A stretch of 64,000 bases of DNA from Alphaproteobacteria bacterium (GCA_965220745.1 CBDCQT010000010.1:1-64000), one strand, 5' to 3'; shown: positions 1 through 64,000, numbered from the stretch's first letter. Numbers and translations: made by a program. The notes: generated by a model from the sequence alone, not told the origin.

Positions 1-1699
1 CCACGGCGGCGCGGCCGAGCAGCGGGTCGAAGCCGAGCCGCGCGGTCACGCGCTCGGCGTCCACTTGCACGCCGGCCACGTCCATCGTGAGCTCCCATTC
101 GACCTCGGGGTCCGCGATGTCGAGCACCTGCATGACGCGCACCGTGGCGCCCGCGCCGCCGCCTGCGGCTTCCACCCATTGCGTGAGCGCGCGGCCCACG
201 TTGTCGATCGCAAGCTCGGCCTGCGGCGCCTGGCCCTCCACGTCGTCGGCCAGGCGCGCGTCGAAGCGCAGCGCGACGTAGCGGTTGCCCTCGATCGTGC
301 GGTCCTCGGTATCGTTGACGACGCGCACCGGGTCCGGCACCGCCGGATGGCGTATCTCAAGCGCGGTGAGCACGCGGCGCTCGGGCGCGCTTTCGCGGAT
401 TGCGCGGGCGTACAGTTCCGAGGCCGGCGGCACGCGGTGGACGCGGGCCGAGACCTGCGGCGCGCCGCTTTCGGCGAGGCCGCGCAGGCTGAAATGGATA
501 ATCCGCCCGAGCCGGGCGAAGGCCAGCGGCCTGCCGGCCTCGGCCCGGCCGGCGATGGCGTGGGCGTCGATACGGCGCAGGCGGGCGCTGATCTCCGCCG
601 CCCCGGCGTCGGCACGGCCCCGGATGGCATGGGCGTCGATGCGGCGCAGGCGGGCGCTCGCCTCCGGTGCGCCGGCGGCGGCGAGGCCGCCCGACCTGCG
701 AATCGTGGGCGTGACGCGCGCCACCGTGGCGCTCGCCTCGGCCGCGCCGGCGGCGGCGCTGCCCCGCACTGCGATCGCGGTGACGGCCGGGCGCGCGAAC
801 GCCAGGATGAAGCCCTGTCCGTCGTCGATGTTGTTGACGATCGTCAGATCGTCGCCGCCGATCGGGCCGAACTGGACGAAGTGGCCGCCCGCATTCGAGA
901 ACGTCGAGGCGGGAAAGCTGCCGAGGCCGTCGACGGTCTGGACATAGACCGTGAGATCGGCGCCGGCGCCGCCGGTGCCGAAGTGGTCGGCGAGCACGAG
1001 CGGCGCGTTGTCGTTAATCATGAAGAACGCGCCGTTGCGCCGCCTGATCCGGGTGATGGCGGCATCGCTCGTGCCGAGGCCCAGCTCGCCGTCGAGCAGC
1101 GCGCCCACGGTGCCGCGCGGCGGGACGGCGAAGATGGTGCCGCCGGACCCGGAGCCGGCGCGGATCAGCGCGAGCAGGTCGAGCTCAAGCCCGGCCGCGT
1201 CGAAGTCCGCGAGCGTGAGCTGCGGCACCCGCTCCACCGTGGCGGCGGCCTCCGCCGCGCCGGCCTCGGCCACGCCCGTTATCGCGGTGGAGGGCTCCAC
1301 GCCGTCGTCGAGCGTGAAGGTGAAGTTGCCCGCCCGCTCGGCAAACCACGCGGTCATCGCGGTGTTGTTGTCCGGCGTCCAGAAGTAGGGCTCGCTCGCG
1401 TCCGCGAAGTCGTTGTCGGCGTGGCCGGGGCCTTTCAACGTGAAGGTGGCGCCGTCGGTGCCGGCGAAGGTGAAGGCCTCGTCGGCGGTCTCCAGCGCGC
1501 CGGTGAACTCCGGCCCGGCGTCGAGCGGCTCGCCGGTCTCGGTTGCCGAAAGCCGAATGCGAACGCTGATGCCGACACGCTGGATATGGCGCAGATAGGC
1601 GACGCCCCCGCCCACGACGAAGGCGGGGTCGATCAGGACGGCGCCCTGCCATCCGGTTTCGACCTGAAGGCCGGTAAGCTGGAGGACCTGCCGCGTCAT
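1..1699 (-). CDS. Phage tail hub/minor tail protein: C-terminal DUF1833-like domain with long N-terminal extension (3' end outside window)
   Basis: Not in the ORF track because there is no stop in the window. Manual translation from ATG 1699 is open to the edge: MTRQVLQLTG...LEIRHPAVPDPVRVVNDT...YVALRFDARLADDVEGQAPQAELAIDNVGRALTQWVE. Confidence 0.75.
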   Translation of the reverse strand, partial: MTRQVLQLTGLQVETGWQGAVLIDPAFVVGGGVAYLRHIQRVGISVRIRLSATETGEPLDAGPEFTGALETADEAFTFAGTDGATFTLKGPGHADNDFADASEPYFWTPDNNTAMTAWFAERAGNFTFTLDDGVEPSTAITGVAEAGAAEAAATVERVPQLTLADFDAAGLELDLLALIRAGSGSGGTIFAVPPRGTVGALLDGELGLGTSDAAITRIRRRNGAFFMINDNAPLVLADHFGTGGAGADLTVYVQTVDGLGSFPASTFSNAGGHFVQFGPIGGDDLTIVNNIDDGQGFILAFARPAVTAIAVRGSAAAGAAEASATVARVTPTIRRSGGLAAAGAPEASARLRRIDAHAIRGRADAGAAEISARLRRIDAHAIAGRAEAGRPLAFARLGRIIHFSLRGLAESGAPQVSARVHRVPPASELYARAIRESAPERRVLTALEIRHPAVPDPVRVVNDTEDRTIEGNRYVALRFDARLADDVEGQAPQAELAIDNVGRALTQWVEAAGGGAGATVRVMQVLDIADPEVEWELTMDVAGVQVDAERVTARLGFDPLLGRAAV

Positions 1700-1723
1700 G
1701 CGCCGCCCCGCCGCCCTCGTTCG

Positions 1724-1750
1724 CGCCCTACCGCTGCGCTGCTTGAGGGC
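1724..1750 (-). repeat. 27-bp intercistronic hairpin repeat, copy 1
   Basis: cgccctaccgctgcgctgcttgagggc; 26/27 identical to 5878-5904. Confidence 0.8.
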
Positions 1751-2145
1751 TAGATCGTGCCGGCGGGAATGCGCACGACGACGGCGCCCGCCGCCACGCG
1801 CAGGATGTCGTCGGTGGTCTGTTGCGAGATCGTGGCCGGGTTGTTGGCCCCATCGAGAAGCGGACCCCACGCGCGCACGGTGCCGCCGGCGGCAGCCGAC
1901 ATGATGGCGAAGTGGGTGGCGTTCTGGACCAGGCCGGTCGGCGCGAAGTCGACCGCCGCGAGGTTCTTCACCTCGCCGGCCGGGTCGGCGTTCACGCGGC
2001 CGAGGTTGATGGCGACCCGGCCGGCGGCCGCGATCAGATTGTTGCCGTTCGCGCCGGGATCGGCGCTGGCCAGCGCAAGATAGTCGTCGCCGGCGTTCGC
2101 GATGGCGAGCGCCGCCCGGCTCTGTTCCGCCGCTGCGATGGGCAT
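1750..2145 (-). CDS. Small phage tail-associated/fibre-like protein
   Basis: 131 aa with YLALASADPG, N..AVDF and ATHFAIMSAAAGG motifs typical of small tail proteins; lies in the tail operon. Confidence 0.6.
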   Translation of the reverse strand: MPIAAAEQSRAALAIANAGDDYLALASADPGANGNNLIAAAGRVAINLGRVNADPAGEVKNLAAVDFAPTGLVQNATHFAIMSAAAGGTVRAWGPLLDGANNPATISQQTTDDILRVAAGAVVVRIPAGTI

Positions 2146-2175
2146 TGGGTCAGTCTCCTTTACGTGGACATGAGC

Positions 2176-2303
2176 GGGACCGGGCCGCAGGCCCGGACGG
2201 CGCGACCGCGCCGCGCGCGTAGCGCGTAGCCAAGCTCGCGGAGCGAGTGCGTCGCGCGGCCACGCGCGCGGGCGCGCGATGCGATTGAGGGAAATGAAGA
2301 GTC
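2176..2303 (+). repeat. Dispersed ~110-130 bp palindromic repeat, copy A
   Basis: Shares ggcccggacggcgcgac...gcgcgtagccaagc...ggagcgag...tgagggaaatgaa-gagtc with copies at 9153, 39483 and 62388. Confidence 0.8.
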
Positions 2304-2304
2304 T

Positions 2305-2679
2305 TCACAGCCCCACGCCCTCCAGCGTGAGGGCCGCCTCCCACGAGCGCCGGCCGTCGCCACCGACGCGCGCGATGTAGTCGATCCCGCCGGCGCCGCC
2401 ACGCACGCGGGCTTGATGCAGGGCGCCGGTCTCGGGCGCGGTCCAGGCAAACCATTGATGCGCGCAGTCTGCTGCCCACGCGCGGAAGCGCGCATAGTCG
2501 TCATCGTCCGCGATCAGCACGGTGAGGCGCAGCGCCGTGAGCGCGGATGCGAAGCGCCGCTCCTGGCGGACGAAGCCATCGTCGAAGGGCGTGCGCGCGA
2601 CGTTGGGATCGTCGGCGACGCCGTAGCCGTCCGCCTCGACCGCGACATAATCGGGCCACACCAGACCGCCGGCGCTCAT
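2305..2679 (-). CDS. Phage distal-tail (Dit-like) minor tail protein
   Basis: 124 aa, WP...DGYG...VARTPFDDG..RQ.RRF...WFAW; directly after the tape measure gene with an ATGA-type overlap. Confidence 0.65.
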   Translation of the reverse strand: MSAGGLVWPDYVAVEADGYGVADDPNVARTPFDDGFVRQERRFASALTALRLTVLIADDDDYARFRAWAADCAHQWFAWTAPETGALHQARVRGGAGGIDYIARVGGDGRRSWEAALTLEGVGL

Positions 2680-3485
2680 GCCACCGCGTCCCTCAGTCCG
2701 AAGCGCCGCGCGATCGCTTGCGACGCCGGCCCGCCGGCGTCGAGGTCTTCGGTAACGATGGTCACGACCAGGCCGCGCGGATCGAGCCGCACCTCGCGGC
2801 CTACCTCGCGCTGCGGCGTGCCGCGATTCTCGAAATTGATATGGACCGAAGGCGCGCCGCGCGGGAGGGTCGCGCCGGGGCCGCGCGGCAAGATAACCTC
2901 GCCGCGTTGCGCGATGATCGGCACCTCGTCGGCGCGCAGGCCCGCAATTCCGCCACCGTGAAAGCGCGGTGCAAGGGCGAAGGCGCCGACCGGCACGGCG
3001 CGCGTGACGCCGCCCGAGGCGCCGACCAGACCGCCTTGGTGACCGACGCCGGCCTGCAAACGGCCAAACAGGTCGGCATCGGGAGCGCTCCCCCTGCCGA
3101 ACGCGCCAAACAGGGCATTGGCGAGCGGCTGGATGATGAAACGGCGTGTCGCAATTCGCGCGAGATCGGCAATCACCGAATCGACGAAGCCTGAGAACGA
3201 GGTCTCGCCCGTGGTGATGAAGCGGGTGAGCGCGGACTCCATGGCGCCGAAGGCGCTCTCGGCCGCAGTCCTGGCCTGATCCAGGGTACTCTCGCTCTCT
3301 CGCCCCAGACTGCCGAGCGCCACCGCAAACGTCTGCGTCGAACCCGCGGCACCTGACAGCGCGGTACCGGCCTCGTTGCCCCGACGCGCGGTTTCGCCAA
3401 GGGACCGATTGAGCGCGCCGATCCCCTGCAGCGCCTCCTGCATGTCCGCGCGGACACGGAGCGCGAGCTCGAGATCACCGGGCAT
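2676..3485 (-). CDS. Short tail tape measure protein
   Basis: 269 aa; N-terminal DLELALRVRAD; lambda-type C-terminal segments AFGAMESALTRFITTG...SVIADLARI and PRFHGGG...DEVPIIAQRGE. Confidence 0.75.
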   Translation of the reverse strand: MPGDLELALRVRADMQEALQGIGALNRSLGETARRGNEAGTALSGAAGSTQTFAVALGSLGRESESTLDQARTAAESAFGAMESALTRFITTGETSFSGFVDSVIADLARIATRRFIIQPLANALFGAFGRGSAPDADLFGRLQAGVGHQGGLVGASGGVTRAVPVGAFALAPRFHGGGIAGLRADEVPIIAQRGEVILPRGPGATLPRGAPSVHINFENRGTPQREVGREVRLDPRGLVVTIVTEDLDAGGPASQAIARRFGLRDAVA

Positions 3486-4050
3486 TAGTCGTATCCCTCG
3501 GGCGCCGGACGCTCATTCCGTGGCCGCGCGGAAGAAGAGGACGATCTGTCGCCACGTCAGGCGCTCGCTGAGATCGAGGTGGCCGCGTCCGTGCCCGGCG
3601 CGGACGAGGGTGTCGAGCACGCGGTAGAGCGGCACGGGCTCTCCTCCCGCGCCTGCGCCGCCATCTGGGCCGCCACCCGGCGCAAAAAAAAAATCCGCCG
3701 TTTGCCGCCCACATCGCCTCGGAGATTGCTCGTCCGTCCGCATCGCTCAAGCGGGCGAGCCATGCCGCGTCCCGGCGGCAGGCGCGGGCGGCAAGTTCCA
3801 GCCAGAGTGCCGCGTGGGTGGCGAGTTCACTCTCGATCGCCAGGGCGTCCGGCCCCTCGTGCTCGGCCCGATCGGGGACCAAGCCTGCCAGCGCGACGAT
3901 CAGAGGCCGAGCCAGCACCGTCGCCTCCAGTCCTTCGCGGAAGCGGTACTCACGCACGGTGAGCGAAACTTGCTCGCCCGTATCCGGGTCGTGCACCGTC
4001 ACCTCGCGATCCGGGAACAGCACCGCGAGCTCGTCGCCCACTCCCGTCAT
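3475..4050 (-). CDS. Tail assembly chaperone with slippery T10 run; alternative frames end at 3557 and 3513
   Basis: DELAVLFPDREVT...TVREYRFREGL...MWAANGGFF between tube and tape measure genes; A10 at 3684-3693 on the + strand. Confidence 0.7.
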   Translation of the reverse strand: MTGVGDELAVLFPDREVTVHDPDTGEQVSLTVREYRFREGLEATVLARPLIVALAGLVPDRAEHEGPDALAIESELATHAALWLELAARACRRDAAWLARLSDADGRAISEAMWAANGGFFFCAGWRPRWRRRRGRRARAALPRARHPRPRRARTRPPRSQRAPDVATDRPLLPRGHGMSVRRPRDTTNAR

Positions 4051-4937
4051 GCGGACTGCCCGTCGATGTAGAGCGCGGGCGCGCCGCCGCCTGGCTCCAG
4101 CATCGAGACGGCGAGGCGGATCTGCTGCTCGGAGGAGCGCCCGTCGAGCAGGGTGAGCCCGCCGGCGGGCTGGATCGAGCAGCGCGGCGCGTAGATATTC
4201 CGCCCCCGACCCTCGGCGGCATCCTCGATGTAGCGAAACGCGCCGATCACCTGGCCGAGCGCGCCCTGCACCTGGTCCCGCGCCGTATCGTCCGGCGTGT
4301 AGTCGATTCCGACCTCGGTACTGTCCACGATGCCGGCCTTCGGCTCATGCAGCGCGTGGTCTGCCGGCAGCCAGAAGATGCGGGCGCGGGCATAGTCCAC
4401 GATGTACTGGCCGGTCTGCTCGGTCTCGCTGGCACCGGTGCCGAAGCGCTCGGCCGCGATCGCCTGCGCCGCCGCCACCGGGGTCTGCGCCGTCGACGCG
4501 ACGGTCACGGCGCTGATCGCCGCCGCCTTGCTCGCCGGCGTGGCCAGCCTGAGAACGCCGGCGGGCCGGGCCGGGCCGCCAAGCTGATACCAGCGGCCGG
4601 GCCGGAAGATCGCAGGCTCGCCCGAGACCTGCGCGGCGGCATCCAGCCGCTTGACCGTGCTCACGGTAAAGAGGGCGAGGTTCTCCAGGCTGATGTCGTG
4701 GAGGGTGAGCGTCACCGTGCGCGCGACGCTGCGGGCGATGCGCGCGAGCTCCCGCGCGACCGGGCCTGAGCCGGAGAATACCGTGGTCTCCTCGGTGGTA
4801 ATCTCCAGCGCAGCCCCTACGGCATCGCCGAGATAGCGCTCGCCCGTCGGCGCGCCGCCCTCGTGGAGGTCGAGATAGACCTCACCTGCCCCGATCACGA
4901 TGTTGTCGGTGCGCTTGTCGATGTTTCGCGCGGTCAT
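4047..4937 (-). CDS. Major tail tube protein
   Basis: NIVIGAGEVYLD...ERYLGD...TLHDISLENLALF...GRWYQLG...C.IQPAG pattern; position in operon. Confidence 0.7.
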   Translation of the reverse strand: MTARNIDKRTDNIVIGAGEVYLDLHEGGAPTGERYLGDAVGAALEITTEETTVFSGSGPVARELARIARSVARTVTLTLHDISLENLALFTVSTVKRLDAAAQVSGEPAIFRPGRWYQLGGPARPAGVLRLATPASKAAAISAVTVASTAQTPVAAAQAIAAERFGTGASETEQTGQYIVDYARARIFWLPADHALHEPKAGIVDSTEVGIDYTPDDTARDQVQGALGQVIGAFRYIEDAAEGRGRNIYAPRCSIQPAGGLTLLDGRSSEQQIRLAVSMLEPGGGAPALYIDGQSA

Positions 4938-4949
4938 TCGCGTGTCTCC

Positions 4950-5426
4950 CTATTCCGCCTCGATAACGCCGGCGCGGGCGATGCGGCGGATTTCGTATTC
5001 GTCGAGCCATTGCAGTCGGCCGTCCTCCAGCGAGACCAGCTGCCCACGACGGAAGGACAGGACCTCGCGCTGGCCGGGCGGCGTCCAGCCGGCGAGCGCC
5101 TGCCTGGCCTGCGCCAGCAGGGCGGAGAGGCGCCCGCGCCTGCGCGCGCCGCCGCGGTCGTTGGGCGCCGCCACCATCACCGAGACCCCGATGCGGACGA
5201 CGTGCTGCACGGGTGCGTTCTCGACCCGGCGCGTCGTGCTCTCCTCCGCTTCGTCGGAGATGGGCAGGACCAGCGCCGCCGGCGTCTTGGGCCAGGCGGT
5301 GAGCGCGGCTGTATCCAGGGCGCTGAGCACGGAGGCGAAGACGGGCGCACGGTCGTCGGCCACGAGCGCGATGAGGCGTTCGGCCATCGCGTCGGCGAGG
5401 TGCATTTCCAGCGCGGCGAGGGTCAT
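4950..5426 (-). CDS. Mu gp37-like tail terminator
   Basis: RQALAGWTPP...F..GQLVSLEDGRLQWLDEY motif; position after gpG. Confidence 0.65.
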   Translation of the reverse strand: MTLAALEMHLADAMAERLIALVADDRAPVFASVLSALDTAALTAWPKTPAALVLPISDEAEESTTRRVENAPVQHVVRIGVSVMVAAPNDRGGARRRGRLSALLAQARQALAGWTPPGQREVLSFRRGQLVSLEDGRLQWLDEYEIRRIARAGVIEAE

Positions 5427-5872
5427 GTCCCCGCTCCTTCGAGCGCGCGCGCGACGATGCCCAGGATGTTGGTGCGGTCGTGCTCGTCGATGCCGAGATA
5501 GGCGCGCGCCGGGAGCGTCACCCTGCGGCCACTGCCGGCGCGCCCGCCGAACTGGTGGATGGCGGCGTAGATGACGCTCGAGCCGACCTCGACCGCGTGG
5601 CCGCCGTCGATGACCGTGTGTGCGATGGAGCCGCGCAACCGACCCGTATCGGTGAGCGTCTTCCCGCCTTCGGCGAGAGCGCGGGCGCTTCTCAGCCAGG
5701 GCTTGCCGTCGGGCCCGCGCTCACGCTCGAAGCGTCGCAGCGTTGAGGCGACGAGGTAGTGCCCGATCTGGTCCATCGTAGCGGAGGAATCGGCCAGCAC
5801 CACCGCCATGCGCGCGAGACCTGCGTTGAGCGTCGCACCCTCGACTTCCAAGCTGATCCGTTGGGAGACCAT
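5423..5872 (-). CDS. Phage virion morphogenesis protein (Mu gpG / P2 gpS family)
   Basis: RF..E.GPDG.PW, TLTDTGRLRGSI, YAAIHQFGG and LPARAYLGI motifs. Confidence 0.9.
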   Translation of the reverse strand: MVSQRISLEVEGATLNAGLARMAVVLADSSATMDQIGHYLVASTLRRFERERGPDGKPWLRSARALAEGGKTLTDTGRLRGSIAHTVIDGGHAVEVGSSVIYAAIHQFGGRAGSGRRVTLPARAYLGIDEHDRTNILGIVARALEGAGT

Positions 5873-5877
5873 TATTT

Positions 5878-5904
5878 CGCCCTACCGCTTCGCTGCTTGA
5901 GGGC
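5878..5904 (-). repeat. 27-bp intercistronic hairpin repeat, copy 2
   Basis: cgccctaccgcttcgctgcttgagggc between the gp36 stop and the gpG start. Confidence 0.8.
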
Positions 5905-5909
5905 GTCCA

Positions 5910-6311
5910 TCACAACCCCGCCAGGGTGTCGGGTGTCAGGGACGGCGTGGGGCCGCCGCGCGCCGCCCTGTCGTGCCGGGGCACCGGGTCGCCGGCGGCG
6001 TCGAGAAGCGCCTCCTCACCGGACGCGAGGCGGGCGAGGGCCGCCTGCGCCCGCTCGGCCCTCGCGGTCACTTCCTCCGGCGAGACGTCGTCGTAGAGCG
6101 CGCGCCGGGCCAGGTCGCAGGCGATTGCCACGAGCCGCGGCCAGGAGCCCCCGCCCAGGGGCAGGCGATAGGCGGAGGCGAGCGCAGCGTCGATCTCGGC
6201 CGCGGCGTCGGCGAGCGCGGACTCGATCCGCCCGGCCTGCATCCCGGCGAGGTCCAGTGTCTCCTCCGCACCGAAGCGCGCCTCCATGTCCGCGCGGGTG
6301 GCGTAGGTCAT
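5910..6311 (-). CDS. Mu gp36 / DUF1320 head-tail connector
   Basis: MTYATRADM..RFG, ALADAAAEIDA.L...Y.LPL and IACDLAR..LY motifs. Confidence 0.9.
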   Translation of the reverse strand: MTYATRADMEARFGAEETLDLAGMQAGRIESALADAAAEIDAALASAYRLPLGGGSWPRLVAIACDLARRALYDDVSPEEVTARAERAQAALARLASGEEALLDAAGDPVPRHDRAARGGPTPSLTPDTLAGL

Positions 6312-7288
6312 GTTTCCGCGCGCCTCCCGGCGCGACCCCGCATCTCCCGCACTTGGGCGGGAGTGAGAGAGGCCTCGAAACGATCTCGGCGGCGATGAAC
6401 CAAGCGGAAGGAGACGCCGTTGATGGTCTCGCGCCGACCGTCCAGCGCGGGCTCGCCGAAGGCGCGCAGCGTGCCGCCGCGCGTGCCGCGATCGACCAGG
6501 ACGAGCCGGCGGGCGAACGCCGGTGCGGTCTGCGGCGTCGGCTCCAGAAATGTCTTTCCAAAGCGGCGCCGCATTTCCCGCCAGGTGACGGTCAGGCCCG
6601 CCTCGGGTACCGGCAGAGCCGTCGCCTCGGCCCCCTCTTCCTCCACCTCTCCGTCGGGGCCGAGTCCGGCCTCAGCCAGTGCGCGACGATGCTCGCGCTC
6701 GTAGACCGCGATGCGTGCCTCCAGCGCGGCGCTCGCCCGTTTGGCCTCCTCCGGAGTCTCGGTCACGCCGGCGTCGGCCATGGCTTGCTGGCGCCGCGCT
6801 TCCTCCGCCCGCTCGCGCTCGATCGCCTGCGTCATGCGGGCAGCGTATTCGCGGGCGCTCGCCTGGCGCGCTGCGAGCGCAGCCTGTTCGGCGTCCGCGC
6901 TCATTCGCTCGCACGCCTCCCGCACCGCCTCCGGGACCGGCGGCTGCGGATAGTCGATCTCCTCGCGGGTCGTGTAGGCCGGCACCGCCGCCCGCGCGCG
7001 GGCGGCATAGTCGAGCACCGCGAGCAGGGTGACGGACGGTGTGCCGATGACGCGCCGCTCGGCGTCGCGGAGCGCGCGCATCTCGGGCACGATCCGCTGA
7101 TAGAGGGTGCGGCTCATGGCATCGCCGCGCAGCCAGCCGATCCACGAATCGCGGATCTCGCAGTAGGCGTGGACCATGTTCAGCAGGCGCTCGGCATGCC
7201 GGCAGACCTCGCCCTCGGCCGCGCTCTGGCGCGGGTCCGCCGGCGAATAGCCGAGCCCGCACAGGTGATCGGGAGGGGATGCGGCCAT
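6308..7288 (-). CDS. Hypothetical protein with coiled-coil centre, between capsid and gp36
   Basis: 326-aa ORF starting 4 bp after the capsid stop and overlapping the gp36 start (ATGA). Confidence 0.65.
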   Translation of the reverse strand: MAASPPDHLCGLGYSPADPRQSAAEGEVCRHAERLLNMVHAYCEIRDSWIGWLRGDAMSRTLYQRIVPEMRALRDAERRVIGTPSVTLLAVLDYAARARAAVPAYTTREEIDYPQPPVPEAVREACERMSADAEQAALAARQASAREYAARMTQAIERERAEEARRQQAMADAGVTETPEEAKRASAALEARIAVYEREHRRALAEAGLGPDGEVEEEGAEATALPVPEAGLTVTWREMRRRFGKTFLEPTPQTAPAFARRLVLVDRGTRGGTLRAFGEPALDGRRETINGVSFRLVHRRRDRFEASLTPAQVREMRGRAGRRAET

Positions 7289-7291
7289 CGG

Positions 7292-8266
7292 CTAGGCCAC
7301 CGCGTTGCGCCAGAGGTAGCCGGCGCGGCTGTAGGCCACGAGTTCCTTGACGCACTCGCTGACCTTGACGACGGTCGAGCCACGGTTGACGCCGCGCGCC
7401 GGCTCCTCGTAGGTGCCGACCTGCAACCCGCCGAGGGCATCGGCGGTCCAGCAGAACTTGGGCATCCGGTCGCGGGAGGACGCCATGTCGCGGCGCACGT
7501 GGATCGCACAGGCGTGCTTGCCCCAGAGGCGGGCGAAGCTGTCTTCCTGGCCGCGCTTGGCGCTCTGATACCAGGCCATGCCGACCAGCACGCGGTCGAC
7601 CTCGAAGAGCTCGGCCACCGCCTCCTTCACGACGATGCCGGAAGCCTGATCGCCGGCGCCGGTGGCAGCCACCGCTTCCACGATCTTCGGATGCTGGCGG
7701 AGCGCGGTCCACACCTTTTGGCCGAAAACCAGCACGTTGGGGCGGACGAGAGGCACGTCGAGAGCCTCCAGGATCGCCTTGCGCGGGTTCGAGCTGGCGT
7801 GGCTCCACTGCGCATTGCCGTTGAGCGTGGCGGAGTGGCCCGCCGCGTAGCTGGACGCGGTGGTCACCAAGTCGGCCACGCGCCGCTCGCGCGCGAGCTT
7901 CACCAGTTCGGCGGTCGAGATCGCGGCCTGCTCCAGCGGGTCGTAGGCGACCTCCTGAGCGCGGGCTTCCTCGATGTCGCGGGAGGGGACCGGGTCTTCC
8001 AGGCCGTAATCGACGACGCTCGCGGTGGTGTCCGTGGCGCCGAACTCGACCTGATTGAGGCGCCCTGCGCGGGAGGCCCGCACGTCCGGGATGGTGAGCA
8101 GGTCCTCCTCGGTAAGCGTGGTGTAAGTGAACTTGTAACCGGTGCGGACGCGCGGGCAGACCTCGTCGGCGATCAGGCCGGACGGCATCGCCGCCTGCGC
8201 GATCTGCGTGAGCCGGGTCTGGACCTCGTAGGGGCCAGAAGCGAGCTGGGTGGTGTGCAGATCCAT
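7292..8266 (-). CDS. Major capsid protein
   Basis: LTQIA...LIADEVCPRV, VEFGA, DYGLEDPVP, LARERRVADLV and ALRQHPKIV motifs of Mu-like/gpE capsids. Confidence 0.85.
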   Translation of the reverse strand: MDLHTTQLASGPYEVQTRLTQIAQAAMPSGLIADEVCPRVRTGYKFTYTTLTEEDLLTIPDVRASRAGRLNQVEFGATDTTASVVDYGLEDPVPSRDIEEARAQEVAYDPLEQAAISTAELVKLARERRVADLVTTASSYAAGHSATLNGNAQWSHASSNPRKAILEALDVPLVRPNVLVFGQKVWTALRQHPKIVEAVAATGAGDQASGIVVKEAVAELFEVDRVLVGMAWYQSAKRGQEDSFARLWGKHACAIHVRRDMASSRDRMPKFCWTADALGGLQVGTYEEPARGVNRGSTVVKVSECVKELVAYSRAGYLWRNAVA

Positions 8267-8276
8267 GGTGATTCCC

Positions 8277-8633
8277 TCAGTGAAGGCCGGGGGCGAGCAG
8301 CACCTGGCCGATGTCGCCGGAGACGCCGGAGACCTCGGCGATGCCGATGACGCGGTTACCGTCGGCTGCGGTCACCGCCTTGCCGTCGGCGTCGGCGGTG
8401 AGCAGCGCGCCCCGCGCGACGTTGGCGCCGTATTCGATGTCGGCGATGCCGGTGCGGGCGATCTCGACACGCCCACCCGAGGCCGCAGACGCCCGGCCGG
8501 AGACCCCGACGTGGGCGTCTGCAGCGGCGGCGGACTGCACCACCTTGCCGTCGGCGTCGCCGTACTTGACGATTCGGTGGGGGGCGACGGCACCGCCGGC
8601 GTCCGCCGCCCGCCACATCAACACATGACTCAT
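8277..8633 (-). CDS. Capsid cement/decoration protein (DUF2190-like)
   Basis: 118 aa; RIVKYG, G..VARGALLTADADGKAV and IG.A..SGVSGDI motifs. Confidence 0.8.
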   Translation of the reverse strand: MSHVLMWRAADAGGAVAPHRIVKYGDADGKVVQSAAAADAHVGVSGRASAASGGRVEIARTGIADIEYGANVARGALLTADADGKAVTAADGNRVIGIAEVSGVSGDIGQVLLAPGLH

Positions 8634-9787
8634 TGCGTTCCTCCTTCGATGCCGAGCCCGCGCTTGGCGCGCGCCCGGTCGACGGCCTCGGCGGGGGTGA
8701 GCGACATGCCCCTCTCCGCCTCCGCCGCCATCAACGCGCGGGCCTCGGCAGCGATCCGCTCGCTGTCCTTGCCCGCATCCTCGTGAGTGCCCGCGAACGC
8801 CGACGCGCCCGGCACCGGGCCGCCCGCGAGCGTCCGGTAGTCCACGCGCCTGGGCAGGCCCTCGATGAACCGTTCCAGAATGGCGGCGGGCCGCATCCGC
8901 TCCTCGCCGCCGGAGGCCGACGCGAAGGCGATGGTGGCGTGTCCGCCTGCGGCGCCCTCGTCGTCGCTGGCCTGGCCGTCGCCGAGCGCGGCGAGCAGCG
9001 CGACAAGCGCCGCCCGTTCCGCAGGCAAGATTCGCCCCGCCTCCACATGGGGCGCGATCGCCGCCTCGGCCGCCCGCCGCCTGTCGTCGGCCGCTACTGC
9101 CGCCTCGCGCACGAGCAGCGCGGCCTCTCGTGCAGCCAGCGTGGCTTCGCGCTTGTTTGTTTCCCTCAGGCGCCGGGCGCTCGCTCCGCTCGCTTGGCTA
9201 CGCGCCTCACGGCGCGGCGCGCGGTCGCGCGCTCCGGGCTGCTCCACAGCCCGGCCCTCCTTGGCTGCCGTACTTGAGGTGGATTCGCGGACGTCTGCCT
9301 CGTTCTCTTCCGGCGCGGCAGCGCGGTGAGAGTCGGGGTGTGCTGCGGGTTGTTGGCCTGCCAATGCCACCTGGTCATCGTCGGAGAAGGCGATCACCGT
9401 CTCCGGTGCGGATGCGAAGCACGTCGGCGCGAGCCCCGGTACCGCTGGCGCACGGCCGCCGAGGAAGCCGAGATGGCGCAGCGTGTCGCCCTGGAGCGCG
9501 ATCGAGCGGCCGGCGTAGTGCCCGGCCTCGACCGCCTCGCGGAAGGCGGGTGCGATGTCGCGCAGCGTCGCCTGCAGCCGGTCGCCGACGCGGCGCAGAC
9601 CGTCGATCCAGGCGTAGGCTGGCGCGTCGGCTTCCGGGTGGCCCACGACGACGGGCGCAGGGTCGGCGGCGGCGTGCTCGGCGACGATGCGATCGAGGCG
9701 GGCCTCGTCGATCGCCACCTCGCGGCCGGCGATGTCGCGCCAAGTGCCGGCGCGGCAAATGTCAATCCAGCCGTCGAGGGCGCTCAT
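8630..9787 (-). CDS. Mu-like prohead protease I / scaffold
   Basis: WIDICRAGTW, APVVVGHP...APAYAWI, V.AG.Y..RSI and LRHLGFLG..PAVPGL motifs. Confidence 0.85.
   Translation of the reverse strand: MSALDGWIDICRAGTWRDIAGREVAIDEARLDRIVAEHAAADPAPVVVGHPEADAPAYAWIDGLRRVGDRLQATLRDIAPAFREAVEAGHYAGRSIALQGDTLRHLGFLGGRAPAVPGLAPTCFASAPETVIAFSDDDQVALAGQQPAAHPDSHRAAAPEENEADVRESTSSTAAKEGRAVEQPGARDRAPRREARSQASGASARRLRETNKREATLAAREAALLVREAAVAADDRRRAAEAAIAPHVEAGRILPAERAALVALLAALGDGQASDDEGAAGGHATIAFASASGGEERMRPAAILERFIEGLPRRVDYRTLAGGPVPGASAFAGTHEDAGKDSERIAAEARALMAAEAERGMSLTPAEAVDRARAKRGLGIEGGTQ
9153..9257 (-). repeat. Dispersed repeat, copy B, in frame within the protease gene
   Basis: Reverse complement matches copies A, C and D; translated as GRAVEQPGARDRAPRREARSQASGASARRLRETNK. 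Confidence 0.8.
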
Positions 9788-9912
9788 CGCGCGCCTCCAG
9801 TCGCGCCCAAGGCACGCGGGATTGAAAGAGTGTCGAAGGAGCGCGGGAGCGAGAGAGTGTCGCAGGTGCGCGGTTTCAGGACCCGGGGGTCAGAGGGTGA
9901 GTGCGCGTTCAT
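9784..9912 (-). CDS. Putative 42-aa leader peptide coupled to the protease gene
   Basis: ATG lies 7 nt after a -10-like CATTGT; its TGA overlaps the protease ATG; internal repeat CDTLSLPR/FDTLSIPR. Confidence 0.4.
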   Translation of the reverse strand: MNAHSPSDPRVLKPRTCDTLSLPRSFDTLSIPRALGATGGAR

Positions 9913-9919
9913 GGCGCGG

Positions 9920-9970
9920 ACAATGCCGCATGCCGGCGGCCCCGTGCACCGCACCATGGTCCGGGGTGTT
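9920..9970 (-). promoter_or_regulatory. Activator-dependent (Mu late PI-like) promoter: 25-bp dyad, 20-nt spacer, -10-like CATTGT
   Basis: gcaccgcaccatggtccggggtgtt (9946-9970) is identical to 39420-39444 with the same spacing to the -10 box. Confidence 0.6.
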
Positions 9971-10185
9971 AGATTCTTTTCCCCTCACTCGCAGAGCGCT
10001 CGAAACCGCCAGCCGCGCACGATTTAACGGTGGCCTTCCCAGACAAAAACAGCGCTGCCGTCGATCGTTGTAAGACGTGCGCAACCCGGCCTTTTTACCG
10101 AGCGCGAGGCGAGATTGAAACGCTTCGAGTCGCTCCGTTCTCCAGGCTGGCGGCCCCCTGTAAAACGGGCCTCGCCTGTGACCTT

Positions 10186-10476
10186 CTACGTCCTCACAGG
10201 CTCGACAATAACGCGATTACGCCCGCGCCGAATCAAGTAGCCACCTCGCGGAATTGCCAGCGTACCGTCCCGGACAAGCGGCCAGAGTGTATCGACAATC
10301 AATTCGGCGTCGAGATCCCTTTCGATCACCACTGGCTTCGGCTGTGTGGCCAACCATGCGGCAAACGCACGCTCACCGATCTCGTCACCCACAGATCTGC
10401 GCAGCGTTTCGAGCTTGCGAAGCTGCCCTTTTGTCAACGTGCTCTCGTCGATCTTGGTGAAAGATCGTCTGGCCAT
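10186..10476 (-). CDS. Small hypothetical protein
   Basis: 96-aa ORF with a GGAG RBS and an AT-rich upstream region. Confidence 0.6.
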   Translation of the reverse strand: MARRSFTKIDESTLTKGQLRKLETLRRSVGDEIGERAFAAWLATQPKPVVIERDLDAELIVDTLWPLVRDGTLAIPRGGYLIRRGRNRVIVEPVRT

Positions 10477-10706
10477 AAATTTATCTCCGTGAAACCGGCG
10501 GATTGTATGTGCTCGTCATATATCAAAAAATATGCACGATTGAAAATACCCCGTTTGGTTGATATTACCAAAAAGTATACCTGTGGATTTAGGAGGCATA
10601 CAGCAAGACGAATTGCTGAGCAACTCACCGAAATTACGGAGGAATTTAGGTCATCAATGCGGTGACCTCACCTCAACTTCAATAACATATAGTGATTAAT
10701 ATAACC

Positions 10707-11492
10707 TTATTGTGCGGTCCAACCTCCATCAATTAACAGACTCGCGCCCGTAATCAGGCTAGCAGCGTCACTCGCCAGAAACACAACTGCCCCCATCACG
10801 TCGGAAATCTCGCCGAGTCGACCCAGCGCAATACGGTTCAGCGTGTCTTCCTTGAACGCCGGATCTTCGAGGAACGGACGAGTCATCGGGGTCGAAATAA
10901 AGGTTGGACCAATGGCATTAACCCGGATGTTATATGGCGCCAAATCCATCGCCATCGCCTTGGTCATGCCCTCGATGGCATGCTTGGTGGCGCAGTAGAC
11001 CGTGCGCCGCGGCCCGCCGACATGGCCCATCTGGGAGGACATGTTGATGATGACACCGCCCCGATTCGCGGCGACCATCTCTCGCGCGACCGCCTGGGCG
11101 CAGAAATAGGCGCCGCGCACGTTAATCCCCATCACGGCGTCGAAATCTTCCACCGTCACGTCGAGCAGCGGCGCCGGGCGGTTGCCGCCGGCGTTGTTGA
11201 CGAGAATATCGACCGGCCCGAGCGCCGTGAGCGCTTCCGCTGCCCGCTCAACGTCGGCGATGTCGAGCGCGAGCGTCTCCGTCCTCCCGGCCGTAACCGC
11301 GATTTCGTCCGCCACTCGCTCCAGCGCGTCTTGGCCCCGCGCCGCGAGCACGACGCAGGCACCAGCCTCGGCGAGTGCGGCGGCGCAGGCGCGGCCGAGG
11401 CCGCGGCTCGCCCCGGTGACCAGCGCCCGCCTGCCGTCGAGCCGGAACGACGGCGTCGTCGGCAGCGCGTCGTCTGCTGCGGAATCAGGCAA
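10707..11492 (-). CDS. SDR oxidoreductase (HpsO-like by context)
   Basis: [12 protein letters not shown] and YCATK motifs; overlaps the HisD-like gene. Confidence 0.9.
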
Positions 11493-12774
11493 TGTTTATG
11501 CCGCCGTAACGGCGCACGCGGATGTCCGCCTGCTCCTTGTGCCCAGCAAAGCCTTCCAGTGCGCAGAGGCGCGAGCAGTACTCCCCAACAATGGTCGAGG
11601 CCTCGTCGGTCAGAACACGCTGGTAGGTGCAGGTCTTGAGGAACTTGCCGACCCAGAGGCCACCGGTGTAGCGCGCGGCCTTGCGTGTCGGCAAGGTGTG
11701 GTTGGTGCCGATCACCTTGTCGCCGTAGGAGACGTTGGTGCGCGGGCCCAGGAAGAGCGCGCCGTAGTTGGTCATGCGCTCGAGGAACCAGTCGGCGTCC
11801 TCGGTCATCACTTGAACGTGCTCGGCGGCGATCTCGTCCGCCACCGCCACCATCTCGTCCAACGTGTCACAGACGATCACCTGGCCGTAGTCGCGCCACG
11901 CCTGGCCCGCGATCTCTGCGGTCGGCAGGATGGTGAGCTGACGCTCGACCTCGGTCATGGTCTGACGGGCGAGGGTTTCGGAGTTGGTCAGCAGGGTTGC
12001 CGGTGAGGTCGGCCCGTGCTCCGCCTGGCCCAGGAGGTCGGCGGCGCAGAGCTCGCCGTCCACGGTTTCGTCGGCGATCACCAGGGTCTCGGTGGGCCCG
12101 GCCAGCAGGTCGATACCCACGCGACCGAAGAGCTGGCGCTTGGCCTCCGCCACGAAGGCGTTGCCGGGGCCCACCAGCATGTCCACCTGTTCGATGCTGC
12201 CGGTCCCGAGCGCCATGGCGCCCACCGCCTGAATGCCGCCCAGCACGTAGATCTCGTCGGCGCCCGCGAGGTGCTGGGCTGCGACGATTGCCGGCGCGGG
12301 GCTGCCCTCGAACGGCGGGGCACAGGTCGCGATGCGCTCGACACCCGCCACCTTTGCCGTCACCACCGACATATGGGCGGACGCCACCATGGGGTACTTG
12401 CCGCCCGGCACGTAGCAGCCGACCGCGTTCACCGGGATGTTCCTGTGACCCAGCACCACGCCCGGCAGGGTCTCGACCTCGACATCCTGCAACGCGCCGC
12501 GCTGGGCCTGCGCGAAATTGCGAATCTGCTCCTGGGCGAAGAGGATGTCCTCGCGGTCCTGGCCTGGCAGCCGGTCCAGGCAGGCTTCGATCTCCGCCTC
12601 GCTGAGCCGGAAGTCCTCGCGCTCCCAGCGATCGAACTTGATCGACATCTCGCGCACGGCCGCATCGCCCCGCTTCGCGATGTCGTTCAACGCGTCTTCC
12701 ACGACGCGGCGGACCTTCTCGTCGGCCTCCGCCGCCTCGGCATCGCTGATTCCGGTCTTTAGGTATCGAGGCAT
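11485..12774 (-). CDS. hpsN: Histidinol dehydrogenase-family protein, probably sulfopropanediol 3-dehydrogenase
   Basis: [29 protein letters not shown] and [15 protein letters not shown] (HpsN-type rather than HisD GDY); not in a his operon. Confidence 0.65.
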
Positions 12775-12844
12775 CGGCGTTCCTGCTTTCTATTGCGCGC
12801 GTTACCGCGCGAGAGCGCGTGCGCAGCCGCATTGCGCCCTGGAT

Positions 12845-13129
12845 TCAGGTTTCGACGGTGACGCCCCGCCAGAAGGCGACATGGTCGCGGATATTCTCGG
12901 CCGCCGGCTTGGGATCGGGGTAATACCACGCAGCATCGGCGTTTCGCGCGCCGTCGACTTCGACCGTGTAGTAGTGGGCCGTGCCCTTCCAGCCGCAGAC
13001 GGTGGTCGTCTCGCTCGGCGTGAGGAACGCGCGGTTCACGGCCTCCGCCGGGAAGTAGACGTTGCCCTCCACGCTCTCCCACGTCTCGGACTCTGCGATG
13101 ACCTGCCCTTGCCAGAGTGCGCGCGCCAT
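12845..13129 (-). CDS. DUF427 protein
   Basis: VEGNVYFP, CGWKGTAHYY, AAWYYPDPK and VAFWRGV motifs. Confidence 0.9.
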   Translation of the reverse strand: MARALWQGQVIAESETWESVEGNVYFPAEAVNRAFLTPSETTTVCGWKGTAHYYTVEVDGARNADAAWYYPDPKPAAENIRDHVAFWRGVTVET

Positions 13130-13156
13130 ATCCGCTCCCCTCGTGCCGCTCGTCGC

Positions 13157-13594
13157 CTAAGCCTGCGGCACCCACTTGATGATGTGCTGCGCCACGGCAA
13201 CGGTCTCGCCGCGTTGGTTGACCACCTCGATGTCGGATAGCGCGCGGCGGCGCTCCTCGTCGACCTCGGAGACTGTATAAGTCACGCTCACCGTATCGTT
13301 GATGTAGACCGGGGCGGTGAAGCGGATGCGATCATAGCCGAGCGAAACGGGGGTCTCCTCGCTTCCCCGCTCATCGCACCGGGCGATCATCATGGTGGAC
13401 GTCGTCGACATGAACCCGACCAGCAGCGCCCCGTGGGCGATCCGGTGCCCGTAGGACGTCTCGGACATGTACTGCTCGTTCACGTGCAGGCCGTTGAGGT
13501 CACCGGTGATGCCCGCAAAGAGGTACACGTCGCTTTCGCCGACGGTCTTGGAAAACGTGACCCGCTCGCCGACGCTCACGTGGAAGTCGGACAT
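13157..13594 (-). CDS. MaoC-family dehydratase
   Basis: FAGITGDLNGLH, RIAHGALL and RFTAPVYINDT motifs. Confidence 0.9.
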   Translation of the reverse strand: MSDFHVSVGERVTFSKTVGESDVYLFAGITGDLNGLHVNEQYMSETSYGHRIAHGALLVGFMSTTSTMMIARCDERGSEETPVSLGYDRIRFTAPVYINDTVSVTYTVSEVDEERRRALSDIEVVNQRGETVAVAQHIIKWVPQA

Positions 13595-13662
13595 CCCTCG
13601 CTCCGAGATCGATCAGCCGGTCTTCGCGCGGGCGGCGCTGGTGCCTGTCCAGGCAGGGACCG

Positions 13663-14259
13663 TCAATAGCCGGCGGGCTGGCCCCAGCGGTCGGCGAAAA
13701 TGTACTCGTTGAAGGGGCGCCGCGTGCGCTCGCCCAACTCCATCTCGCGGAGGTCGTCGGGGAGGGTATCCGGGTCACCGGGATAGCCGACGGCGATCCC
13801 GGTCACGGGGTCGTAGCCCTCCGGCACGCCATAGACCTCCCGGATCTTGTCCGCCTCGATGCCGGCCATCTGATGGGTCGCGTAGCCGAGCTCCGTGGCC
13901 TGCAGGACGAGTTGGCAGGCGGCGAGGCCGATGTCGTGGACGCAGCAGCTGTTGGGCGAATTGTTGTGGTCGAAGGTGCGCTTGGTCACGGTGAGGATGA
14001 GCAGCGACGCGTTCCGCGCCCAGACCTGGTTGCCGGGCACTAAGCAGTCCAGTAGCTGCGCGAACCGTTCCTCCTGGTCCCTGGTCGCGACCAGGAAGTG
14101 CCAGGGTTGTTGGTTGAAGCTCGACGCTGCCCAGCGCGCGGCCTCCAGCAGTATGAGGATGTCCGCGCGGGGCATGGGACGCGGGTCGAACGCGCGCGGG
14201 CTCCAGCGTCGCTTCATTGCCTCGTTGATCGGGTGTTCGGCCAGCGCCGGCTTCTCCAT
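13663..14259 (-). CDS. Nitroreductase family protein
   Basis: RRWSPRAF, AARWAASSFNQQPWHF and HQMAG motifs. Confidence 0.9.
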   Translation of the reverse strand: MEKPALAEHPINEAMKRRWSPRAFDPRPMPRADILILLEAARWAASSFNQQPWHFLVATRDQEERFAQLLDCLVPGNQVWARNASLLILTVTKRTFDHNNSPNSCCVHDIGLAACQLVLQATELGYATHQMAGIEADKIREVYGVPEGYDPVTGIAVGYPGDPDTLPDDLREMELGERTRRPFNEYIFADRWGQPAGY

Positions 14260-14286
14260 GTCCTTACTCTCCCGCGTCGATAACGA

Positions 14287-15687
14287 TCATTCGTCCGACC
14301 ACAGCCACCCTCCGGGGCTCCCGCGCACGCTCCGATAATGCTCTTCAGGGTCGTACAAGTCGACCGGAAGCCCAAGCTGCCGTGCGGTCAGCGCGCCAAT
14401 CGCCGACCTTACCTGATAGGCGGCGACGATCTCTTCCCGCTTCGCCCGGACCAGGTTGATCTGCGCCCTGAAGTGCTCCTGTTCGGCGTCCAGAACATCG
14501 AGCGTGGTGCGCAAGCCGACCTGCGTCTCCTGCTCGACGCCGTCCAGCGCGACGGCCGCCGCGGCCACCTGCGATTCGAATGCGGCGATCTGCGCCCGCG
14601 CCGACGTGAGCGCTCTCCAGGCCTGGGCGACCTGCTCCTGCACCGTGCGCCGGGACTGATCGAGCTCGAGCAGCCGCTGCGCCGCGATCTGCTTCGACTG
14701 GCGGATGCGTGCGCTCGCTGCGCCACCCTGATAGAGCGGCACACGCACGCTGGCCCTGATCGAGGCATCGGTGGTCTGCTCGATGAGGTCCGAGGTGTCG
14801 AAGCGCTGGCGCACATCGCCGACGATGGAAACCTGCGGCCTGAGCGCCGCAGCGGCCGTCTCGATATCCGACTGCGCCGCTTGCGCGATGTACGAGGCCG
14901 CCCGGATCGACGGGTTGGCGTCGTTTGCGGCTGTCAGGGCATCTTCCTCCGTCTCCGGCAGGCCCATGGGAACCGGCGGCCAGGAGAGCGTGCCCGGCGG
15001 CCGGCCGGTCACCTGCTGGTACATGGCGCGAGCGGACATCATGCCGCCCTCGGCCGCCACACGCTCCGCGCCCGCCTGCGCCAGCCGGGCCTCGGCCTGC
15101 GCCACATCGGTGCGCGTCACCTCGCCGACCTCGAGCCGGTCCCTCGCTGCCTGGAGCTGACGGCCCACCACCCGCTCGCTGCTGCGGCTGAGCTCGATCT
15201 CGGCGTCGTAGCGGAGCACATCCATGTAGGCGATCACCGTGCTGAACAGGATCGACTGCTCGACCGCTTGAAGCTGCGCCCGGCCTGCGTTGACCTGGTT
15301 CTCGGCCGAATCGATCTGGGCGGAAACCCGCCCGCCCTGATAGAGGGGGGCCGTCGCCGTAAGCCCGACACCGTGGGGGGCAACGCTATGGCTGCCGGCG
15401 TTGGGAACCATGCCGTCTGTCTTGCTGTACGAGGCACCGAGGTCGCCGGCGAGCTCCACCGTGGGTTGCCAGCCGGCCAGCGCCGCAGGCACCTCCTCAT
15501 CCACCGCCCGGAGCCGGGCACGCTCGGCCTGCAGGGTCGGGTTGTTCTGGTAGGCGAGGACGAGCGCCTCCTCCAGGGTCTGCGCGACGGCGCCGTGGGT
15601 AAACGCCGACGCGACGGCGAAGAGTGTGCCTACCAATGCGCCAAGCGCGATTCTTTCGATCGAGGAGTGCCGTCGAGTGTGGGTCAT
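14287..15687 (-). CDS. tolC: TolC family outer membrane protein
   Basis: Signal peptide; AYQNNPTL, GEVTRTDVAQAEARL and GLRTTLDVLDAEQE; downstream of pcm. Confidence 0.9.
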   Translation of the reverse strand: MTHTRRHSSIERIALGALVGTLFAVASAFTHGAVAQTLEEALVLAYQNNPTLQAERARLRAVDEEVPAALAGWQPTVELAGDLGASYSKTDGMVPNAGSHSVAPHGVGLTATAPLYQGGRVSAQIDSAENQVNAGRAQLQAVEQSILFSTVIAYMDVLRYDAEIELSRSSERVVGRQLQAARDRLEVGEVTRTDVAQAEARLAQAGAERVAAEGGMMSARAMYQQVTGRPPGTLSWPPVPMGLPETEEDALTAANDANPSIRAASYIAQAAQSDIETAAAALRPQVSIVGDVRQRFDTSDLIEQTTDASIRASVRVPLYQGGAASARIRQSKQIAAQRLLELDQSRRTVQEQVAQAWRALTSARAQIAAFESQVAAAAVALDGVEQETQVGLRTTLDVLDAEQEHFRAQINLVRAKREEIVAAYQVRSAIGALTARQLGLPVDLYDPEEHYRSVRGSPGGWLWSDE

Positions 15688-15699
15688 GGGCCGCTCCTT

Positions 15700-16029
15700 T
15701 CAATACGTCGGCATGGCGGGGTCTACCGTGCGCGACCACGCGTCGATGCCGCCGTCCAGATTGACCGCATTGTCGTAACCGCGCCTGTGGAGCCAGGCGG
15801 TGACCTGGGCGCTGCGCTGGCCGTGGTGGCAGAGCACCACCAGCGGGCGGTCCGCTGGCAGAGCGTCGAGCCGGTCGGGCAGCGCGTTCATGGGGATGGT
15901 CAGCGCCTCCGGCAGCGCGCCGAGCGCCACCTCCCAGGGCTCCCGCACGTCGAGCAGCGCGTAAGGCCCCTCGCCCGCCCGCAGCGTCGCGAATTCCCCG
16001 ACCGAGAGCGCGGGCACGTCACCGTCCAC
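15700..16029 (-). CDS. Rhodanese-like protein
   Basis: LLDVREPWE, CHHGQRS and NLDGGIDAW motifs. Confidence 0.9.
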   Translation of the reverse strand: MDGDVPALSVGEFATLRAGEGPYALLDVREPWEVALGALPEALTIPMNALPDRLDALPADRPLVVLCHHGQRSAQVTAWLHRRGYDNAVNLDGGIDAWSRTVDPAMPTY

Positions 16030-16032
16030 GAT

Positions 16033-16689
16033 CTAGAACTCGAAGCTTATGGGCCGGGCGATACCGGGAAGCGACGGAAGCGTCGCCTCGAACAGGCTGC
16101 GGCTTGAGAGCGCACCCCGGTGCCGCGCCCAGAGAGTTGCCTGCCCCAACCCGCCGGGCTCGCGCAAGACGCCCACGATCCTGCCCGCCTCGGCCAATTG
16201 ATCCGCAAGCGCCTGCGGCAGGTGATCCATCGCGCCACCCACCAGGATCACGTCGTAAGGCGCCTGTTGGTCGTAACCCTCGGCGAGCGGGCCGGTCACC
16301 ACGATCGCGTTGTCGGCACCGACGGCGCTCAATGCATTCTCGGCCTCGGCAGCAAGAGCCTCGTCGACATCCAAAGCGATGACGGTGGCGGCGAGGCGGG
16401 CCATGACCGCCGACGCGTAGCCCGTGCCGCAACCGACATCGAGGACCATGTCGTTCGCCGTTATATCGGCTTCCTGCAACAGGCGCGCGAGCACCATGGG
16501 CTCCATCAGGTAACGACCGGACGCGATTTCGACGTCCTCATCCACGTAGGCGACGCCCCGCTTGGCGTGCGGAACAAAGCGCTCGCGCGGGATTTCCGCC
16601 ATCGCATCGATCAGCCGCTCGTCGGTGACGCGGTTGGTCATGATTTGGCCCGTCACCATATTGCGGCGCGCGGCGGCGTGGTCGATCAT
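16033..16689 (-). CDS. pcm: Protein-L-isoaspartate O-methyltransferase
   Basis: ARRNMV..QI, PRERFVP, VLDVGCGTGY and APYDVI motifs. Confidence 0.9.
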   Translation of the reverse strand: MIDHAAARRNMVTGQIMTNRVTDERLIDAMAEIPRERFVPHAKRGVAYVDEDVEIASGRYLMEPMVLARLLQEADITANDMVLDVGCGTGYASAVMARLAATVIALDVDEALAAEAENALSAVGADNAIVVTGPLAEGYDQQAPYDVILVGGAMDHLPQALADQLAEAGRIVGVLREPGGLGQATLWARHRGALSSRSLFEATLPSLPGIARPISFEF

Positions 16690-16965
16690 CTGAGGAAAAA
16701 TCCTTTAGGGGCAGGCGTTTCTGCTTCATTCTAGTGCGGACGACGCATGAATGGCAACGAGGCCGCTCGCACCGCACAATGAATCACTGATGGCGGCATG
16801 TTTCGGCCGCCATTAATACTTACAACATATTGCCTCTATGCTCTAAAACGTCTCTATATATTGGGGTATTTGTGCGCTATCAGGGGATCGTCCACGGGAA
16901 ATACTGAGGCAAAACAGGGAACCAAGCCTCACAGCGAAGACGGGTGCGAAGCTCCGACTCGCCTC

Positions 16966-17949
16966 TCACCGCCGGCGGGATCGGCGCTTCGGTTTCGGCT
17001 TCGGCGGCGGCCCGGAGGGACCCGCCACCAGATGTCCCCGCTCGTTGAACAGGTAGCAGTGCTCTGGCGGATAGCCCGCCGTCTCGCCCTCGCGGTCGAT
17101 GTGCTCCGGCCAGATGGCCAGCGTGGCGCGCTCGCCGGCGGCCGCCTCAACGCTCTCGCAGGGGAGCGTGAGGACGGTCCCGTCCTTGAGGCTGACCGTG
17201 ACCGCGTCTATCTCCGTTTCCTCCACGCGCGCGGCGCGGAGCCTCGCGCCGAAGAGCTTTGCCACCCTGCGCGAGGCCGGCCATTTGACGATCCTCTCAG
17301 GACTCCCCATCTGCAGTCTACGTCCTTCGTGGAGGACGACGACCCAATCTGCGAGATCCTGCGCCTCCTCGGCGGTCCCGGCGGCATAGACCACGGTGCG
17401 ACCGAACTCGTCCCTGAGCCGCCGCATCTCGGAGATGGCGAGCTCGCGGATGTCCGGCTCCTCCTCCGTCGGCAGCTCGAAAAGGTAAACCCCGGGGTCG
17501 CGCACCAGCGCGCGGGCGAGACCGACCTGGTAGCACTGAACGTCGGTGAGCTTCTTGGGGCGCTGCGCGAGTATGTCGGTGATTCCGAAGTGTTCGCCCA
17601 CGGCGAGCACGCGGGCCTCGATGGTCTCGCGGTCGAAGCGGGCGATCCTGAGCGGATAGGCGATGTTCTCGAGGGCTGTCTTGTGGGGCATCAGCGCCGC
17701 CGAGCGGAAGACCGTTGCCGCCTCGCGAATTCCCTCCCGCTGCCCGAGCACCTCCTCCCCGTCGATCAGGATGGAACCGCCCTGCGGCTTCTCGATCCCG
17801 GCGATGACCTTGAGTGCCGTGAGACGGCCCGACTCCTCATCGCCCAGGATCGCGGTAATGCGGGCCGACGGCGCCTTCATGCTCAGTTCGTCGAGAATGA
17901 CGCGCCGGTGATGCCAGCGATCGACTTTACGCAGTTCAAGCTCGGCCAT
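16966..17949 (-). CDS. MalK/PotA-like ABC ATP-binding protein with degenerate catalytic motifs
   Basis: True start MAELELRKV at 17949; ALMPHKTALENIAYPL and LARALVRDP; Walker A is GDEESGRL. Confidence 0.75.
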   Translation of the reverse strand: MAELELRKVDRWHHRRVILDELSMKAPSARITAILGDEESGRLTALKVIAGIEKPQGGSILIDGEEVLGQREGIREAATVFRSAALMPHKTALENIAYPLRIARFDRETIEARVLAVGEHFGITDILAQRPKKLTDVQCYQVGLARALVRDPGVYLFELPTEEEPDIRELAISEMRRLRDEFGRTVVYAAGTAEEAQDLADWVVVLHEGRRLQMGSPERIVKWPASRRVAKLFGARLRAARVEETEIDAVTVSLKDGTVLTLPCESVEAAAGERATLAIWPEHIDREGETAGYPPEHCYLFNERGHLVAGPSGPPPKPKPKRRSRRR

Positions 17950-17960
17950 TGCTCGCCCCG

Positions 17961-19007
17961 TTAAACTTCGAGCACGATCTTGCCAAAGACTGCGCGCGCG
18001 GCAAGTCGTTCGTGGGCGGTGCGCATCTCGGCCAACGGCAGGACCTGGCCGATCACCGGCCTGAGCTTGCCCTGCTCCATCAGGCGAAGCACCTCGTGGT
18101 TGGTCGACTTCGGTGCGAAGTGGCAGCTCGTCATGGTGATCTGCTTGCGGAAAAACTCGATCATGTCGATCTCGACCTTCTCGCCCGCGTGCGCGCCGCA
18201 GGTCGCCAACCGCCCGTTGAGCGCAAGCGCGTCGAGGCTCTGCTGCAGCACCGAACCGCCCACCATCTCGATACAGACATCGACGCCGCGCCCATCGGTG
18301 AGGTCGCGCACGGCGTCGCCGATTGCCGGCGTCTCGTTGTAGTTGATGACCTCGTCGGCGCCAAGCTGACGGGCGCGCGCGAGCTTCTCGTCGGAGCCGG
18401 CGGTGGCGATGATTCGCGCGCCGGCAACACAGGCACATTGGATCGCCGCCGAACCGACGCCGCTGCCGGCGGCGTTGATGAGCACGTCCTCGCCCTGGCG
18501 CACCTGCGCCTTCTTCACCACCAGCTCCCAGGCCGTGGCGAAGGCGACCTGCCCCGCCGCCGCGTCCAGCGCCGAGACGCCGTCGGGAATGCGGAGCACG
18601 TTGTGGTGGGAGACCTTCACGTACTCTGCGTAAGTGCCCCAGCAGGTCACGCCCAGCTTTTCGAAATCGAGGCAGATGTTGTCCATGCCAAGCGCGCAGT
18701 TGCATACCCTGTGCCGGCAGAGGCCAGACGTGATGGTGAGGAAGGGCATGACCCGGTCGCCGGGGCGGAAGGCGCTCACCGCGGCGCCGGTCTCCGCGAC
18801 CGTGCCGGCGCCCTCGACGCCGAGAATGTGCGGCATGTCGAGGCTGAGATAGCCCGAGATGCCGTCGCAGACGTCGAGGTCGAAGTGGTTGAGGCCCACC
18901 GTCTCCAGCTTGATGAGCACGTCCTCGGGTCCGACTTCAGGCGTCTCGATATCCTCGTAGACGAGCTCCTCGGGCCCGCCGTGACGGTGGATGACGACCG
19001 CCTTCAT
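17961..19007 (-). CDS. Zinc-binding dehydrogenase (MDR family)
   Basis: PHILGVEGAG, Cys cluster and AAGSGVGSAA motifs. Confidence 0.9.
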   Translation of the reverse strand: MKAVVIHRHGGPEELVYEDIETPEVGPEDVLIKLETVGLNHFDLDVCDGISGYLSLDMPHILGVEGAGTVAETGAAVSAFRPGDRVMPFLTITSGLCRHRVCNCALGMDNICLDFEKLGVTCWGTYAEYVKVSHHNVLRIPDGVSALDAAAGQVAFATAWELVVKKAQVRQGEDVLINAAGSGVGSAAIQCACVAGARIIATAGSDEKLARARQLGADEVINYNETPAIGDAVRDLTDGRGVDVCIEMVGGSVLQQSLDALALNGRLATCGAHAGEKVEIDMIEFFRKQITMTSCHFAPKSTNHEVLRLMEQGKLRPVIGQVLPLAEMRTAHERLAARAVFGKIVLEV

Positions 19008-19516
19008 GCCTGCGCACTCCGTTTGACTGCGGCCCGCCTGCGCCTGCGGGCCGGATACTCGGCGCCGGCCACTCTCTCGCCCTGGTCCGCATCGGGTGGC
19101 CCCTTGAGCTCCACCGTGTTGCCGTCCGGGTCGGTAAGGTAGAGCGAGGGCCCATGACCGTCGGCGCCGTAGCGCCGCGCGGTCTCGCCCGCCTCGACGC
19201 CGCGCCTCTTCAGATAGCGGCGGAGCCTCTTCTCGTCGAAGGCGGCGAGCTTGAGGGCAAAATGCTCCATGTTGCGCCGCATCTTGCCGGGCGCGCCGCC
19301 GCCCGGCTTGCCGGCCTTGCTCGCGACCGGAACCAGGTCGATCAGGTTCGTACCCGCGCGGAGTTGGTAGAGCCCGAAGCTCTCGATGCGCCGCTCGACG
19401 GTGCAGCCGAGCACCCGCTCGTACCAGTCGAGGGAGGCGTCGATGTCCGCCACCCGGAGCACTACATGGTCCAATCCAAGCACTTCGACGGGACTGGGAC
19501 GCGCAGCGGCAGGCAC
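19004..19516 (-). CDS. VOC/glyoxalase family protein
   Basis: LDHVVLRV, RYGADGHGPSLY and DPDGNTVELK motifs. Confidence 0.85.
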   Translation of the reverse strand: MPAAARPSPVEVLGLDHVVLRVADIDASLDWYERVLGCTVERRIESFGLYQLRAGTNLIDLVPVASKAGKPGGGAPGKMRRNMEHFALKLAAFDEKRLRRYLKRRGVEAGETARRYGADGHGPSLYLTDPDGNTVELKGPPDADQGERVAGAEYPARRRRRAAVKRSAQA

Positions 19517-19548
19517 GATCGGAGGTCTCGGTACTGACGACGCGGCGC

Positions 19549-20379
19549 TCAGGCCGCGATCAGCCGTGCGCTCTGGCGCTCGCGCGGGGTCTCCCGCATC
19601 ACCGCCGCCATGTCGGGTGCGTCGTCCGGGCCAACTGGCGTGAGATGGCGGCCGGTGAACGACACCTCCAGGCCATCGTCGCGGAAGGGATAGGGATCGA
19701 GGCTGTAGACGCCGTCGCCCAGCGCCCGGACCTCGATATCGACATCGTCGCCGACACCGCGCGGCACGTTGGCGAAGGTGCTCTCGCCGCGCCCTTCCGG
19801 ATGCACGCAGTTGAAGTAGAGGGCGAAGGTGTCGAAGAACTGCAGAGCCTTGTAGTTAGCGAAGAGTCGTTCGTGCTCCACCCAGGGTGCGGTCTCGGGA
19901 TCGTCCTGCAGCACGGCGGTGAGCCGCTCCTGGCGCTGGCGCTCGGTGTTCAGCATGGTCTGGGCGGCGAGCTTGTGCTGCTCCGGCACGATGTCGATCA
20001 GCACCTTGTCCGACATGCCGTAGCGCCCGTTGTAGAGGCCCCAGATGTGCATGCTGTCCAGCAGCCCGCAGTAGGCGTGGTGCGCTTCGTTGTACTCGGG
20101 CGAGCGGCAGCCGGTCAGCGTGATGATGGGGATCGGCGTCTCCACCAGGTTGTAGGGAAGACCGGTGGCGGGGTCGAGGGGCGGGTTGTCGTCCAGGTCC
20201 TTCCAGCCCTTGTCGTGCCAGCGGCAGGCGTAGCGGAAGTAATCCCGCGGCTGGGGTTCCGCGAAGTCGTCGTTGCCGAAATTCTCGGCGAACTGGTTCA
20301 CGAGCTGGAGGTGCTCGTCGAGGGTGATGGCGAAGCGGGCGCCGTCTGGCCGCTCTTCTGCCTGAGTCTGGATGATCAT
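19549..20379 (-). CDS. DUF3891-like protein
   Basis: EH...FA..FGN..F, HDKGW..LD..P.LDP.TGLPY and YCGLL.SMH motifs. Confidence 0.7.
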   Translation of the reverse strand: MIIQTQAEERPDGARFAITLDEHLQLVNQFAENFGNDDFAEPQPRDYFRYACRWHDKGWKDLDDNPPLDPATGLPYNLVETPIPIITLTGCRSPEYNEAHHAYCGLLDSMHIWGLYNGRYGMSDKVLIDIVPEQHKLAAQTMLNTERQRQERLTAVLQDDPETAPWVEHERLFANYKALQFFDTFALYFNCVHPEGRGESTFANVPRGVGDDVDIEVRALGDGVYSLDPYPFRDDGLEVSFTGRHLTPVGPDDAPDMAAVMRETPRERQSARLIAA

Positions 20380-20483
20380 GGCGTCCCCCCTGCGTTCCCG
20401 TCGATCGCAACGGCGGCAAAGCCTGCGCGACCCTATCAAAGGCGCGGGAGCAAGTCACGGCGGGCCAAAGGGCGGTGGACGCA

Positions 20484-22772
20484 TCACATGAAGCTGTGGG
20501 GGTCGATGTCCACCTGGAGGCGTGCGCGGGCGCGGCGGTCGAGTGCCGCGAGCCACCGCCGCATGTGAGGCTGGAGCAGAACGCCGCGCGGGGCCTTGAA
20601 GAGAAGGCGGAAGCGGTGGCGGCCACGCAGGAGCCTGAGCGGCGCCGGCGCGGGGCCCAGCACCTGGATGCCGAGAGTCTTCTCTTCGGCGCGTGCGGTG
20701 CGCGCGAGGGCCGAAGCCGCACGTAGAGCTTCTGACTCGCTGGGGCCGGACGCGATCACCGCCGCGAGACGGCCAAAGGGCGGCAGGCCGTGGGCTTCGC
20801 GCGCCGACGCCTCCTGCGCCATGAAGGAGTCGCGGTCGCCGGCAGCGAGCGCCGTGATGACCGGGTGCTCGGCGGCGTAGGTCTGAAGCACCACACGGCC
20901 GGGGCGCCCACCGCGCCCGGCACGCCCACCGACCTGATGGAGCAGCTGATAGGTGCGCTCGGCCGCGCGCATGTCGCCACCTGCGAGCCCCAGGTCAGCG
21001 TCGACCACGCCTACCAGGGTAAGCTGGGGGAAGTGGTGCCCCTTGGCCACCATCTGCGTGCCGATCAGCACGTCGACCTCATGCGCCACGATGGCATCGA
21101 CCAGGTCCTGCACCTGGCTGGGTCCGCGCACCGTGTCGCTGGTGAGCACCGCCCAACGCGCGCCGGGGAAGGCCTCGTCCACCTCCTCGGCGAGCCGTTC
21201 GACCCCCGGTCCGCAGGCGGCGAAGCTCCCCTCCGCCTCGCAGGCCGGGCAGGCCTCGGGCTGCGCCCGCTGGAAGCCGCAGTGGTGGCACTCCAGCGTG
21301 CCGGCGAAGCGGTGCTCCACCAGCCAGGCGCTGCAGTTGGGGCAGTGGAAGCGATGACCGCAGGCGCGGCACAGTGTCAGCGGCGCATAGCCCCGCCGGT
21401 TGAGGAAGAGCAGTGCCTGCTCGCCGGCGTCCAGGGTCTCGGCAAGGGCCGTGCGCAAGGCCGGTGCGAGCCAGGTGCCGCGTGCCGGCGGCGTCTCGCG
21501 CAGGTCGACGGTCTCGATCGCCGGCAGCTGCGCGCCGCCGTGGCGGTCGGGCAAGCGCTCTCGCCCATAGCGGCCGTTCTCGACGTTGACCACCGTCTCC
21601 AGCGACGGCGTGGCCGATACCAGGACGATGGGGCAGCCCTCGAAGCGCGCGCGCACCACCGCCATGTCGCGGGCGTGATAGATGACGCCGTCCTCCTGCT
21701 TGAAGGCGGCGTCGTGCTCCTCGTCGACCACGATGAGACCTAGGGTGCGGAAGGACAGCCAGAGTGCCGAGCGCGCGCCGACCACCACCTGCGCCCGGCC
21801 CTCGGCGACGGCGCGCCAGGTTTCGCGCCGCTGGCGTGTGCCGAGCTCGGAGTGCCAGACGGCGGGTTCCACACCGAAGCGCGCCCGGAAACGCGCGAGC
21901 CATTGGGCGCTCAGCGCGATCTCGGGCAGCATCACCAGCACCTGATGACCCTGATCGAGCGCGGCCGAGATGGCCTCGAAATAGACCTCGGTCTTGCCGG
22001 AGCCGGTCACGCCGTCGAGGACGGTAACCGAGAACGCCTGGGCGGCAACCTGCTGCCGCAACGCCTTGGCGGCGGCTCCCTGCGCCTGGGACAAGATGGG
22101 ACCCACCCGAGACGTGTCGGGGCGGCCGAAGCTCGCGACCTCCCGCATCGCGACTGCCTCGAGCACACCGAGCGTGGCGAGCCCGCGCACCACCCCGGCA
22201 CTCACGCCGGCCTGGCGCGCGATCTCGGTAGCGGTGAGCGGCGGCCCCTCCCGCAGCTGCGCGACGACCCGCGCCCGCGCTTCCGTGATGCGCGGCGCCT
22301 CGCCGGGCCCCAGCCGGTAGGCGGTGCGCAGGGGCGCAGGCTCCAGGGCTCCGGGGACGCTCATCGCCATGCGCAGAACGGACCCTCGGTTGGTCAGCGT
22401 GTAGTCGGCCGTCCAGTCGATCAGGTTACGGAGCGGCTCGGTCATGGGCGGGACCTCCAGCACCGCCGCCACCGACTTGAGGCGGGCGGGTTCGACATCG
22501 CCTTCGCCCGCGCCCCAGACCACGCCGACCCGCTCCACCCTGCCGAGCGGCACCCGCACGAAGGCGCCGGGCGCGATAGCGGGCGTGAGTTCGGCGGGCA
22601 CGGCGTAGTCGTAGGCGCACTCCAGCGGCAGCGGCATGAGCACGGCGACGGTCGCAGGTGCGCGCGCGCCCTCCCCGTCCCCGCCTTCACCGCTGGCCGC
22701 TCCGCTCACGACACCCTGCCGGTGGCGGCGCGATGGAACCGGCGCAGCGGACGTGCTAAGAGGCCGCCCCAA
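20484..22772 (-). CDS. priA: Primosomal protein N' (start codon uncertain)
   Basis: [16 protein letters not shown], two CxxC zinc fingers and [12 protein letters not shown]. Confidence 0.95.
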
Positions 22773-22909
22773 TTCGTCGCAGGCCCGAAGCCGAGTCGAG
22801 TCGCGGATGCTGCGGTCATGCTCTCGTCCTGCATCACGCGCGCGCCGGCGTCCAGCCCGATGACGGCAGGGGCCGGCAGAGGGCGGCGGCCCGCAAACGG
22901 AGCGGCGGC

Positions 22910-23572
22910 ATGAAGTTCTTCGTAGACACCGCGGACATCGCCGAGATCGAGGACCTCGCCGCGACCGGCCTGCTCGACGGTGTGACCACCAATCCCTCGC
23001 TCATCGCCAAGAGCGGCGGCGACTTCTTCGAGGTCATCCGGAACATCTGCGACATCGTGCCGGGGCCCGTGAGCGCCGAGGTCACCGCGACCGACGCCGA
23101 GACCATGCTCTCGGAAGGCCGGACGCTCGCCGCCATCGCGCCCAACGTCGCGGTCAAGGTGCCGCTGACCTGGGACGGGCTCAAGGCCTGCCGCGCGCTG
23201 AGCCAGGGCGGTACCAAGGTCAACGTCACCCTCTGCTTCTCGCCGTCTCAGGCGTTGCTGGCGGCGAAGGCCGGCGCCTCCTTCATCTCGCCCTTCGTCG
23301 GCCGCCTCGACGATATCAGCCAGGACGGCATGGGCCTGATCCGCGAGATCGCGACGATCTACGGCGCGTATCCCGACACCATCGGCACCGAGATCCTGGT
23401 GGCCTCGATCCGCCACCCGCTCCACGTGGTGGAGGCCGCGAAGCTCGGCGCCCATGTGGCGACGGTGCCGCCGGCGGTGCTGCGCAAGCTCGCGAGCCAC
23501 CCGCTCACCGACAAGGGCCTCGACGCCTTCCTCGCCGATTGGCAGAAGACGGGACAATCGATCCTGTCATGA
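22910..23572 (+). CDS. tal: Transaldolase / fructose-6-phosphate aldolase
   Basis: [23 protein letters not shown] and SPFVGRLDD motifs. Confidence 0.9.
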
Positions 23573-23591
23573 GCGACCCTCTACCGCTGCC

Positions 23592-24539
23592 ATGAGCGAG
23601 CCTCTCCCGGCCGCAGCCGACCTGGCGACGGCGGTGGAGACCTGGCTCAGCCGCCTCGCCGACGAGCGGCGGCGCGCCGACAACACCATCGCCGCCTACC
23701 GGCGCGACCTCGGCGACTTCCTGGGATTTCTGGCGGAACATCGGGGCGAAGCGCCTGACCTCGCGACGCTCGGTGCGCTCAACGTGCGCGACGTGCGCGC
23801 CTGGCTCGCGCGCAGGGCGGCGAAGGGCCTCGCCAAGACCTCCACCGCGCGGGCGCTCTCGGCCGTCCGCGTCTTCTTCCGATACCTGGAGCGCGAAGGC
23901 GTTCCCGTGTCGTCGGCGCTTTCGCTGGTGCGAGCACCGAAGACACCGCGCGGCGTGCCCCGGCCACTCACCGAGGGCCAAGCCAGGGCCGTCGTCGAGT
24001 TGAACCAGGGGAACGGGGCACCGGCCGATTGGACCGCCCGGCGGGATATCGCGGTGCTGCTGTTGCTCTACGGCTGCGGGCTTCGCATCGGCGAGGCATT
24101 GGGGCTCGACCGCGCCGATGCGCCGGCCGAGGGCAATATGCTGCGCAGCCTGATGATCACCGGCAAGGGCGGCAAGCAGCGGGTGGTGCCAGTGCTACCC
24201 GTCGTCGCCGAGGCAATCTCCGATTACCTCGCGGCCTGCCCGCACCGGTTGGAGCCGGGCGATCCGCTCTTCGTCGGCGTGCGCGGCAAGCGGCTTCAGC
24301 CAAAGCTGGTGCAGCAGACCATGGCACGGCTGCGCGGCGCGCTCGGCCTGCCGGAATCGGCGACGCCGCACGCGCTCCGCCACAGCTTCGCCACCCACCT
24401 GCTCGCGGGCGGCGGGGATCTCCGCACGATCCAGGAGCTGCTCGGCCACGCGAGCCTCTCCACCACGCAGCGCTATACCGAGGTGGACGAGGCCGGGCTG
24501 CTCGCCGCCTACGCCGCAGCACATCCGCGCGCAGGATGA
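23592..24539 (+). CDS. xerC: Tyrosine recombinase XerC
   Basis: LLYGCGLRIGE, TPHALRHSFATHLL and GHASLSTTQRYT; priA-tal-xerC synteny. Confidence 0.9.
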   Translation: MSEPLPAAADLATAVETWLSRLADERRRADNTIAAYRRDLGDFLGFLAEHRGEAPDLATLGALNVRDVRAWLARRAAKGLAKTSTARALSAVRVFFRYLEREGVPVSSALSLVRAPKTPRGVPRPLTEGQARAVVELNQGNGAPADWTARRDIAVLLLLYGCGLRIGEALGLDRADAPAEGNMLRSLMITGKGGKQRVVPVLPVVAEAISDYLAACPHRLEPGDPLFVGVRGKRLQPKLVQQTMARLRGALGLPESATPHALRHSFATHLLAGGGDLRTIQELLGHASLSTTQRYTEVDEAGLLAAYAAAHPRAG

Positions 24540-24587
24540 CGGTCGCCGAACCCGGCGCCGGGCGGTGCCGGGGTCAGACGATCATGG

Positions 24588-25124
24588 TCAGGCGGCCTTG
24601 GCCTGGGCGCGAGATTCCACGTAGGCGAGCATGGTCTCGGCGTCGGAGACTTCGAAGGGATCGTCCGACGCGTTGTCGCAGAACCCCGGCTCCACGAACA
24701 TCTTCGTGATCTCGCCGTCCTCGACCAGCATGGAGTAGCGCCAGCTGCGCAGGCCGAAGCCGAGATTGTCCTTGTCCACCAGCATGCCCATGAAGCGCGT
24801 GAAGGTGCAGGAGCCGTCCGGCAACAGGGTGACATCCTCCACCCTCTGGTGCTTGCCCCACTGGTACATGACGAAGGCGTCGTTGACCGCGAGACAGATC
24901 ACCTCGTCGATGCCGGCCTCCATGAATCGAGCGTGCAGCGCCTCGTAGCCGGGCAGGTGGGTGCTGCTGCAGGTCGGCGTGAACGCGCCCGGCAGCGCGA
25001 ACAGCACCACCCTGCGACCGTTGAAAATCTCGGCGCTGGTCCGATCCTGCCAACGGAACGGGTTCGGCCCCTCGACGCGCTCGTCGCGGACGCGGGTCTT
25101 GAATGTCACCTCTGGTACACGCAT
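24588..25124 (-). CDS. Peroxiredoxin (Prx5 type)
   Basis: [17 protein letters not shown] and RSWRYSM motifs. Confidence 0.9.
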
Positions 25125-25239
25125 GGCTCTTGCTCCTGATTTGGAATGGCTCCTGAGATGCAAATAAGAACTATTATAATAAAAGTCAAGGGCCGACGCG
25201 TATGCTCTTCCGGCAGTCGCGCCGGAGGTAGCGCCGAAG

Positions 25240-25689
25240 CTACGGCGCGACCGGGTTGAGCGTCGTCAGCCCCTCGTTGGTCGCAGCGTCGCAGAGGCAC
25301 ATGTCCGCACAGACGAGCGTCACCGGCTCGGGCGTGGCTTCGCGCACGACGAGACAGCCCGCAAGCTGAAGCGCGTCGTAAGTGCGGAGCGGATGCCGGT
25401 CGATTAGCCGCGCGGCCTCCTCCATCACCGCCGATGTCAACGGCTGCACCAGGAAGAGCGCCGAAGCGTCGTCCTCGATTTGCCTCAAAATCCGCTCTGC
25501 GTCCGGACCCGAGATGTCGCCTTCACGCTCACGCCGCCTGATCGCCGAGCGGGCTTCGACCTTCGTGAGGTCCAGAATGACCACTTGGCCATCCTCGGCG
25601 TCCTCCACGATGTGCGTGACCCGATCCGCCCCGTCTTCCTCGATGTAGAGCTTGAGCAGCGCACTCGTGTCCAGATAGACGTTCGCCAT
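25240..25689 (-). CDS. vapC: PIN-domain VapC toxin
   Basis: [21 protein letters not shown] and CAD..L..AA motifs. Confidence 0.85.
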
Positions 25690-25698
25690 TCGACCGCT

Positions 25699-26367
25699 TC
25701 ACCGTCTGTCGCTGATGACGGTGTCTGCGATAGCACCTCCTCGTATGCGCACTCGCTGGAACCCGGCTCGGCGAGGCGGCGATTCTGCGTTGAACCGCGG
25801 ATGTCGCCGATTGACCCGTATGGCGGTGACCGGATGAAGCGGATTGTTCGGGTTGGGGACCTGGCTGGTCAGGATCAGACGTTGCTCGGTTGCGCGACGC
25901 AGCAGGGCGCCGCTGGCTCTCGGGTCGCAAGCCCAGTCGTAGCCATGCGCACGCAGGTACTGGTCACGGAACCATTTCAGGCCGACAAACTCCCGCGAGC
26001 GCTCGACCTCGGAAAGCGCATGGAGGAGCTGGTCCAAAGCCGTCTCACGGTCGAACGCGCCGGCACCGTCGCCCTCGGCCTCGGCCTCGGAGGCGTCCGG
26101 TCGACGTGGGGCGACCTCGTCGTGCGGGTGATCGGACGGAACGAACTGGATCACCACCTCGCAGTTCTCGGGGTCGAAATAGCTGGCGTCCGCGTCCCTG
26201 CGAACCCTCCTGCCTCCGTCCCTGCCCCGAATGCTGACCCGAGGCTCATGGCCGCCAAGCGGCAGATGCCTCAGCCCTTCCAGCGCCGGCGGCAGGGTCG
26301 ACGTTTTCAGGTTGGCAAGGCTTTGCTCGATATCGAGTTGCAGGTCCCCAATTTGCATCCCATCCAT
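25699..26367 (-). CDS. Hypothetical protein, putative atypical antitoxin
   Basis: 222 aa, 9 bp upstream of vapC; C-terminal tail VRIRGGAIADTVISDRR resembles antitoxin tails. Confidence 0.6.
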   Translation of the reverse strand: MDGMQIGDLQLDIEQSLANLKTSTLPPALEGLRHLPLGGHEPRVSIRGRDGGRRVRRDADASYFDPENCEVVIQFVPSDHPHDEVAPRRPDASEAEAEGDGAGAFDRETALDQLLHALSEVERSREFVGLKWFRDQYLRAHGYDWACDPRASGALLRRATEQRLILTSQVPNPNNPLHPVTAIRVNRRHPRFNAESPPRRAGFQRVRIRGGAIADTVISDRR

Positions 26368-26542
26368 CCTCCATTTCCAATATGTAGATATTTTCTAGAT
26401 AATATCGTGAAAGTATCTTACTCGACGGCACAGTCAAGGCGAAAACGCGCCGCGCGCCAGCGGACGGGCAACGAAGGGCGCTGCTCTCGGATGCGGGGTG
26501 GCTTTGACGAAGCGGCGCCGCGGCGGGCTGCAGCGCCCTGCC

Positions 26543-27301
26543 CTACTCCGCGGCTTCGGCGATGTCGTCGGCTGTCGAGAAGTGGCTGAACATGCCGGTG
26601 AAGCGCTTGCGCTCCGGCGGACGGTAGGTCTTGCGCTTGCTGGTCTTGAGCCCGAGATGCACCAGCAGCTCCGCCTGCTTGGTGGCGCAGACCACGCCGT
26701 CGAGCACCGGCACGCCGAGCTCCGCCTGGAGCTCCGCGGCGAAGCGGGCGAAGCCGGCGCAACCCAAGCACACGGCCTCGGCGTCGTCCTCGGCCACCGA
26801 GCGGCGCACCTCGTCTCTGAGCTTCTCCATCGAGCCTTCCGGGTCGCGCTCGATGTCCAGCACGTAGAGCGGCAGCGTGCGGATGGCGACGATGCGCTCC
26901 GCCATGCCGTAGCCGTGCACCATCTCTTCCAGCAGTGTGCGCACACGGGGAATGACCGAGACGATGGAGAAGCGCGCCGCCACCATCGAGGCGGTGTAGA
27001 ACGAGGCCTCGGCAATGCCGACGACCGGCTTCTCGGTGACCTCGCGTGCGGCGTGAAGGCCGGGGTCGCCGTAGCAGGCGATAACGTAGGCGTCGACGCC
27101 ATCCGCCTCGCCCTTGCGCACCTCGTCGAGGACGCCGCAGGCCGCGACTTGCTCGTCGTAGTAGCTCTCGATCGACTCCGGTCCGAATTCGGGGCTCACC
27201 GCCACGATCTCGGTGCCCGCAGCGGCCACCGATCGCGCCGCCTCGCCGATGCCTTCGGTCATCTCCAGCGTGGTGTTGGGATTGATCACCTTGATCTTCA
27301 T
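26543..27301 (-). CDS. Asp/Glu/hydantoin racemase
   Basis: INPNTT..MT, IACYGDPG and LGCAG motifs. Confidence 0.9.
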   Translation of the reverse strand: MKIKVINPNTTLEMTEGIGEAARSVAAAGTEIVAVSPEFGPESIESYYDEQVAACGVLDEVRKGEADGVDAYVIACYGDPGLHAAREVTEKPVVGIAEASFYTASMVAARFSIVSVIPRVRTLLEEMVHGYGMAERIVAIRTLPLYVLDIERDPEGSMEKLRDEVRRSVAEDDAEAVCLGCAGFARFAAELQAELGVPVLDGVVCATKQAELLVHLGLKTSKRKTYRPPERKRFTGMFSHFSTADDIAEAAE

Positions 27302-27425
27302 CGGTGGCTCTCCCCTTCATGTCCCTCGTGCGCATGCCGTCGGCGGCAACGCCGCGCGGCGGTCCTCACCTGCCCTTCATCATTGGCCTTATCCGGTCCG
27401 GGCTCAACCTCGTATCCGGTCCCGG

Positions 27426-28661
27426 TCAGCCGTGATCGGACATCGGCTGCGCGGATTTGACGCCGCCCTCGGCCCACAGCATAGCAGCCAGGGTGGCCAG
27501 ACCCGAGACGGCGAAGGCGCCGATCAAGGTGTACATGGTTCCGTCGAAGCCCTGGCCGACCAAGCCCCCCAACGGTACCGAAATGAAGGTCGCGAGCGAA
27601 GCGATGACCGCCGCTCCGACGCCCGCGATGTGGCCGAGAGGCTCCATGGCCAGCGCGTTCAGATTCCCGAACAGCAGGCTGACGCTCACGAACACGCTGA
27701 GGAGATAACACATGAAGAGCCAGAACGGCGGAAGCCCATCGAAGACGAAGGCAACCGGGCACGCGACAAGCGAAATCAACGCGATGGCGGCGGCGGCGCC
27801 CTTCGAGAGTCGGCGCATGCCGTACTTCATGACGAGGCGGCCGTTCACGATTGAGCCGACCCCGAACGAGAGCGCGAGCACGCCGAAATAGAGAGGAAAG
27901 AGGGCGCCGGTCCCGTAGGAGTCCTGGAAGATCTGCTGGGCCGAGCCGAGATAGGCCACGAACGGCGCGAATACGAACCCCGTGGCGATCGTGTATCCGA
28001 TGGCGGTCCGAATTCTCAGTATTTCGCCCACGGCCTGGCCGATGGCGCGGGGCGAGAAGGGCCGCCGCCGGTCGGCGGGCAGGGTTTCCGGCTGTCGCAG
28101 CGCAAACCATGCGAAGACGATCGCGGCGATGACGAGGAACGTGACGAAGATCGCGCGCCAGCCTCCCAAGATCAGGAGGCCCTGCCCAAGCGCCGGGGCG
28201 ATGGTGGGAACCATGATGAACACGGCCATCGCGAACGACATGAGCCGGGCCATCAGCCGCCCCTCGTACTGATCGCGCACGAGGGCCATGGTCACGATGC
28301 GGGGCCCCGCCACGCCGATGCCCTGCAGGACACGGCCCGCGATCATCACCTCGAATGTGGGCGCGAAAATGCTCACGAGGCATCCGATCATGAACAGGGC
28401 GAGGCCGGCATGGACGGCGGGCTTGCGCCCGATGCTGTCGGAGAGGGGACCGAACAGCAGCTGGCCAATCCCGAGCCCCAGAAACAGGGACATGATGACC
28501 AACTGAACATCGTTCGGGCGCGAGACGTCGAAATCCCTGCCGATCGCGGGCAGCGCCGGCAGCATCGCGTCGATCGCCAACGCCACCAGCGACATCAGCA
28601 GGCCGACGAGGGGCACGAACTCGGCGGTGCGAAGGGCGTGTCCGCGCTCCGACTGGCTCAT
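27426..28661 (-). CDS. Bcr/CflA multidrug MFS transporter
   Basis: AIDAMLPALP and GPLSDSIGRKP motifs; ~12 hydrophobic segments. Confidence 0.9.
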   Translation of the reverse strand: MSQSERGHALRTAEFVPLVGLLMSLVALAIDAMLPALPAIGRDFDVSRPNDVQLVIMSLFLGLGIGQLLFGPLSDSIGRKPAVHAGLALFMIGCLVSIFAPTFEVMIAGRVLQGIGVAGPRIVTMALVRDQYEGRLMARLMSFAMAVFIMVPTIAPALGQGLLILGGWRAIFVTFLVIAAIVFAWFALRQPETLPADRRRPFSPRAIGQAVGEILRIRTAIGYTIATGFVFAPFVAYLGSAQQIFQDSYGTGALFPLYFGVLALSFGVGSIVNGRLVMKYGMRRLSKGAAAAIALISLVACPVAFVFDGLPPFWLFMCYLLSVFVSVSLLFGNLNALAMEPLGHIAGVGAAVIASLATFISVPLGGLVGQGFDGTMYTLIGAFAVSGLATLAAMLWAEGGVKSAQPMSDHG

Positions 28662-28779
28662 TCTTCCCTCTCGTGTACCGCCGTGATGGTCCTTCCGCCG
28701 GTGACGGCATGTGGCGGTCGGACGGTGGGCTTAGCCCGAACTGATTGTCGGGGGTGTGGTCTGCCTGGCGCCGTTCGAA

Positions 28780-30555
28780 CTAAGAGGCAGGGCTGCCGCG
28801 CCGGGCCTCGGTGGCTGCGGCATCGAGCTCGCCTGCTTCGGTGACCACGACACCGTACATGCTCTCGGCTGATTCGCGCGAGATGTAGCCGTCGCGCACG
28901 TCCTCGGCGACGGCCTCCACCGGGCGCTCGGCGGCAGAGCCGTAGCCGCCGCCGCAGGTGCCGGTGAGTGTCAGGCTCTCGCCGGCCTTGACCGCGCGGT
29001 TCGGCATCATCGAGGGGAAAGGAACATCCTCGCCGTCGGCCCGGTGATAGACCAGCGCCGCCTCGCGGCCCTCGGCACCGCCTTCGAAGCCCCAGGGGCG
29101 GAAGGCGTGGCCGTCACCCTCGACCGAGATGAAGCTGTCGGCGAGGAACGAGACCTCGCGGATGGACCCGATGCCGCCGCGCCAGCGCCCGGCGGCAGCC
29201 GCATCGTCGCGCAGCTCGTAGCGCCGAATGCGGAGCGGCAGATGGGACTCGATGTCCTCGATCGGGTTATTGCGGGTGTTGGCGTAGAGGGTATCGACCG
29301 CGTCCATCGCGTCCTTGCCGGCGCGGCCGCCGTAGCTGCCCTCGTGGATGTCCATGTGCACCCAGTGGCCGCCGTCCTTGATGCCGGAGAACGCGATCAC
29401 CTTGAGGTTGCCGACGCCGGCGGAGACCTTGTCGGGCACCGCCTGGGCCAGCGCCTTCATCAGCGTGTCGGCGACGATGTTGCCGGAGACGAAGCGCGCG
29501 ATGGTGGGTGCCGGGAAGGTGGGATTGGCGATGGTTCCCTCCGGCGCCTTGATGGTGATGGGCCGGATCAGGCCCGAGTTCTGCGGGATTTCTCCGAAGA
29601 CCTCGCTGTCCAGCAGGATCGAACGGACCGTCAGCCAGATCGCGCAGTCCACCGTGCCTTCGAGCGGCATGTTGATGGGCCGGTCGTCGCATTGCGCAGA
29701 CGTGCCGGCGAGATCCACCACCAGGTCGCTACCCTTGACGGTAACCGCGACGGCGACCTTGAAGTGGCGCCGGTCGGGGTCGTCGAGGAAGCCGTCCACG
29801 TAACCCTCGGCCCGGTAGGTGCCGTCGGGCAGCGCCTCGATCGCCTGGCGCATGAGCCGCTCGGAATAGTCCATGAGCGCATCGGCCGCCGCCTCCACGG
29901 TGGCCAAGCCGTGGCGCTCGATCAGCGCGAGGTAACGCTCGGCGCCGATCCGGCTGGCGGCCACCTGCGCCTCCATGTCGCCCACCACCATGTCGGGCGC
30001 CCGGATGTTGTCGCGCATCATGTACCAGAGCGGCTCGTTGACGGTGCCCCGGTCGTAGGCCTTGAGCGCCTTGAACTGCAGGCCCTCGGCGTAGGCGTCC
30101 ATGGCATCGACGATGCCGCAGCTGCCGGGGCTGAGCGCGCCGATATCGAGGTGGTGCGCGGTGGTGACCGCGTAGCCCACCAGCGCGCCCTCGTGGAAGA
30201 CCGGCACGATGAAGGCGACGTCCGGCCCGTGGCTCGCGCCGTGATAGGCGGAGTTGTGGATGATGACGTCGCCTTCGTTGAGCGTCTGGCCGCGCTCCTC
30301 GAGGATCTGGTTCATGCCCTTCACGTAGCCGGGGATCGGCCCCGACTGCAGTGGCGTCGAGTGCTTGGATTCGCAGAGCTGGCGGCCGTGGCGGTCGATG
30401 ATCGCCGCGCCGAAATCCTCGGACTCGCGGATGATCGAGGAGTAGGACATGCGCATGAGCTTCCAGCCCATCTCGACCGCGATGTTCTCCAGCGCGCCCT
30501 GGATCACGCTGGCGGTGACCGCGTCGATGGGCCGGACGTTCGGCGTCTCTGCCAT
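28780..30555 (-). CDS. Hydantoinase B/oxoprolinase family subunit
   Basis: SSIIRESEDF, AHHLDIG and GGGYG motifs. Confidence 0.9.
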   Translation of the reverse strand: MAETPNVRPIDAVTASVIQGALENIAVEMGWKLMRMSYSSIIRESEDFGAAIIDRHGRQLCESKHSTPLQSGPIPGYVKGMNQILEERGQTLNEGDVIIHNSAYHGASHGPDVAFIVPVFHEGALVGYAVTTAHHLDIGALSPGSCGIVDAMDAYAEGLQFKALKAYDRGTVNEPLWYMMRDNIRAPDMVVGDMEAQVAASRIGAERYLALIERHGLATVEAAADALMDYSERLMRQAIEALPDGTYRAEGYVDGFLDDPDRRHFKVAVAVTVKGSDLVVDLAGTSAQCDDRPINMPLEGTVDCAIWLTVRSILLDSEVFGEIPQNSGLIRPITIKAPEGTIANPTFPAPTIARFVSGNIVADTLMKALAQAVPDKVSAGVGNLKVIAFSGIKDGGHWVHMDIHEGSYGGRAGKDAMDAVDTLYANTRNNPIEDIESHLPLRIRRYELRDDAAAAGRWRGGIGSIREVSFLADSFISVEGDGHAFRPWGFEGGAEGREAALVYHRADGEDVPFPSMMPNRAVKAGESLTLTGTCGGGYGSAAERPVEAVAEDVRDGYISRESAESMYGVVVTEAGELDAAATEARRGSPAS

Positions 30556-30558
30556 GAT

Positions 30559-32637
30559 CTATCCCTCCTCGCCCAGGCGCAGGATGAGGTTCGCGCTCCT
30601 GTCGACGCGCACCGACCAGCCGGGCGGCACCACGGTGGTGGCATCCGTTTGCAGGATGACCGCGGGGCCGGCGAACGGCGCGTCGACCGGCAGCGCCTCG
30701 CGCCGGTAGAACGCCGTCTCGTAGCCTTCGAGCACGCCGTCAACGCGGAAGACCGAGCGCGCGGTCTTGACCCGCGCCTCCTCCAGCGAGCCGCCGGCCG
30801 GCGCGGGCGGGGCCGCGATCTTGGGCATGCGGCCGACGCCGGTGATGCGGATGTTCACGATCTCGATGGGGCTCTCGGTGAAGCAGTGGCCGTATTCCTG
30901 CTCGTGCAGAGCATGAAAAGCCTGCCAGACCTCCTCCAGCCCGGCCTCGTCCAGCTCGTCCGCCGGGAAGGCCACGCGCAGCTCGTAGCCCTGACCAACG
31001 TAGCGCAGGTCGCCGGCGCGGCGCTCCTCCACCCGGTCGGCACCGAGGCCGGCGGCCTCGTACTGGGCCAGGAGGTCGCGGCTCAGCCGCGCGAAGTCGC
31101 CGTTGATCCGCCCGATATCGACCGCGCCTTTGACCTGGAAGGCGGTCATGATCTGGTCGTACTTGAGGTCGGTGGTGAGCAGGCCCGCGGCGGACGTGAT
31201 GCCGGGATGGGGCGGCACCACGACCTCGGGCACGTCGAGCATCGCCGCGACCTCGGCGCCATGGAGCGGCCCCGCGCCGCCGAAGGCGACCAGCGAGAAG
31301 TCGCGCGGATCCAGGCCCTTCTGCACGGTCTTGGAGCGGATGGCGTTGGCCATGTTGCTGTTGACGATGGTGAGCACGCCTTCGGCCGCCTCGTGCTTGT
31401 CGACGCCGAGGGTCTCGGCAAGCGCCGTCAGTGCGTCGTCGGAACGCTCGGGCGCGAGCGTCATCTCGCCGCCGAGGAAGTTGTCGGCATCCAGCCGGCC
31501 GAGCACGAGGTTGGCGTCGGTGACCGTGGGGGCGTCGCCGCCCCGGCCGTAGCAGGCGGGGCCGGGCTCTGAGCCCGCGCTCTCCGGCCCCACCTTGAAG
31601 GCGCCGCCGGCATCGGTGCGCGCGATGCTGCCGCCGCCGGCGCCGATGGTGGTGATGTCGATCATCGGCACAAGCACGGGGTAGCCGCCGATCCAGGTAT
31701 CGCGCGCGGTGGCCTCGTTGTAGCGGCCGTCGATCACGATACCGATGTCGGCGCTGGTGCCGCCCACGTCGAAGGTGATGAGGCGCCGCCGGCCGGAATG
31801 CTCCGCCGCCCAGGCGCCGCCGAGCACGCCTGCGGCCGGCCCCGACATGAGCGTGATGACCGGCACGTCCGCCACCATCGCTGCGGTGGCGACGCCGCCG
31901 TTCGAGCCCATGATGTGGAGGTCGCCCGCGACGCCGGCCTGCTTCAATCGGTCTTCGAAGCGGCGCACGTAGTTGCGCACCTTGGGGCCGATGAAGGCGT
32001 TCATCGCCGCCGTGGTGAAGCGCTCGAACTCGCGGAACTGCGGCGCGACCCGGGCCGAGGTGGTGACAAAGGCCTCGGGCCATTCCTCCAGCACGATGGC
32101 CCGCGCGCGCTCCTCATGCGTGGGATCGATGTAGGCAAAGAGGAAGCAGATGGCGACCGCCTCCACGCCCTTGTCGCGGAGCGTGCGGGCGGCCTGGCGC
32201 ACGCCCTCTTCGTCCAGCGGCTCCAGCACGTCGCCCTGCGGCGGCACCCGCCGCTCCTTCACGGTGAGACGGTGGCGGCGACGCACCAGCGGACGCGCCT
32301 GCCACGGGATGTCCTGCATGATCGAGTAGTTCTGCGGCCGCTGGTGGCGGCCGATGTGGATGATGTCGCGGTAGCCGGCCGAGGTGATCATGCCGGTCTC
32401 GGCGCCGTCGTACTGGAGCACCGCGTTGGTCGAGATCGTGGTGCCGTGGAAGACGTGGGCGATGGCGTCGGGCGCCGTGCCGCTCCGCTCGCAGAGCGCA
32501 GCGATGCCCGCCGCGGCGCCCTCCGAGGGGTCGTCCGGCGTGGTGGGCACCTTGTGGATCGCGCTCTCGCGCGTCTCGCTGTCGGTAATGATGAGGTCGG
32601 TGAAGGTGCCGCCGACATCGACGCCGATCAGCTTCAT
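30559..32637 (-). CDS. Hydantoinase A/oxoprolinase family subunit
   Basis: GVDVGGTFTD, SGPAAG, DVGGTS, IGAGGGSIA and PTVTDANL motifs. Confidence 0.9.
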   Translation of the reverse strand: MKLIGVDVGGTFTDLIITDSETRESAIHKVPTTPDDPSEGAAAGIAALCERSGTAPDAIAHVFHGTTISTNAVLQYDGAETGMITSAGYRDIIHIGRHQRPQNYSIMQDIPWQARPLVRRRHRLTVKERRVPPQGDVLEPLDEEGVRQAARTLRDKGVEAVAICFLFAYIDPTHEERARAIVLEEWPEAFVTTSARVAPQFREFERFTTAAMNAFIGPKVRNYVRRFEDRLKQAGVAGDLHIMGSNGGVATAAMVADVPVITLMSGPAAGVLGGAWAAEHSGRRRLITFDVGGTSADIGIVIDGRYNEATARDTWIGGYPVLVPMIDITTIGAGGGSIARTDAGGAFKVGPESAGSEPGPACYGRGGDAPTVTDANLVLGRLDADNFLGGEMTLAPERSDDALTALAETLGVDKHEAAEGVLTIVNSNMANAIRSKTVQKGLDPRDFSLVAFGGAGPLHGAEVAAMLDVPEVVVPPHPGITSAAGLLTTDLKYDQIMTAFQVKGAVDIGRINGDFARLSRDLLAQYEAAGLGADRVEERRAGDLRYVGQGYELRVAFPADELDEAGLEEVWQAFHALHEQEYGHCFTESPIEIVNIRITGVGRMPKIAAPPAPAGGSLEEARVKTARSVFRVDGVLEGYETAFYRREALPVDAPFAGPAVILQTDATTVVPPGWSVRVDRSANLILRLGEEG

Positions 32638-32821
32638 GGGCCGTCCGCTCGCTGTTGCGGCCCGACGGCCGCAGGTGGTCGTTGCGCATTTGCCGCCGAG
32701 CGCTCTCGGCGGCGGGGCAGTGTCTTATCCGCGCCCAAGCGGGTCAAGCGAGCCAACCCGACGGCCCATGCAAGGCGAGCGCACCCCGCCTATACTGCGC
32801 GCCGTCACCACGGGGGCGAGG

Positions 32822-34198
32822 ATGGCGACGGAACAGGCGCCGCGCTGGAAACGGCGGGCCTACAACATCGCGACGCTTCGGGAGGAGTCCCGGCGCGTGT
32901 TGCCGCGCCCGGTCTTCGACTTCGTCGACGGCGGCGCGGGCGACGAGCACACGCTGCGCCGGAACGTCTCCGCCTTCGATGATGTCGACCTCTATCCCCG
33001 CCCGATCGGGGGCACACGCGATCGCGATCTCTCGACCACACTGCTCGGCCGACGGCTTTCCATGCCGCTCATCGTCCCGCCCACGGGGCTTGCCGGGCTG
33101 CTCTGGCCGGACGGCGAGGCCGCCTCGGCACGCGCAGCGACCAAGGCCGGCTCCATCTACTGCCTCAGCCACGGTTCGGTCTGCAGTCTGGAAGAGCTGG
33201 CCGAGACCGGGATCGAGCCCCTCTGGTTCCAGACCTACATTTACAGGGACCGCGGCCTCACCCACGAGATGGCGGCGCGCGCACAGGCCGCGGGATACGA
33301 GGCGCTGATCGTGACCGTCGATACCCAGCTCCTCGGCAACCGCGAGCGCGACATCCGCAACGGCTTCATCATCCCGCCCACCATGTCCGCTCGCGAGATC
33401 GCCAACATGGCGACCAAGCTGCGCTGGCTGTTCCGGATGCGCGGCACGATCCCGAAGATCACCTTCGGCAACTACCGCAGGCCGGACGGCGGCGAGGACC
33501 TCACCGCGCTTGCCCAGCGCATGGTGGGGCTGCCGGACCCCGGCATTCAGTGGCGCGACATCGCCGACCTGCGCGCCGTCTGGAAGGGGTCGCTGCTGCT
33601 CAAGGGCATCTTGCACCCGGCCGACGCCGTCGAGGCGGTGGCCAACGGCGTGGACGGGATGTTCGTCTCCAACCACGGGGGCCGCCAGCTCGACGGCGTG
33701 GCCGGCGCCGTGGACGCGCTGCCGGCGGTGGCGGAGGCGGTGGCCGGCCGCGCCGCGTTGATACTCGACGGCGGCATCAGGCGAGGCGCCCACATCGTCA
33801 AGGCGCTGGCACTGGGCGCGAACTGCTGCTCCATCGGCAGGCCGCAGTTCTGGGGCCTCTCGGCCGCCGGCGAGGCCGGTGTGGCGCACGTGTTCGACAT
33901 CTTCCGCCGCGAGCTTGACCTCACCATGGGGCTCTGCGGGCTCCCCAACATCGCCTCGATCGGGCCGGACGTGCTGGCACGCGGGACGGCGACCGAGACG
34001 GCCCGGCTCACCGCCGCGACCGAGGCGGTCGCAGCGGCGGCCGTGGCGGTGGCGGAGTCGGGGACTGCCGCCAACAACGGTGACGGCGCCGGCGACGCGG
34101 AGGTATCCGAGCCCGTTCCCGAGACCGGCGGCCCGGCGGGGCCGGAGCCCACGCGCTACGGCGACTGGGAGCGGAAGGGCCGCGCCATCGATTTTTAA
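32822..34198 (+). CDS. FMN-dependent alpha-hydroxy acid oxidase fused to C-terminal DUF1674 (SDHAF4/Sdh8-like)
   Basis: FDFVDGGA, SNHGGRQLDG and LDGGIRRG, then an Ala-rich linker and GPEPTRYGDWERKGRAIDF. Confidence 0.85.
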   Translation: MATEQAPRWKRRAYNIATLREESRRVLPRPVFDFVDGGAGDEHTLRRNVSAFDDVDLYPRPIGGTRDRDLSTTLLGRRLSMPLIVPPTGLAGLLWPDGEAASARAATKAGSIYCLSHGSVCSLEELAETGIEPLWFQTYIYRDRGLTHEMAARAQAAGYEALIVTVDTQLLGNRERDIRNGFIIPPTMSAREIANMATKLRWLFRMRGTIPKITFGNYRRPDGGEDLTALAQRMVGLPDPGIQWRDIADLRAVWKGSLLLKGILHPADAVEAVANGVDGMFVSNHGGRQLDGVAGAVDALPAVAEAVAGRAALILDGGIRRGAHIVKALALGANCCSIGRPQFWGLSAAGEAGVAHVFDIFRRELDLTMGLCGLPNIASIGPDVLARGTATETARLTAATEAVAAAAVAVAESGTAANNGDGAGDAEVSEPVPETGGPAGPEPTRYGDWERKGRAIDF

Positions 34199-34208
34199 CC
34201 GGGAGGCA

Positions 34209-34847
34209 CTATCCCCCGTGCCGGGCGGACCAGGCTTCGGGGTCGGCGAGGAAAGCCCGGACCTCGCCAAGCCCCCGTTCATCGATACGCCCGCTGGCCA
34301 GCGCCACCGCGAGCAGCGTGTCGAGATCGCAAATGGCGGTGAGCGCGAGGCCCGCCTCTTCCAGCGCCTGCCGCGCCGTCGCGCCGGCACGCGAAAACAG
34401 CACGCTCACTCGCTCCACCTCCGCGCCCGCGTCGCGCAGCGCGTGCGTGAAGGCGAGGATGCTGCCGGCGGTCGAGATCAGGTCCTCGATCAGGTGGACG
34501 CGCGCGCCGGCGACGCGGCCGCCCTCGATCCGGCCTGCGGTGCCGTGCGCCTTGGCCTCGGCCCGGACATAGACCATGGGCAGCGCCAGCCGGTCGGCGA
34601 CCAGTGTGGCGAACGGGACGCCGGCAGTGACGCCGCCTGCGATGACCGTTGCGCCGGGCTTCGGCACCGTAGCCGCCAGCGCCGCCGCCGCCTGCGCGCG
34701 AGCCTCGGGCCGCGAGAGGATCAGTCGGCAGTTCACGTAGAAGGGTGCTAAGAGCCCCGAGGTGAGGCGGAACGGCTCAGCCGGCCGCACCAGGAAGGCG
34801 CCGGTATCGAGCAGGACCGCCGCAATCTCTTCCGCCGCCCGGCTCAT
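34209..34847 (-). CDS. pyrE: Orotate phosphoribosyltransferase
   Basis: PFRLTSG, YVR..K.HG and IEDLISTAGS motifs. Confidence 0.9.
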   Translation of the reverse strand: MSRAAEEIAAVLLDTGAFLVRPAEPFRLTSGLLAPFYVNCRLILSRPEARAQAAAALAATVPKPGATVIAGGVTAGVPFATLVADRLALPMVYVRAEAKAHGTAGRIEGGRVAGARVHLIEDLISTAGSILAFTHALRDAGAEVERVSVLFSRAGATARQALEEAGLALTAICDLDTLLAVALASGRIDERGLGEVRAFLADPEAWSARHGG

Positions 34848-34927
34848 CCCCGCCCCCTGCCCCGCCGCTCTCCGGTCGTCGCACGCATGGCGCGAGGGTA
34901 AACTATCCCTGCCCGAACGGGATGCTC

Positions 34928-35680
34928 ATGCCGAACGTTTCTCTCTACTGCGCCCTCGATGCGCGCGACCGGGCCACGGTCGAGCGGCTCGCACATCTGC
35001 TCGCGCCGGCGGTCGGCGGCCTCAAGCTCGGGCTGGAGTATTTCTGTGCGCACGGGCCGGAAGGCGTGTACGCGGTGCGCGCCGCTGGCCGGCCGCTCTT
35101 CCTCGACCTCAAGCTGCACGACATCCCGAACACGGTCGCGGGCGCCGTGCGCAGTGTGGTCGCGCTGGAGCCGCACTATCTCACCATCCACGCGGCAGGC
35201 GGTGTGGCCATGATGCGGGCGACGCGCGAGGCTGCGGCGGAGGAAGCCGCGCGCCAAGGCACTACCCCGCCCAACTTGCTCGGCGTGACCGTGCTGACCA
35301 GTCTCGACGCCGAGACGTTGGCGCGCCAGGGCATCGCCGACTCCACGCACGATCAGGTGCTGCGACTCGCGGCGCTGGCCCACGAGGCGGGGCTGGCGGG
35401 CGTGATCGCGAGCCCGCACGAAATCGCGGCGTTGCGTGCCGCGCACGGCCCGGACTTCGATATCGTCGTCCCCGGCATTCGCCCGGCGAGCGGTGCCGGC
35501 AGTGGCAAGGGCGATCAAGCGCGGGTCGCGACGCCAGCGGATGCGGCGCGTGCCGGGGCAACGGCGCTTGTCGTGGGCCGCCCGATCACGCAGGCGCCCG
35601 ATCCGCTCGCCGCAGCCCGCGCGATCGCAGGGGAGATCGCCGCGTCGCGCGTCCCCGCGCGCGAAATCGAAGAGTCCTGA
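34928..35680 (+). CDS. pyrF: OMP decarboxylase
   Basis: FLDLKLHDIPNTV, VTVLTS, PGIRP and VGRPIT motifs. Confidence 0.9.
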   Translation: MPNVSLYCALDARDRATVERLAHLLAPAVGGLKLGLEYFCAHGPEGVYAVRAAGRPLFLDLKLHDIPNTVAGAVRSVVALEPHYLTIHAAGGVAMMRATREAAAEEAARQGTTPPNLLGVTVLTSLDAETLARQGIADSTHDQVLRLAALAHEAGLAGVIASPHEIAALRAAHGPDFDIVVPGIRPASGAGSGKGDQARVATPADAARAGATALVVGRPITQAPDPLAAARAIAGEIAASRVPAREIEES

Positions 35681-36756
35681 CCGCGCGCGGTGGGGCCGCG
35701 GTGGTCGGTACCGATGGCATCGCTGAGCGAGGCGAAGCCGTCGGCCGCGAGCAGCCGCGCGAGTCCCTGCGTGATCTCGCCGACGAGACGCGGGCCCCGA
35801 TAGACCAGTGCGGTGTAGAGCTGGACCAGGCTCGCGCCCGCGCGGATGCGGGCGTAGGCGGCCTCCGCCGAATCGATCCCGCCCACCCCGATCAGCGGCA
35901 GGCGTCCGCCACTCAGGGCGTAGGCTAGGCGCAGCACTTCGAGAGCGCGCGGCGCCAGTGGCGGGCCGCTGAGCCCGCCCTCCTCCTCTCGCCGGCGTGA
36001 GACCAGGCCAAGCGGCCGGTTGGTCGTCGTATTGGTCAGGATCAGGCCGGCAATGGGTGCATCCTCGATGGCCTCGAGCAGTGCCGCCAGGGCCTCGTCG
36101 TCGATCTCCGGCGCGAGCTTGAGCAGGATGGGGGGGGCGCGGTCGAGGCGAGCGTGGGCGTCCGCGAGCGCGGCCAGAAGGCGGTGGAGCGCGTCGCCTG
36201 CCTGCCACGCCCGCAGCCCCGGCGTGTTGGGCGAGGAGACATTCACCGCCACGTAGTCTGCGAGCGCGGCGACGCGGGCGAGGCCAGCGGCGTAGTCTCG
36301 CGCGGGGTCGGCGCTCCCCTTGTTCACGCCGATGTTGATGCCGAGCGGGCGGTGGGACACGCCATGCGCGCGACGCCGCCGTTCCAGCTGTGCGGCGACG
36401 ACCTCCAGGCCGGCGCTGTTGAAGCCATAGCGGTTGATCAGCGCGCGCTCCTGCCGCAGGCGAAAGAGCCGGGGCTTGGGGTTGCCCGGCTGCGGCCGGG
36501 GCGTCACCGTGCCTGCCTCGCCGAAGCCAAGGCCGAGCCGCGCCGCCGCGTCGGGGCAGCGGACATCCTTGTCGAAGCCGGCGGCGAGGCCCACGGGCGT
36601 CGGGAAGCGCAGCCCCCAGAGCGTCACCGCAAGCGCAGGGTCGGGCGGCGGAGGCGCCGGTGGCCGCCCCAGTCTGAGCAGCGCGATCGCCGCGCCGTGC
36701 GCCGTCTCCGGCGGCAGGCAGCGGAGGCCGGCGGTGGCGATGTCGGCGTAGGACAT
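35515..36756 (-). CDS. pyrD: Quinone-dependent dihydroorotate dehydrogenase (C-terminal extension overlaps pyrF)
   Basis: GLAAGFDK, NVSSPNTPGLR, GGLSG and AGASLVQLYT; start MSYADIA at 36756. Confidence 0.9.
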   Translation of the reverse strand: MSYADIATAGLRCLPPETAHGAAIALLRLGRPPAPPPPDPALAVTLWGLRFPTPVGLAAGFDKDVRCPDAAARLGLGFGEAGTVTPRPQPGNPKPRLFRLRQERALINRYGFNSAGLEVVAAQLERRRRAHGVSHRPLGINIGVNKGSADPARDYAAGLARVAALADYVAVNVSSPNTPGLRAWQAGDALHRLLAALADAHARLDRAPPILLKLAPEIDDEALAALLEAIEDAPIAGLILTNTTTNRPLGLVSRRREEEGGLSGPPLAPRALEVLRLAYALSGGRLPLIGVGGIDSAEAAYARIRAGASLVQLYTALVYRGPRLVGEITQGLARLLAADGFASLSDAIGTDHRGPTARGQDSSISRAGTRDAAISPAIARAAASGSGACVIGRPTTSAVAPARAASAGVATRA

Positions 36757-36773
36757 GGCGGGCCGGGCCGCTG

Positions 36774-38075
<1,302 letters not shown>

Positions 38076-38090
38076 GTACCGATCTCCTGT

Positions 38091-39053
38091 TCAGAACACC
38101 GGCGCCGGGCCCAGGTTGCGGCTCAGCGCGTCGAGGCAGCCCTGGCGCACGGCGACGCCGAGCTCGACCTGGTCGAGGATGGCGCTCCGCGTGATGTCGT
38201 CGGCGACTTCGCTGTCGATCTCGACGCCTCGGTTCATGGGCCCCGGATGGAGGATCAGCGCGTTCTCCCGCGCTTGTGCGAGCTTGGCCCGGTCGAGGCC
38301 GTAGAAGCGGAAATACTCGCGGACCGACGGCACGAAGGTGCCCTGCATGCGCTCCTGCTGCAGGCGCAGCATCATGATGACATCGCAGCCCGCGAGCCCT
38401 GCCCGCATGTCGTGGAAGACCTCCACGCCCATGCGCTCGATCGCCGCCGGCACCAGCGTGGGCGGCGCGATGATGCGCACGCCGGCGCCCATGGTGTTGA
38501 GCAGCAGGATGTTGGAGCGGGCGACCCGGCTGTGCAGCACGTCGCCGCAGATGGCGACCCGGAGCCCCTCGATCCGGCCGAAGCGGTGGCGGATGGTGAG
38601 CGCATCCAGCAGCGCCTGGGTGGGATGCTCGTGGCTGCCGTCGCCGGCGTTGATCACCGCGCACTCGACGTGATTGGCGAGCAGGCGGGCGGCGCCGGCA
38701 TCCGGGTGGCGGACAATCAGCATGTCCGGGTGCATGGCGTTCAGCGTCATCGCCGTGTCGATCAGCGTCTCGCCCTTCTTGATCGCCGAGCTCGCCACAG
38801 CGATGTTGATGACGTCGGCGCCGAGCCGCTTGCCCGCAAGCTCGAACGAGGTGCGGGTGCGGGTCGAGGTCTCGAAGAAGAGTAGCACCACGGTGCGCCC
38901 GCCGAGCAGGCTCTTGCGCTTCTGCACCTCGCGGTTGAGCGCGACGTAGCCCTCGGAGAGATCGAGCAGGTGGGTGATTGCGCCTGCGGAAAGCCCCTCG
39001 ATCCCCAGCAGATGCCGGTCGCTGAAGATCGAAGGCAAGAGCGCAGGCTGCAT
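38091..39053 (-). CDS. pyrB: Aspartate carbamoyltransferase catalytic subunit
   Basis: [23 protein letters not shown] and HPGPMNRG motifs. Confidence 0.95.
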
Positions 39054-39061
39054 CGCTATAC

Positions 39062-39090
39062 CTTGTAGGCTGACGCCAGCCGATATGCAA
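39062..39090 (-). promoter_or_regulatory. Possible sigma70 promoter of pyrB
   Basis: TTGCAT-N17-TACAAG just upstream of the ATG. Confidence 0.35.
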
Positions 39091-39206
39091 GGGCTAGCGG
39101 TCTCGGGGTGCGTCGGCAGGCCGCCGGTGCGCTACGGCAGCCGTCCACCGCGCTCGTTAAGGGCGAACGAGCGGGACGAAAACTGTCGTGAAAAAGGTTT
39201 TAAGGC

Positions 39207-39300
39207 GGCCTATTCCGGCCTATTCCGGCCCAAGGTGGCTCAAGGTGGTCCAAGGTGGCCCAGGAGACGGACCGGAAAGCGGCCCATGGTGGCCCAAGCA
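39207..39300. repeat. 10-bp-period repeat array
   Basis: ggcctattcc x2, ggcccaaggt ggctcaaggt ggtccaaggt ggcccaggag, then ggcccatggt ggcccaagca. Confidence 0.7.
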
Positions 39301-39393
39301 GCGCCCGCCCTCAAAACGGCAAGAGGGCCGCAGAGACCCGCTCATCCCGTTCGCCGCTGCCGGCTGATTCTTGCGCTCGCACATCATGCCGCG

Positions 39394-39444
39394 ATCCTGG
39401 CACGGCTCGCGCGCAACGGGCACCGCACCATGGTCCGGGGTGTT
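39394..39444 (-). promoter_or_regulatory. Second copy of the phage late-promoter-like motif
   Basis: Identical 25-mer at 39420-39444, 20-nt spacer, CAGGAT, then ATG at 39387. Confidence 0.55.
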
Positions 39445-39482
39445 TTCCCGGCAACGGGCGAGAAGTTGCCCATAGGGTGGAC

Positions 39483-39620
39483 TGGACTGCGAAGCAGGCC
39501 GGAGCGCGCGACCGCGCGCCGCGCCGTTAGGCGCGTAAGCCAAGCGAACGGAGTTCGCGCCCGGCGCCTGAGGGAAATGAAAGAGTCAGCGCCCGGCGTC
39601 TGAGGGAAATGACTAAGTCA
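39483..39620 (+). repeat. Dispersed repeat, copy C, with tandemly duplicated 3' end
   Basis: ...gcgcccggcgcctgagggaaatgaaagagtca gcgcccggcgtctgagggaaatgactaagtca. Confidence 0.8.
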
Positions 39621-39688
39621 GCCCGGACGGCGCTCATGCGCCGCTCTATTTTCTCGTCATGCCCGGACTTGATCCATTGCTGTCCGGT

Positions 39689-40831
39689 TTAGATTTTGGC
39701 GAAGGGGATTTGGAGTTGGTCATGGGTTTGTGGCTCATCGGGCGGCGGTTCGAAGAGGTCGGTGAGCGCCCGGCGCTGGAAGGTCGTCTTGGCGACGAGG
39801 CGGGCGATGGCCTGGAGGCCGAGCCGGGTTCCGGTTCCGATCTGCGCCAGCCGCAGCAGCAGGTAGGCGATCAGCGCGGTGACGATCTGGATGCGCACGG
39901 CATTCTCGCTGGTGCCGAGGAAGTGCCGGATCTTCAGGTTCTGCTTGATCCACTTGAAGAACAGCTCGACCTGCCAGCGCCGCTTGTAGAGCGCCGCGAT
40001 CTCTTCGGCTGGGGCATTGAGGTCGTTGCTGACCAGCATGATCTCCCTGCCGCTGTCGATGCGCACGGTGACCAGACGCACCGGCTTGTCGAAGGGGTTC
40101 TGGCGGCTCGCCGCCAGGCGCTTCGACAGCAAGGCGACGCGGTCGGCCACGACCGGGCCGTCCGGCTTGACCGGGCGGGTCTCGATCAGGCTTGTGGGCG
40201 AGTTCTTCTTCAGCCGGGTGACGAAGCGGCTCCCCTTGGCGTCGATGTCTGCCCAGAAGGCGAAGTCGTAATAGCCCTTGTCGAAGACGTAAGTCGCGCC
40301 GGGCTCGATGGGGAGGCGCTTGGCCGGCGTGATGTCGTTGACCCTGGCCGAGGTCACGGCAAAGCAAACGGGCGCATCTGCGTCCGGGTCGTAGACCACG
40401 TGCAGCTTGACGGCACCGTCGACCTCCCAGCTCTCGATCCGCTTGCCAACCAGGACCCGGGTCGCATCGACGAGGCGCAGCATCTCCCGCCCGCGCTGGC
40501 CCGCAGATGCGCCCAGCCGGGCGACCAGGGCCTCGAGTACGTCCTCGAACAGGGCCGCCGGACGTACCCGGTTGGCATCCGCGAGCGTAGACCGCCGCAC
40601 CGGCGCCAGACCCAGATGGGCATGGACGCCCGGAAAGCGTTCCAGCGCACCGACCGCCTCGCGCAACGAGCGCGAGCCCGACAGCTGGGCGAACACCATC
40701 GCCTGGAACTGGCTCCACGACGAAAGGCGCCGGACCCGGTAGTCCGCTCCGTGGCGCTCTGCCAGCTTGTCGAAGCGCCAGCGCGGAAACGCCTTCATCA
40801 GTCCGCCGAAAATCGTATCCTGGTAGGGCAT
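39689..40831 (-). CDS. IS4-family transposase
   Basis: RSTLADAN, VFDKGYYD and YKRRWQVELFFKWIKQNLKI motifs. Confidence 0.9.
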   Translation of the reverse strand: MPYQDTIFGGLMKAFPRWRFDKLAERHGADYRVRRLSSWSQFQAMVFAQLSGSRSLREAVGALERFPGVHAHLGLAPVRRSTLADANRVRPAALFEDVLEALVARLGASAGQRGREMLRLVDATRVLVGKRIESWEVDGAVKLHVVYDPDADAPVCFAVTSARVNDITPAKRLPIEPGATYVFDKGYYDFAFWADIDAKGSRFVTRLKKNSPTSLIETRPVKPDGPVVADRVALLSKRLAASRQNPFDKPVRLVTVRIDSGREIMLVSNDLNAPAEEIAALYKRRWQVELFFKWIKQNLKIRHFLGTSENAVRIQIVTALIAYLLLRLAQIGTGTRLGLQAIARLVAKTTFQRRALTDLFEPPPDEPQTHDQLQIPFAKI

Positions 40832-40919
40832 GGCTTGGGCTCCATTGCGAGCTTCGATTCAACAGGTCTTGCAAAAACCAAGTTGAATCCAAGCCATGCA
40901 CCTTGTCTACCCAAGCTAA

Positions 40920-42535
40920 CCCGACTTATTCATGGAGAACCTTGCGGTTGAGGCTCGGTTATCGGGTCGCGTCGGGACCTGACGCGGTTTGGCGCCGGGA
41001 TCTGAGGATGATGGTCGTTATTGGGTTGAGGGTTGAACGAGCCTGGGTGATTGGGGCACGCCGCCCCGTCGCTCAGGGGCCTGCTGCGGCGAGACGGCCT
41101 GCGAGCAGGCGGAAGAGAGCGGCGTCCGGGCAGGCCGAGGCGAAGTGGATGCGGACGCGGGTGGCCTTCTCGATGACGCGGGCGCCGATCTTGAGGAGGC
41201 GCAGCCTCAGGGTTGCGAACTCTGCACGGGCGAGCGGCGCCGTGCGGGGAATGGCATCGCGGAGCGCGAGCATCAGCCAGTAGGCTGCAGTGTGCAGGAC
41301 CAGCCTGAGCTGGTTGGCGCGCGGGCTCTGGCAGGAGGTTCGGTCCGAGGCGAGCTGGCCCTTGTGCATCTTGATCAGGTTCTCGGCCTGGCCTCGGGCG
41401 CAGTAGATGTCTTCGTAGAGATGGCGGGGCTCGCCCTTGAGCGAGGTGACGATATAGCGCGCGTCGAAGCCGCGCGTCGTCGCCTCCAGCCGAGCCACGA
41501 CCCGGCGTTCGCGGCCCCAGGAGCCGGCGGCGTAGTCGAAGGCGGCGACGCTGCGCATCCTGTCCGCGCCGGCCTTGGCGCGGCGCACCCGGACGTCGTC
41601 GGCCACGTCGTATGCAAGCGCGTGCAGCGCCCGATTGCCGGCGAGGCCGAAGATGTAGTCGACGCCGTTCTGCTCGCACCAGGCCATGGCTTGCGGGCGG
41701 CCGTAGTGCGCATCTCCCCGGAAGACGATCCGGGTGTGCGGCCAGTGGCGGCGGATGCGGCGGACCAGGTGCTTGATGAGAGTGCGGACCTCGGGCCCCG
41801 ACGGCGTCTTGCCCGGGCGCAGGAGGACCGCCACCGGCTTGCCGCTTTCCACATGGTAGACGTGGACGGGCAGGAAGCAGCGGGTGTCGTAATGAGCGTT
41901 GAACAGCGACAGCTGCTGGTGCCCGTGCACGGCATCGCAGGTGTCGTCGATATCGAGCGTGATGGCGGCAGGTGGGGCTGAGAAGGAGCGGCAGAAGAGA
42001 TCGACCAGGGCGGCCGTCATGCGCGCCACCTCGATGCGAGACGGCGCGTTCTCCAGGCGGCTCATGGTGGGCTGGGAACAGAGGTCGCCCCCGCTCTCCG
42101 GCGCCCGGCCTGAGGCCAGCTTGAACAGCGGGTCCGCGCGCAGCGCGTCGCAGTCGTCGGCATCCTCGTAACCGCAGGCGATGGCCAGCATGCGAAAGCG
42201 CAGCATGGCCGAGAGCGAGTGGACCACCTGCGCCTGATTGCGCCGGTCGCGGATACAGCCCGCCAGGGTCTCGGCGAGACGCAAGCGGCGTTCCGCCTCG
42301 CGCAACAGGACCAGGCCGCCGTCAGACGAGATCAGGCCGCCGTCGAAGGCGGCGCTCACCCTCTTGCGTTGGACGCTTGGCAGATCGAAGGGGAGAAGGC
42401 TATCGTCGGTCATGGCGGGCGTGGCTTTTTCGTTGTTCGGAGAGGAAGACGCCTCGACAACGAATTCCTACCCGATGGCAACGGCTTACGCTACGTCCGC
42501 CACCCCAAAATCAGACCCGCCACGAATAATCCGGG
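40920..42535 (-). mobile_element. IS1380-family element
   Basis: Imperfect 16-bp TIR CCCGACTTATTCATGG / (rc)CCCGGATTATTCGTGG; 4-bp TSD CTAA. Confidence 0.9.
41073..42413 (-). CDS. IS1380-family transposase
   Basis: FDGGLISSDGG, SQPTMSRLEN, LDIDDT and YCARGQAENLIK motifs. Confidence 0.9.
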   Translation of the reverse strand: MTDDSLLPFDLPSVQRKRVSAAFDGGLISSDGGLVLLREAERRLRLAETLAGCIRDRRNQAQVVHSLSAMLRFRMLAIACGYEDADDCDALRADPLFKLASGRAPESGGDLCSQPTMSRLENAPSRIEVARMTAALVDLFCRSFSAPPAAITLDIDDTCDAVHGHQQLSLFNAHYDTRCFLPVHVYHVESGKPVAVLLRPGKTPSGPEVRTLIKHLVRRIRRHWPHTRIVFRGDAHYGRPQAMAWCEQNGVDYIFGLAGNRALHALAYDVADDVRVRRAKAGADRMRSVAAFDYAAGSWGRERRVVARLEATTRGFDARYIVTSLKGEPRHLYEDIYCARGQAENLIKMHKGQLASDRTSCQSPRANQLRLVLHTAAYWLMLALRDAIPRTAPLARAEFATLRLRLLKIGARVIEKATRVRIHFASACPDAALFRLLAGRLAAAGP

Positions 42536-42553
42536 CTAAACCGGACAGCAATG

Positions 42554-42751
42554 GACTTGATCCGGGCATCTCTCTCTACAATACGCTGTAAAGAAACGAA
42601 AAACGTGGATGGCCGGGTCAAGCCCGGCCATGACGGGTGTGGGGGCGCTGCGCGCTTGAGTGGCAACGTCTCGAACGAGACTCGCGCCCGCACCGCGCCC
42701 TTTTTGGTCATGCCCGGACATGACCGGCCCCCGGATCAAGTCCGGGGGTGT
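42554..42751. repeat. Cluster of GTCATG(C/G)CCGG-type REP palindromes
   Basis: ...gacttgatccgggcatc; ggatggccgggtcaagcccggccatgac; gtcatgcccggacatgaccggcccccggatcaagtccggggg. Confidence 0.8.
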
Positions 42752-43158
42752 GGCAAGCCATGGGCAGGAGCGCCTGTCGATACGCTCCTCTACAGCGCTA
42801 CTCGATCCTCCTGATAATCAGTTTGATACAATGGGTTGGGCGCCGCGTCAAGAGCGCGTCTACCGAGCCTGGATGCTATAAGCTGCAAGCCAGCTTGGTT
42901 TTATCGCGGCATCTGGGGTTCTTTTCGGGCGTGTCTTGGCACGTAGCGCGAAGTTACTACCGCTTCGCCGATGGCACGTGAAAGCTTCGTTATAGGCACT
43001 ACAACATATGTACAATATACGCCTGTGTGCTACGCGGCGCATAGGAGTTCCGTAGGTAGCTTATGGATTCTGATGGAGCGCGTTGCGCGCGCAGCGCTTC
43101 GAATTTGTATCGGTGCCGAAGGATCGCAGAGCGGCAGGAACCACGGGAGGCGGTGGGC

Positions 43159-43482
43159 ATGAGCGGGGCAGAGGGGCGCAAGCGACAGCGCGCCGTGATG
43201 GCGACCGACAGCGACTGGCAGACGGTGCGGGAGCGGGCGGACGCGGCGGGCATGGACGTCTCGCGCTTCATCGTCGAACGGCTGACTGCGCCGGCTGCGG
43301 TGCCGGAAGACGGGGTGGCGACGAGGGAGCTTGCCGGGGCGGTGGCGCGGATCGAGAGGGCGGTGCGGGTGCTCTACGAGGTCGAGAGGCAGCGCGTCGA
43401 GGACGGTGCGGGAGCGGAGACGTGGGAGCTTCTGGTGCGCCGTGCCGGGGCACGGGTCGATGCCGAGGAGGCGCTGGGATGA
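43159..43482 (+). CDS. Ribbon-helix-helix (MobC/CopG-like) protein 1
   Basis: ATDSDWQTVRERADAAGMDVSRFIV. Confidence 0.65.
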   Translation: MSGAEGRKRQRAVMATDSDWQTVRERADAAGMDVSRFIVERLTAPAAVPEDGVATRELAGAVARIERAVRVLYEVERQRVEDGAGAETWELLVRRAGARVDAEEALG

Positions 43483-43841
43483 CGGCGGACGAGGCGACGG
43501 GGGCGCGGCGCAGGTCGCACCAGCACACCATCTACTGCTCGGCGGAAGACCGCGTGCTGATCGGCCGGCGGGCCGAAGAAGCGGGGATGAGTTTTTCAGG
43601 CTTCATGGTCGCGTGCGCGCTTCATGGCGGGGACGAGGACGACGGAGTGGAGGGGCCGCGCCTGGTGCTGAGCGAGGACGAGCAGCGGATCCTCTACGAG
43701 CGGGTGGCGCTCCTGGACCGCTGCAACGAAGCGCTGCTGGCACGGCTGCCGGGGACGGAGATGTCGGCGCTTGGCGCATTGGCCTTCCTGGTCCGGGAGG
43801 CGGGCGGCGAACCGGGCGACGGCGGCGGGGACGACGGATGA
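43479..43841 (+). CDS. Ribbon-helix-helix protein 2
   Basis: TIYCSAEDRVLIGRRAEEAGMSFSGFMV; ATGA overlap. Confidence 0.65.
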   Translation: MTADEATGARRRSHQHTIYCSAEDRVLIGRRAEEAGMSFSGFMVACALHGGDEDDGVEGPRLVLSEDEQRILYERVALLDRCNEALLARLPGTEMSALGALAFLVREAGGEPGDGGGDDG

Positions 43842-44281
43842 GACGCAAGCGCCGGCCGCCGGCGAAGGTCCATTCGATCTCGTGCACCGACGCCGAGTGG
43901 GAGCGGGTGCGGGTGCTGGCCGAGCGTCGGGGACTGTCGATCTCGCGCTACATGGTCGAGTGCGGGCTCACCGTGGACCCGACGACGGAAGCGCCGAAGC
44001 CGCCCCGCCTCGTGCTGGACGAGGCGGAGCAGCGGCGCCTGCTCGACGGCGTGACCGGGATCGCCGCGCGCACGGCGGCGGAAGCGGAGGAAGAAGTGCT
44101 GACGCGCATCCGCAACGCTCTCGCTTTCCTGGTGGAAGCGAGGATGCGCGAGATGGTGCGCGACGCCCGCGAGTACGAGCTGAAAGCGCTCCTTACCGAT
44201 CTGTTCGGGGAGCGCGCGGCGGCGGCAACCGTGCAGCGTCTCACCACGCGCATGGATACGGAGGCCCTCGACTCGCCGTAG
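43838..44281 (+). CDS. Ribbon-helix-helix protein 3
   Basis: SISCTDAEWERVRVLAERRGLSISRYMV; ATGA overlap. Confidence 0.65.
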   Translation: MRRKRRPPAKVHSISCTDAEWERVRVLAERRGLSISRYMVECGLTVDPTTEAPKPPRLVLDEAEQRRLLDGVTGIAARTAAEAEEEVLTRIRNALAFLVEARMREMVRDAREYELKALLTDLFGERAAAATVQRLTTRMDTEALDSP

Positions 44282-44952
44282 CCGACATCCCGGTGGCGAT
44301 GACGAAGGAAACCGCCCTTCCGGCAGCCGGCACTCAGGGTCGTCTGCGCCTCGCTGCCTCTCACGTCAGGACGCGAAGTGCGGTCTCCGGTGCCTTGTCG
44401 AGCACCCGCAACAGAGCGCGCGCCGCCCCGGTCGGGCAGCGCTTCCCCTGCTCCCAGTTGCGGATCGTCTCGTGCGGCACGTCGATGCGCCGTGCCAGCT
44501 CGGTCTGCGAAAGCCCCAGCCGCCGCCGGACCCGGCGCGCGTATCGCGCCATGTCCTGCATGGCCTCTTCCTCGTCCTCCCGCTCCTGCGCCGCGATCTC
44601 CGCCTCGGTGGTGGCGTCCACCCTGGCGGGGTCGATCCTCCCCTCCGGCAGGGTGGAGGGATCGTCGGGATCGATCCTGACGCGCGTTGTGCTCATAATC
44701 CGCGATCTCCTTGCCATTGGCCTTGCGGGCCGAGATGATGCGAACGGCCGAACCCCGCACCGTGTAGACGACGACGTACACGCGCCCGTCAACCGCGCCG
44801 AGCAGCCGGTAGCGGTCCTCGCCATAGTCCCGCCGGCGATCTTGCGCGACGATCCGCTGCGGATCGAGGAAGGCGCGGACGGCATAGGCGAAGTCGAAGC
44901 CGCGACGCTCGAAACAGGCACTGTTCTTGGCCTCGTCCCATTCGAACTCCAT
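43948..44952 (-). CDS. brnT: BrnT-family toxin (domain ~44680-44952; expected stop absent, frame reads on)
   Basis: MEFEWDEAKN, RDYGEDR and RIISARKAN motifs. Confidence 0.75.
   Translation of the reverse strand: MEFEWDEAKNSACFERRGFDFAYAVRAFLDPQRIVAQDRRRDYGEDRYRLLGAVDGRVYVVVYTVRGSAVRIISARKANGKEIADYEHNARQDRSRRSLHPAGGEDRPRQGGRHHRGGDRGAGAGGRGRGHAGHGAIRAPGPAAAGAFADRAGTAHRRAARDDPQLGAGEALPDRGGARSVAGARQGTGDRTSRPDVRGSEAQTTLSAGCRKGGFLRHRHRDVGYGESRASVSMRVVRRCTVAAAARSPNRSVRSAFSSYSRASRTISRILASTRKARALRMRVSTSSSASAAVRAAIPVTPSSRRRCSASSSTRRGGFGASVVGSTVSPHSTM
44361..44696 (-). CDS. HTH (XRE/HigA-like) antitoxin
   Basis: RRRLGLSQTELA...TIRNWEQGKRCPTGAARALL. Confidence 0.85.
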   Translation of the reverse strand: MSTTRVRIDPDDPSTLPEGRIDPARVDATTEAEIAAQEREDEEEAMQDMARYARRVRRRLGLSQTELARRIDVPHETIRNWEQGKRCPTGAARALLRVLDKAPETALRVLT

Positions 44953-45031
44953 GCCGGCACCATAGGCCAATGGCCTACGCTTGTCGAACGTGCCGTCCTG
45001 CATGGCATGCCCGGTTGCCCGGCGGACCGGG

Positions 45032-48000
45032 CTACATGGAGAGACCGCCGCCGCGATCGCGGGTCTTGGCTTTCCGGCGCTCGCGCTCTTGTTGCTCCTG
45101 CTTTTCCCGCTCCTGCCTCTGCCGCTCCAGCTTCCGCTGTTCCTGTCTCTGCTGCTCCTGCTGCCGGCGGCGTTCGATCTCGGCGTCGTCCGCCTTGAGA
45201 TCGGATTCGATCTTCGCCGACAGCCGCTTGATCTCGTCCGCCGCGCCGGGGCGGCGGTCGAGATGCCTGCCGAAGGTCTCGGGGTCGTCGAGGATCCTGC
45301 GGCAGTCGGCCAGCACGCGCCGGGCGCCCTCGCGCCACGCGGCATAGCCGGGAGCCTGGGTGACGTGGGCGTCATGCGAGTGGGCTTCGCGGGCGCGCTC
45401 GTCCCGCTCCCGGAGCGAGGCCGCCGCCGCCGACAGGGTCCGGGCGACGAAGCGCTCCGCCGCCCTGCGCCGCTCCCTTGTCGCGTCGTCCAGGACCACG
45501 TCCCTGTCAGGCGGCGGGCGCCGTTCAGTGGTTTCGGCCGGGACCGGGGTCGAGACTTCGAACTGCTCGCCGATCGCCCTCAGTGCCGACAGCTCCTCGG
45601 CCGGCGCCGTCTCCAGCGCCTCGATCAGCGCCTCGCGGTCGTCGGTCAGCAGCACCACGTTGTCCCTGGCGCGCGTGAGCTCCACGTAGAACATCGCCTG
45701 GTCGGCCGGCGCGCGGTCCGTATCCAGCACCGCGATCACCCGGTCGCAGGTGAGGCCCTGGGCCGCGTGCACGGTGGAGGAGTATGCGTGGTCCAGGTGG
45801 TGCAGCTGCGGATCGTCGCGCGCCATGGCGATCTCGCGCCCGTCCTGCGTCCGTATGTGCACGTTCACCGGGCCGATGGACAGCACCTCCGCATGCTCGC
45901 CGTTGATCAGGCCGCGCGCGGCATCGTTGCGGGTCCAGCGCACCCGGTCGCCTGCCCTGAGCACCATCGGCCGGGTCTCGTAGAGGTCGAGCCGGTAGCG
46001 GATGTAGCCGGCGGGGTCGATCCGCCGCTCCCTGCCGTCGGGATGGGCCAGCAGCACGCGCCCGTCGTCCTGCGTCTCCAGCACGCGGCAGGCATCGCCG
46101 GCCCTGGCCTTGACGCCGTAGACGTCGTGATGGAAGACCGCGACGTCGCCCGGCCGGTAGTTCGCAACCTCGCCTTTCTGCGAGCGCGTCAGGTGCAGGT
46201 TGACGTAGCGCTCGATCTCCAGCGCGGGGCCGCGCAGCACGCCCTCGTCTTCCAGGCCGTGGCGGACGGCGTCGTTGATCTCGGCCTGAGCTCGTGCGTC
46301 GGCGCCAGGATCGCCGTGCCGGCGCGCAAGGACGGATCGAGGTCGAGCCAGAGCTGCGCCGCCTTCCTGCCGAGCTCGTCGCTCTCCGTCTCCAGGACGC
46401 CCTTGCCGAGCTCCTCCACCGCCATGCGCGGCTCGTCCGCCACCATGTGCAGTACCGCTGCCTTGAGGTCCGCGTCGCGCTGGCGCACCACCACGTCCAT
46501 CCGTGCCGTCGGCATGCCTGCGTCCTGCAGCAGGCCGAAGGGCTGGCCGGCCTCCACTGACCGCAACTGCCTCCGGTCGCCGATGAGCGCGAGGCGCTCC
46601 ACGCCAGTCTCGGCTGCGATCCGCGTCAATGCCCGCATCTGCACGGTGCCGACCATCGAGGCCTCGTCGAGGATCAGCACGGTGCCGCCCAGGGCCTTGC
46701 GCGCTTCCCCTGTCCTCTCCGGCGAGGCGATGCCGTCGCCCACGTCGCGGTAGCGCGTCAGGAACCCCTGCAGGGTGCGGGCCGGGATGTCGGCCTCGCC
46801 CGCGAGCACATGGACCGCGCTCGCAGACGGGGCCAGGCCGACGATCCGATGCTCCCCGGCCAGCTCTCTCACCGTGCGCAGCATGGTGGTCTTGCCGGAG
46901 CCCGCATGGCCCTGCACCCCCACCGTGCGGTGGGGCGAGAGCAGGATCGCGCGCACGGCATCACGCTGCCCCTCGTTCAGTCCGTCCGCGTCAAGCCTGG
47001 CCTCGACCGCAGCCGGCAGCGCCAGGCTGTGGCCCGCGTCCAGACCCGCGCGCATGCCGGCGACGATGTCGCGCTCGGCGTTGCGCGCCCGGTCGGTGAC
47101 GAAGGCCAGGTCGGCCCGCCTGGCCTTCGCCTCGATCAGGTGCCCGTCGCGCCGCAGCCGGGCGATCCCGGCGTCCAGCGCTTCGAGCGCGTGCCGGCCG
47201 CCCCCGTGCGCGAGCGCCCAGGCACGCAGGTCGTTGGCGGAGAACACGGTGCGCCGCTCCTCCAGGTGCTCCACGGCGCGCCGGACCACCGACAGCGCCG
47301 ACGGAGGCGCGCGCGCCTCGCTCCGGGAGAGCGCCGATGCGCCGGCCCCGTTGCGGCCCCTGGCGCGGTCACGGTCCCTTGCGTGTCCGATCTCCCGCGC
47401 CCTCTCCTGCCACGTCTCGTGCAGCACCCGCCGCTCCGGCTCGGCCTTGCGCTGCCGCGTGTAGAGCGCCGCCTGCCGTGTCCGTGCCGGGGTGTTCTCC
47501 CAGCCGCGGTCGGCCATGTAGTCCAGAAGCTCCCTACGCCGGGTCGAGAATGCGTCCAGCATGGGCCGCCGGTAGCCCGCGATCTCGAACCCCGGCATCC
47601 GCCCCACCAGGGTCGGCACCGTGGCGTAGCCGATGTCTTCGAGGCGGGTCCGGAGCTCGTTGCGGTAGTAGGCCCCGATCAGGAGCTTGGAGCGTTCCAC
47701 CGAGGTGAACTCGGCGCTGCGCCAGTCCCCGTCCCGGCCGCGCGTCATGTTGGCGATCACCGCATGGGTGTGGAGCTGCGGATCCAGGTTGCGGCTCGCC
47801 AGGTGACGGAAGGTCGCCGCCGCCATGCCGTCGGCCTGCACCCGCGGCCGCCGCCCCGTCTCCGGCTCGTAGCTCCGGGTCTGGAGAAGCTCGGTCTCGA
47901 TGAAGCCCAGGGTGGCGCGCACCGCCTCGTCGTGGGCCCGCACCACACGCGCTCCCGTCTTCGGTGGCGCATAGACCAGCGCCTCCAGCGAGACCGACTT

Positions 48001-48276
48001 GGGCGCCGAGAAGGTCACGTCCACGCCGGGCCGGTGCTGGTGCTCGCCGTCGCGCAGACGCCCGAGGCGAAGATCGGTGCCGGGCACGTAGCCCGCGAGG
48101 ACGGCTTCGAAGCGCTTCGGGTTCACCCGCCCCTGCAGGCCCAGCAATGCCGCCGCCTCGCCGTGCCAGCGACTGGCCTTGCGGTGCTCCGGGTCGTTCC
48201 TGGCGTAGTACCCGTCCACCTCGAAGTAGTGCACCGTCGTGGCGGCGGCCTTCAGGCGCGTGACGGTCGCGACCAT
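45032..48276 (-). pseudogene. mobF: MobF (TrwC/TraI-like) relaxase-helicase, frameshifted near 46285
   Basis: DGYY, DVTFSAPKSVS, DPQLHTHAV, GHAGSGKTT and HAYSSTVHAAQG; adding one base restores PTHELRAEINDAVR. Confidence 0.85.
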
Positions 48277-48282
48277 GGGCGC

Positions 48283-49182
48283 CTACGGCTCCACCGTGGG
48301 ATCGGAGTCGTCTTCCGGCGGCAATTCGGTCAGGTTCACGTTAGGAGGGAAGGGAATCGCCACTTCCCGCGTTGGATAGATGGTCACCGGGCACCCGATG
48401 GGCTTGTCTTCCAGCCGCGCCTTCGACGCGCAGGCGGCGAGCAGCGGCGCGAAGTGCTCCACGACGTGATCGTTCCACTCGCGGTGCGGATCGCCCAGGG
48501 ACATCACGTCGGCCTCCCCCTGCAGCACCGCGCCCAGAACGAAGAAGACGAAGGACGCGGCTCCGATGGCAAGACCTGTCAGCCAGGGGCGCCACCGCAG
48601 CCTCCCGGTCATGCGGGACATGGTCTCGGTGTGACCGCGCAGAGTGCTCTCCAGTGCCGTGGCGGCCTGCGTCAACTCCGCCATGCCCTGGGCGGCCACC
48701 TCCGCCTGCCGGGCGTTCGCCTGCGCCTGCTTGCCCGTGACACGGAGACGCTTGTCGAGCGCCTCGCCCTGCGCCTTCAGCGCGGCGGCGGCCTCGGCAA
48801 GCGCCCGCGCGTCGGCCGCCTCCCGCCCGTCCCGCCGCGCGGCAAGCTCCGCCGCCTTGTCGAGCGCACCCCGCGCGTCCTCGACCGCCTGCGTCAGCGC
48901 CGCCGTCTCGCGGGCCAGAGCCTCGGCCGTCTCGTGCTCCGGCCCCGGCGTCTCCTCGAGAGCGTCGATCCGGGCCGCCGTCGCGCGCACCGTCTCGAGG
49001 ATCTCCCGGATGGCGTCGTCGTGCGCACCGGGCTGCGGCGCTGTCGCCGCGGGCGGCGTTCCTGCCGCACCGGCACTCTGCCTGCCCTCCGCCCCTTCCG
49101 GCCGGCCCACCAGCAGGTCGCGGCCGTCAAAGCCTTCCTTGCTGGAATCAGAACTGCCGCGCCTCTCCTCCGCTGGCGCCAT
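48283..49182 (-). CDS. Coiled-coil, membrane-anchored mobilisation-associated protein
   Basis: Ala/Glu coiled coil plus a TM segment (WLTGLAIGAASFVFFVLGAVL); 6 bp upstream of the relaxase. Confidence 0.55.
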   Translation of the reverse strand: MAPAEERRGSSDSSKEGFDGRDLLVGRPEGAEGRQSAGAAGTPPAATAPQPGAHDDAIREILETVRATAARIDALEETPGPEHETAEALARETAALTQAVEDARGALDKAAELAARRDGREAADARALAEAAAALKAQGEALDKRLRVTGKQAQANARQAEVAAQGMAELTQAATALESTLRGHTETMSRMTGRLRWRPWLTGLAIGAASFVFFVLGAVLQGEADVMSLGDPHREWNDHVVEHFAPLLAACASKARLEDKPIGCPVTIYPTREVAIPFPPNVNLTELPPEDDSDPTVEP

Positions 49183-49308
49183 GGTCGCCTCCCTGCCCAA
49201 AACGCATTGTTCTTGGCAGGGCATATCGGAGCCGGCAGGCCGAATGGCAAGGCTAACGCGGAGTTGCTCACCTTCCTCCGCTTCAAACGACCATACACCG
49301 CCATATGC

Positions 49309-49338
49309 TTGACAAAGTTTGGTCTCCCCGCTGACACT
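49309..49338 (+). promoter_or_regulatory. Possible promoter for the six-gene operon
   Basis: Perfect TTGACA with a weak -10 (GACACT). Confidence 0.3.
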
Positions 49339-49476
49339 CGCGCGGCCTTGGGCGCCAAGCAACGCTGGGGCTGGAGTCGCGCACCCAACCGGGTCGCGTA
49401 CGATTTGGAGTCCCAAGCTGCCGTGGCTTCCGGTTTGGACCCACCACGCCACGACATCTAGCGACGTGAGACTATC

Positions 49477-50511
49477 GTGAAAAGCACATACAACCTCATC
49501 CCCACAAATCAGATTGACTTTGACCGGGAGAACCCAAGGATCAAGGTCGCCCTCGAGAAGTACGGCAACAAGCTTGACGAAAAGCGCATCCGTTTCGCAC
49601 TGCAAACCGCCACGGAAGGATCCACCAGCGCTTCCTCCTACCGCTCCTTAAAGGATTCTATCAGAGCAGCCCGAGGTATCTCAGTGCCCATCGTCGTCTG
49701 GTCCAACGACGATCGATTCGTGTGCGTTGACGGAAACACCCGCTTGGCAATCTACCATGAGCTCCACGAGGAGGGGGCCCCCGGCAACTGGGCAGCCATC
49801 AATTGCCTTGTGCTCGACGACCCCGATCAGCGAGACATCGAGACGATTCGGGTCACAGCCCACCTCGTAGGCGCACGCGAATGGCCCGCCTACGAGAAGG
49901 CGCGATACCTTCATCACCTGCGCAACGTCGAGTTCATGGACTACGACGAGCTCATCGCCCGGTGCGGGGGTAATAAGACGACGATCACCCAGCAAATCGA
50001 CGCCTACCACGACATGAATGAGTTTTACCGCGACGTCAGCAGCGACGACGCATTCAAGGTTGATCGGTTTAGCGGATTTGTCGAGCTTCAGAAGACGGGC
50101 GTCAAGGACGCTATTTACAGTGCGGGTTTCGATCTCCACGATTTCGGCCGCTGGATACGCGACGGTCAGATATACCGACTGGCCGATGTTCGAAAGCTCC
50201 CCCGCGTTCTTGCCGACGACGAAGCGAAAGACACATTTGTCAACGGCGGTGTCCGGTCAATCGAAGACGCCATCGACGTTGCCGAGGCCAACCGCCGAAA
50301 GGACATCCATGCTCCAACGGCCGATATCACAGTTGCCAATGCCAGCATGGCGGTACTGGCCGAAGCTCTCCTTCAGAGAATCAAAGCCCTGCCACGAGAG
50401 GACTACCTTGCACTCCGCGATCGGCATTACGAGACCGCGGACCAAGACGTTGACACCTTGAGTGATCTCGCCGAACAACTCCGCGACCTACTCCAAGATG
50501 TCTCAAAGTAA
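49477..50511 (+). CDS. ParB/Srx N-terminal domain protein A
   Basis: ENPRI...LKDSI...PIVV...VDGNTRL; AHLVGAREWPAYEKA. Confidence 0.75.
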   Translation: MKSTYNLIPTNQIDFDRENPRIKVALEKYGNKLDEKRIRFALQTATEGSTSASSYRSLKDSIRAARGISVPIVVWSNDDRFVCVDGNTRLAIYHELHEEGAPGNWAAINCLVLDDPDQRDIETIRVTAHLVGAREWPAYEKARYLHHLRNVEFMDYDELIARCGGNKTTITQQIDAYHDMNEFYRDVSSDDAFKVDRFSGFVELQKTGVKDAIYSAGFDLHDFGRWIRDGQIYRLADVRKLPRVLADDEAKDTFVNGGVRSIEDAIDVAEANRRKDIHAPTADITVANASMAVLAEALLQRIKALPREDYLALRDRHYETADQDVDTLSDLAEQLRDLLQDVSK

Positions 50512-50950
50512 CGTGCATCGTCTGCTGGTTGTCGCCGTCGCGCAAGCCATACAACAGCGTCATCCGGCGATGCACGTTACAGCTGATCTACTCGAAGCTC
50601 CTGGCGATCCGGTGCCTCCGCGCATCGGCGGCCACCGTCCTGACATCGTCGCCCGTTGCAGTGCCGCCTGTCTCCAGTTCATTATCGCGGAAGCCAAGAC
50701 CGACGGCGATATCGACAACCGACATACTCGAAGTCAAATTGGTGCCTTCGTGGATCACCTCGACGCCATGACAACGGGCACCGGCACCTTCATCTTGGCC
50801 GTCAACGGACATGTCGCAGATTCAGCAAGGACTCTACTCCGCTTTGCCTGTCGTCAACGCGTGTCGTCCCGACTCCATATCAAAGTGTTCGACGGCCTCG
50901 ACTTCTGGACCCTGGGTCCCCCTGGAGCCCCCCTGTGGCGTTTGTCCTAA
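50498..50950 (+). CDS. Small PD-(D/E)xK nuclease-fold protein
   Basis: IGGHRPDIVAR...IAEAKT...HTRSQ. Confidence 0.6.
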   Translation: MSQSNVHRLLVVAVAQAIQQRHPAMHVTADLLEAPGDPVPPRIGGHRPDIVARCSAACLQFIIAEAKTDGDIDNRHTRSQIGAFVDHLDAMTTGTGTFILAVNGHVADSARTLLRFACRQRVSSRLHIKVFDGLDFWTLGPPGAPLWRLS

Positions 50951-52437
50951 GACGCCAACCCGAACTTTCGCCCAAACATGCGGCGTATCCCTACCAGCTT
51001 GACGCCATTCGTGCCGTCAAGGATCTCACCTACGCAGCCATCTTTCATGAGCAAGGACTCGGAAAGACAAAGATTGCGATCGACCTAGCCCTGTTATGGC
51101 TGCAGAGCGACTCCGTAGATACCGTGTTCATCGTCACGAAGAAGTCGCTGGTCGAGAACTGGCGTAACGAAGTTGCGGGTCATTGTCACATCACGCCGCA
51201 CATCCTGTCCGGCAACCGAGCCCAGAACAGCGCGTCCCTCAACTCGCCAGTGCTCCTCTACGTCACCAACTACGAAACCATTGCTGCCAACGTACCGATC
51301 ATCAGATTATTCCTACAGACTTGTCGCGTCGGTTGCATCCTCGACGAGAGCCAGAAGATCAAGAATCCCGAGGCCGCCCTGACGCGTATCTTCCTAGACA
51401 TGGCCTCGTCCTTCGAGCGACGCATAATTATGACCGGAACACCCGCTGCAAACCGTCCGTATGACATCTGGGCGCAGATCAAGTTTCTTGATGGCGGTGA
51501 AGCGCTCGGTGATACCTTCGCGACTTTCAGGCAGAGAATGGATTTGCCCGCCAAACACGCGGAGGCGGCCGACTATGGCAGTCGGCTGTCCACGATCCAT
51601 CAACGTGTCGCCGCGTTTACTGTCCGAGAGACCAAGAACACGGCAGGTATCCACCTACCGGAAAAAACCATCACTGCTCATCACGTGGACTTGCCACCTT
51701 GGCAAATGGCAAAGTACGTCGCCTACCGCGACGAACTCGCCTATGAGTACGATATGAAAGGTGTTGTCGAAGTCGACGATGTTGAGAGCATTCTCAAGCG
51801 ACTACTTCGCCTAGTCCAATGTGCCTCGAATCCGGCACTCATTGACGGTCGATACGACCATGATCCCGCTAAATTTCCCCTTCTTCTTGATATGTGCGAT
51901 AACTTTACCGAAGATTCCAAGGTGATTATTTGGACCGGATTCATTGATAACGTTAACTGGCTAGCCGCCAAACTCGCAGAATTTGAGCCTGTATGTATAC
52001 ACGGCAGCTTGCCTATTCGCCAGCGCAATAGAGCCGTTGATTCTTTTACTAATTCCTCCAATTTAATTTTGATCGCCACTCCAGGTTCTGCAAAAGAGGG
52101 ACTTACTTTGACCGCCGCGAACCACGCTATCTTCTTTGACCGTGGCTTTAGCCTCGACGATTACCTCCAAGCACAAGACCGCATCCACCGTATCTCTCAG
52201 ACCCGCAATTGCTTTATCCATAATCTTATTGCCAATGATACGATCGACGAATGGGTTGATGTCTTACTGACTGCCAAGTATCGCGCGGCGCAACTAACAC
52301 AGGGCGATATCGATCCCGCTGCTTTTCACGACTACTTCCGTACAGACATTTCTGAGGTACTGCAAGGCATTCTGTTTCCGCGTCGAGCCACCTCAAGCCG
52401 TCAGTTGTCTGAGCAATCGGAGGCCACGGGCCGATGA
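50935..52437 (+). CDS. SNF2-family helicase/ATPase
   Basis: EQGLGKT, LDESQKIKN, MTGTP, KEGLTLTAA and QAQDRIHRISQ; GTG start after GGAG. Confidence 0.9.
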   Translation: MAFVLRRQPELSPKHAAYPYQLDAIRAVKDLTYAAIFHEQGLGKTKIAIDLALLWLQSDSVDTVFIVTKKSLVENWRNEVAGHCHITPHILSGNRAQNSASLNSPVLLYVTNYETIAANVPIIRLFLQTCRVGCILDESQKIKNPEAALTRIFLDMASSFERRIIMTGTPAANRPYDIWAQIKFLDGGEALGDTFATFRQRMDLPAKHAEAADYGSRLSTIHQRVAAFTVRETKNTAGIHLPEKTITAHHVDLPPWQMAKYVAYRDELAYEYDMKGVVEVDDVESILKRLLRLVQCASNPALIDGRYDHDPAKFPLLLDMCDNFTEDSKVIIWTGFIDNVNWLAAKLAEFEPVCIHGSLPIRQRNRAVDSFTNSSNLILIATPGSAKEGLTLTAANHAIFFDRGFSLDDYLQAQDRIHRISQTRNCFIHNLIANDTIDEWVDVLLTAKYRAAQLTQGDIDPAAFHDYFRTDISEVLQGILFPRRATSSRQLSEQSEATGR

Positions 52438-53450
52438 ACCCTGATGAGACAAGCATCTCCATATTGGAGCATGACGTTTCCGCCCGCCACGAGCTTATTC
52501 CCATCGATCAACTGCTTTTTTTGCCCGACAATCCTCGGGTGTATGCTGCTATACGAGATATGTCCGATTTCGCTGACCTCACACCAGACGAGAAGCAGCA
52601 ACGCATCTATGAACGCTTGCTCCAAGAGCCTAGCGTCAAGAATCTTATACCTGAGATCCAGCGGGACGGTGGACTACAAGAACCCGTGATTGTCCGTTGG
52701 GACACTCGGCAAGTGATTGAAGGCAACTCGCGTTTAGCTGCTTACCGGAAATTACTTGACGAAAATTCCCAAGATGACCGCTGGACACAAATCCGCTGTC
52801 TTGTCGTAAAGACCCTTACGGATGAACAACAGACGCGACTTCTAGGTCAAGCGCATCTAGAGGGAAGAACCGAATGGTCGCCGTATGCGAAGGCTTTGTT
52901 CTGCTTTCGCTGGGTGGTTGAGGACGGGCGAGATATTGCTACTTTGACACGAGTATGCCGTTTTACTGCCGCTGAGATAAGGAAGAATGTTAAAATTATA
53001 GAACTAATGCAGCAGAATAATGATAAGATCCTATCTAATTTCAGCTATTACAACGTTCTCATCCGAAATCGGGTCATCTCATCTGCTATCGGAGATAGCC
53101 CACTACTGAAACAAACACTGTTGACCCAAATCAAATCTGAAGACTTTACCGCCCAAGAAATGCGCGAGCATCTTCCTGTCATTATAGCCAAACCGCGTAT
53201 TCTAAAAAAATACGAGAAAGGTGAAGTGACGCTTGATGAAGCCTTTGAACGCGCAAAAATTAGTGGCGCTGAACAACAGCTCAAGAAGATTCGCGACGGC
53301 CTAGACGACATCCGTTCAGAGGATATATCTCCGCTGGAACGCGATGCTCTCGGTGCTGTACAGCAGCTTGTTAGACAGATCAATCGGCACCTTAAGCGTG
53401 TCTCTGGTATGGTCGAGGCTAAACTTGCTGAGAAATCCAACAATTCATGA
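52434..53450 (+). CDS. ParB/Srx N-terminal domain protein B
   Basis: DNPRV...GGLQEPVIV...IEGNSRL; AHLEGRTEWSPYAKA. Confidence 0.75.
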   Translation: MNPDETSISILEHDVSARHELIPIDQLLFLPDNPRVYAAIRDMSDFADLTPDEKQQRIYERLLQEPSVKNLIPEIQRDGGLQEPVIVRWDTRQVIEGNSRLAAYRKLLDENSQDDRWTQIRCLVVKTLTDEQQTRLLGQAHLEGRTEWSPYAKALFCFRWVVEDGRDIATLTRVCRFTAAEIRKNVKIIELMQQNNDKILSNFSYYNVLIRNRVISSAIGDSPLLKQTLLTQIKSEDFTAQEMREHLPVIIAKPRILKKYEKGEVTLDEAFERAKISGAEQQLKKIRDGLDDIRSEDISPLERDALGAVQQLVRQINRHLKRVSGMVEAKLAEKSNNS

Positions 53451-55105
53451 ATGAAAGTTTGGATGCTATGATAAAAAGGAACGTTCTGCTAGTCGAACCA
53501 GGCTATCCGAACAAGTATCCTCCACTCGGCCTGATGAAGATTGCCGCCTACCATGGCCCCAACGGCCGCGGCGATAATGTGCTGTTTGTTAAGGGCGATA
53601 CGCCTGAAGCTCTTAATCGCGTCTGGGACCGCGTCTACGTAACCACTCTATTCAGTTTCGAGTGGAAGCGGACTTCCGCTGCTATCGACTTCGCACTGCG
53701 CGCCGTCCGCGGTCAGGCGGAGCGAGTATTTGTCGGCGGCATAGCGGCCACACTGATGTTTGACGAGTTTGCCGGCGAGCCACGCTGGGCGGGTGTACGC
53801 TTCATCAAGGGCCTTCTCGACCAGCCGCCCGCCCGCTCTCTGCAACTTTTCGCCGAGGACGGCGATTTCGGTGCCGATGATCTTGCTGGCACGTCGATCG
53901 AGGAATTGGTTCCCGATTACAGCATTCTCCGCCAGACTCCCTACACCTATCCAGTACGGAATGCCTACTTCGGATACGCGTCCCGGGGATGCGTCCGTCA
54001 ATGTGCCTTCTGCGGCGTTCCTAAGCTGGAGGGTGCGCAACGCGAGATGCCTCCGATCACTAGCCTTATCGCCGGCGTAGACGAGCAGTTTGGTCCGAAG
54101 AAAGACCTCATCCTTATGGACAACAACATCGCCGCCAGTTCCCGATATAAGGAGGTGATCGCCGAGATTCGGGATCTTGGGTTCCAGAGCGGCGCTATGT
54201 TCGAACGACCGGACACTCTACCCGTCAAACGACGTGTCGACTTCAACCAAGGGATCGACGCCCGCATCCTCTGCAAGACACCTATGTACCTCAAGGAGAT
54301 GGCGACGATCTGCATAGATCCTTTGCGCATCGCCTTCGACCACGTTGGGATGCGGCGGGTCTACGAGCGTTCTGTACATATGGCGGCCGAATACGGGTTG
54401 AGATCGCTGTCCAACTACATGCTTTACAACTTCATGGACACGCCGAACGACCTCTACCAGCGGATGAGCATCAACATTGAGCTCAACGAGCGCCTTGGCG
54501 TTAGGATTTGGTCCTTCCCAATGCGGTATCTGCCCGTCACGATGAAGGATCGTTCACACGTGGGCAAGAACTGGAACCGCTACTACCTCAGGTCCTTCCA
54601 GATCATGCTGCAAGCTACACACGGCGTCGTGTCAGGCAGCAACGAGTTCTTTCTCAGGGCCTTTGGAAATAGCGATGAAGAATTCGAGAGGCTTCTCGCA
54701 CTGCCACATGCGTTCATATTCCAGCGAGACTTCTATGAACACGGGGAAGGTAGACCTGTTCTCGACGAGTACCTTGCCCTGCTGCACCGGGCCACTGAAG
54801 CAGAACGCATCGAACTCATCAGCCTGCTCAGCGAAACTTTGCTCGCTCGACCACGCCGCCAAGCATTCCTTCGCCTACTTTCCGATAAGTCCACAGGCCA
54901 GCTCATCCGCGAGCTCGCACGATTCCACGCTATCGATACAAAGGCTGCGAAAGTCACAGACATAGCCAACGTCTTCCCCGAGGTGTCACCCGACCACATG
55001 CTTCCAGAGCCCGATGCGCTCGTCGAGGACGCGGGGCTCTACGAGCCGCTCGAACCGACAGCCCAAGTCACCTCCAGTCACCACGCTGAACGCGGATCCT
55101 GCTGA
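53447..55105 (+). CDS. Radical SAM protein with B12-binding-like N-terminus
   Basis: LLVEP...YPPLGLMKIA; SRGCVRQCAFC (CxxxCxxC); DNN; VDFNQGIDAR. Confidence 0.85.
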   Translation: MNESLDAMIKRNVLLVEPGYPNKYPPLGLMKIAAYHGPNGRGDNVLFVKGDTPEALNRVWDRVYVTTLFSFEWKRTSAAIDFALRAVRGQAERVFVGGIAATLMFDEFAGEPRWAGVRFIKGLLDQPPARSLQLFAEDGDFGADDLAGTSIEELVPDYSILRQTPYTYPVRNAYFGYASRGCVRQCAFCGVPKLEGAQREMPPITSLIAGVDEQFGPKKDLILMDNNIAASSRYKEVIAEIRDLGFQSGAMFERPDTLPVKRRVDFNQGIDARILCKTPMYLKEMATICIDPLRIAFDHVGMRRVYERSVHMAAEYGLRSLSNYMLYNFMDTPNDLYQRMSINIELNERLGVRIWSFPMRYLPVTMKDRSHVGKNWNRYYLRSFQIMLQATHGVVSGSNEFFLRAFGNSDEEFERLLALPHAFIFQRDFYEHGEGRPVLDEYLALLHRATEAERIELISLLSETLLARPRRQAFLRLLSDKSTGQLIRELARFHAIDTKAAKVTDIANVFPEVSPDHMLPEPDALVEDAGLYEPLEPTAQVTSSHHAERGSC

Positions 55106-56604
55106 TGTCCGAGGATGCTCTCGTCGGCGGTGACATACTCCGCCTCGTCACTGCAGGCATGTACGACAATCCACTAGTCATCTACCGCGAATACCTTCAG
55201 AACGCCGCCGACTCCATAGCCTCTCTCAACGATGGTACCGGCTCGGTGAGCGTCACCATCGATCCAGTAGGATCGCAAGTCACCATTATGGACGATGGGA
55301 CCGGACTTTCGCCATCCGACGCTGTCCGTCGCCTAGTCCACATTGGTAACAGCACCAAAGTTCGCGGCGTCGAACGTGGACTACGTGGCATCGGTCGACT
55401 ATCGGCTCTCGCCTTCGCTGAGAACGTCCACTTCACGACGCGCACACGTGCCTCAGAACCTGTTACTCGGGTGTCCTGGAGCAGTCGTGCATTGCGCAAA
55501 CTTGATGTCGCTCACGTTGATGCCAGGACCGCAATCGAAGCCTGTACAACCGTCCAATCCCTTTCAAACGATCATTGGCCTGATCGATTTTTTCAGGTGA
55601 CAGTCGACGGAGTTACTCGACACGCCGCTTCGAGCATTCTCAACAGGGATGCTGTCAGGAGCTACATCGCAGAGGTCTGCCCAGTGCCCCTGGACTCTTC
55701 CTTCCCGCTTGAAGGCGAGATCCAGAACTTCCTTACCGCTCACACGGATTATTTTGTGCTCGACGTTCGGATCAACGGAGATCAGGAGCCGATAGTACGG
55801 CCTTTCAAACAGGCAATCCCTCTAACGGACGATTTTTCCGCCGTATTTGAGCGGTTGGAAACTCAGGTGATTCCTCAAGTTGATCAAGGCCACCCTGCCG
55901 CTGTTCTGTGGCTCGCACACACACCCTACGCCGGCTCCATATCCCGACGACTGAGCATCCGTGGCCTCCGTGCACGTGCCGGAAATATCCAGATCGGCTC
56001 GGATGGTGTTTTCGAACATCTCTTCCACGAGACACGCTTCAACGGTTGGTGCGTAGGCGAGGTACATATTATCGACAGTCGTATAGTCCCGAACGCTCGC
56101 CGCGACTACTTCGAGGCTGGTCCCCATCTCCGTAACCTCGAAAACCACATCGGCGCCATCGCCCACAAGATCAGCTCCCGGTGCCGTCGCGCTTCATCTC
56201 AGCGAAACAAGCTCCGAGCCGCAAGACTGGTCATTAATCAGGCCAGCTGCGCCCGCGAACTAGCCACCTCCGGGTATCTCCGCGCCGAGGACGCTTCACA
56301 ACTGCTCAGGCTTCAACGCGAACGCTTACTCCAAGTCAGAGAAACTCTCCAACATGTTCAAGGCGTGACCTCGCACTCTAGTCTAGACGACCTTGACCTT
56401 TGCCAGGCTCAACTGGACGCCGTCAAGTTCGACGCCGAACCTTCCCTGATCGGCATTCCACCTGACTCTGTCGGTAATCTCCTATCGGCCTTTGGTGTGC
56501 TCTCCCAGTCCCTGCCGCCGGATACGGCCGTTGACTTGATCGAAACCATTATGCGTCGGCTGTCCGCCGATATGTCAGCCTCCAAGGCTGCCAAGAAGGC
56601 TTAA
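55105..56604 (+). CDS. GHKL (Hsp90/MORC-like) ATPase
   Basis: REYLQNAADS, DDGTG and RGIGRLS motifs. Confidence 0.85.
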   Translation: MSEDALVGGDILRLVTAGMYDNPLVIYREYLQNAADSIASLNDGTGSVSVTIDPVGSQVTIMDDGTGLSPSDAVRRLVHIGNSTKVRGVERGLRGIGRLSALAFAENVHFTTRTRASEPVTRVSWSSRALRKLDVAHVDARTAIEACTTVQSLSNDHWPDRFFQVTVDGVTRHAASSILNRDAVRSYIAEVCPVPLDSSFPLEGEIQNFLTAHTDYFVLDVRINGDQEPIVRPFKQAIPLTDDFSAVFERLETQVIPQVDQGHPAAVLWLAHTPYAGSISRRLSIRGLRARAGNIQIGSDGVFEHLFHETRFNGWCVGEVHIIDSRIVPNARRDYFEAGPHLRNLENHIGAIAHKISSRCRRASSQRNKLRAARLVINQASCARELATSGYLRAEDASQLLRLQRERLLQVRETLQHVQGVTSHSSLDDLDLCQAQLDAVKFDAEPSLIGIPPDSVGNLLSAFGVLSQSLPPDTAVDLIETIMRRLSADMSASKAAKKA

Positions 56605-57044
56605 AGTATAATAAGACGTCACCTTGGATATACCATTGGAAAAGTCCCCTTTTCAGGATCACTCGACCTCATAACGTTTCCAAAAATCTCTTTCTTCCAG
56701 GGAATACATTTTTCGGACTCCCGTCACGCCTCTCCCCCCCACTAGTAAAGCCTTCTTGCGCGGTCAGAAGGTCCTCTAGGGAGATTAGAATCGGATCCTT
56801 CGGTTTTATATGTTCCGGCAACATCTACCGGCTCCTTACGCGCCACCTCAGCGCCTACTGCGACATTAAGTACTTCCCTCTCTTTGCTTGACGCACAGAG
56901 AAGCTGTTCGGGAATACTTGGCCCCGGACCCTTTGAGGCATCTCGATCAGGATGGCGTCGCGCCACCAAAGCTCCGCTTGCCCAGTGGCCCTAAGTGTCG
57001 GCCTCATTGAGGCGCGTCGGTGGCACCAGCATGAGCACTTCGAG

Positions 57045-57768
57045 TCAGCCACTTGAGCTTACCTCACTCCCATCCAAGGCCCGCGCGATGGCCGCACCGA
57101 TGCGCTCCGCCGCCGCCTCGGTCTCGCGGTCTCCGACATGGGCGTAGCGCAGCGTCATGCTCGGCCGCTTGTGACCCAGCAGGCGCGAGACGACGGGCAG
57201 CGGGATGCCCTGCAAGACGGCGTGACTTGCGAACGTGTGTCTGAGGTCATGCAGGCGCACGTCTTCGAGCCCCGCTCTCTTGCGTACCGAACGCCAGAGC
57301 GGCAGGCCGGACGACAGCGGCCGCCCGGGATCGAGCGGCGAGGGGAAGACGCAGGCGCTCCCCGAGCGTGGCTGACGCTCCAGGATGGCGCGGGCCGGCG
57401 CGCTCAGAAGGACGGTTCTCGGTCCGCCCTTGGCGTCGACCAGATTGAGCGTGTTCCCGTCGATGTCCTGCCAGCGCAGAGTAACGATCTCGTTCCTTCG
57501 ACAGCCCGTCAGCAACAGAAGACGGATGATGTCCGCCTGCCGGGCGCGTGACGGTCGCACGCTGCCATAGTGGTCAAGCTCGTGGTGGAGGCGACGGACC
57601 TCCTCGCGCGACAGGAAGCGCGTGAGCTTCGGACGGGGATTCCGCCTGATGCCGCGGACCGGATTCGTATCGAGATGACCGCAGACGACTGCATGGTTCA
57701 GCATCCGGCGGAGCAGGTTCAGCCCGTGATTGGCCCCGCCGGGAGCGGTCCGGCTGTACTCGTCGAAC
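57045..57768 (-). pseudogene. Tyrosine integrase, N-terminally truncated by IS3
   Basis: TGCRRNEI, HDLRHTFAS and LLGH...MTLRYAH; 5' end abuts the IS3 end. Confidence 0.85.
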
Positions 57769-59031
57769 TGATCCTCCCCCATCGGATTGGTCCACCCTTA
57801 GGTTATGGAAAGAGGAGGACCGACGATGGCAAGGAAGCGTTACAAGCCCGAGGAGATCGTGAGCCTGCTGCGGCGGGCTGAGGTTCTGAACGGCCAGGGC
57901 ATGTCGATGGCGGACGCGATCCGCGAGCTTGGGATCAGCGAGGTTACCTTCTACCGCTGGCGCAAGGAGTATGCCGGGATGAGCGGCGATCAGCTCCGCC
58001 GTTTGAAGGAGCTCGAGAAGGAGAACGAGCGGCTGCGCCGTGCGGTCTCCGATCTGACGCTGGACAAGCAGATTCTCAAAGAGGCCGCAGGGGGAAACTT
58101 CTAAGCCCCTCGCGCCGGCGCCAGTGCATCGATCATGTCTGTGACCGGCTCGGGGTCTCGGAACGCCGCGCTTGCCGGGTGCTGGGGCAGCACCGCTCGA
58201 CCCAGCGCCGCATCCCGCGCGGCCGCGACGACGAGGACCGCCTGGTCGCGTACATGATCGAGCTGGCCCGCCAGTACGGCCGTTACGGCTATCGCCGCAT
58301 CGCGGCCCTGCTTCGCGATGCCGGCTGGCAGGTCAACGACAAGCGGATCGAGCGCTTGTGGCGGCGCGAGGGGCTGAAGGTGCCCGGCAAGCAACCGAAG
58401 CGGGGCCGGCTTTGGCTCAATGACGGCTCCTGCATCCGGCTGCGCGCCGAGAGGGCGGATCACGTCTGGTCCTACGACTTCGTCCATCACCGGACGTATG
58501 ACGGCAGGGCCTTCCGCATGCTCAACGTCCTGGACGAGTTCACCCGCGAGAGCCTGGTCATCCGGGTGCGCAGGAGGCTTTCCTCGATCGACGTCATCGA
58601 TGTGCTGACCGACCTGTTCATCCTGCGCGGCATTCCGACCTGGATCCGTTCCGACAACGGTCCGGAGTTCGTCGCCGAGGCCGTCAGGCGGTGGATCGCT
58701 GCGGTCAGCGCCCGCACCGCCTTCATCGAGCCGGGCTCACCCTGGGAGAACGGCTACATCGAGAGCTTCAATGCGCGGCTGCGCGACGAGCTCCTGAACG
58801 GGGAGATCTTCTACACCCTGAAGGAAGCCCAGGTTCTCATCGAATCGTGGCGGTGCCATTACAACGCCGTGCGCCCACACAGCAGCCTGGGATACCGGCC
58901 GCCGGCCCCGGAGACGATCATCATGCCAAGCTGGCCGCCCGGCTCCGCTACGCTCCGCCGGTCACCCAGCTTGGCCGGCAAACCCGCAATGCACTAACAT
59001 TCGACTTGGACCAGTCGACGGGGGCAGGTCA
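57769..59031 (+). mobile_element. IS3-family element
   Basis: TG...CA ends; IRs TGATCCTCCCCCATCGGATTGGTCCA / (rc)TGACCTGCCCCCGTCGACTGGTCCA; no TSD. Confidence 0.9.
57826..58997 (+). CDS. IS3 transposase OrfA (57826-58104) plus OrfB joined by -1 frameshift
   Basis: OrfA HTH; slippery GGGGGAAAC near 58090; OrfB with WSYDF, SDNGPEF and ESFN. Confidence 0.9.
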
Positions 59032-59275
59032 GTCTGTCCAGCCGTGTCAGGAGGCTATATCCCTCATCCTTGATGCGGATCGATTCGCCTGACGTCAGGT
59101 TTCCCATGTAGCTCCCTGTCTTGCCGCCCACAATTATCGTGTGACCGTACTTGGGGAAGTTGTAGGCGTAGTCAGCCAAGCTGACGGCTACAGGCTCCGC
59201 GCGAACCGTGCCGATCCCGACCAGACCTATGACTGCCATTGCTGCGATGATCGCTTTCATATCCACCCTTCTCAT
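59032..59275 (-). pseudogene. Signal-peptide protein truncated by IS3
   Basis: MKAIIAAMAVIGLVGIGTVRA-E; frame runs into the IS end. Confidence 0.45.
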
Positions 59276-59515
59276 GCTCGGGTTGCGACGCCGGCGGGCG
59301 CCGGGCCGTTGTCACCACCCACAGGTACGTGAGAAGTCCTGCCTATTTACCAAGACCAGGGAGCTACCCCGGCCCGAGTGCAGGCTGTTGTATTCGGCAG
59401 GTGACCCGACAGAGCGGGACCTGCGAGTGGTGACGGAAGTAGCGTCACAGAAAGTGACGGTAGTCGCAATAGCGTGGTATGATGGGGGTGGCGGTTAAGA
59501 ACAAGGAGTCGCGCC

Positions 59516-59701
59516 GTGGACGATGCGGATACCCACGCCAAGACAGCAGTCAGGGTCAAGCCATCCAGTTACCAGCCGAGCAAGGCGGAGCTGGAGGAAG
59601 ACATGAGCGTCGATGCAACGCCGGAGGCCCTGGCGGACTGCATCGGGCAGTCAGTGGCGGTGACGAAGCCTCAAGTGCGAACCGGGACCGATACCGGCTA
59701 A
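59516..59701 (+). CDS. Small hypothetical protein or remnant
   Basis: VRVKPSSYQPSKAELEEDMSVDATPEALA; GGAG upstream. Confidence 0.4.
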   Translation: MDDADTHAKTAVRVKPSSYQPSKAELEEDMSVDATPEALADCIGQSVAVTKPQVRTGTDTG

Positions 59702-59764
59702 GCCAAGATCGACGAGAGTACCAATGCGGAAGAGCGGCGCGCCCGATGGGCGCTCTTGTTACTT

Positions 59765-60061
59765 TCAGTTATAACTCCCTTCGTAAAGATCGTCCCAATC
59801 GGGGTTGTGCGCGACGATGAGATTGACCTTCCAGGCGCGCGGCCAGTGCTTCATGGTCCGTTCCCGCTGGATGGCCGCGGCAATGTCCTCGTGGCGCTCC
59901 GCGTAGACGAGCCGGGTCAGGCGGTACCGCTTGGTGAACCCCTCGACCAGGCCCTCGCGGTGTTCCCACGCCCTGCGTACAACGTTACTGGTGACACCGA
60001 GATAGAGCGTGCCGTTGGGTCGGTTGGTCATGATGTAGACCCAGCCCCCGCCCTCTCTCAT
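59765..60061 (-). CDS. Small GIY-YIG nuclease (YhbQ-like)
   Basis: WVYIM...TLYLGVT...EH..G...FTKRY...AIQRE..MK.W.R.WK. Confidence 0.9.
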   Translation of the reverse strand: MREGGGWVYIMTNRPNGTLYLGVTSNVVRRAWEHREGLVEGFTKRYRLTRLVYAERHEDIAAAIQRERTMKHWPRAWKVNLIVAHNPDWDDLYEGSYN

Positions 60062-60082
60062 GTCCCCATGCTGCAATCCGTG

Positions 60083-60129
60083 AATGCCCGGAACACCCCC
60101 GGGCCTTGATCCGGGGGCCGAGCATGACG
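60083..60129. repeat. REP palindrome, inverted relative of 42719-42751
   Basis: rc catgctcggcccccggatcaaggcccgggggtgt versus catgaccggcccccggatcaagtccgggggtgt. Confidence 0.7.
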
Positions 60130-60401
60130 ACGTGGGGCAATAGCCCGGTCTTGGCTCAGGACTCCACGCCACGCCCGGCCGTGAGCTCGTGATTGTACCG
60201 TGCTGCCTCGGCGCGCGCCTCGGTCCCCCCCTTTCGCCTCGCTCTCCGCGTCGGAGAGCTCCTCGACGGTATGCACTTGACGTTCTCGCCGTTTCCTGGC
60301 TCATACGCTTGGATTGAGATAATCGCGCGTCGGTTCCTTCAACAGCGCCAATTGGAAGATCTCAATGATGCGCTGCTTTATTTAGGAGGGGAGTATCGGT
60401 T

Positions 60402-60926
60402 TTGAGTGCTTACTTTGAGTGGAATGAGGATTTGCCATTTCTTGCACAACAAAATCGAGAGGTCTTTGCGCGTTTTGGCCTAGCAATGTACTACTCACAG
60501 TGCTTAGAAACACAAATCGGAATTATGCTGTCCACAATGTACAATGTGAACTTTTTTGACAGTTCTATGGAGGAACGAGATATTTTCTTTGAGAAAAATT
60601 TGTCTAAGACACTGGGCGCAATGGAGAAAGATCTTGAAAATAGAGCGTCGCTACCGCCTAATCTAGAAGTCAAGTTGAAAGATGCAGTTAAGCTTAGAAA
60701 CTGGCTAGCGCATCGCTATTTCTACGAGCGCGGAAAAGATATCCTGCTGTCTGATGGGCGAGAAAGAATGATTCTAGAACTTCAAGAGAAGGTTGATTTT
60801 CTGAAGAACGTAGATGAGGAATTCGTGAACATACTGAAAGTGTGGCGGCGCGATAAGGGAATATCCGATGAGCAAGTACAAGAAGAAATGCAAAAACTTC
60901 TCTCAGACTCCAACATAAGCTTCTGA
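60402..60926 (+). CDS. AT-rich orphan with a HEPN-like Rx4H motif
   Basis: Helical protein; KTLG...AVKLRNWLAHRYF; strong RBS; TTG start. Confidence 0.6.
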   Translation: MSAYFEWNEDLPFLAQQNREVFARFGLAMYYSQCLETQIGIMLSTMYNVNFFDSSMEERDIFFEKNLSKTLGAMEKDLENRASLPPNLEVKLKDAVKLRNWLAHRYFYERGKDILLSDGRERMILELQEKVDFLKNVDEEFVNILKVWRRDKGISDEQVQEEMQKLLSDSNISF

Positions 60927-61163
60927 ATGAATATTTCAGATTTTCTATAGATTGGCTTGCCTCTCTCTGCGGCACTCATTGAGCAAAGCGTGTTTGAGCA
61001 AGAACAAGCTGAGAGAGATTCGCTGGAGTCCATAAACACTCTAATCGGCTATTGCCCCCTATTCCACTAATGAGCGTGCGCTTCCTGCAACATGCTATGG
61101 TCACCAGCCACCTCCACAAAGGTTTTCTAGGGGATGGCGTAAGCGAGAGGAGCCACCGCCACA

Positions 61164-62336
61164 ATGACCTCCAACCGAATTCCGGGCCTGGATTTCGGGC
61201 TCGGCGAGACGGCCGACATGATCCGCTCGTCGGTCGAGAGCTTCGCGCAGGCCGAGATCGCGCCGCGCGCCGAAGAGATCGACGCGAGCAACGAGTTCCC
61301 GCGCGACCTCTGGCCCCGCATGGGCGCGCTCGGGCTGCTCGGCCTCACGGTGGAGGAGGAGGAAGGCGGCAGCGGCCTCGGCTACCTGGAGCATTGCGTC
61401 GCCATGGAGGAGGTGAGCCGCGCGTCCGCCTCGGTCGGCCTCAGCTACGGCGCGCATTCCAACCTCTGCGTCAACCAGATCAGGCTCAACGGCACCCCCG
61501 CCCAACGCGCGCGCTACCTGCCCAAGCTGATCTCGGGCGCGCATGTCGGCGCGCTCGCCATGAGCGAGCCGGGCGCGGGCTCGGACGTGGTGGGCATGCG
61601 CACCCGCGCCGAACGCCGTGGCGATCGCTACGTCCTCAACGGCTCCAAGATGTGGATCACCAACGGGCCGGACGCCGAGGTCCTGGTGGTCTACGCCAAG
61701 ACCGACCCGGACGCCGGCAGCCGCGGCATCACCGCCTTCCTGATCGAGCAGGGCATGGCCGGCTTCTCCACCGCCCAAAAACTCGACAAGCTCGGCATGC
61801 GGGGGTCGAACACCTGCGAGCTCGTGTTCGAGGACTGCGAGGTGCCGGCGGAGAACGTGATCGGCGAGGAAGACCGGGGCGTCAACGTGCTGATGAGCGG
61901 GCTCGACTACGAGCGCGCGGTGCTTGCCGCCGGCCCCCTGGGCATCATGCGCGCCTGCATGGACATCGTGCTGCCCTACGTCCACCAGCGCCAGCAGTTC
62001 GGCCGGCCCATCGGCACCTTCCAGCTCATGCAGGGCAAGATCGCGGACATGTACACGGCGATGAACGCGGCCCGCGCCTACGTGTACGCCGTGGCGCGCG
62101 CGTGCGACCGGGGCGAGACCAGCCGCAAGGACGCCGCCGGCGCCATCCTCTTCGCCGCCGAGAAGGCCACCTGGATGGCGCTGGAGGCGATCCAGGCGCT
62201 GGGCGGCAACGGCTACGTCAACGAGTTCGCCACCGGCAGGTTGCTGCGCGACGCCAAGCTCTACGAGATCGGCGCCGGCACCAGCGAGATCCGCCGCATG
62301 CTTATCGGCCGCGAGCTCTTCGAGGAGACGGGATAA
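61164..62336 (+). CDS. ivd: Isovaleryl-CoA dehydrogenase
   Basis: [28 protein letters not shown] and [15 protein letters not shown] motifs. Confidence 0.9.
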
Positions 62337-62387
62337 GCGCACGCCGTCCGCGCCGCACTGCAACCCGACGAGGTGTCTGCCCTGATA

Positions 62388-62490
62388 GGGGCCGGGCCGG
62401 AGGCCCGGACGGCGCGACTGCGCCGCGCGCGAAGCGCGTAGCCAAGCGAGCGGAGCGAGCGCCCGGCGCCTGAGGGAAATGAACGAGTCA
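62388..62490 (+). repeat. Dispersed repeat, copy D, between convergent genes
   Basis: ggccgggccggaggcccggacggcgcgac...gccaagcgagcggagcgagcgcccggcgcctgagggaaatgaacgagtca. Confidence 0.8.
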
Positions 62491-64000
62491 ACGCGAGGCC
62501 CGCAACTCGGCTGTTGCCGGTGCGTCAGACCGTTCGACGAAGGCGAAGCCCGCGTATCCCTTCGCCACGACCTCGTCGCATTTGCGCACGTAGTCCGGGA
62601 AGCCGATGTAGGGCATGAAGACGGGCGCCTTGCCCGGAATGTTCGAGCCGATGTACCAGGACTTGGTCTTGGTATAGAGCGTGGCGTCGGCCACCTCGTT
62701 GACGTGGGCGACCCACGCATCCTCCGCCTCGACGGTCGCCTCGACGCAGGCGTAACCGTTCTCGCGCATGTAGCCGATGCAGTCCGCGATCCATTCGACG
62801 TTCTGTTCGATGGACTGGACCATGTTGCTCAGCACCGATGGGCTGCCCGGCCCGGCGATGATGTGGAGGTTGGGGAAGCCTGCGGTCGCGACGCCGAGCA
62901 GGCTTCTCGGACCCTCTTTCCACTTTTCGGCCAGCGAGCGGCCCCCGATGCCGCGAATGTCGATGCGGGTCAGGGGGCCGGTCATGGCGTCGAACCCGGT
63001 GGCGAAGATCAGCGCGTCGAACTCGTAAGCGCGGTCGCCCACCTTGAGGCCGGAGCGGGTAATCTCCCCGATCGGCGTCTCGCTGACGTCGACCAGGGTG
63101 ACGTTCTCCCGGTTGTAGGTCGCGTAATAGTCGGTGTCGACGCAGGTCCGCTTGCAGCCGATGTGGTAGTGGGGCGAGAGCAGCTCTGCCACCGCCGGGT
63201 CGCGCACCGTCTCGCGAATCTTGGAGCGGACGAACTCGGCCGCCGTGTCGTTGGCCTCCGCAGTCGCGAAGAGATCGGAGAACGCGCCCAGGAAGCCGAT
63301 GCCGCAGGTCTGCCAGCGCTCTTCGTAGACGGCGTCGCGCTCCTCGGGGCCGACCTCGAACGCGCCGGTCTCGCCGACGGCGAAATCGATGCCCGAGCGA
63401 TTCTGCCGGGCGCGCGCCCGAAGGCCCGCGTAGTCCGCCTTGACCGCCTTCTGCACCTCCGGCTCCAGCGGCGCGTTGAAGGCGGGAATGCTGTAGTTCG
63501 GCGTGCGCTGGAAGACGAAGAGATGCTCCGCCTGCTCGGCGATGAGCGGAATGCACTGGATGGCCGAGGAGCCGGTGCCGATGATGCCCACCCGCCGGCC
63601 CGAAAAGTCGACCTCTTCCTCGGGCCAGTCTCCGGTGTGGTAGGTCACGCCGGCGAAGGAGTCGACGCCCTTGAAGTCCGGAATGTTGCGCGCGGAGAGG
63701 CAACCGCTCGCCATGATGCAGTGGGTCGCCGTCACGCGCGCGCCATCGTCGGTCTTTACAGTCCAGTGCCCGGCCGCCTCGTCGAAGGTCGCGGCGGTGA
63801 CGCGGGTGTCGAAGCGGATGTCGCGGCGGAGGTCGAAGCGGTCCGCGACGTGGTTGAGGTAGCGCAGGATTTCGGGCTGGGTGGCGTAGCGCTCGGTCCA
63901 CTCCCACTCCTGCTGCAGCGCGTCGTCGAACTGGTAGGAATACTCCATGCTCTCCACGTCGCAGCGCGCGCCGGGATAGCGGTTCCAGAACCAGGTGCCG
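62488..64000 (-). CDS. Baeyer-Villiger monooxygenase (5' end outside window)
   Basis: GTWFWNRYPGARCD at the edge; FAGVTYHTGDWP fingerprint; GTGSS; ATGFDA. Confidence 0.9.
   Translation of the reverse strand, partial: GTWFWNRYPGARCDVESMEYSYQFDDALQQEWEWTERYATQPEILRYLNHVADRFDLRRDIRFDTRVTAATFDEAAGHWTVKTDDGARVTATHCIMASGCLSARNIPDFKGVDSFAGVTYHTGDWPEEEVDFSGRRVGIIGTGSSAIQCIPLIAEQAEHLFVFQRTPNYSIPAFNAPLEPEVQKAVKADYAGLRARARQNRSGIDFAVGETGAFEVGPEERDAVYEERWQTCGIGFLGAFSDLFATAEANDTAAEFVRSKIRETVRDPAVAELLSPHYHIGCKRTCVDTDYYATYNRENVTLVDVSETPIGEITRSGLKVGDRAYEFDALIFATGFDAMTGPLTRIDIRGIGGRSLAEKWKEGPRSLLGVATAGFPNLHIIAGPGSPSVLSNMVQSIEQNVEWIADCIGYMRENGYACVEATVEAEDAWVAHVNEVADATLYTKTKSWYIGSNIPGKAPVFMPYIGFPDYVRKCDEVVAKGYAGFAFVERSDAPATAELRASR

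Follow-up and report, generated by a model that had tools for sequence, protein, structure and literature searches.

A phage head-tail gene cluster of putative transposable-phage origin between host genes of Alphaproteobacteria

Introduction

The gene transfer agent (GTA) RcGTA requires 24 genes at five loci, as stated in a passage of PMC5026251. Its own cluster holds HK97-type g4/g5 protease and capsid genes, the large terminase g2, the portal g3 and the g12–g15 tail-tip families. The RcGTA tape measure is very short, and a section of PMC7296036 describes g11 as a 113-residue helix plus 83 and 20 residues. RcGTA particles and gene transfer have been shown by experiment. Gene transfer has also been demonstrated for BhGTA/VSH-1 of the spirochaete Brachyspira hyodysenteriae, which according to a passage of PMC5026251 is encoded at two loci. 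Part of PMC9662315 gives the BhGTA structural cluster as 16.3 kb without a terminase; the sole identifiable terL is single-copy, conserved and located outside the cluster.

The closest phages to the locus studied here in the phage collection are the B3-like Pseudomonas siphophages JBD67 and JD18 (Beetrevirus). They share with it the run of protease, cement/scaffold, capsid, adaptor, terminator, tube, chaperone and tape measure genes. However, they carry TerS, TerL, portal, gpF and gpG directly 5' of the protease, and also a transposase, regulators, lysis genes and a tape-measure region of ~3.2 kb. In the cluster described here, gpG instead follows Gp36, and the tail tip belongs to the lambda TipJ/DUF1833 type. 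Prophage remnants that are inherited vertically and subject to purifying selection reportedly also exist without any GTA function (Bobay et al. are said to have described them in 2014). Part of PMC8987985 takes up the same general theme of domesticated defective prophages. Such prophages are usually patchy, whereas the present cluster is a head-neck-tail operon kept complete and in order, with a frameshift signal and a remodelled tape measure.

The cluster resembles RcGTA in being a head-to-tail operon of ~15 kb and ~17 genes without replication or lysogeny genes, located between host genes and vertically inherited, and its tape measure has only 269 aa. The original prediction had compared it to RcGTA for a similarly short tape measure and scattered genes, and had rightly named terminase and portal as the difference: RcGTA holds both in its cluster, but neither is found here within 64 kb. 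In addition, the cluster has head genes like those of transposable phages, and in contrast to RcGTA it is known from its genes alone. BhGTA sets a precedent for a structural cluster separated from its terminase, the architecture that we propose, although its proteins are unrelated, and an unlinked terminase is here a prediction.

Results

The window, i.e., the whole stretch of 64,000 nucleotides analysed, contains a head-tail operon on the minus strand that runs from position 10476 to 1, where the window edge cuts it. All six features described in the original prediction were confirmed in the sequence, on the minus strand. Features are listed below in the operon's direction of transcription; dN/dS values in brackets are those of the per-gene list.

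11485–12774: histidinol-dehydrogenase family, host gene (Pfam)
10707–11492: SDR, host gene (Pfam)
10477–10706, minus: AT-rich non-coding stretch from the host SDR gene to the small ORF, candidate promoter region
10186–10476, minus: small ORF, 96 aa, no assigned family; dN/dS 0.17–0.19
9905–9970, minus: ~65-nt invariant non-coding block, 120–185 nt 5' of the protease start
8630–9787, minus: head maturation protease/scaffold (Mu gpI type), 385 aa, phrog_976, E 1.4e-46; dN/dS 0.33–0.38 (0.325)
9165–9245, minus: copy of a dispersed host repeat (~95-nt repeat), in-frame insertion in the protease linker
8277–8633, minus: cement/decoration protein, 118 aa, PF09956 E 5e-7, phrog_673 E 4e-23; dN/dS 0.11–0.13 (0.126)
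7292–8266, minus: major capsid protein, 324 aa, phrog_1005, E 2e-70; dN/dS 0.07 (0.074)
6308–7288, minus: 326-aa protein, lineage-restricted, no assigned family; dN/dS 0.33–0.36 (0.326)
5910–6311, minus: head-tail adaptor, Mu Gp36 family, PF07030, E 1.8e-18; dN/dS 0.20–0.23 (0.195)
5423–5872, minus: virion morphogenesis/tail completion, Mu gpG family, PF05069 E 4e-31, TIGR01635; dN/dS (0.289)
4950–5426, minus: tail terminator, PF23840, E 2e-20; dN/dS 0.13 (0.133)
4047–4937, minus: major tail tube protein of a non-contractile tail, phrog_807, E 1e-28; dN/dS (0.160)
3475–4050, minus: tail assembly chaperone G/GT (DUF6631) with slippery run, PF20336, E 4e-17, residues 6–130; dN/dS (0.233)
2676–3485, minus: short tape measure protein, 269 aa, PF09718; dN/dS 0.25–0.28 (0.281)
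2305–2679, minus: small tail-tip protein, 124 aa, phrog_384; dN/dS (0.254)
2190–2300, plus: intergenic copy of the dispersed host repeat
1750–2145, minus: Gp80-like small fibre/tail protein, 131 aa, PF23140, E 6e-11; dN/dS (0.315)
2–1699, minus: minor tail protein with DUF1833, running off the window, PF08875 E 1e-24, residues 439–563; dN/dS (0.465)

The order is thus small ORF, Mu-type protease/scaffold, cement protein, major capsid protein, 326-aa protein and Gp36 adaptor, then gpG, tail terminator, tube, frameshifting chaperone, tape measure and tail-tip genes. As predicted, the phage operon begins at the protease, and upstream of it lie one small ORF and then host genes, from the SDR gene onward to DUF427, MaoC, nitroreductase, TolC-like and others (Pfam). 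Beyond the window edge, related loci add ~5 kb before host genes resume. Three further genes of the orthologous loci encode a 135-aa minor tail protein, a TipJ-like protein of ~1200–1290 aa and a collar-domain fibre of ~250 aa. The full cluster comprises ~17 genes over ~15.5 kb and has the same host neighbours in several species-level genomes.

Pfam was run on the 47 ORFs between 10.7 and 64 kb and PHROGs on nine window ORFs, seven of them among the ten left unnamed by Pfam. In line with the original prediction, Pfam, PHROGs and tblastn revealed no gpF, portal or terminase upstream or anywhere else in the 64-kb window. The tblastn queries (TerS, TerL, portal and gpF of JBD67; TerL and portal of L009) gave no match at E <= 0.01 in the window, and in the same search JBD67 gpG found the gpG of the cluster. 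The JBD67 transposase matched once and weakly, to an unrelated IS integrase at 58.6–58.9 kb. Neither the window nor the orthologous loci hold terminase, portal, gpF, or an integrase or transposase of the element, and portal, large terminase and lysis genes were likewise not found in the window or in the 20-kb loci L002–L006. As the search covered the window and these 20-kb loci, a portal and terminase elsewhere are an assumption. Genes for replication, integration or lysogeny are absent from cluster and flanks, which leaves the element unable to propagate on its own. It has the head genes of a transposable phage (gpI-type protease/scaffold, phrog_1005 capsid protein, Gp36, gpG), but at this locus we found no Mu/B3 transposase, transposition protein, repressor or late activator, nor a TerS-TerL-portal-gpF block 5' of the protease.

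Among the head proteins, the protease is 26% identical to JBD67 gp30, with conserved N- and C-terminal parts and a hypervariable central linker. The cement protein shows 91–95% identity in four loci and is deleted in L002. The capsid protein matches PDB 3bjq_A (E 1.4e-15), is 93–97.5% identical across five loci and has the lowest dN/dS of the cluster genes. Three 90% clusters (205, 26 and 11 sequences) are at least 92% identical to it. All 69 phage records that it matched lie below 60% identity, the B3-like phages at ~40% over 99% of its length. The 326-aa protein had no match in Pfam, PHROGs, NCBIfam, the Atlas or PDB. Its model (pLDDT 83.2) features a helical N-terminal part, long coiled helices and a C-terminal beta domain, without a fold match at E <= 0.001. 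Only 26 matches were found among 1.84 billion representatives; 25 of them are at E <= 1e-10, and because all are strong, the protein lacks distant relatives.

In the neck and tail, gpG is 33% identical to JBD67 gp29, and the tube protein also matches NF052337 tail_tube_6XGR (E 1.5e-36). ORFs are mostly intact, as originally noted, with the slippery run of the chaperone as sole exception: T10 in the window (3684–3693), the conserved T-part lying in another frame and ending at 3513, versus T8 with the conserved, canonical -1 extension of a programmed frameshift in four of the six genomes (L003, L004, L005 and L006) and T7 in L002. The tape measure is very short, as had been remarked, and corresponds to no more than the two ends of long tape measures, their N-terminal 40 aa and C-terminal 215 aa. 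It aligns to residues 1–38 and 826–1054 of the 1056-aa protein of L010, and to residues 5–44 and 537–760 of the 768-aa protein of L015. Among the tape-measure relatives listed, 107 of 120 cover at least 91% of the 269-aa query at 42–100% identity. The short form is a conserved in-frame internal deletion, present in more than 100 sequence clusters. L010 (Rhodospirillales MAG, CBDFHV010000082.1) is the closest long-tailed relative in our scan, with amino-acid identities of 36–72% and an unchanged gene order between protease and fibre, in which gpG likewise follows Gp36 and both the Gp80-like gene and an extended DUF1833 protein are present; it differs in its long tape measure and in an IS transposase between chaperone and tape measure. 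The phrog_384 protein is 76–82% identical in five loci. The DUF1833 protein is extended N-terminally by 430 aa, with tandem repeats of 69 nt (534–694), and has the highest dN/dS of the cluster. This fused form spans the whole query in three loci, and L004 and L005 end inside the gene.

A scan of genome contigs with a tape-measure profile returned 39 loci, of which L002–L007 hold the same cluster, L007 as a 1.9-kb fragment; six-genome comparisons refer to the window plus L002–L006. The cluster is therefore not absent from close relatives but present in five other genomes, with gene order and overlaps kept in every one. Host flanks are the same wherever loci reach far enough: MaoC, DUF427, histidinol-dehydrogenase-like and SDR genes upstream in 4/4 loci (L002, L003, L004, L006), and RidA, CMD and AhpC after the fibre gene downstream in 3/3 (L002, L003, L006). 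Since independent assemblies agree, the cluster is no artefact of misassembly or rearrangement. Lesions occur in L002, where the protease is frameshifted and a deletion of ~700 bp spans the cement gene together with the C-terminus of the protease and the first 24–29 capsid residues. L002 also has a split TipJ gene in addition to its T7 run. Despite this broken head module, its genes for neck and tail, Gp36 through DUF1833, align at full length. In L003, the 326-aa protein has an altered C-terminus. Differently truncated head/tail clusters occur in other scanned genomes (L014, L015, L016, L022 and L028), so truncated remnants are common in such genomes.

Apart from L002, the cluster is not generally pseudogenised. 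At a synonymous divergence of 0.3–0.8, dN/dS lies far below 1 in every cluster gene (0.07–0.47; bootstrap upper limits all <= 0.55), i.e., the structural genes are under purifying selection, as in a GTA. Host flank genes have values of 0.085–0.136, and constraint on the capsid protein equals that on the adjacent housekeeping gene. All 32 intragenic indels are multiples of three, compared with 7 of 35 in two intergenic stretches. Pairwise dS of the cluster (0.42–0.62) tracks that of the flanks (0.36–0.62) over ten pairs (Pearson 0.87, Spearman 0.94). Cluster and flank trees share the internal split window + L003, but the other internal split conflicts, with L002 + L004 (support 0.995) in one and L004 + L006 (support 1.0) in the other. 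With the caveat of this one conflicting split, the cluster is fixed in the chromosome and vertically inherited.

Composition is host-like, as predicted, with GC 0.70–0.73 over 1–10 kb versus 0.65–0.74 in the host-gene part of the window, and GC3 0.80–0.93 in the cluster versus 0.74–0.94 in host genes. Host repeats were also correctly said to have colonised the cluster. A 26-nt repeat core occurs in the intergenic copy (2222), in frame within the protease gene (9180) and between host genes (62434), and these three matches compare with none in 100 shuffles. The insertion in the protease linker preserves the reading frame; it is found in the window and L003, partially in L004, and is missing from L005 and L006. 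Host dispersed repeats sit at differing places in the clusters of different genomes.

Three known classes of phage-derived elements do not describe the cluster. An F-type tailocin, a tail without a head, was rejected in view of the protease, cement and capsid genes, the capsid gene being the most constrained. A phage satellite (P4-like, PICI or capsid-forming PICI) does not agree with the lack of integrase, replication and helper-exploitation genes or with the fixed site. An RcGTA-type GTA was rejected as Pfam, PHROGs and NCBIfam assign other families; none of 18 scanned proteins matched a GTA-named NCBIfam model.

Discussion

Synteny, dS and dN/dS argue well for a domesticated cluster that is host-resident, vertically inherited and selectively maintained, and the gene families support a head module of Mu/B3-type transposable phages combined with a siphovirus tail of lambda type. 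The original prediction of an independently domesticated Mu-derived cluster thus stands as far as domestication is concerned. It does not extend to maintenance in all carriers, because the head module is incomplete in L002.

As the same genes lie intact at the same site in relatives, the host seems to use the cluster, perhaps for making gene-transfer particles. A transposable (Mu/B3-type) siphophage may have left its late head-to-tail operon in the chromosome, where the host lineage fixed it. Protease/scaffold, capsid and cement proteins would build the capsid, Gp36, gpG and terminator the neck, joined to a short non-contractile tail that has a TipJ-type tip and bears a collar-domain fibre. 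Portal and terminase are needed to form and fill a tailed capsid, so both would have to be supplied by another locus. What results would resemble a gene transfer agent, a particle filled with DNA other than the full set of its own genes. That an exapted phage structural module, fixed and under selection, makes such a particle with portal and terminase from elsewhere is to our mind an even call. Against it count the absence of portal, terminase, gpF and lysis genes from the window and the 20-kb loci, the purifying selection reportedly seen in defective prophages without GTA function, the L002 lesions, the T10 run of the window, the altered L003 C-terminus, the tree conflict and the truncated clusters elsewhere. 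Going one step further, we may tentatively speculate, though with some reserve, that an uncultured Rhodospirillales clade possesses an independent GTA lineage of transposable (Mu/B3-type) origin, with separated portal and terminase and a shortened tail. If true, this would be a GTA lineage not derived from the HK97-type ancestor of RcGTA, with a capsid protein evolving as slowly as a neighbouring housekeeping enzyme.

Selection alone is silent on what the function is, and portal and terminase are missing from the loci examined. The cluster might hence be a domesticated remnant with a function that needs no packaging, such as a tail bacteriocin-like device, a capsid compartment, or interference with the assembly of infecting relatives. 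L002 would fit a tail device, as its head is broken and the genes from Gp36 to DUF1833 are full length, although its TipJ gene is split. However, a tail-only device agrees poorly with the capsid protein as the most constrained gene, and selection acts on all genes tested rather than on a subset. Adaptor, gpG and terminator, constrained at 0.13–0.29, have to our knowledge only the role of joining a portal-bearing head to a tail. We therefore regard a packaging-free function as unlikely.

What is absent here corresponds exactly to the block found 5' of the protease in B3-like phages (TerS, TerL, portal, gpF). Capsid relatives at 45–56% identity lie on contigs of ~39–43 kb, as long as entire transposable phages, which places phages of this kind within the same sequence space. 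If the cluster were a helper-dependent structural island, portal, terminase and replication could be provided by a transposable phage, either infecting or co-resident, that uses the head and tail proteins of the cluster or is parasitised by them. Yet the cluster lacks the integrase, replication and helper-sensing genes that satellites carry, and its fixed site and co-divergence with the host flanks speak against such an island. Mixed assembly also seems doubtful with the closest capsid in the phage collection being only ~40% identical, and overall we consider a helper-dependent island improbable.

In phage Mu, a separate late transcript begins at the protease gene. The break upstream of the cluster coincides with such a start and its ORFs are intact, as would be the case for one half of a still-functional prophage split by chromosomal rearrangement, with the early, lysis and packaging half elsewhere. 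This is very unlikely, however, as the same break and flanks recur in 4/4 loci with upstream sequence, which stem from independent assemblies of distinct species-level genomes, the cluster has diverged as much as the host flanks, composition is fully host-like, and host dispersed repeats were inserted at differing places in different genomes; moreover, the two halves of a transposable phage would probably not be packageable as one genome. Co-divergence with the flanks likewise opposes recent transfers of one active phage. Least probable of all, a neutral, decaying prophage remnant awaiting deletion, the alternative in the original prediction, would match the absent packaging, lysis and early genes, the L002 lesions, the homopolymer lengths varying in window and L002, and the colonising repeats, but is largely refuted, L002 excepted, by dN/dS with its upper limits at this synonymous divergence, by the frame-preserving coding indels and by the kept gene order and overlaps.

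For a cluster that is used by its host, co-expression of the genes could start from the region of the small ORF and the ~65-nt block. Between the SDR stop and the protease start, GC is 0.56 overall versus ~0.72 around, and blocks directly 5' of the small ORF are conserved in six loci. A consensus promoter scan gave 0 sites, so a promoter role of the stretch at 10477–10706 is put forward only as a suggestion. The small ORF product had no match in Pfam, PHROGs, NCBIfam or PDB sequences, and its model (pLDDT 78.8; three helices and a beta hairpin) no fold match at E <= 0.001. It belongs to a large family (735 matches), is linked to the cluster in 6/6 genomes and shows 71–82% identity in five loci; it may be a regulator. 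The ~65-nt block belongs to no Rfam family and folds as RNA no better than shuffles (z = -0.05); covariation is impossible, as its stems never vary. It contains a 10-bp dyad around a variable centre and is invariant in 6/6 genomes amid varying surroundings, which makes it a candidate operator or regulatory element.

Gene content and extent of the cluster

The cluster forms a tight operon on the minus strand, running from position 10476 down to position 1 of the window (G+C about 72%), with 4-nt overlaps between several adjacent genes. Its genes were named from family searches with Pfam, PHROGs and NCBIfam.

Genes of the cluster in transcriptional order, with family matches
10186-10476, minus: small ORF of 96 aa, no family
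8630-9787, minus: head maturation protease/scaffold, phrog_976
8277-8633, minus: cement protein, PF09956
7292-8266, minus: major capsid protein, phrog_1005
6308-7288, minus: 326-aa protein, no family
5910-6311, minus: Mu Gp36 adaptor, PF07030
5423-5872, minus: gpG virion morphogenesis protein, PF05069
4950-5426, minus: tail terminator, PF23840
4047-4937, minus: tail tube, phrog_807 and NF052337
3475-4050, minus: tail chaperone, DUF6631
2676-3485, minus: tape measure of 269 aa, PF09718
2305-2679, minus: small tail protein, phrog_384
1750-2145, minus: Gp80-like protein, PF23140
2-1699, minus: minor tail protein with C-terminal DUF1833, PF08875; the gene continues past the window edge

The protease had no Pfam match even at E ≤ 5 and no match in the PDB. 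In its N-terminal extension, the DUF1833 protein carries a 69-nt tandem repeat (534-694; 2.3 copies by TRF, 4 by a repeat finder) that encodes 23-residue protein repeats.

The immediate upstream neighbours of the cluster are host metabolic genes. Terminase, portal and gpF were not found within the 64-kb window by Pfam (47 ORFs), by PHROGs (nine window ORFs, seven of them among the ten without a Pfam name) or by tblastn with two sets of packaging proteins. The phages nearest to the head genes are the B3-like transposable siphophages of Pseudomonas, with a capsid protein about 40% identical; in the phage collection, the capsid protein matched 69 records, each below 60% identity. In the B3-like Pseudomonas phage JBD67, the protease is immediately preceded by TerS, TerL, portal, gpF and gpG, a place taken by host genes in the window. 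The family searches, the host genes upstream and the packaging-gene searches without match thus bear out the original prediction of a Mu-like head and tail operon that lacks packaging genes. Its content was as described, but its extent was drawn too short, as the cluster is cut by the window edge. Three related loci of other genomes (L002, L003, L006) show further genes past this edge, for a minor tail protein (135 aa), a TipJ-family protein (1198-1292 aa) and a fibre with a collar domain (about 250 aa). The host genes RidA, CMD and AhpC come after the fibre gene in all three loci that reach so far, and L003 has one additional SDR gene. The whole element measures about 15.5 kb and has about 17 genes, with host genes at both ends.

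Related loci

A protein search with the 269-aa tape measure gave 159 matches at E ≤ 0.001. The best 120 of these were mostly 255-290 aa long, many of them on megabase contigs, and 107 (42-100% identical) spanned 91% or more of the query. With at least 107 near-full-length relatives, the short tape measure represents a conserved family and not a one-off deletion. A profile built from 48 short tape measures and scanned against species-representative genomes yielded 39 loci outside the window's own genome, with a top tape-measure identity of 74%. By local tblastn, six loci carry the same cluster with gene order unchanged, in metagenome-assembled genomes (MAGs) titled Rhodospirillales or Alphaproteobacteria bacterium. 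Four of them (L002, L003, L004, L006) share the upstream host genes of the window, i.e., MaoC, DUF427, a histidinol-dehydrogenase-like gene and SDR, and this flank was thus common to all four loci extending far enough upstream. L005 begins 225 bp before the small ORF and its first 140 bp or so cannot be aligned to the other loci; L007 is a fragment of 1.9 kb. Misassembly, which the original prediction had named as a possible cause of the arrangement, is rejected by the evidence.

Selection, inheritance and lesions

Across the related loci, amino acid identity to the window is graded by gene: 93-97.5% for the capsid protein, 91-95% for cement, 87-93% for the terminator, 82-88% for the tube, 68-75% for the protease, 55-74% for the tape measure and 54-62% for the DUF1833 protein. 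The host neighbours show 92-97% (histidinol-dehydrogenase-like gene) and 85-92% (SDR). Over all pairs (Nei-Gojobori), dN/dS was lowest for the capsid protein (0.074) and highest for the DUF1833 protein (0.465), with 0.085-0.136 for the four host flank genes, and all upper 95% limits were at most 0.55 (codon bootstrap, two independent pairs pooled). Indels in nucleotide alignments were divisible by three in 32 of 32 events within 12 genes, against 7 of 35 in two upstream intergenic stretches. Copies entered this count only if 90% or more of their length aligned in a single frame; the L002 protease and cement genes, the L003 gene for the 326-aa protein and, in L004 and L005, the DUF1833 copies truncated at the contig ends were excluded.

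Values of dS were similar in the cluster (0.31-0.82) and the flanks (0.44-0.69), and pairwise dS tracked between the two near one-to-one (Pearson 0.87, Spearman 0.94; 10 non-independent pairs). Trees of the concatenated flanks (2.8 kb) and of cluster genes (6 kb) both grouped the window with L003 at support 1.0, whereas the second internal split conflicted between the two trees, L002 with L004 (0.995) against L004 with L006 (1.0). Inheritance is thus mainly vertical, and the conflicting split suggests either that close lineages have recombined or that the flanks offer too few data. The composition of the cluster is host-like.

Lesions occur in two loci. In L002, the protease is frameshifted near residue 100, and about 700 bp (window 8894 to 8195) are deleted, with loss of the C-terminal part of the protease, the whole cement gene and 24-29 residues at the start of the capsid protein. 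The chaperone run of L002 is T7, and its TipJ gene is split near residue 905; in L003, the 326-aa protein has an altered C-terminus. No lesions were seen in the available parts of L004, L005 and L006. A neutral remnant is rejected by the evidence (the original prediction had offered a decayed prophage as the alternative), which strongly supports an exapted, host-maintained head-neck-tail module. We consider it very probable that the cluster is inherited vertically and kept by selection.

Tape measure and tail chaperone

The short tape measure aligns with both ends of long relatives from two other clusters: in L010 (1056 aa) with residues 1-38 and 826-1054, and in L015 (768 aa) with residues 5-44 and 537-760. 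Judged from these alignments, it is an in-frame deletion form that lacks the central part. In phage lambda, tail length is set by the central part of the tape measure, and we hence expect a short, flexible tail of a few tens of nm, one quarter to one third as long as in the L010 and L015 relatives. The comparison with the gene transfer agent RcGTA made in the original prediction is fair, as for RcGTA a tape measure of 113 + 83 + 20 residues and a tube of five discs are described (PMC7296036), next to 269 aa here.

The chaperone gene retains the classic G/GT arrangement, in which a T8 run leads to a conserved -1 extension in L003, L004, L005 and L006. The slippery run is T10 in the window (3684-3693) and T7 in L002, and the zero frame there continues into non-conserved sequence. 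These runs may be homopolymer assembly errors or real changes that need slippage to be read.

The small ORF, the 326-aa protein and the upstream region

The 96-aa ORF accompanies the cluster even in L005, despite the differing upstream flank. Its dN/dS is 0.17-0.19 and its GC3 is lower (0.65). It belongs to a large family without a Pfam domain, with 735 matches at E ≤ 0.001 from 739 candidates and at least 735 sequence clusters. Sequence searches of Pfam, PHROGs, NCBIfam and PDB gave no match and the Atlas no usable one; the family as a whole showed only scattered sub-threshold Pfam matches (at most 8 of 53 members, best E 0.025), and a fold search with the protein model (pLDDT 78.8) returned none at E ≤ 0.001. 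There are signs of additional copies away from the cluster in two or more carrier genomes. The L002 genome appears to hold a second homologue, 70% identical, besides the cluster copy (79%), and one MAG has a protein of this family and a tape measure on different contigs. Such extra copies, if they stand before other phage-derived operons, could mark missing partner loci.

The 326-aa protein found 26 matches among 1.84 billion representatives; as 25 of these lie at E ≤ 1e-10, it is lineage-restricted, without distant relatives. It had no sequence match in the Atlas or PDB, its confident model (pLDDT 83.2) had no fold match in PDB or BFVD at E ≤ 0.001, and a profile comparison with the small ORF gave no match.

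Between the small ORF and the protease, a 65-nt block is invariant in all six genomes and is a candidate operator. Its first 21 nt recur once with one mismatch at window 39418-39438 (minus strand); this copy lies about 365 nt upstream of an aspartate carbamoyltransferase gene and adjoins dispersed-repeat copies. A hairpin was predicted in the block, but covariation was absent and the fold energy was that of shuffles (z = -0.05), so we do not claim an RNA element. An Rfam-type search of window 1-11000 gave a single chance-level match (E 0.28) and none for the block. CtrA boxes, searched with a short consensus motif, were found at 0 sites upstream in the six genomes. Between 9700 and 10800, a sigma-70 consensus scan gave no promoter-like site, and terminator-like sites numbered 2 against 1.1 expected. 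A 27-nt tandem repeat (2.2 copies, 9815-9873) lies just upstream of the protease start, in a stretch poorly conserved in five related loci.

Dispersed repeats

Two repeats differ in their intergenic insertion places across genomes. A GC-rich, REP/MITE-like host repeat, about 95 nt long and containing hairpins, is found at window 2190-2300, 9165-9245, 62400-62480 and about 39520-39640, and also in L002, L003, L005, L006 and L008, at positions within the cluster that vary by genome; its 26-nt core occurs three times in the window, against 0 expected by chance. In the window and L003, it sits inside the hypervariable protease linker with the frame kept. A 27-nt hairpin-like repeat lies in the Gp80/DUF1833 gap (1724-1750) and the Gp36/gpG gap (5878-5904), and recurs in L002, L003, L005 and L006 at similar and other places.

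Possible function

Adaptor, gpG and terminator join a portal-bearing head to the tail. All three are constrained here and the capsid protein is the most constrained gene, and therefore a complete particle would be the simplest function, which requires portal and terminase to be encoded elsewhere. The start of the protease gene would be a natural breakpoint for such a separation, because in phage Mu a separate late transcript begins there. We put the chances that the cluster forms particles with unlinked packaging genes at about even. That it is a true gene transfer agent (GTA) can be proposed only tentatively.

Precedents exist: the BhGTA cluster has no terL of its own, the conserved single copy being found outside the cluster (PMC9662315), and RcGTA needs five loci (PMC5026251). 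A classification paper evaluated three independently exapted GTA groups with an established genetic basis (PMC9662315). The titles and abstracts of the open-access literature searched held no description of a Mu-derived GTA. If the cluster were a further GTA lineage from a different phage ancestor, this domestication route would be shown to recur. It would then also be a natural case of a structural operon uncoupled from its packaging genes and a clean example of tail-length remodelling by in-frame tape-measure deletion, and would indicate a means of gene exchange in a bacterial clade that is uncultured and represented by metagenome-assembled genomes alone.

Other truncated clusters and neighbours in the window

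L015 (OY730228.1, 3205-17275), with a capsid protein 39% identical, has the protease first, directly after the host genes MaoC and UbiD. It is without gpG and the 326-aa gene, encodes the 768-aa tape measure and ends at host genes; this truncation may have arisen here separately, as a second case. Differently truncated head and tail clusters adjoin host genes in four further MAG loci. In L022, a protease-capsid fusion comes first, after a topoisomerase gene, and a portal gene lies downstream of the tail genes (12804-14084); in L028, a repressor-like gene precedes the cluster, and the clusters of L014 and L016 begin at Gp36 and the tube region, respectively. In L008 (OZ243972.1, 10001-10885), a 294-aa protein stands alone as a full-length relative of the short tape measure (39% identity); its neighbours are host-like (caspase-domain proteins, OmpA, amidohydrolase) and no other phage gene was detected.

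Three IS elements lie at window 39689-42413 and 57805-58997: DDE_Tnp_1 with DUF4372, DDE_Tnp_1_4 (transposase at 41073-42413) and an IS3-type pair (HTH_Tnp_1 and rve). An IS transposase of the same DDE_Tnp_1_4 family has inserted in L010 (6043-7383), the closest long-tailed relative, where it separates the chaperone gene from that of the 1056-aa tape measure. A mobile element with defence genes has probably integrated at window 45032-57782. Here a TrwC relaxase with an AAA_30 helicase (46189-48276) and a UvrD-like protein are followed by a low-GC island (0.51-0.60, about 49.5-56.6 kb), in which lie an SNF2 helicase similar to the defence proteins ZorD/DpdE (50656-52437), a match to phrog_9298 'radical SAM domain' (53447-55105) and a HATPase protein. 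A tyrosine recombinase is found at 57045-57782. Finally, a PIN-domain protein of 149 aa adjoins a 222-aa ORF without family at window 25240-26367, and the two may form a toxin-antitoxin pair.

Follow-up and report, generated by a model that had tools for sequence, protein, structure and literature searches.

The Dpd system combines a 7-deazaguanine DNA modification with restriction and comprises DpdA, DpdB and DpdC plus DpdD-K; DpdB is a ParB-superfamily ATPase paired with a DNA-modifying enzyme, and DpdE is the SNF2-type helicase of the restriction part. To our knowledge, no Hsp90-like ATPase is among the Dpd components; ATPases of this type are classically protein chaperones. For radical SAM enzymes, viperins provide a precedent in defense. 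In Dnd and Ssp, according to the part of PMC10853773 available to us, a constant modification module, often accompanied by the ParB-family protein DndB, is combined with restriction modules that are optional, exchangeable and often uncoupled. In Ophion (OpnA-C), the radical SAM protein OpnA needs PHP (OpnB) and PRTase (OpnC) partners (available part of 10.1101/2025.09.30.679545), and for GHKL ATPases a clamp-and-recruit logic has been proposed (available part of the Tiamat preprint, 10.64898/2026.09.30.754977).

The cassette described here occupies positions 49477-56604 of the window, by which we mean the whole 64,000-nt stretch of alphaproteobacterial DNA that was analyzed. It consists of six genes, g1 to g6 (Table 1), all on the plus strand, with every junction overlapping, by 14, 16, 4, 4 and 1 nt. 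These overlaps, reported in an earlier reading made from the sequence alone (the sequence-only reading below), were recovered by re-reading the ORFs and the junction sequences, and the 16-nt overlap of g2 and g3 is also present in homologous loci (e.g. L003 and L008). The same reading placed the cassette between a relaxase and an integrase and described its GC content as lower than that of the host. Both statements hold: a TrwC relaxase lies on the left and an integrase fragment on the right, and the GC content is 54.7% in the cassette, compared with 71.4% in the left flank, 64.5% in the right flank and 68.5% in the remaining window. The Pfam domain scan identified no DNA methyltransferase domain in any of the six proteins, which agrees with the reported absence of a conventional DNA methyltransferase.

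Table 1. The six cassette genes and the flanking mobility genes (positions in the window)
Feature	Coordinates	Strand	Remarks
g1, ParB/Srx-like protein 1	49477-50511	+	GTG start, 344 aa; opens the accessory block
g2, small PD-(D/E)xK-type nuclease candidate	50498-50950	+	ATG start, 150 aa
g3, SNF2-family helicase/translocase core	50935-52437	+	GTG start, 500 aa
g4, ParB/Srx-like protein 2	52434-53450	+	338 aa; abuts the radical SAM gene g5
g5, divergent radical SAM enzyme	53447-55105	+	552 aa
g6, Hsp90-like GHKL ATPase	55105-56604	+	499 aa
TrwC relaxase + AAA_30	46189-48276	-	Pfam E 8e-77
Phage_integrase ORF (integrase fragment)	57045-57782	-	245 aa; E 6.6e-25

The cassette was recently imported by horizontal transfer. 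Its 7.1 kb align end to end with a metagenome-assembled genome of the acidobacterial Vicinamibacterales, with 82.6% nucleotide identity over 7121 nt, and in all 15 colinear loci (15/15) the GC content of the cassette is below that of the flanks.

The protein encoded by g5 has an N-terminal Rossmann-like domain, a radical SAM barrel and a disordered acidic tail. Its Pfam Radical_SAM (PF04055) score is below the threshold (15.4 bits, cut-off 29.5), and it is assigned to the superfamily by the CxxxCxxC motif and by the partial TIM-barrel fold of its AlphaFold2 model (mean pLDDT 87.9), for which Foldseek yields about 25 radical SAM structures with probability 1.0. The motif cysteines C182, C186 and C189 are all invariant in 16 relatives; in 50 relatives this still holds for C186 and C189, and C182 reaches at least 90% conservation. 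The family has invariant motifs of its own, DFNQGxD, RxAFD and SxYxLxN, and of all cassette proteins g5 is the most conserved (mean identity 63% over 25 loci), the fastest-evolving ones being g6 (42%) and g4 (40%).

The best structural match of g5 is MgmA (2e-10), followed by MiaB, OxsB, AprD4, TsrM and TokK. With cobalamin-type and MiaB-type radical SAM enzymes (MgmA, TsrM, OxsB, TokK, AprD4, MiaB, RimO) g5 shares the two-domain fold, in which a Rossmann-like domain precedes the CxxxCxxC barrel (Foldseek E 2e-10 to 8e-7, probability 1.0), at sequence identity of 12-16% and query-normalized TM-score of 0.39-0.47. The N-terminal domain resembles those of cobalamin-type MgmA, OxsB, TsrM and TokK, but also those of AprD4 and MiaB, where it is used otherwise than for cobalamin binding. 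Sub-cut-off matches to the Pfam B12-binding domain occur in 4 of the 16 longer relatives scanned, and none in g5 itself. A MiaB/RimO-type methylthiotransferase is rejected: no invariant or near-invariant Cys precedes residue 182 in the alignments of 16 and 50 relatives, so the three N-terminal cysteines expected for an auxiliary Fe-S cluster are not conserved, Pfam detects no TRAM domain, and the NCBIfam RimO score is 18.4 bits against the cut-off of 357. The substrates of the best fold matches are protein (MgmA), tRNA (MiaB), tryptophan (TsrM) and small molecules (OxsB, AprD4, TokK, CysS), and no structure acting on DNA is among these matches. No PADLOC-DB 2.0 family matches g5. A prokaryotic viperin (pVip) is rejected as well, since g5 matches none of the PADLOC families, which presumably include viperin models, and no viperin structure is among the fold matches listed; moreover, 552 aa with an extra N-terminal domain differ from what we take to be the viperin architecture. 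Shorter g5 relatives are carried by phages (phrog_9298, 8e-39), and in the Bacteroides phage LoVEphage such a gene adjoins Dam methylase genes.

The protein encoded by g6 consists of an ATPase domain, a middle domain and a variable helical C-terminus. It belongs to the GHKL superfamily, having the Bergerat motifs ExxxN..D, DxGxG and GxxGxG, with E29, N33, D36, D63, G65, G92, G95 and G97 invariant in 46 relatives, and a Pfam HATPase_c_3 (PF13589) score of 30.9 bits, over the cut-off of 25. The top Foldseek matches of the AlphaFold2 model (mean pLDDT 89.1) are TRAP1, Hsp90 and GRP94 at 1e-15, the match spanning the N-terminal and middle domains, and the matches listed include neither MORC nor MutL chains. 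The family profile also matches HtpG (7.5e-14). At the sequence level, matches to the HtpG/Hsp90 family cover only about the first 150 residues, and the helical C-terminal part has no invariant columns in the 46 relatives. Scores far below the NCBIfam cut-offs (PRK14083, 49 bits vs 455; HtpG PRK05218, 20.5 vs 371) reject g6 as an Hsp90/HtpG chaperone proper. With GHKL ATPases of conflict systems (prokaryotic MORC/paraMORC, Tiamat, Hsp90-like defense proteins) it shares the ATPase domain, the middle domain and a C-terminal dimerizing region, as well as the location beside helicases and nucleases. Unlike them, it is not fused to a nuclease, HD or phosphoesterase domain, its PADLOC matches to Tiamat TmtA are weak (0.002-0.004), and it has a radical SAM enzyme as its constant neighbor. 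The available part of the Tiamat text (10.64898/2026.09.30.754977) mentions no such pairing.

The ParB-like proteins g1 and g4 are paralogs (hhalign probability 100, E 9.8e-40). In g1 the invariant residues are N19-P20-R21 and G86-N87-x-R89 (28 relatives), and in g4 they are N33-P34-R35 and G97-N98-x-R100 (27 relatives). Neither has a Pfam match, and the matches to other collections are weak: for g1, TIGR03764 (7.3e-5, 22.5 bits vs 143.75), PADLOC PDC-M38A (1e-6) and, with the family profile, the ParB/Srx-fold protein SbnI (0.017); for g4, the ParB-like phrog_620 (7.5e-5) and the N-terminus of the phage 'DNA methyltransferase' family phrog_498. In the annotation of plasmid pR132505, the g4 ortholog bears the name 'ParB N-terminal domain-containing protein'. 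The small protein g2 has no matches in Pfam, NCBIfam, PADLOC, PHROG or PDB. Residues H7, D30, P48, D49, E65, K67 and Q80 are invariant in its 27 relatives, and these include the candidate nuclease motif P48-D49 ... E65-A-K67; among the named Atlas clusters, those closest to g2 are four PD-(D/E)xK families, whose score of 0.88, under the 0.9 line, makes them a lead only. The third protein of the block, g3, is a member of the SNF2 family, with SNF2-rel_dom (PF00176, 1.5e-26, 93.6 bits at the cut-off of 24.9) together with Helicase_C (PF00271, 1e-15, 58.4 bits), motifs I, II, III and VI being legible as GLGKT, DESQ, TGTP and QAQDRIHR, the last within the pattern QxxDRxHRxxQ, and with no fused nuclease or other domain. 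Its strongest family match is phrog_62, a phage 'DNA helicase' of 1881 positions (5e-91). Catalytic residues are conserved in all cassette enzymes according to the alignments of relatives, and the motifs described as intact in the sequence-only reading (SNF2, CxxxCxxC, GHKL, PD..EAK) are indeed so in the translations and in these alignments.

The gene set is real, conserved and moves horizontally, and the cassette is widespread in bacteria. Its distribution was analyzed in 80 species-level genome loci selected via the radical SAM gene, so an SNF2 block occurring alone is not visible in this set; moreover, some loci stop at contig edges, and counts of absences are upper bounds. The order of genes around radical SAM homologs is conserved: all six are present in the order of the window in 22 of the 80 loci, belonging to many phyla. 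Still, they constitute two modules rather than one obligate unit, as had been assumed. The first is the pair of g5 and g6: in 78 of the 80 loci the gene directly behind that of the radical SAM enzyme encodes a g6-type ATPase. At 57 of these 78 junctions the two genes overlap or are contiguous, the overlap being 4 nt in 35 cases (with longest-ORF starts). Hence, the ATPase, which the sequence-only reading had grouped with the helicase and the nuclease as an effector, belongs instead with the radical SAM enzyme, as its fixed partner. The second module is the ParB/nuclease/SNF2/ParB accessory block, scored by an SNF2 gene together with two or more ParB-like genes and found in 40 of the 80 loci in four different placements, that is, on the same strand upstream (22) or downstream (9) and on the opposite strand upstream (4) or downstream (5). 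In two loci, L027 and L075, similarity to the window is higher for the SNF2 gene (76% and 69%) than for the radical SAM gene (62% and 58%), hence the modules recombine. On plasmids, all seven records with g1 relatives contain the radical SAM gene (7/7), and the block is absent in 5 of the 12 records that encode a close relative of the radical SAM enzyme (54-63% identity). This asymmetry, seen in 12 records only, is such as may be expected of modification combined with restriction.

In 25 of the 80 loci, the gene immediately preceding the g5 relative encodes a DndB/DpdB-like DGQHR protein. This protein matches the PADLOC DpdB model (5.8e-11; 2.9e-26 for a larger form) and Pfam DndB. Moreover, a DGQHR-family domain is fused to a g5-type radical SAM domain in two divergent proteins, P0212 (791 aa) and P0271 (802 aa), which are 48% identical to each other (DGQHR HMM E 4e-36 and 2.5e-41). 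In both, the alignment to the profile leaves out the segment with the DGQHR motif itself. Such a partner, twice fused, provides indirect support for g5 acting on DNA. The surroundings of the loci resemble defense islands, judging by domain content. Among 69 flanking proteins from 35 loci there are N6_N4 methylases (2), HsdM_N, BglII, Mrr_cat, AbiEi, PLD, UvrD, transposases and an integrase, as well as products of housekeeping genes, and DGQHR-HEPN fusions recur in 13 of the 82 loci used for clustering of neighbors (80 genome and two plasmid loci).

None of the named systems was matched in the PADLOC-DB 2.0 scan of the six proteins, and literature searches yielded no description of the gene set. 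Models of helicase systems match only the helicase core of g3, and g2, like g5, matches none, so the claim that no named system fits is upheld. The sequence-only reading had set aside BREX, DISARM, Dnd, Ssp, Dpd and viperin loci alike; indeed, none matches as a system, but the dismissal of Dpd was too complete, since it is the nearest known analog at the level of components, with a DpdE-like SNF2 protein in the window (best model 6e-32) and the DpdB-like DGQHR partner in related loci (5.8e-11 to 2.9e-26). As a system, Dpd is rejected: the six proteins have no DpdA, DpdB or DpdC match in PADLOC, the DpdE models match g3 only, and the cassette lacks DpdA (TGT-like), DpdC and preQ0 synthesis genes, the presumed modifying enzyme belonging to the radical SAM superfamily instead. 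Dnd and Ssp are rejected, as no model of theirs matches the six proteins, and DndB- and DndH-like proteins are found only in related loci. The cassette lacks DndA, C, D and E, the Ssp proteins, a cysteine desulfurase and a PP-loop enzyme; moreover, Dnd and Ssp insert sulfur, while the chemistry of the cassette would be that of radical SAM.

The SNF2 core of g3 is common to ZorD (7e-39), DrmD (7e-17), HmaA (1e-16) and BrxHI (2e-12), and g2 together with g3 resembles a split nuclease-helicase such as ZorD (PADLOC label 'SWI2/SNF2 helicase, Mrr-like nuclease'). The partners that define those systems, ZorA/B/C, DrmA/B/C, PglZ/PglX/BrxC and the Hma methylase, are absent from the cassette. In particular, for Zorya only ZorD models match g3, in the helicase part (NCBIfam ZorD, 74.5 bits vs the cut-off of 1500). 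For BREX the matches are restricted to the helicase models BrxHI and BrxHII on g3 (2.2e-12 and 1.1e-5), with no PglZ, BrxC or PglX, and for DISARM to DrmD (6.7e-17) and weak DrmA (0.002), both on g3, with no DrmB and no methylase. Viperins and Ophion resemble the cassette in having a radical SAM enzyme within a defense-type gene cluster. Ophion is set apart by gene content, as Pfam detects no PHP or PRTase domain in the cassette and these partners are those named in the available part of 10.1101/2025.09.30.679545.

Our tentative explanation, which we hold at somewhat less than an even chance, is that the cassette is a horizontally acquired two-module defense-type system acting on DNA and following the logic of Dnd, Ssp and Dpd. 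The constant modification core would be formed by g5 and its fixed ATPase partner g6, aided by a ParB-superfamily protein, which would be g4 in the window and the DndB/DpdB-like DGQHR protein in many relatives. The role of g4 as a stand-in is a guess, because a DGQHR gene is missing from the window and no relation between g4 and the DGQHR family could be detected. In the proposed mechanism, the dimeric ATPase would load onto DNA together with the ParB-family protein, and both would present the DNA to g5, which would install a covalent mark on the resident DNA via the 5'-deoxyadenosyl radical, C-methylation being one option given the cobalamin-type N-terminal domain. The exchangeable restriction arm, g1, g2 and g3 (possibly with g4), would translocate on DNA lacking the mark and cut it, and may exclude phages or plasmids. 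A more specific version, rather on the unlikely side, is that the modification is of a kind new to restriction-like systems, a radical C-H functionalization of a base or sugar (e.g. cobalamin-dependent C-methylation) with an Hsp90-like clamp and ParB-family loading, the absence of the mark being read by the ParB/nuclease/SNF2 block or by the PIN, HerA-like and HEPN modules of relatives. If so, the family would join Dnd/Ssp and Dpd as a third major lineage of 'exotic' systems that combine modification with restriction.

Several observations run counter to our explanation. The fold matches of g5 include no DNA-acting enzyme, and 27 of the 80 loci (an upper bound) contain neither the accessory block nor a DGQHR gene next to g5. 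Moreover, GHKL paralogs near the cassette relatives have as partners a PIN domain and other proteins that are not modifying enzymes, which fits equally well with the partner of the ATPase being an effector. Indeed, clustering of neighbors shows PIN_8 with a GHKL paralog in 13 of the 82 loci, and a DndH-C/HerA-like ATPase (4.5e-51) with a GHKL paralog and an uncharacterized protein in 12. The system could accordingly defend with no self-marking at all, the Hsp90-like ATPase being a sensor or switch, g5 an effector that makes an antiviral small molecule or nucleotide analog (as viperins do) or damages or modifies nucleic acid of the phage or host, and the SNF2/nuclease block a second cooperating arm. 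As the paralogs pair with different enzymes, namely PIN_8, a 320-aa protein plus the HerA/DndH-like ATPase, and a 556-aa protein, the ATPase resembles a common chassis with swappable catalytic partners; the fast evolution of g6 and g4 and the variable C-terminus of g6 are as for an arms-race sensor, and Ophion is a radical SAM precedent, as far as the available part of 10.1101/2025.09.30.679545 goes. We nevertheless consider this explanation unlikely: an effector is usually the variable part, but g5 is the most conserved one, it has no PADLOC match, its fold is cobalamin- and MiaB-type with no viperin among the matches listed, a nucleotide kinase or similar helper was not seen among the recurrent neighbors, and the DndB/DpdB-like link, including the fusions, points to DNA-bound action.

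It is improbable that the cassette serves a mobile element itself, by modifying the element's DNA against restriction in the recipient (anti-restriction or establishment) or by acting against competing plasmids, with no protection of the host from phages. The cassette of the window does adjoin the TrwC relaxase within a decayed mobile region, 7 of the 20 matching plasmid records are classified as conjugative, and the phage affinities of g3, g4 and the shorter g5 relatives, including the LoVEphage copy, are in line with such a role. However, only 2 of the 80 genome loci have a relaxase relative within 10 kb, 16 have at least one relative of an integrase, IS or relaxase gene of the window itself, and none of the 69 flanking proteins scanned contains a relaxase domain; besides, self-protection does not need a dedicated PD-(D/E)xK nuclease and an SNF2 translocase.

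The least probable explanation is that the cassette is not a conflict system, the g5/g6 pair modifying RNA, protein or a metabolite or taking part in DNA repair and the SNF2 block being an unrelated fellow traveler; the substrates of the close structural matches of g5, the chaperone role of classical Hsp90-type ATPases and the 27 of 80 loci (an upper bound) with the pair but neither the block nor an adjacent DGQHR gene would agree with it, but the patchy distribution, the low GC content in 15 of 15 loci, the near-identity across phyla, the recurrence of nucleases, DndB/DpdB-like and DndH-like proteins and R-M genes nearby, and the presence of the SNF2 block in half of the loci despite rearrangement all argue against it.

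The six cassette genes are co-directional, and their junction overlaps, read from the sequence alone as 14, 16, 4, 4 and 1 nt, are borne out by the ORF list and the junction sequence. The GC content falls to 54.7% over precisely 49477-56604, compared with about 68.5% in the remainder of the window and 71.4% in the adjoining 5 kb leftward. None of the six proteins is a DNA methyltransferase. A promoter and terminator scan of the cassette yielded sites no commoner than in shuffled sequences, and tRNA and Rfam scans of the 64-kb window gave nothing.

Coordinates of the cassette genes, of their surroundings in the window and of related loci
Feature	Sequence	Coordinates	Strand	Start codon	Length (aa)
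Short ORF, low-GC stretch	window	10186-10476	-		96
Dihydroorotase-like gene	window	36774-38075			
Aspartate carbamoyltransferase gene	window	38091-39053			
DDE transposase, first	window	39689-40831	-		
DDE transposase, second	window	41073-42413	-		
Long ORF with BrnT toxin domain	window	43948-45375	-		
UvrD_C_2 / helicase C-terminus ORF	window	45032-46240	-		
TrwC relaxase with AAA_30 helicase domain, left of cassette	window	46189-48276	-		
ORF between relaxase and cassette	window	48283-49605	-		
g1, ParB/Srx-like	window	49477-50511	+	GTG	344
g2, PD-(D/E)xK candidate	window	50498-50950	+	ATG	150
g3, SNF2	window	50935-52437	+	GTG	500
g4, ParB/Srx-like	window	52434-53450	+	ATG	338
g5, radical SAM	window	53447-55105	+	ATG	552
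g6, GHKL ATPase	window	55105-56604	+	ATG	499
GIY-YIG ORF, low-GC patch	window	59765-60304	-		
ORF with weak HepT-like match, low-GC patch	window	60402-60926	+		
g6 paralogue locus	L003	13168-16618			
g6 paralogue locus	L010	17475-20391			
g6 paralogue locus	L005	5470-9931			
g5 relative, Bacteroides phage LoVEphage	L084	4989-5906			
g5 relative, Marinitoga camini virus 1	L083	4998-6080			

To the right, the cassette is followed by a tyrosine-recombinase ORF of 245 aa, a transposase of the IS3 type and the GIY-YIG ORF, and farther left of it lie two different DDE transposases, a NikA-like ORF and the ORF with the BrnT domain. Given these relaxase, recombinase and transposase neighbours, the setting is a decayed mobile region. 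The two DDE transposases mark its left edge; they directly adjoin pyrimidine biosynthesis genes, namely the dihydroorotase-like and aspartate carbamoyltransferase genes. The relaxase ORF and the UvrD_C_2 ORF overlapping it may be a single MobF relaxase gene broken by a change of frame, in keeping with an element in decay. The ORF between the relaxase and the cassette encodes a protein predicted to be of coiled-coil type, which includes a hydrophobic segment; the longest form of the ORF runs 129 nt into the start of g1, and its true start is probably internal. The BrnT domain is confined to residues 146-223 of its ORF (Pfam 2.8e-25), the real gene probably being much shorter. GC drops once more, to 49.5% at 60-61 kb, beside the IS3 transposase, and the GIY-YIG and HepT-like ORFs in this second patch may form a further imported toxin or defence-type pair. 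At 10000-10700 the GC content is also low (53% in the 10-11 kb bin, amid DNA of 70% GC), with short ORFs only.

Relatives of g5 number thousands. Of 8000 scored candidates, 5678 had E up to 0.001, the best 120 all being 77-100% identical; among cluster representatives at 50% identity, 1606 clusters passed the same threshold and 272 had E up to 1e-30. Species-representative genomes contain at least 513 g5-type loci, the best 80 of which formed the neighbourhood sample; their hosts belong to Acidobacteriota, Chloroflexota, Nitrospirota, Gemmatimonadota, Verrucomicrobiota, a number of proteobacterial classes and further groups. Complete genomes of E. coli gave no match, so no model-organism copy is at hand.

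In these best 80 of at least 513 loci, the GHKL gene directly follows the radical SAM gene in 78, and, if longest-ORF starts are taken, the two genes overlap or abut at 57 of these 78 junctions. The block, that is, SNF2 with at least two ParB-like genes and usually the small nuclease, is present in 40 of the 80: in 22 loci it is upstream and co-oriented, the arrangement of the window, in 9 downstream on the same strand, and on the opposite strand upstream in 4 and downstream in 5. In 25 of the 80, the gene that immediately precedes the one for the radical SAM enzyme encodes a 350-aa DGQHR protein (DndB/DpdB-like). Some loci end at contig edges, so that the absences are upper bounds. Among plasmids, Novosphingobium pNL1 carries the order DGQHR - radical SAM - ATPase, and Rhizobium pR132505 the full block together with DGQHR and the radical SAM/ATPase pair. 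A g1 relative occurs in seven plasmid records, each of which has the radical SAM gene as well, and 5 of 12 records with a close radical SAM relative have no block; in this small sample the block never occurs without the pair. Identity to the window, averaged over the 25 loci with the complete six-gene set, is 63% for radical SAM, 58% for SNF2, 51% for ParB1, 44% for the nuclease, 42% for the ATPase and 40% for ParB2. In L027 and L075, two of the genome loci, similarity to the window is higher for the SNF2 block than for the radical SAM gene, which indicates that the two modules recombine.

Within the block, g3 consists of an SNF2 helicase core and nothing more (Pfam SNF2-rel_dom 1.5e-26, Helicase_C 1e-15), with motifs I, II, III and VI legible in the translation. 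The g1 and g4 proteins are paralogous (hhalign E 9.8e-40); their ParB/Srx matches are weak, and the NPR and GNxR motifs are invariant in relatives. The possibility that g4 is a divergent DGQHR protein was rejected (hhalign probability 0.4, no relation). No database match was obtained for g2, in which the PD...ExK signature is invariant in 27 relatives; the named Atlas clusters closest to it are PD-(D/E)xK families (0.88), which is a lead only. A PDB search with profiles of g2, of the DGQHR family and of the 320-aa partner of a GHKL paralogue gave nothing usable.

The g5 protein falls below the Pfam radical SAM cut-off, yet its CxxxCxxC is invariant in an alignment of 16 relatives. Its AlphaFold2 model (pLDDT 87.9) resembles the two-domain radical SAM enzymes MgmA, MiaB, OxsB, AprD4, TsrM and TokK (Foldseek E 2e-10 to 1e-7, TM about 0.4-0.47, identity 12-16%). 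Since its Rossmann-like N-domain has no conserved cysteine, g5 is not a MiaB-type methylthiotransferase. Complex prediction for g5 residues 1-499 with g6 (score 0.02, mark 0.32) speaks neither for nor against an interaction.

The strongest case for a radical SAM enzyme that acts on DNA is one from company, that of its DGQHR neighbours and fusions. DndB and DpdB are ParB-family members of two known 'exotic' DNA modification systems. The DGQHR partner matches the PADLOC DpdB model at 5.8e-11, and a larger form with a C-terminal HEPN domain at 2.9e-26; both forms match Pfam DndB, the ParB-family member of the Dnd modification system (PMC10853773). Moreover, in two g5 relatives, P0212 and the Myxococcales MAG protein P0271, a DGQHR-family domain is fused to a radical SAM domain of the g5 type. 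The two are only 48% identical, which argues for a true fusion and joint action. The profile stretch with the DGQHR motif is left unaligned in both, and fusion may thus have cost these proteins their ParB-type active site.

The g6 protein is a GHKL ATPase (Pfam HATPase_c_3 above cut-off), and its family profile matches HtpG at 7.5e-14. The N-terminal and middle domains of its AlphaFold2 model (pLDDT 89.1) match TRAP1/Hsp90/GRP94 (Foldseek 1e-15), and the C-terminal region is helical, with zero invariant residues in the alignment of relatives. Paralogues 21-31% identical to g6 recur beside related systems with differing partners. Among 82 clustered loci (the best 80 genome loci and two plasmid ones), a paralogue occurs with a PIN_8 protein in 13, with a HerA-like ATPase, matching the DndH C-terminus (4.5e-51), and the 320-aa protein of unknown function in 12, and with two unknown proteins in 5; DGQHR-HEPN proteins were found in 13, and DUF5131 (PADLOC candidates PDC-M41B and PDC-M30B) also recurs. 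The paralogue sets match no PADLOC system and have the look of sister systems, of two or three genes each, with this ATPase as their common base. The 'putative antiphage Hsp90-like proteins' listed with the Tiamat preprint (10.64898/2026.09.30.754977) might include g6 relatives.

A constant, conserved enzymatic core accompanied by an optional, movable nuclease block favours, tentatively, a modification-restriction reading: the radical SAM enzyme, the Hsp90-like ATPase and a ParB-family helper would form a modification core, and the ParB-like, PD-(D/E)xK and SNF2 proteins a restriction arm. The same pattern of constant core and optional nuclease-bearing block is seen in Dnd, Ssp and Dpd. The main rival, rather unlikely in our judgement, has the ATPase serve as a sensor chassis, with the radical SAM enzyme as its effector; the pairing of GHKL paralogues with PIN and other partners speaks for it, and the constancy of the core beside a movable block for the modification-restriction reading.

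A role of the cassette in serving the mobile element itself is improbable, and a non-conflict role is, if anything, slightly less probable still. Relatives of the window-type relaxase, integrase or transposase occur within 10 kb in 16 of the best 80 of at least 513 loci; relaxase adjacency as a conserved trait was rejected, a relaxase relative lying within 10 kb in 2 of these 80. 

Horizontal transfer shows in composition and in sequence. The cassette is lower in GC than its flanks in all 15 colinear loci, and that of the window is 82.6% identical at the DNA level, across 7121 nt, to one in a Vicinamibacterales MAG, from the first codon of g1 to some ten bases short of the g6 end. Flanking proteins (69 scanned out of 140 selected, 35 loci) matched two N6_N4 methylases, HsdM_N, BglII, Mrr_cat, AbiEi, PLD, UvrD, a DUF4143 ATPase, transposases and an integrase; ordinary housekeeping genes, ValRS and aldolase for example, also turned up.

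The sequence-only reading had not recognized BREX, DISARM, Dnd, Ssp, Dpd or a viperin locus here. No named system is matched: PADLOC 2.0, NCBIfam and Pfam give component-level matches alone. With BREX, DISARM, Zorya, Hma and Dpd the cassette has nothing in common but the SNF2 core of g3, and components of Dnd, Ssp, viperin and Ophion are absent from it; Dpd is the nearest analogue, both in logic and at the component level. No description of the gene set was found in open-access papers and preprints; an earlier one may exist. There is a real chance that this putative multi-gene defence cassette, modification-restriction-like in kind, is categorically new in its chemistry. The short list of bacterial DNA self-marking routes comprises methyltransfer, phosphorothioation and 7-deazaguanine exchange. 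If the core modifies DNA, radical SAM chemistry would join them, and Hsp90-type ATPases would gain a role on DNA; if the enzyme is an effector rather than a marker, bacterial immunity would still gain a new radical SAM arm. Nor is the family rare: it is found in many phyla and on conjugative plasmids, and the cassette is small (7.1 kb) and self-contained, with clear catalytic residues, which makes the question directly testable. What the literature did yield concerns Dnd (PMC10853773), ProPhylo (PMC3226654), defence evolution (PMC5379612), Ophion (10.1101/2025.09.30.679545) and Tiamat (10.64898/2026.09.30.754977).

Eleven g5 relatives of 677-824 aa have an extra 240-380 C-terminal residues, alike among themselves and with no Pfam domain. 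Fusion to the GHKL ATPase was rejected as their origin, as the extra part matches no neighbourhood protein. P0138, P0148, P0151, P0171 and P0182 (804-824 aa) form a branch with a helical C-terminal region of about 370 residues conserved among them, which is without a Pfam domain and to which none of the neighbourhood proteins is related. Phages encode shorter, distant g5 relatives (25-31% identity; PHROG phrog_9298 at 8e-39): the one in Bacteroides phage LoVEphage adjoins Dam methylase genes and lies near a PAPS-reductase-like gene, and that in Marinitoga camini virus 1 adjoins HerA and nuclease genes.
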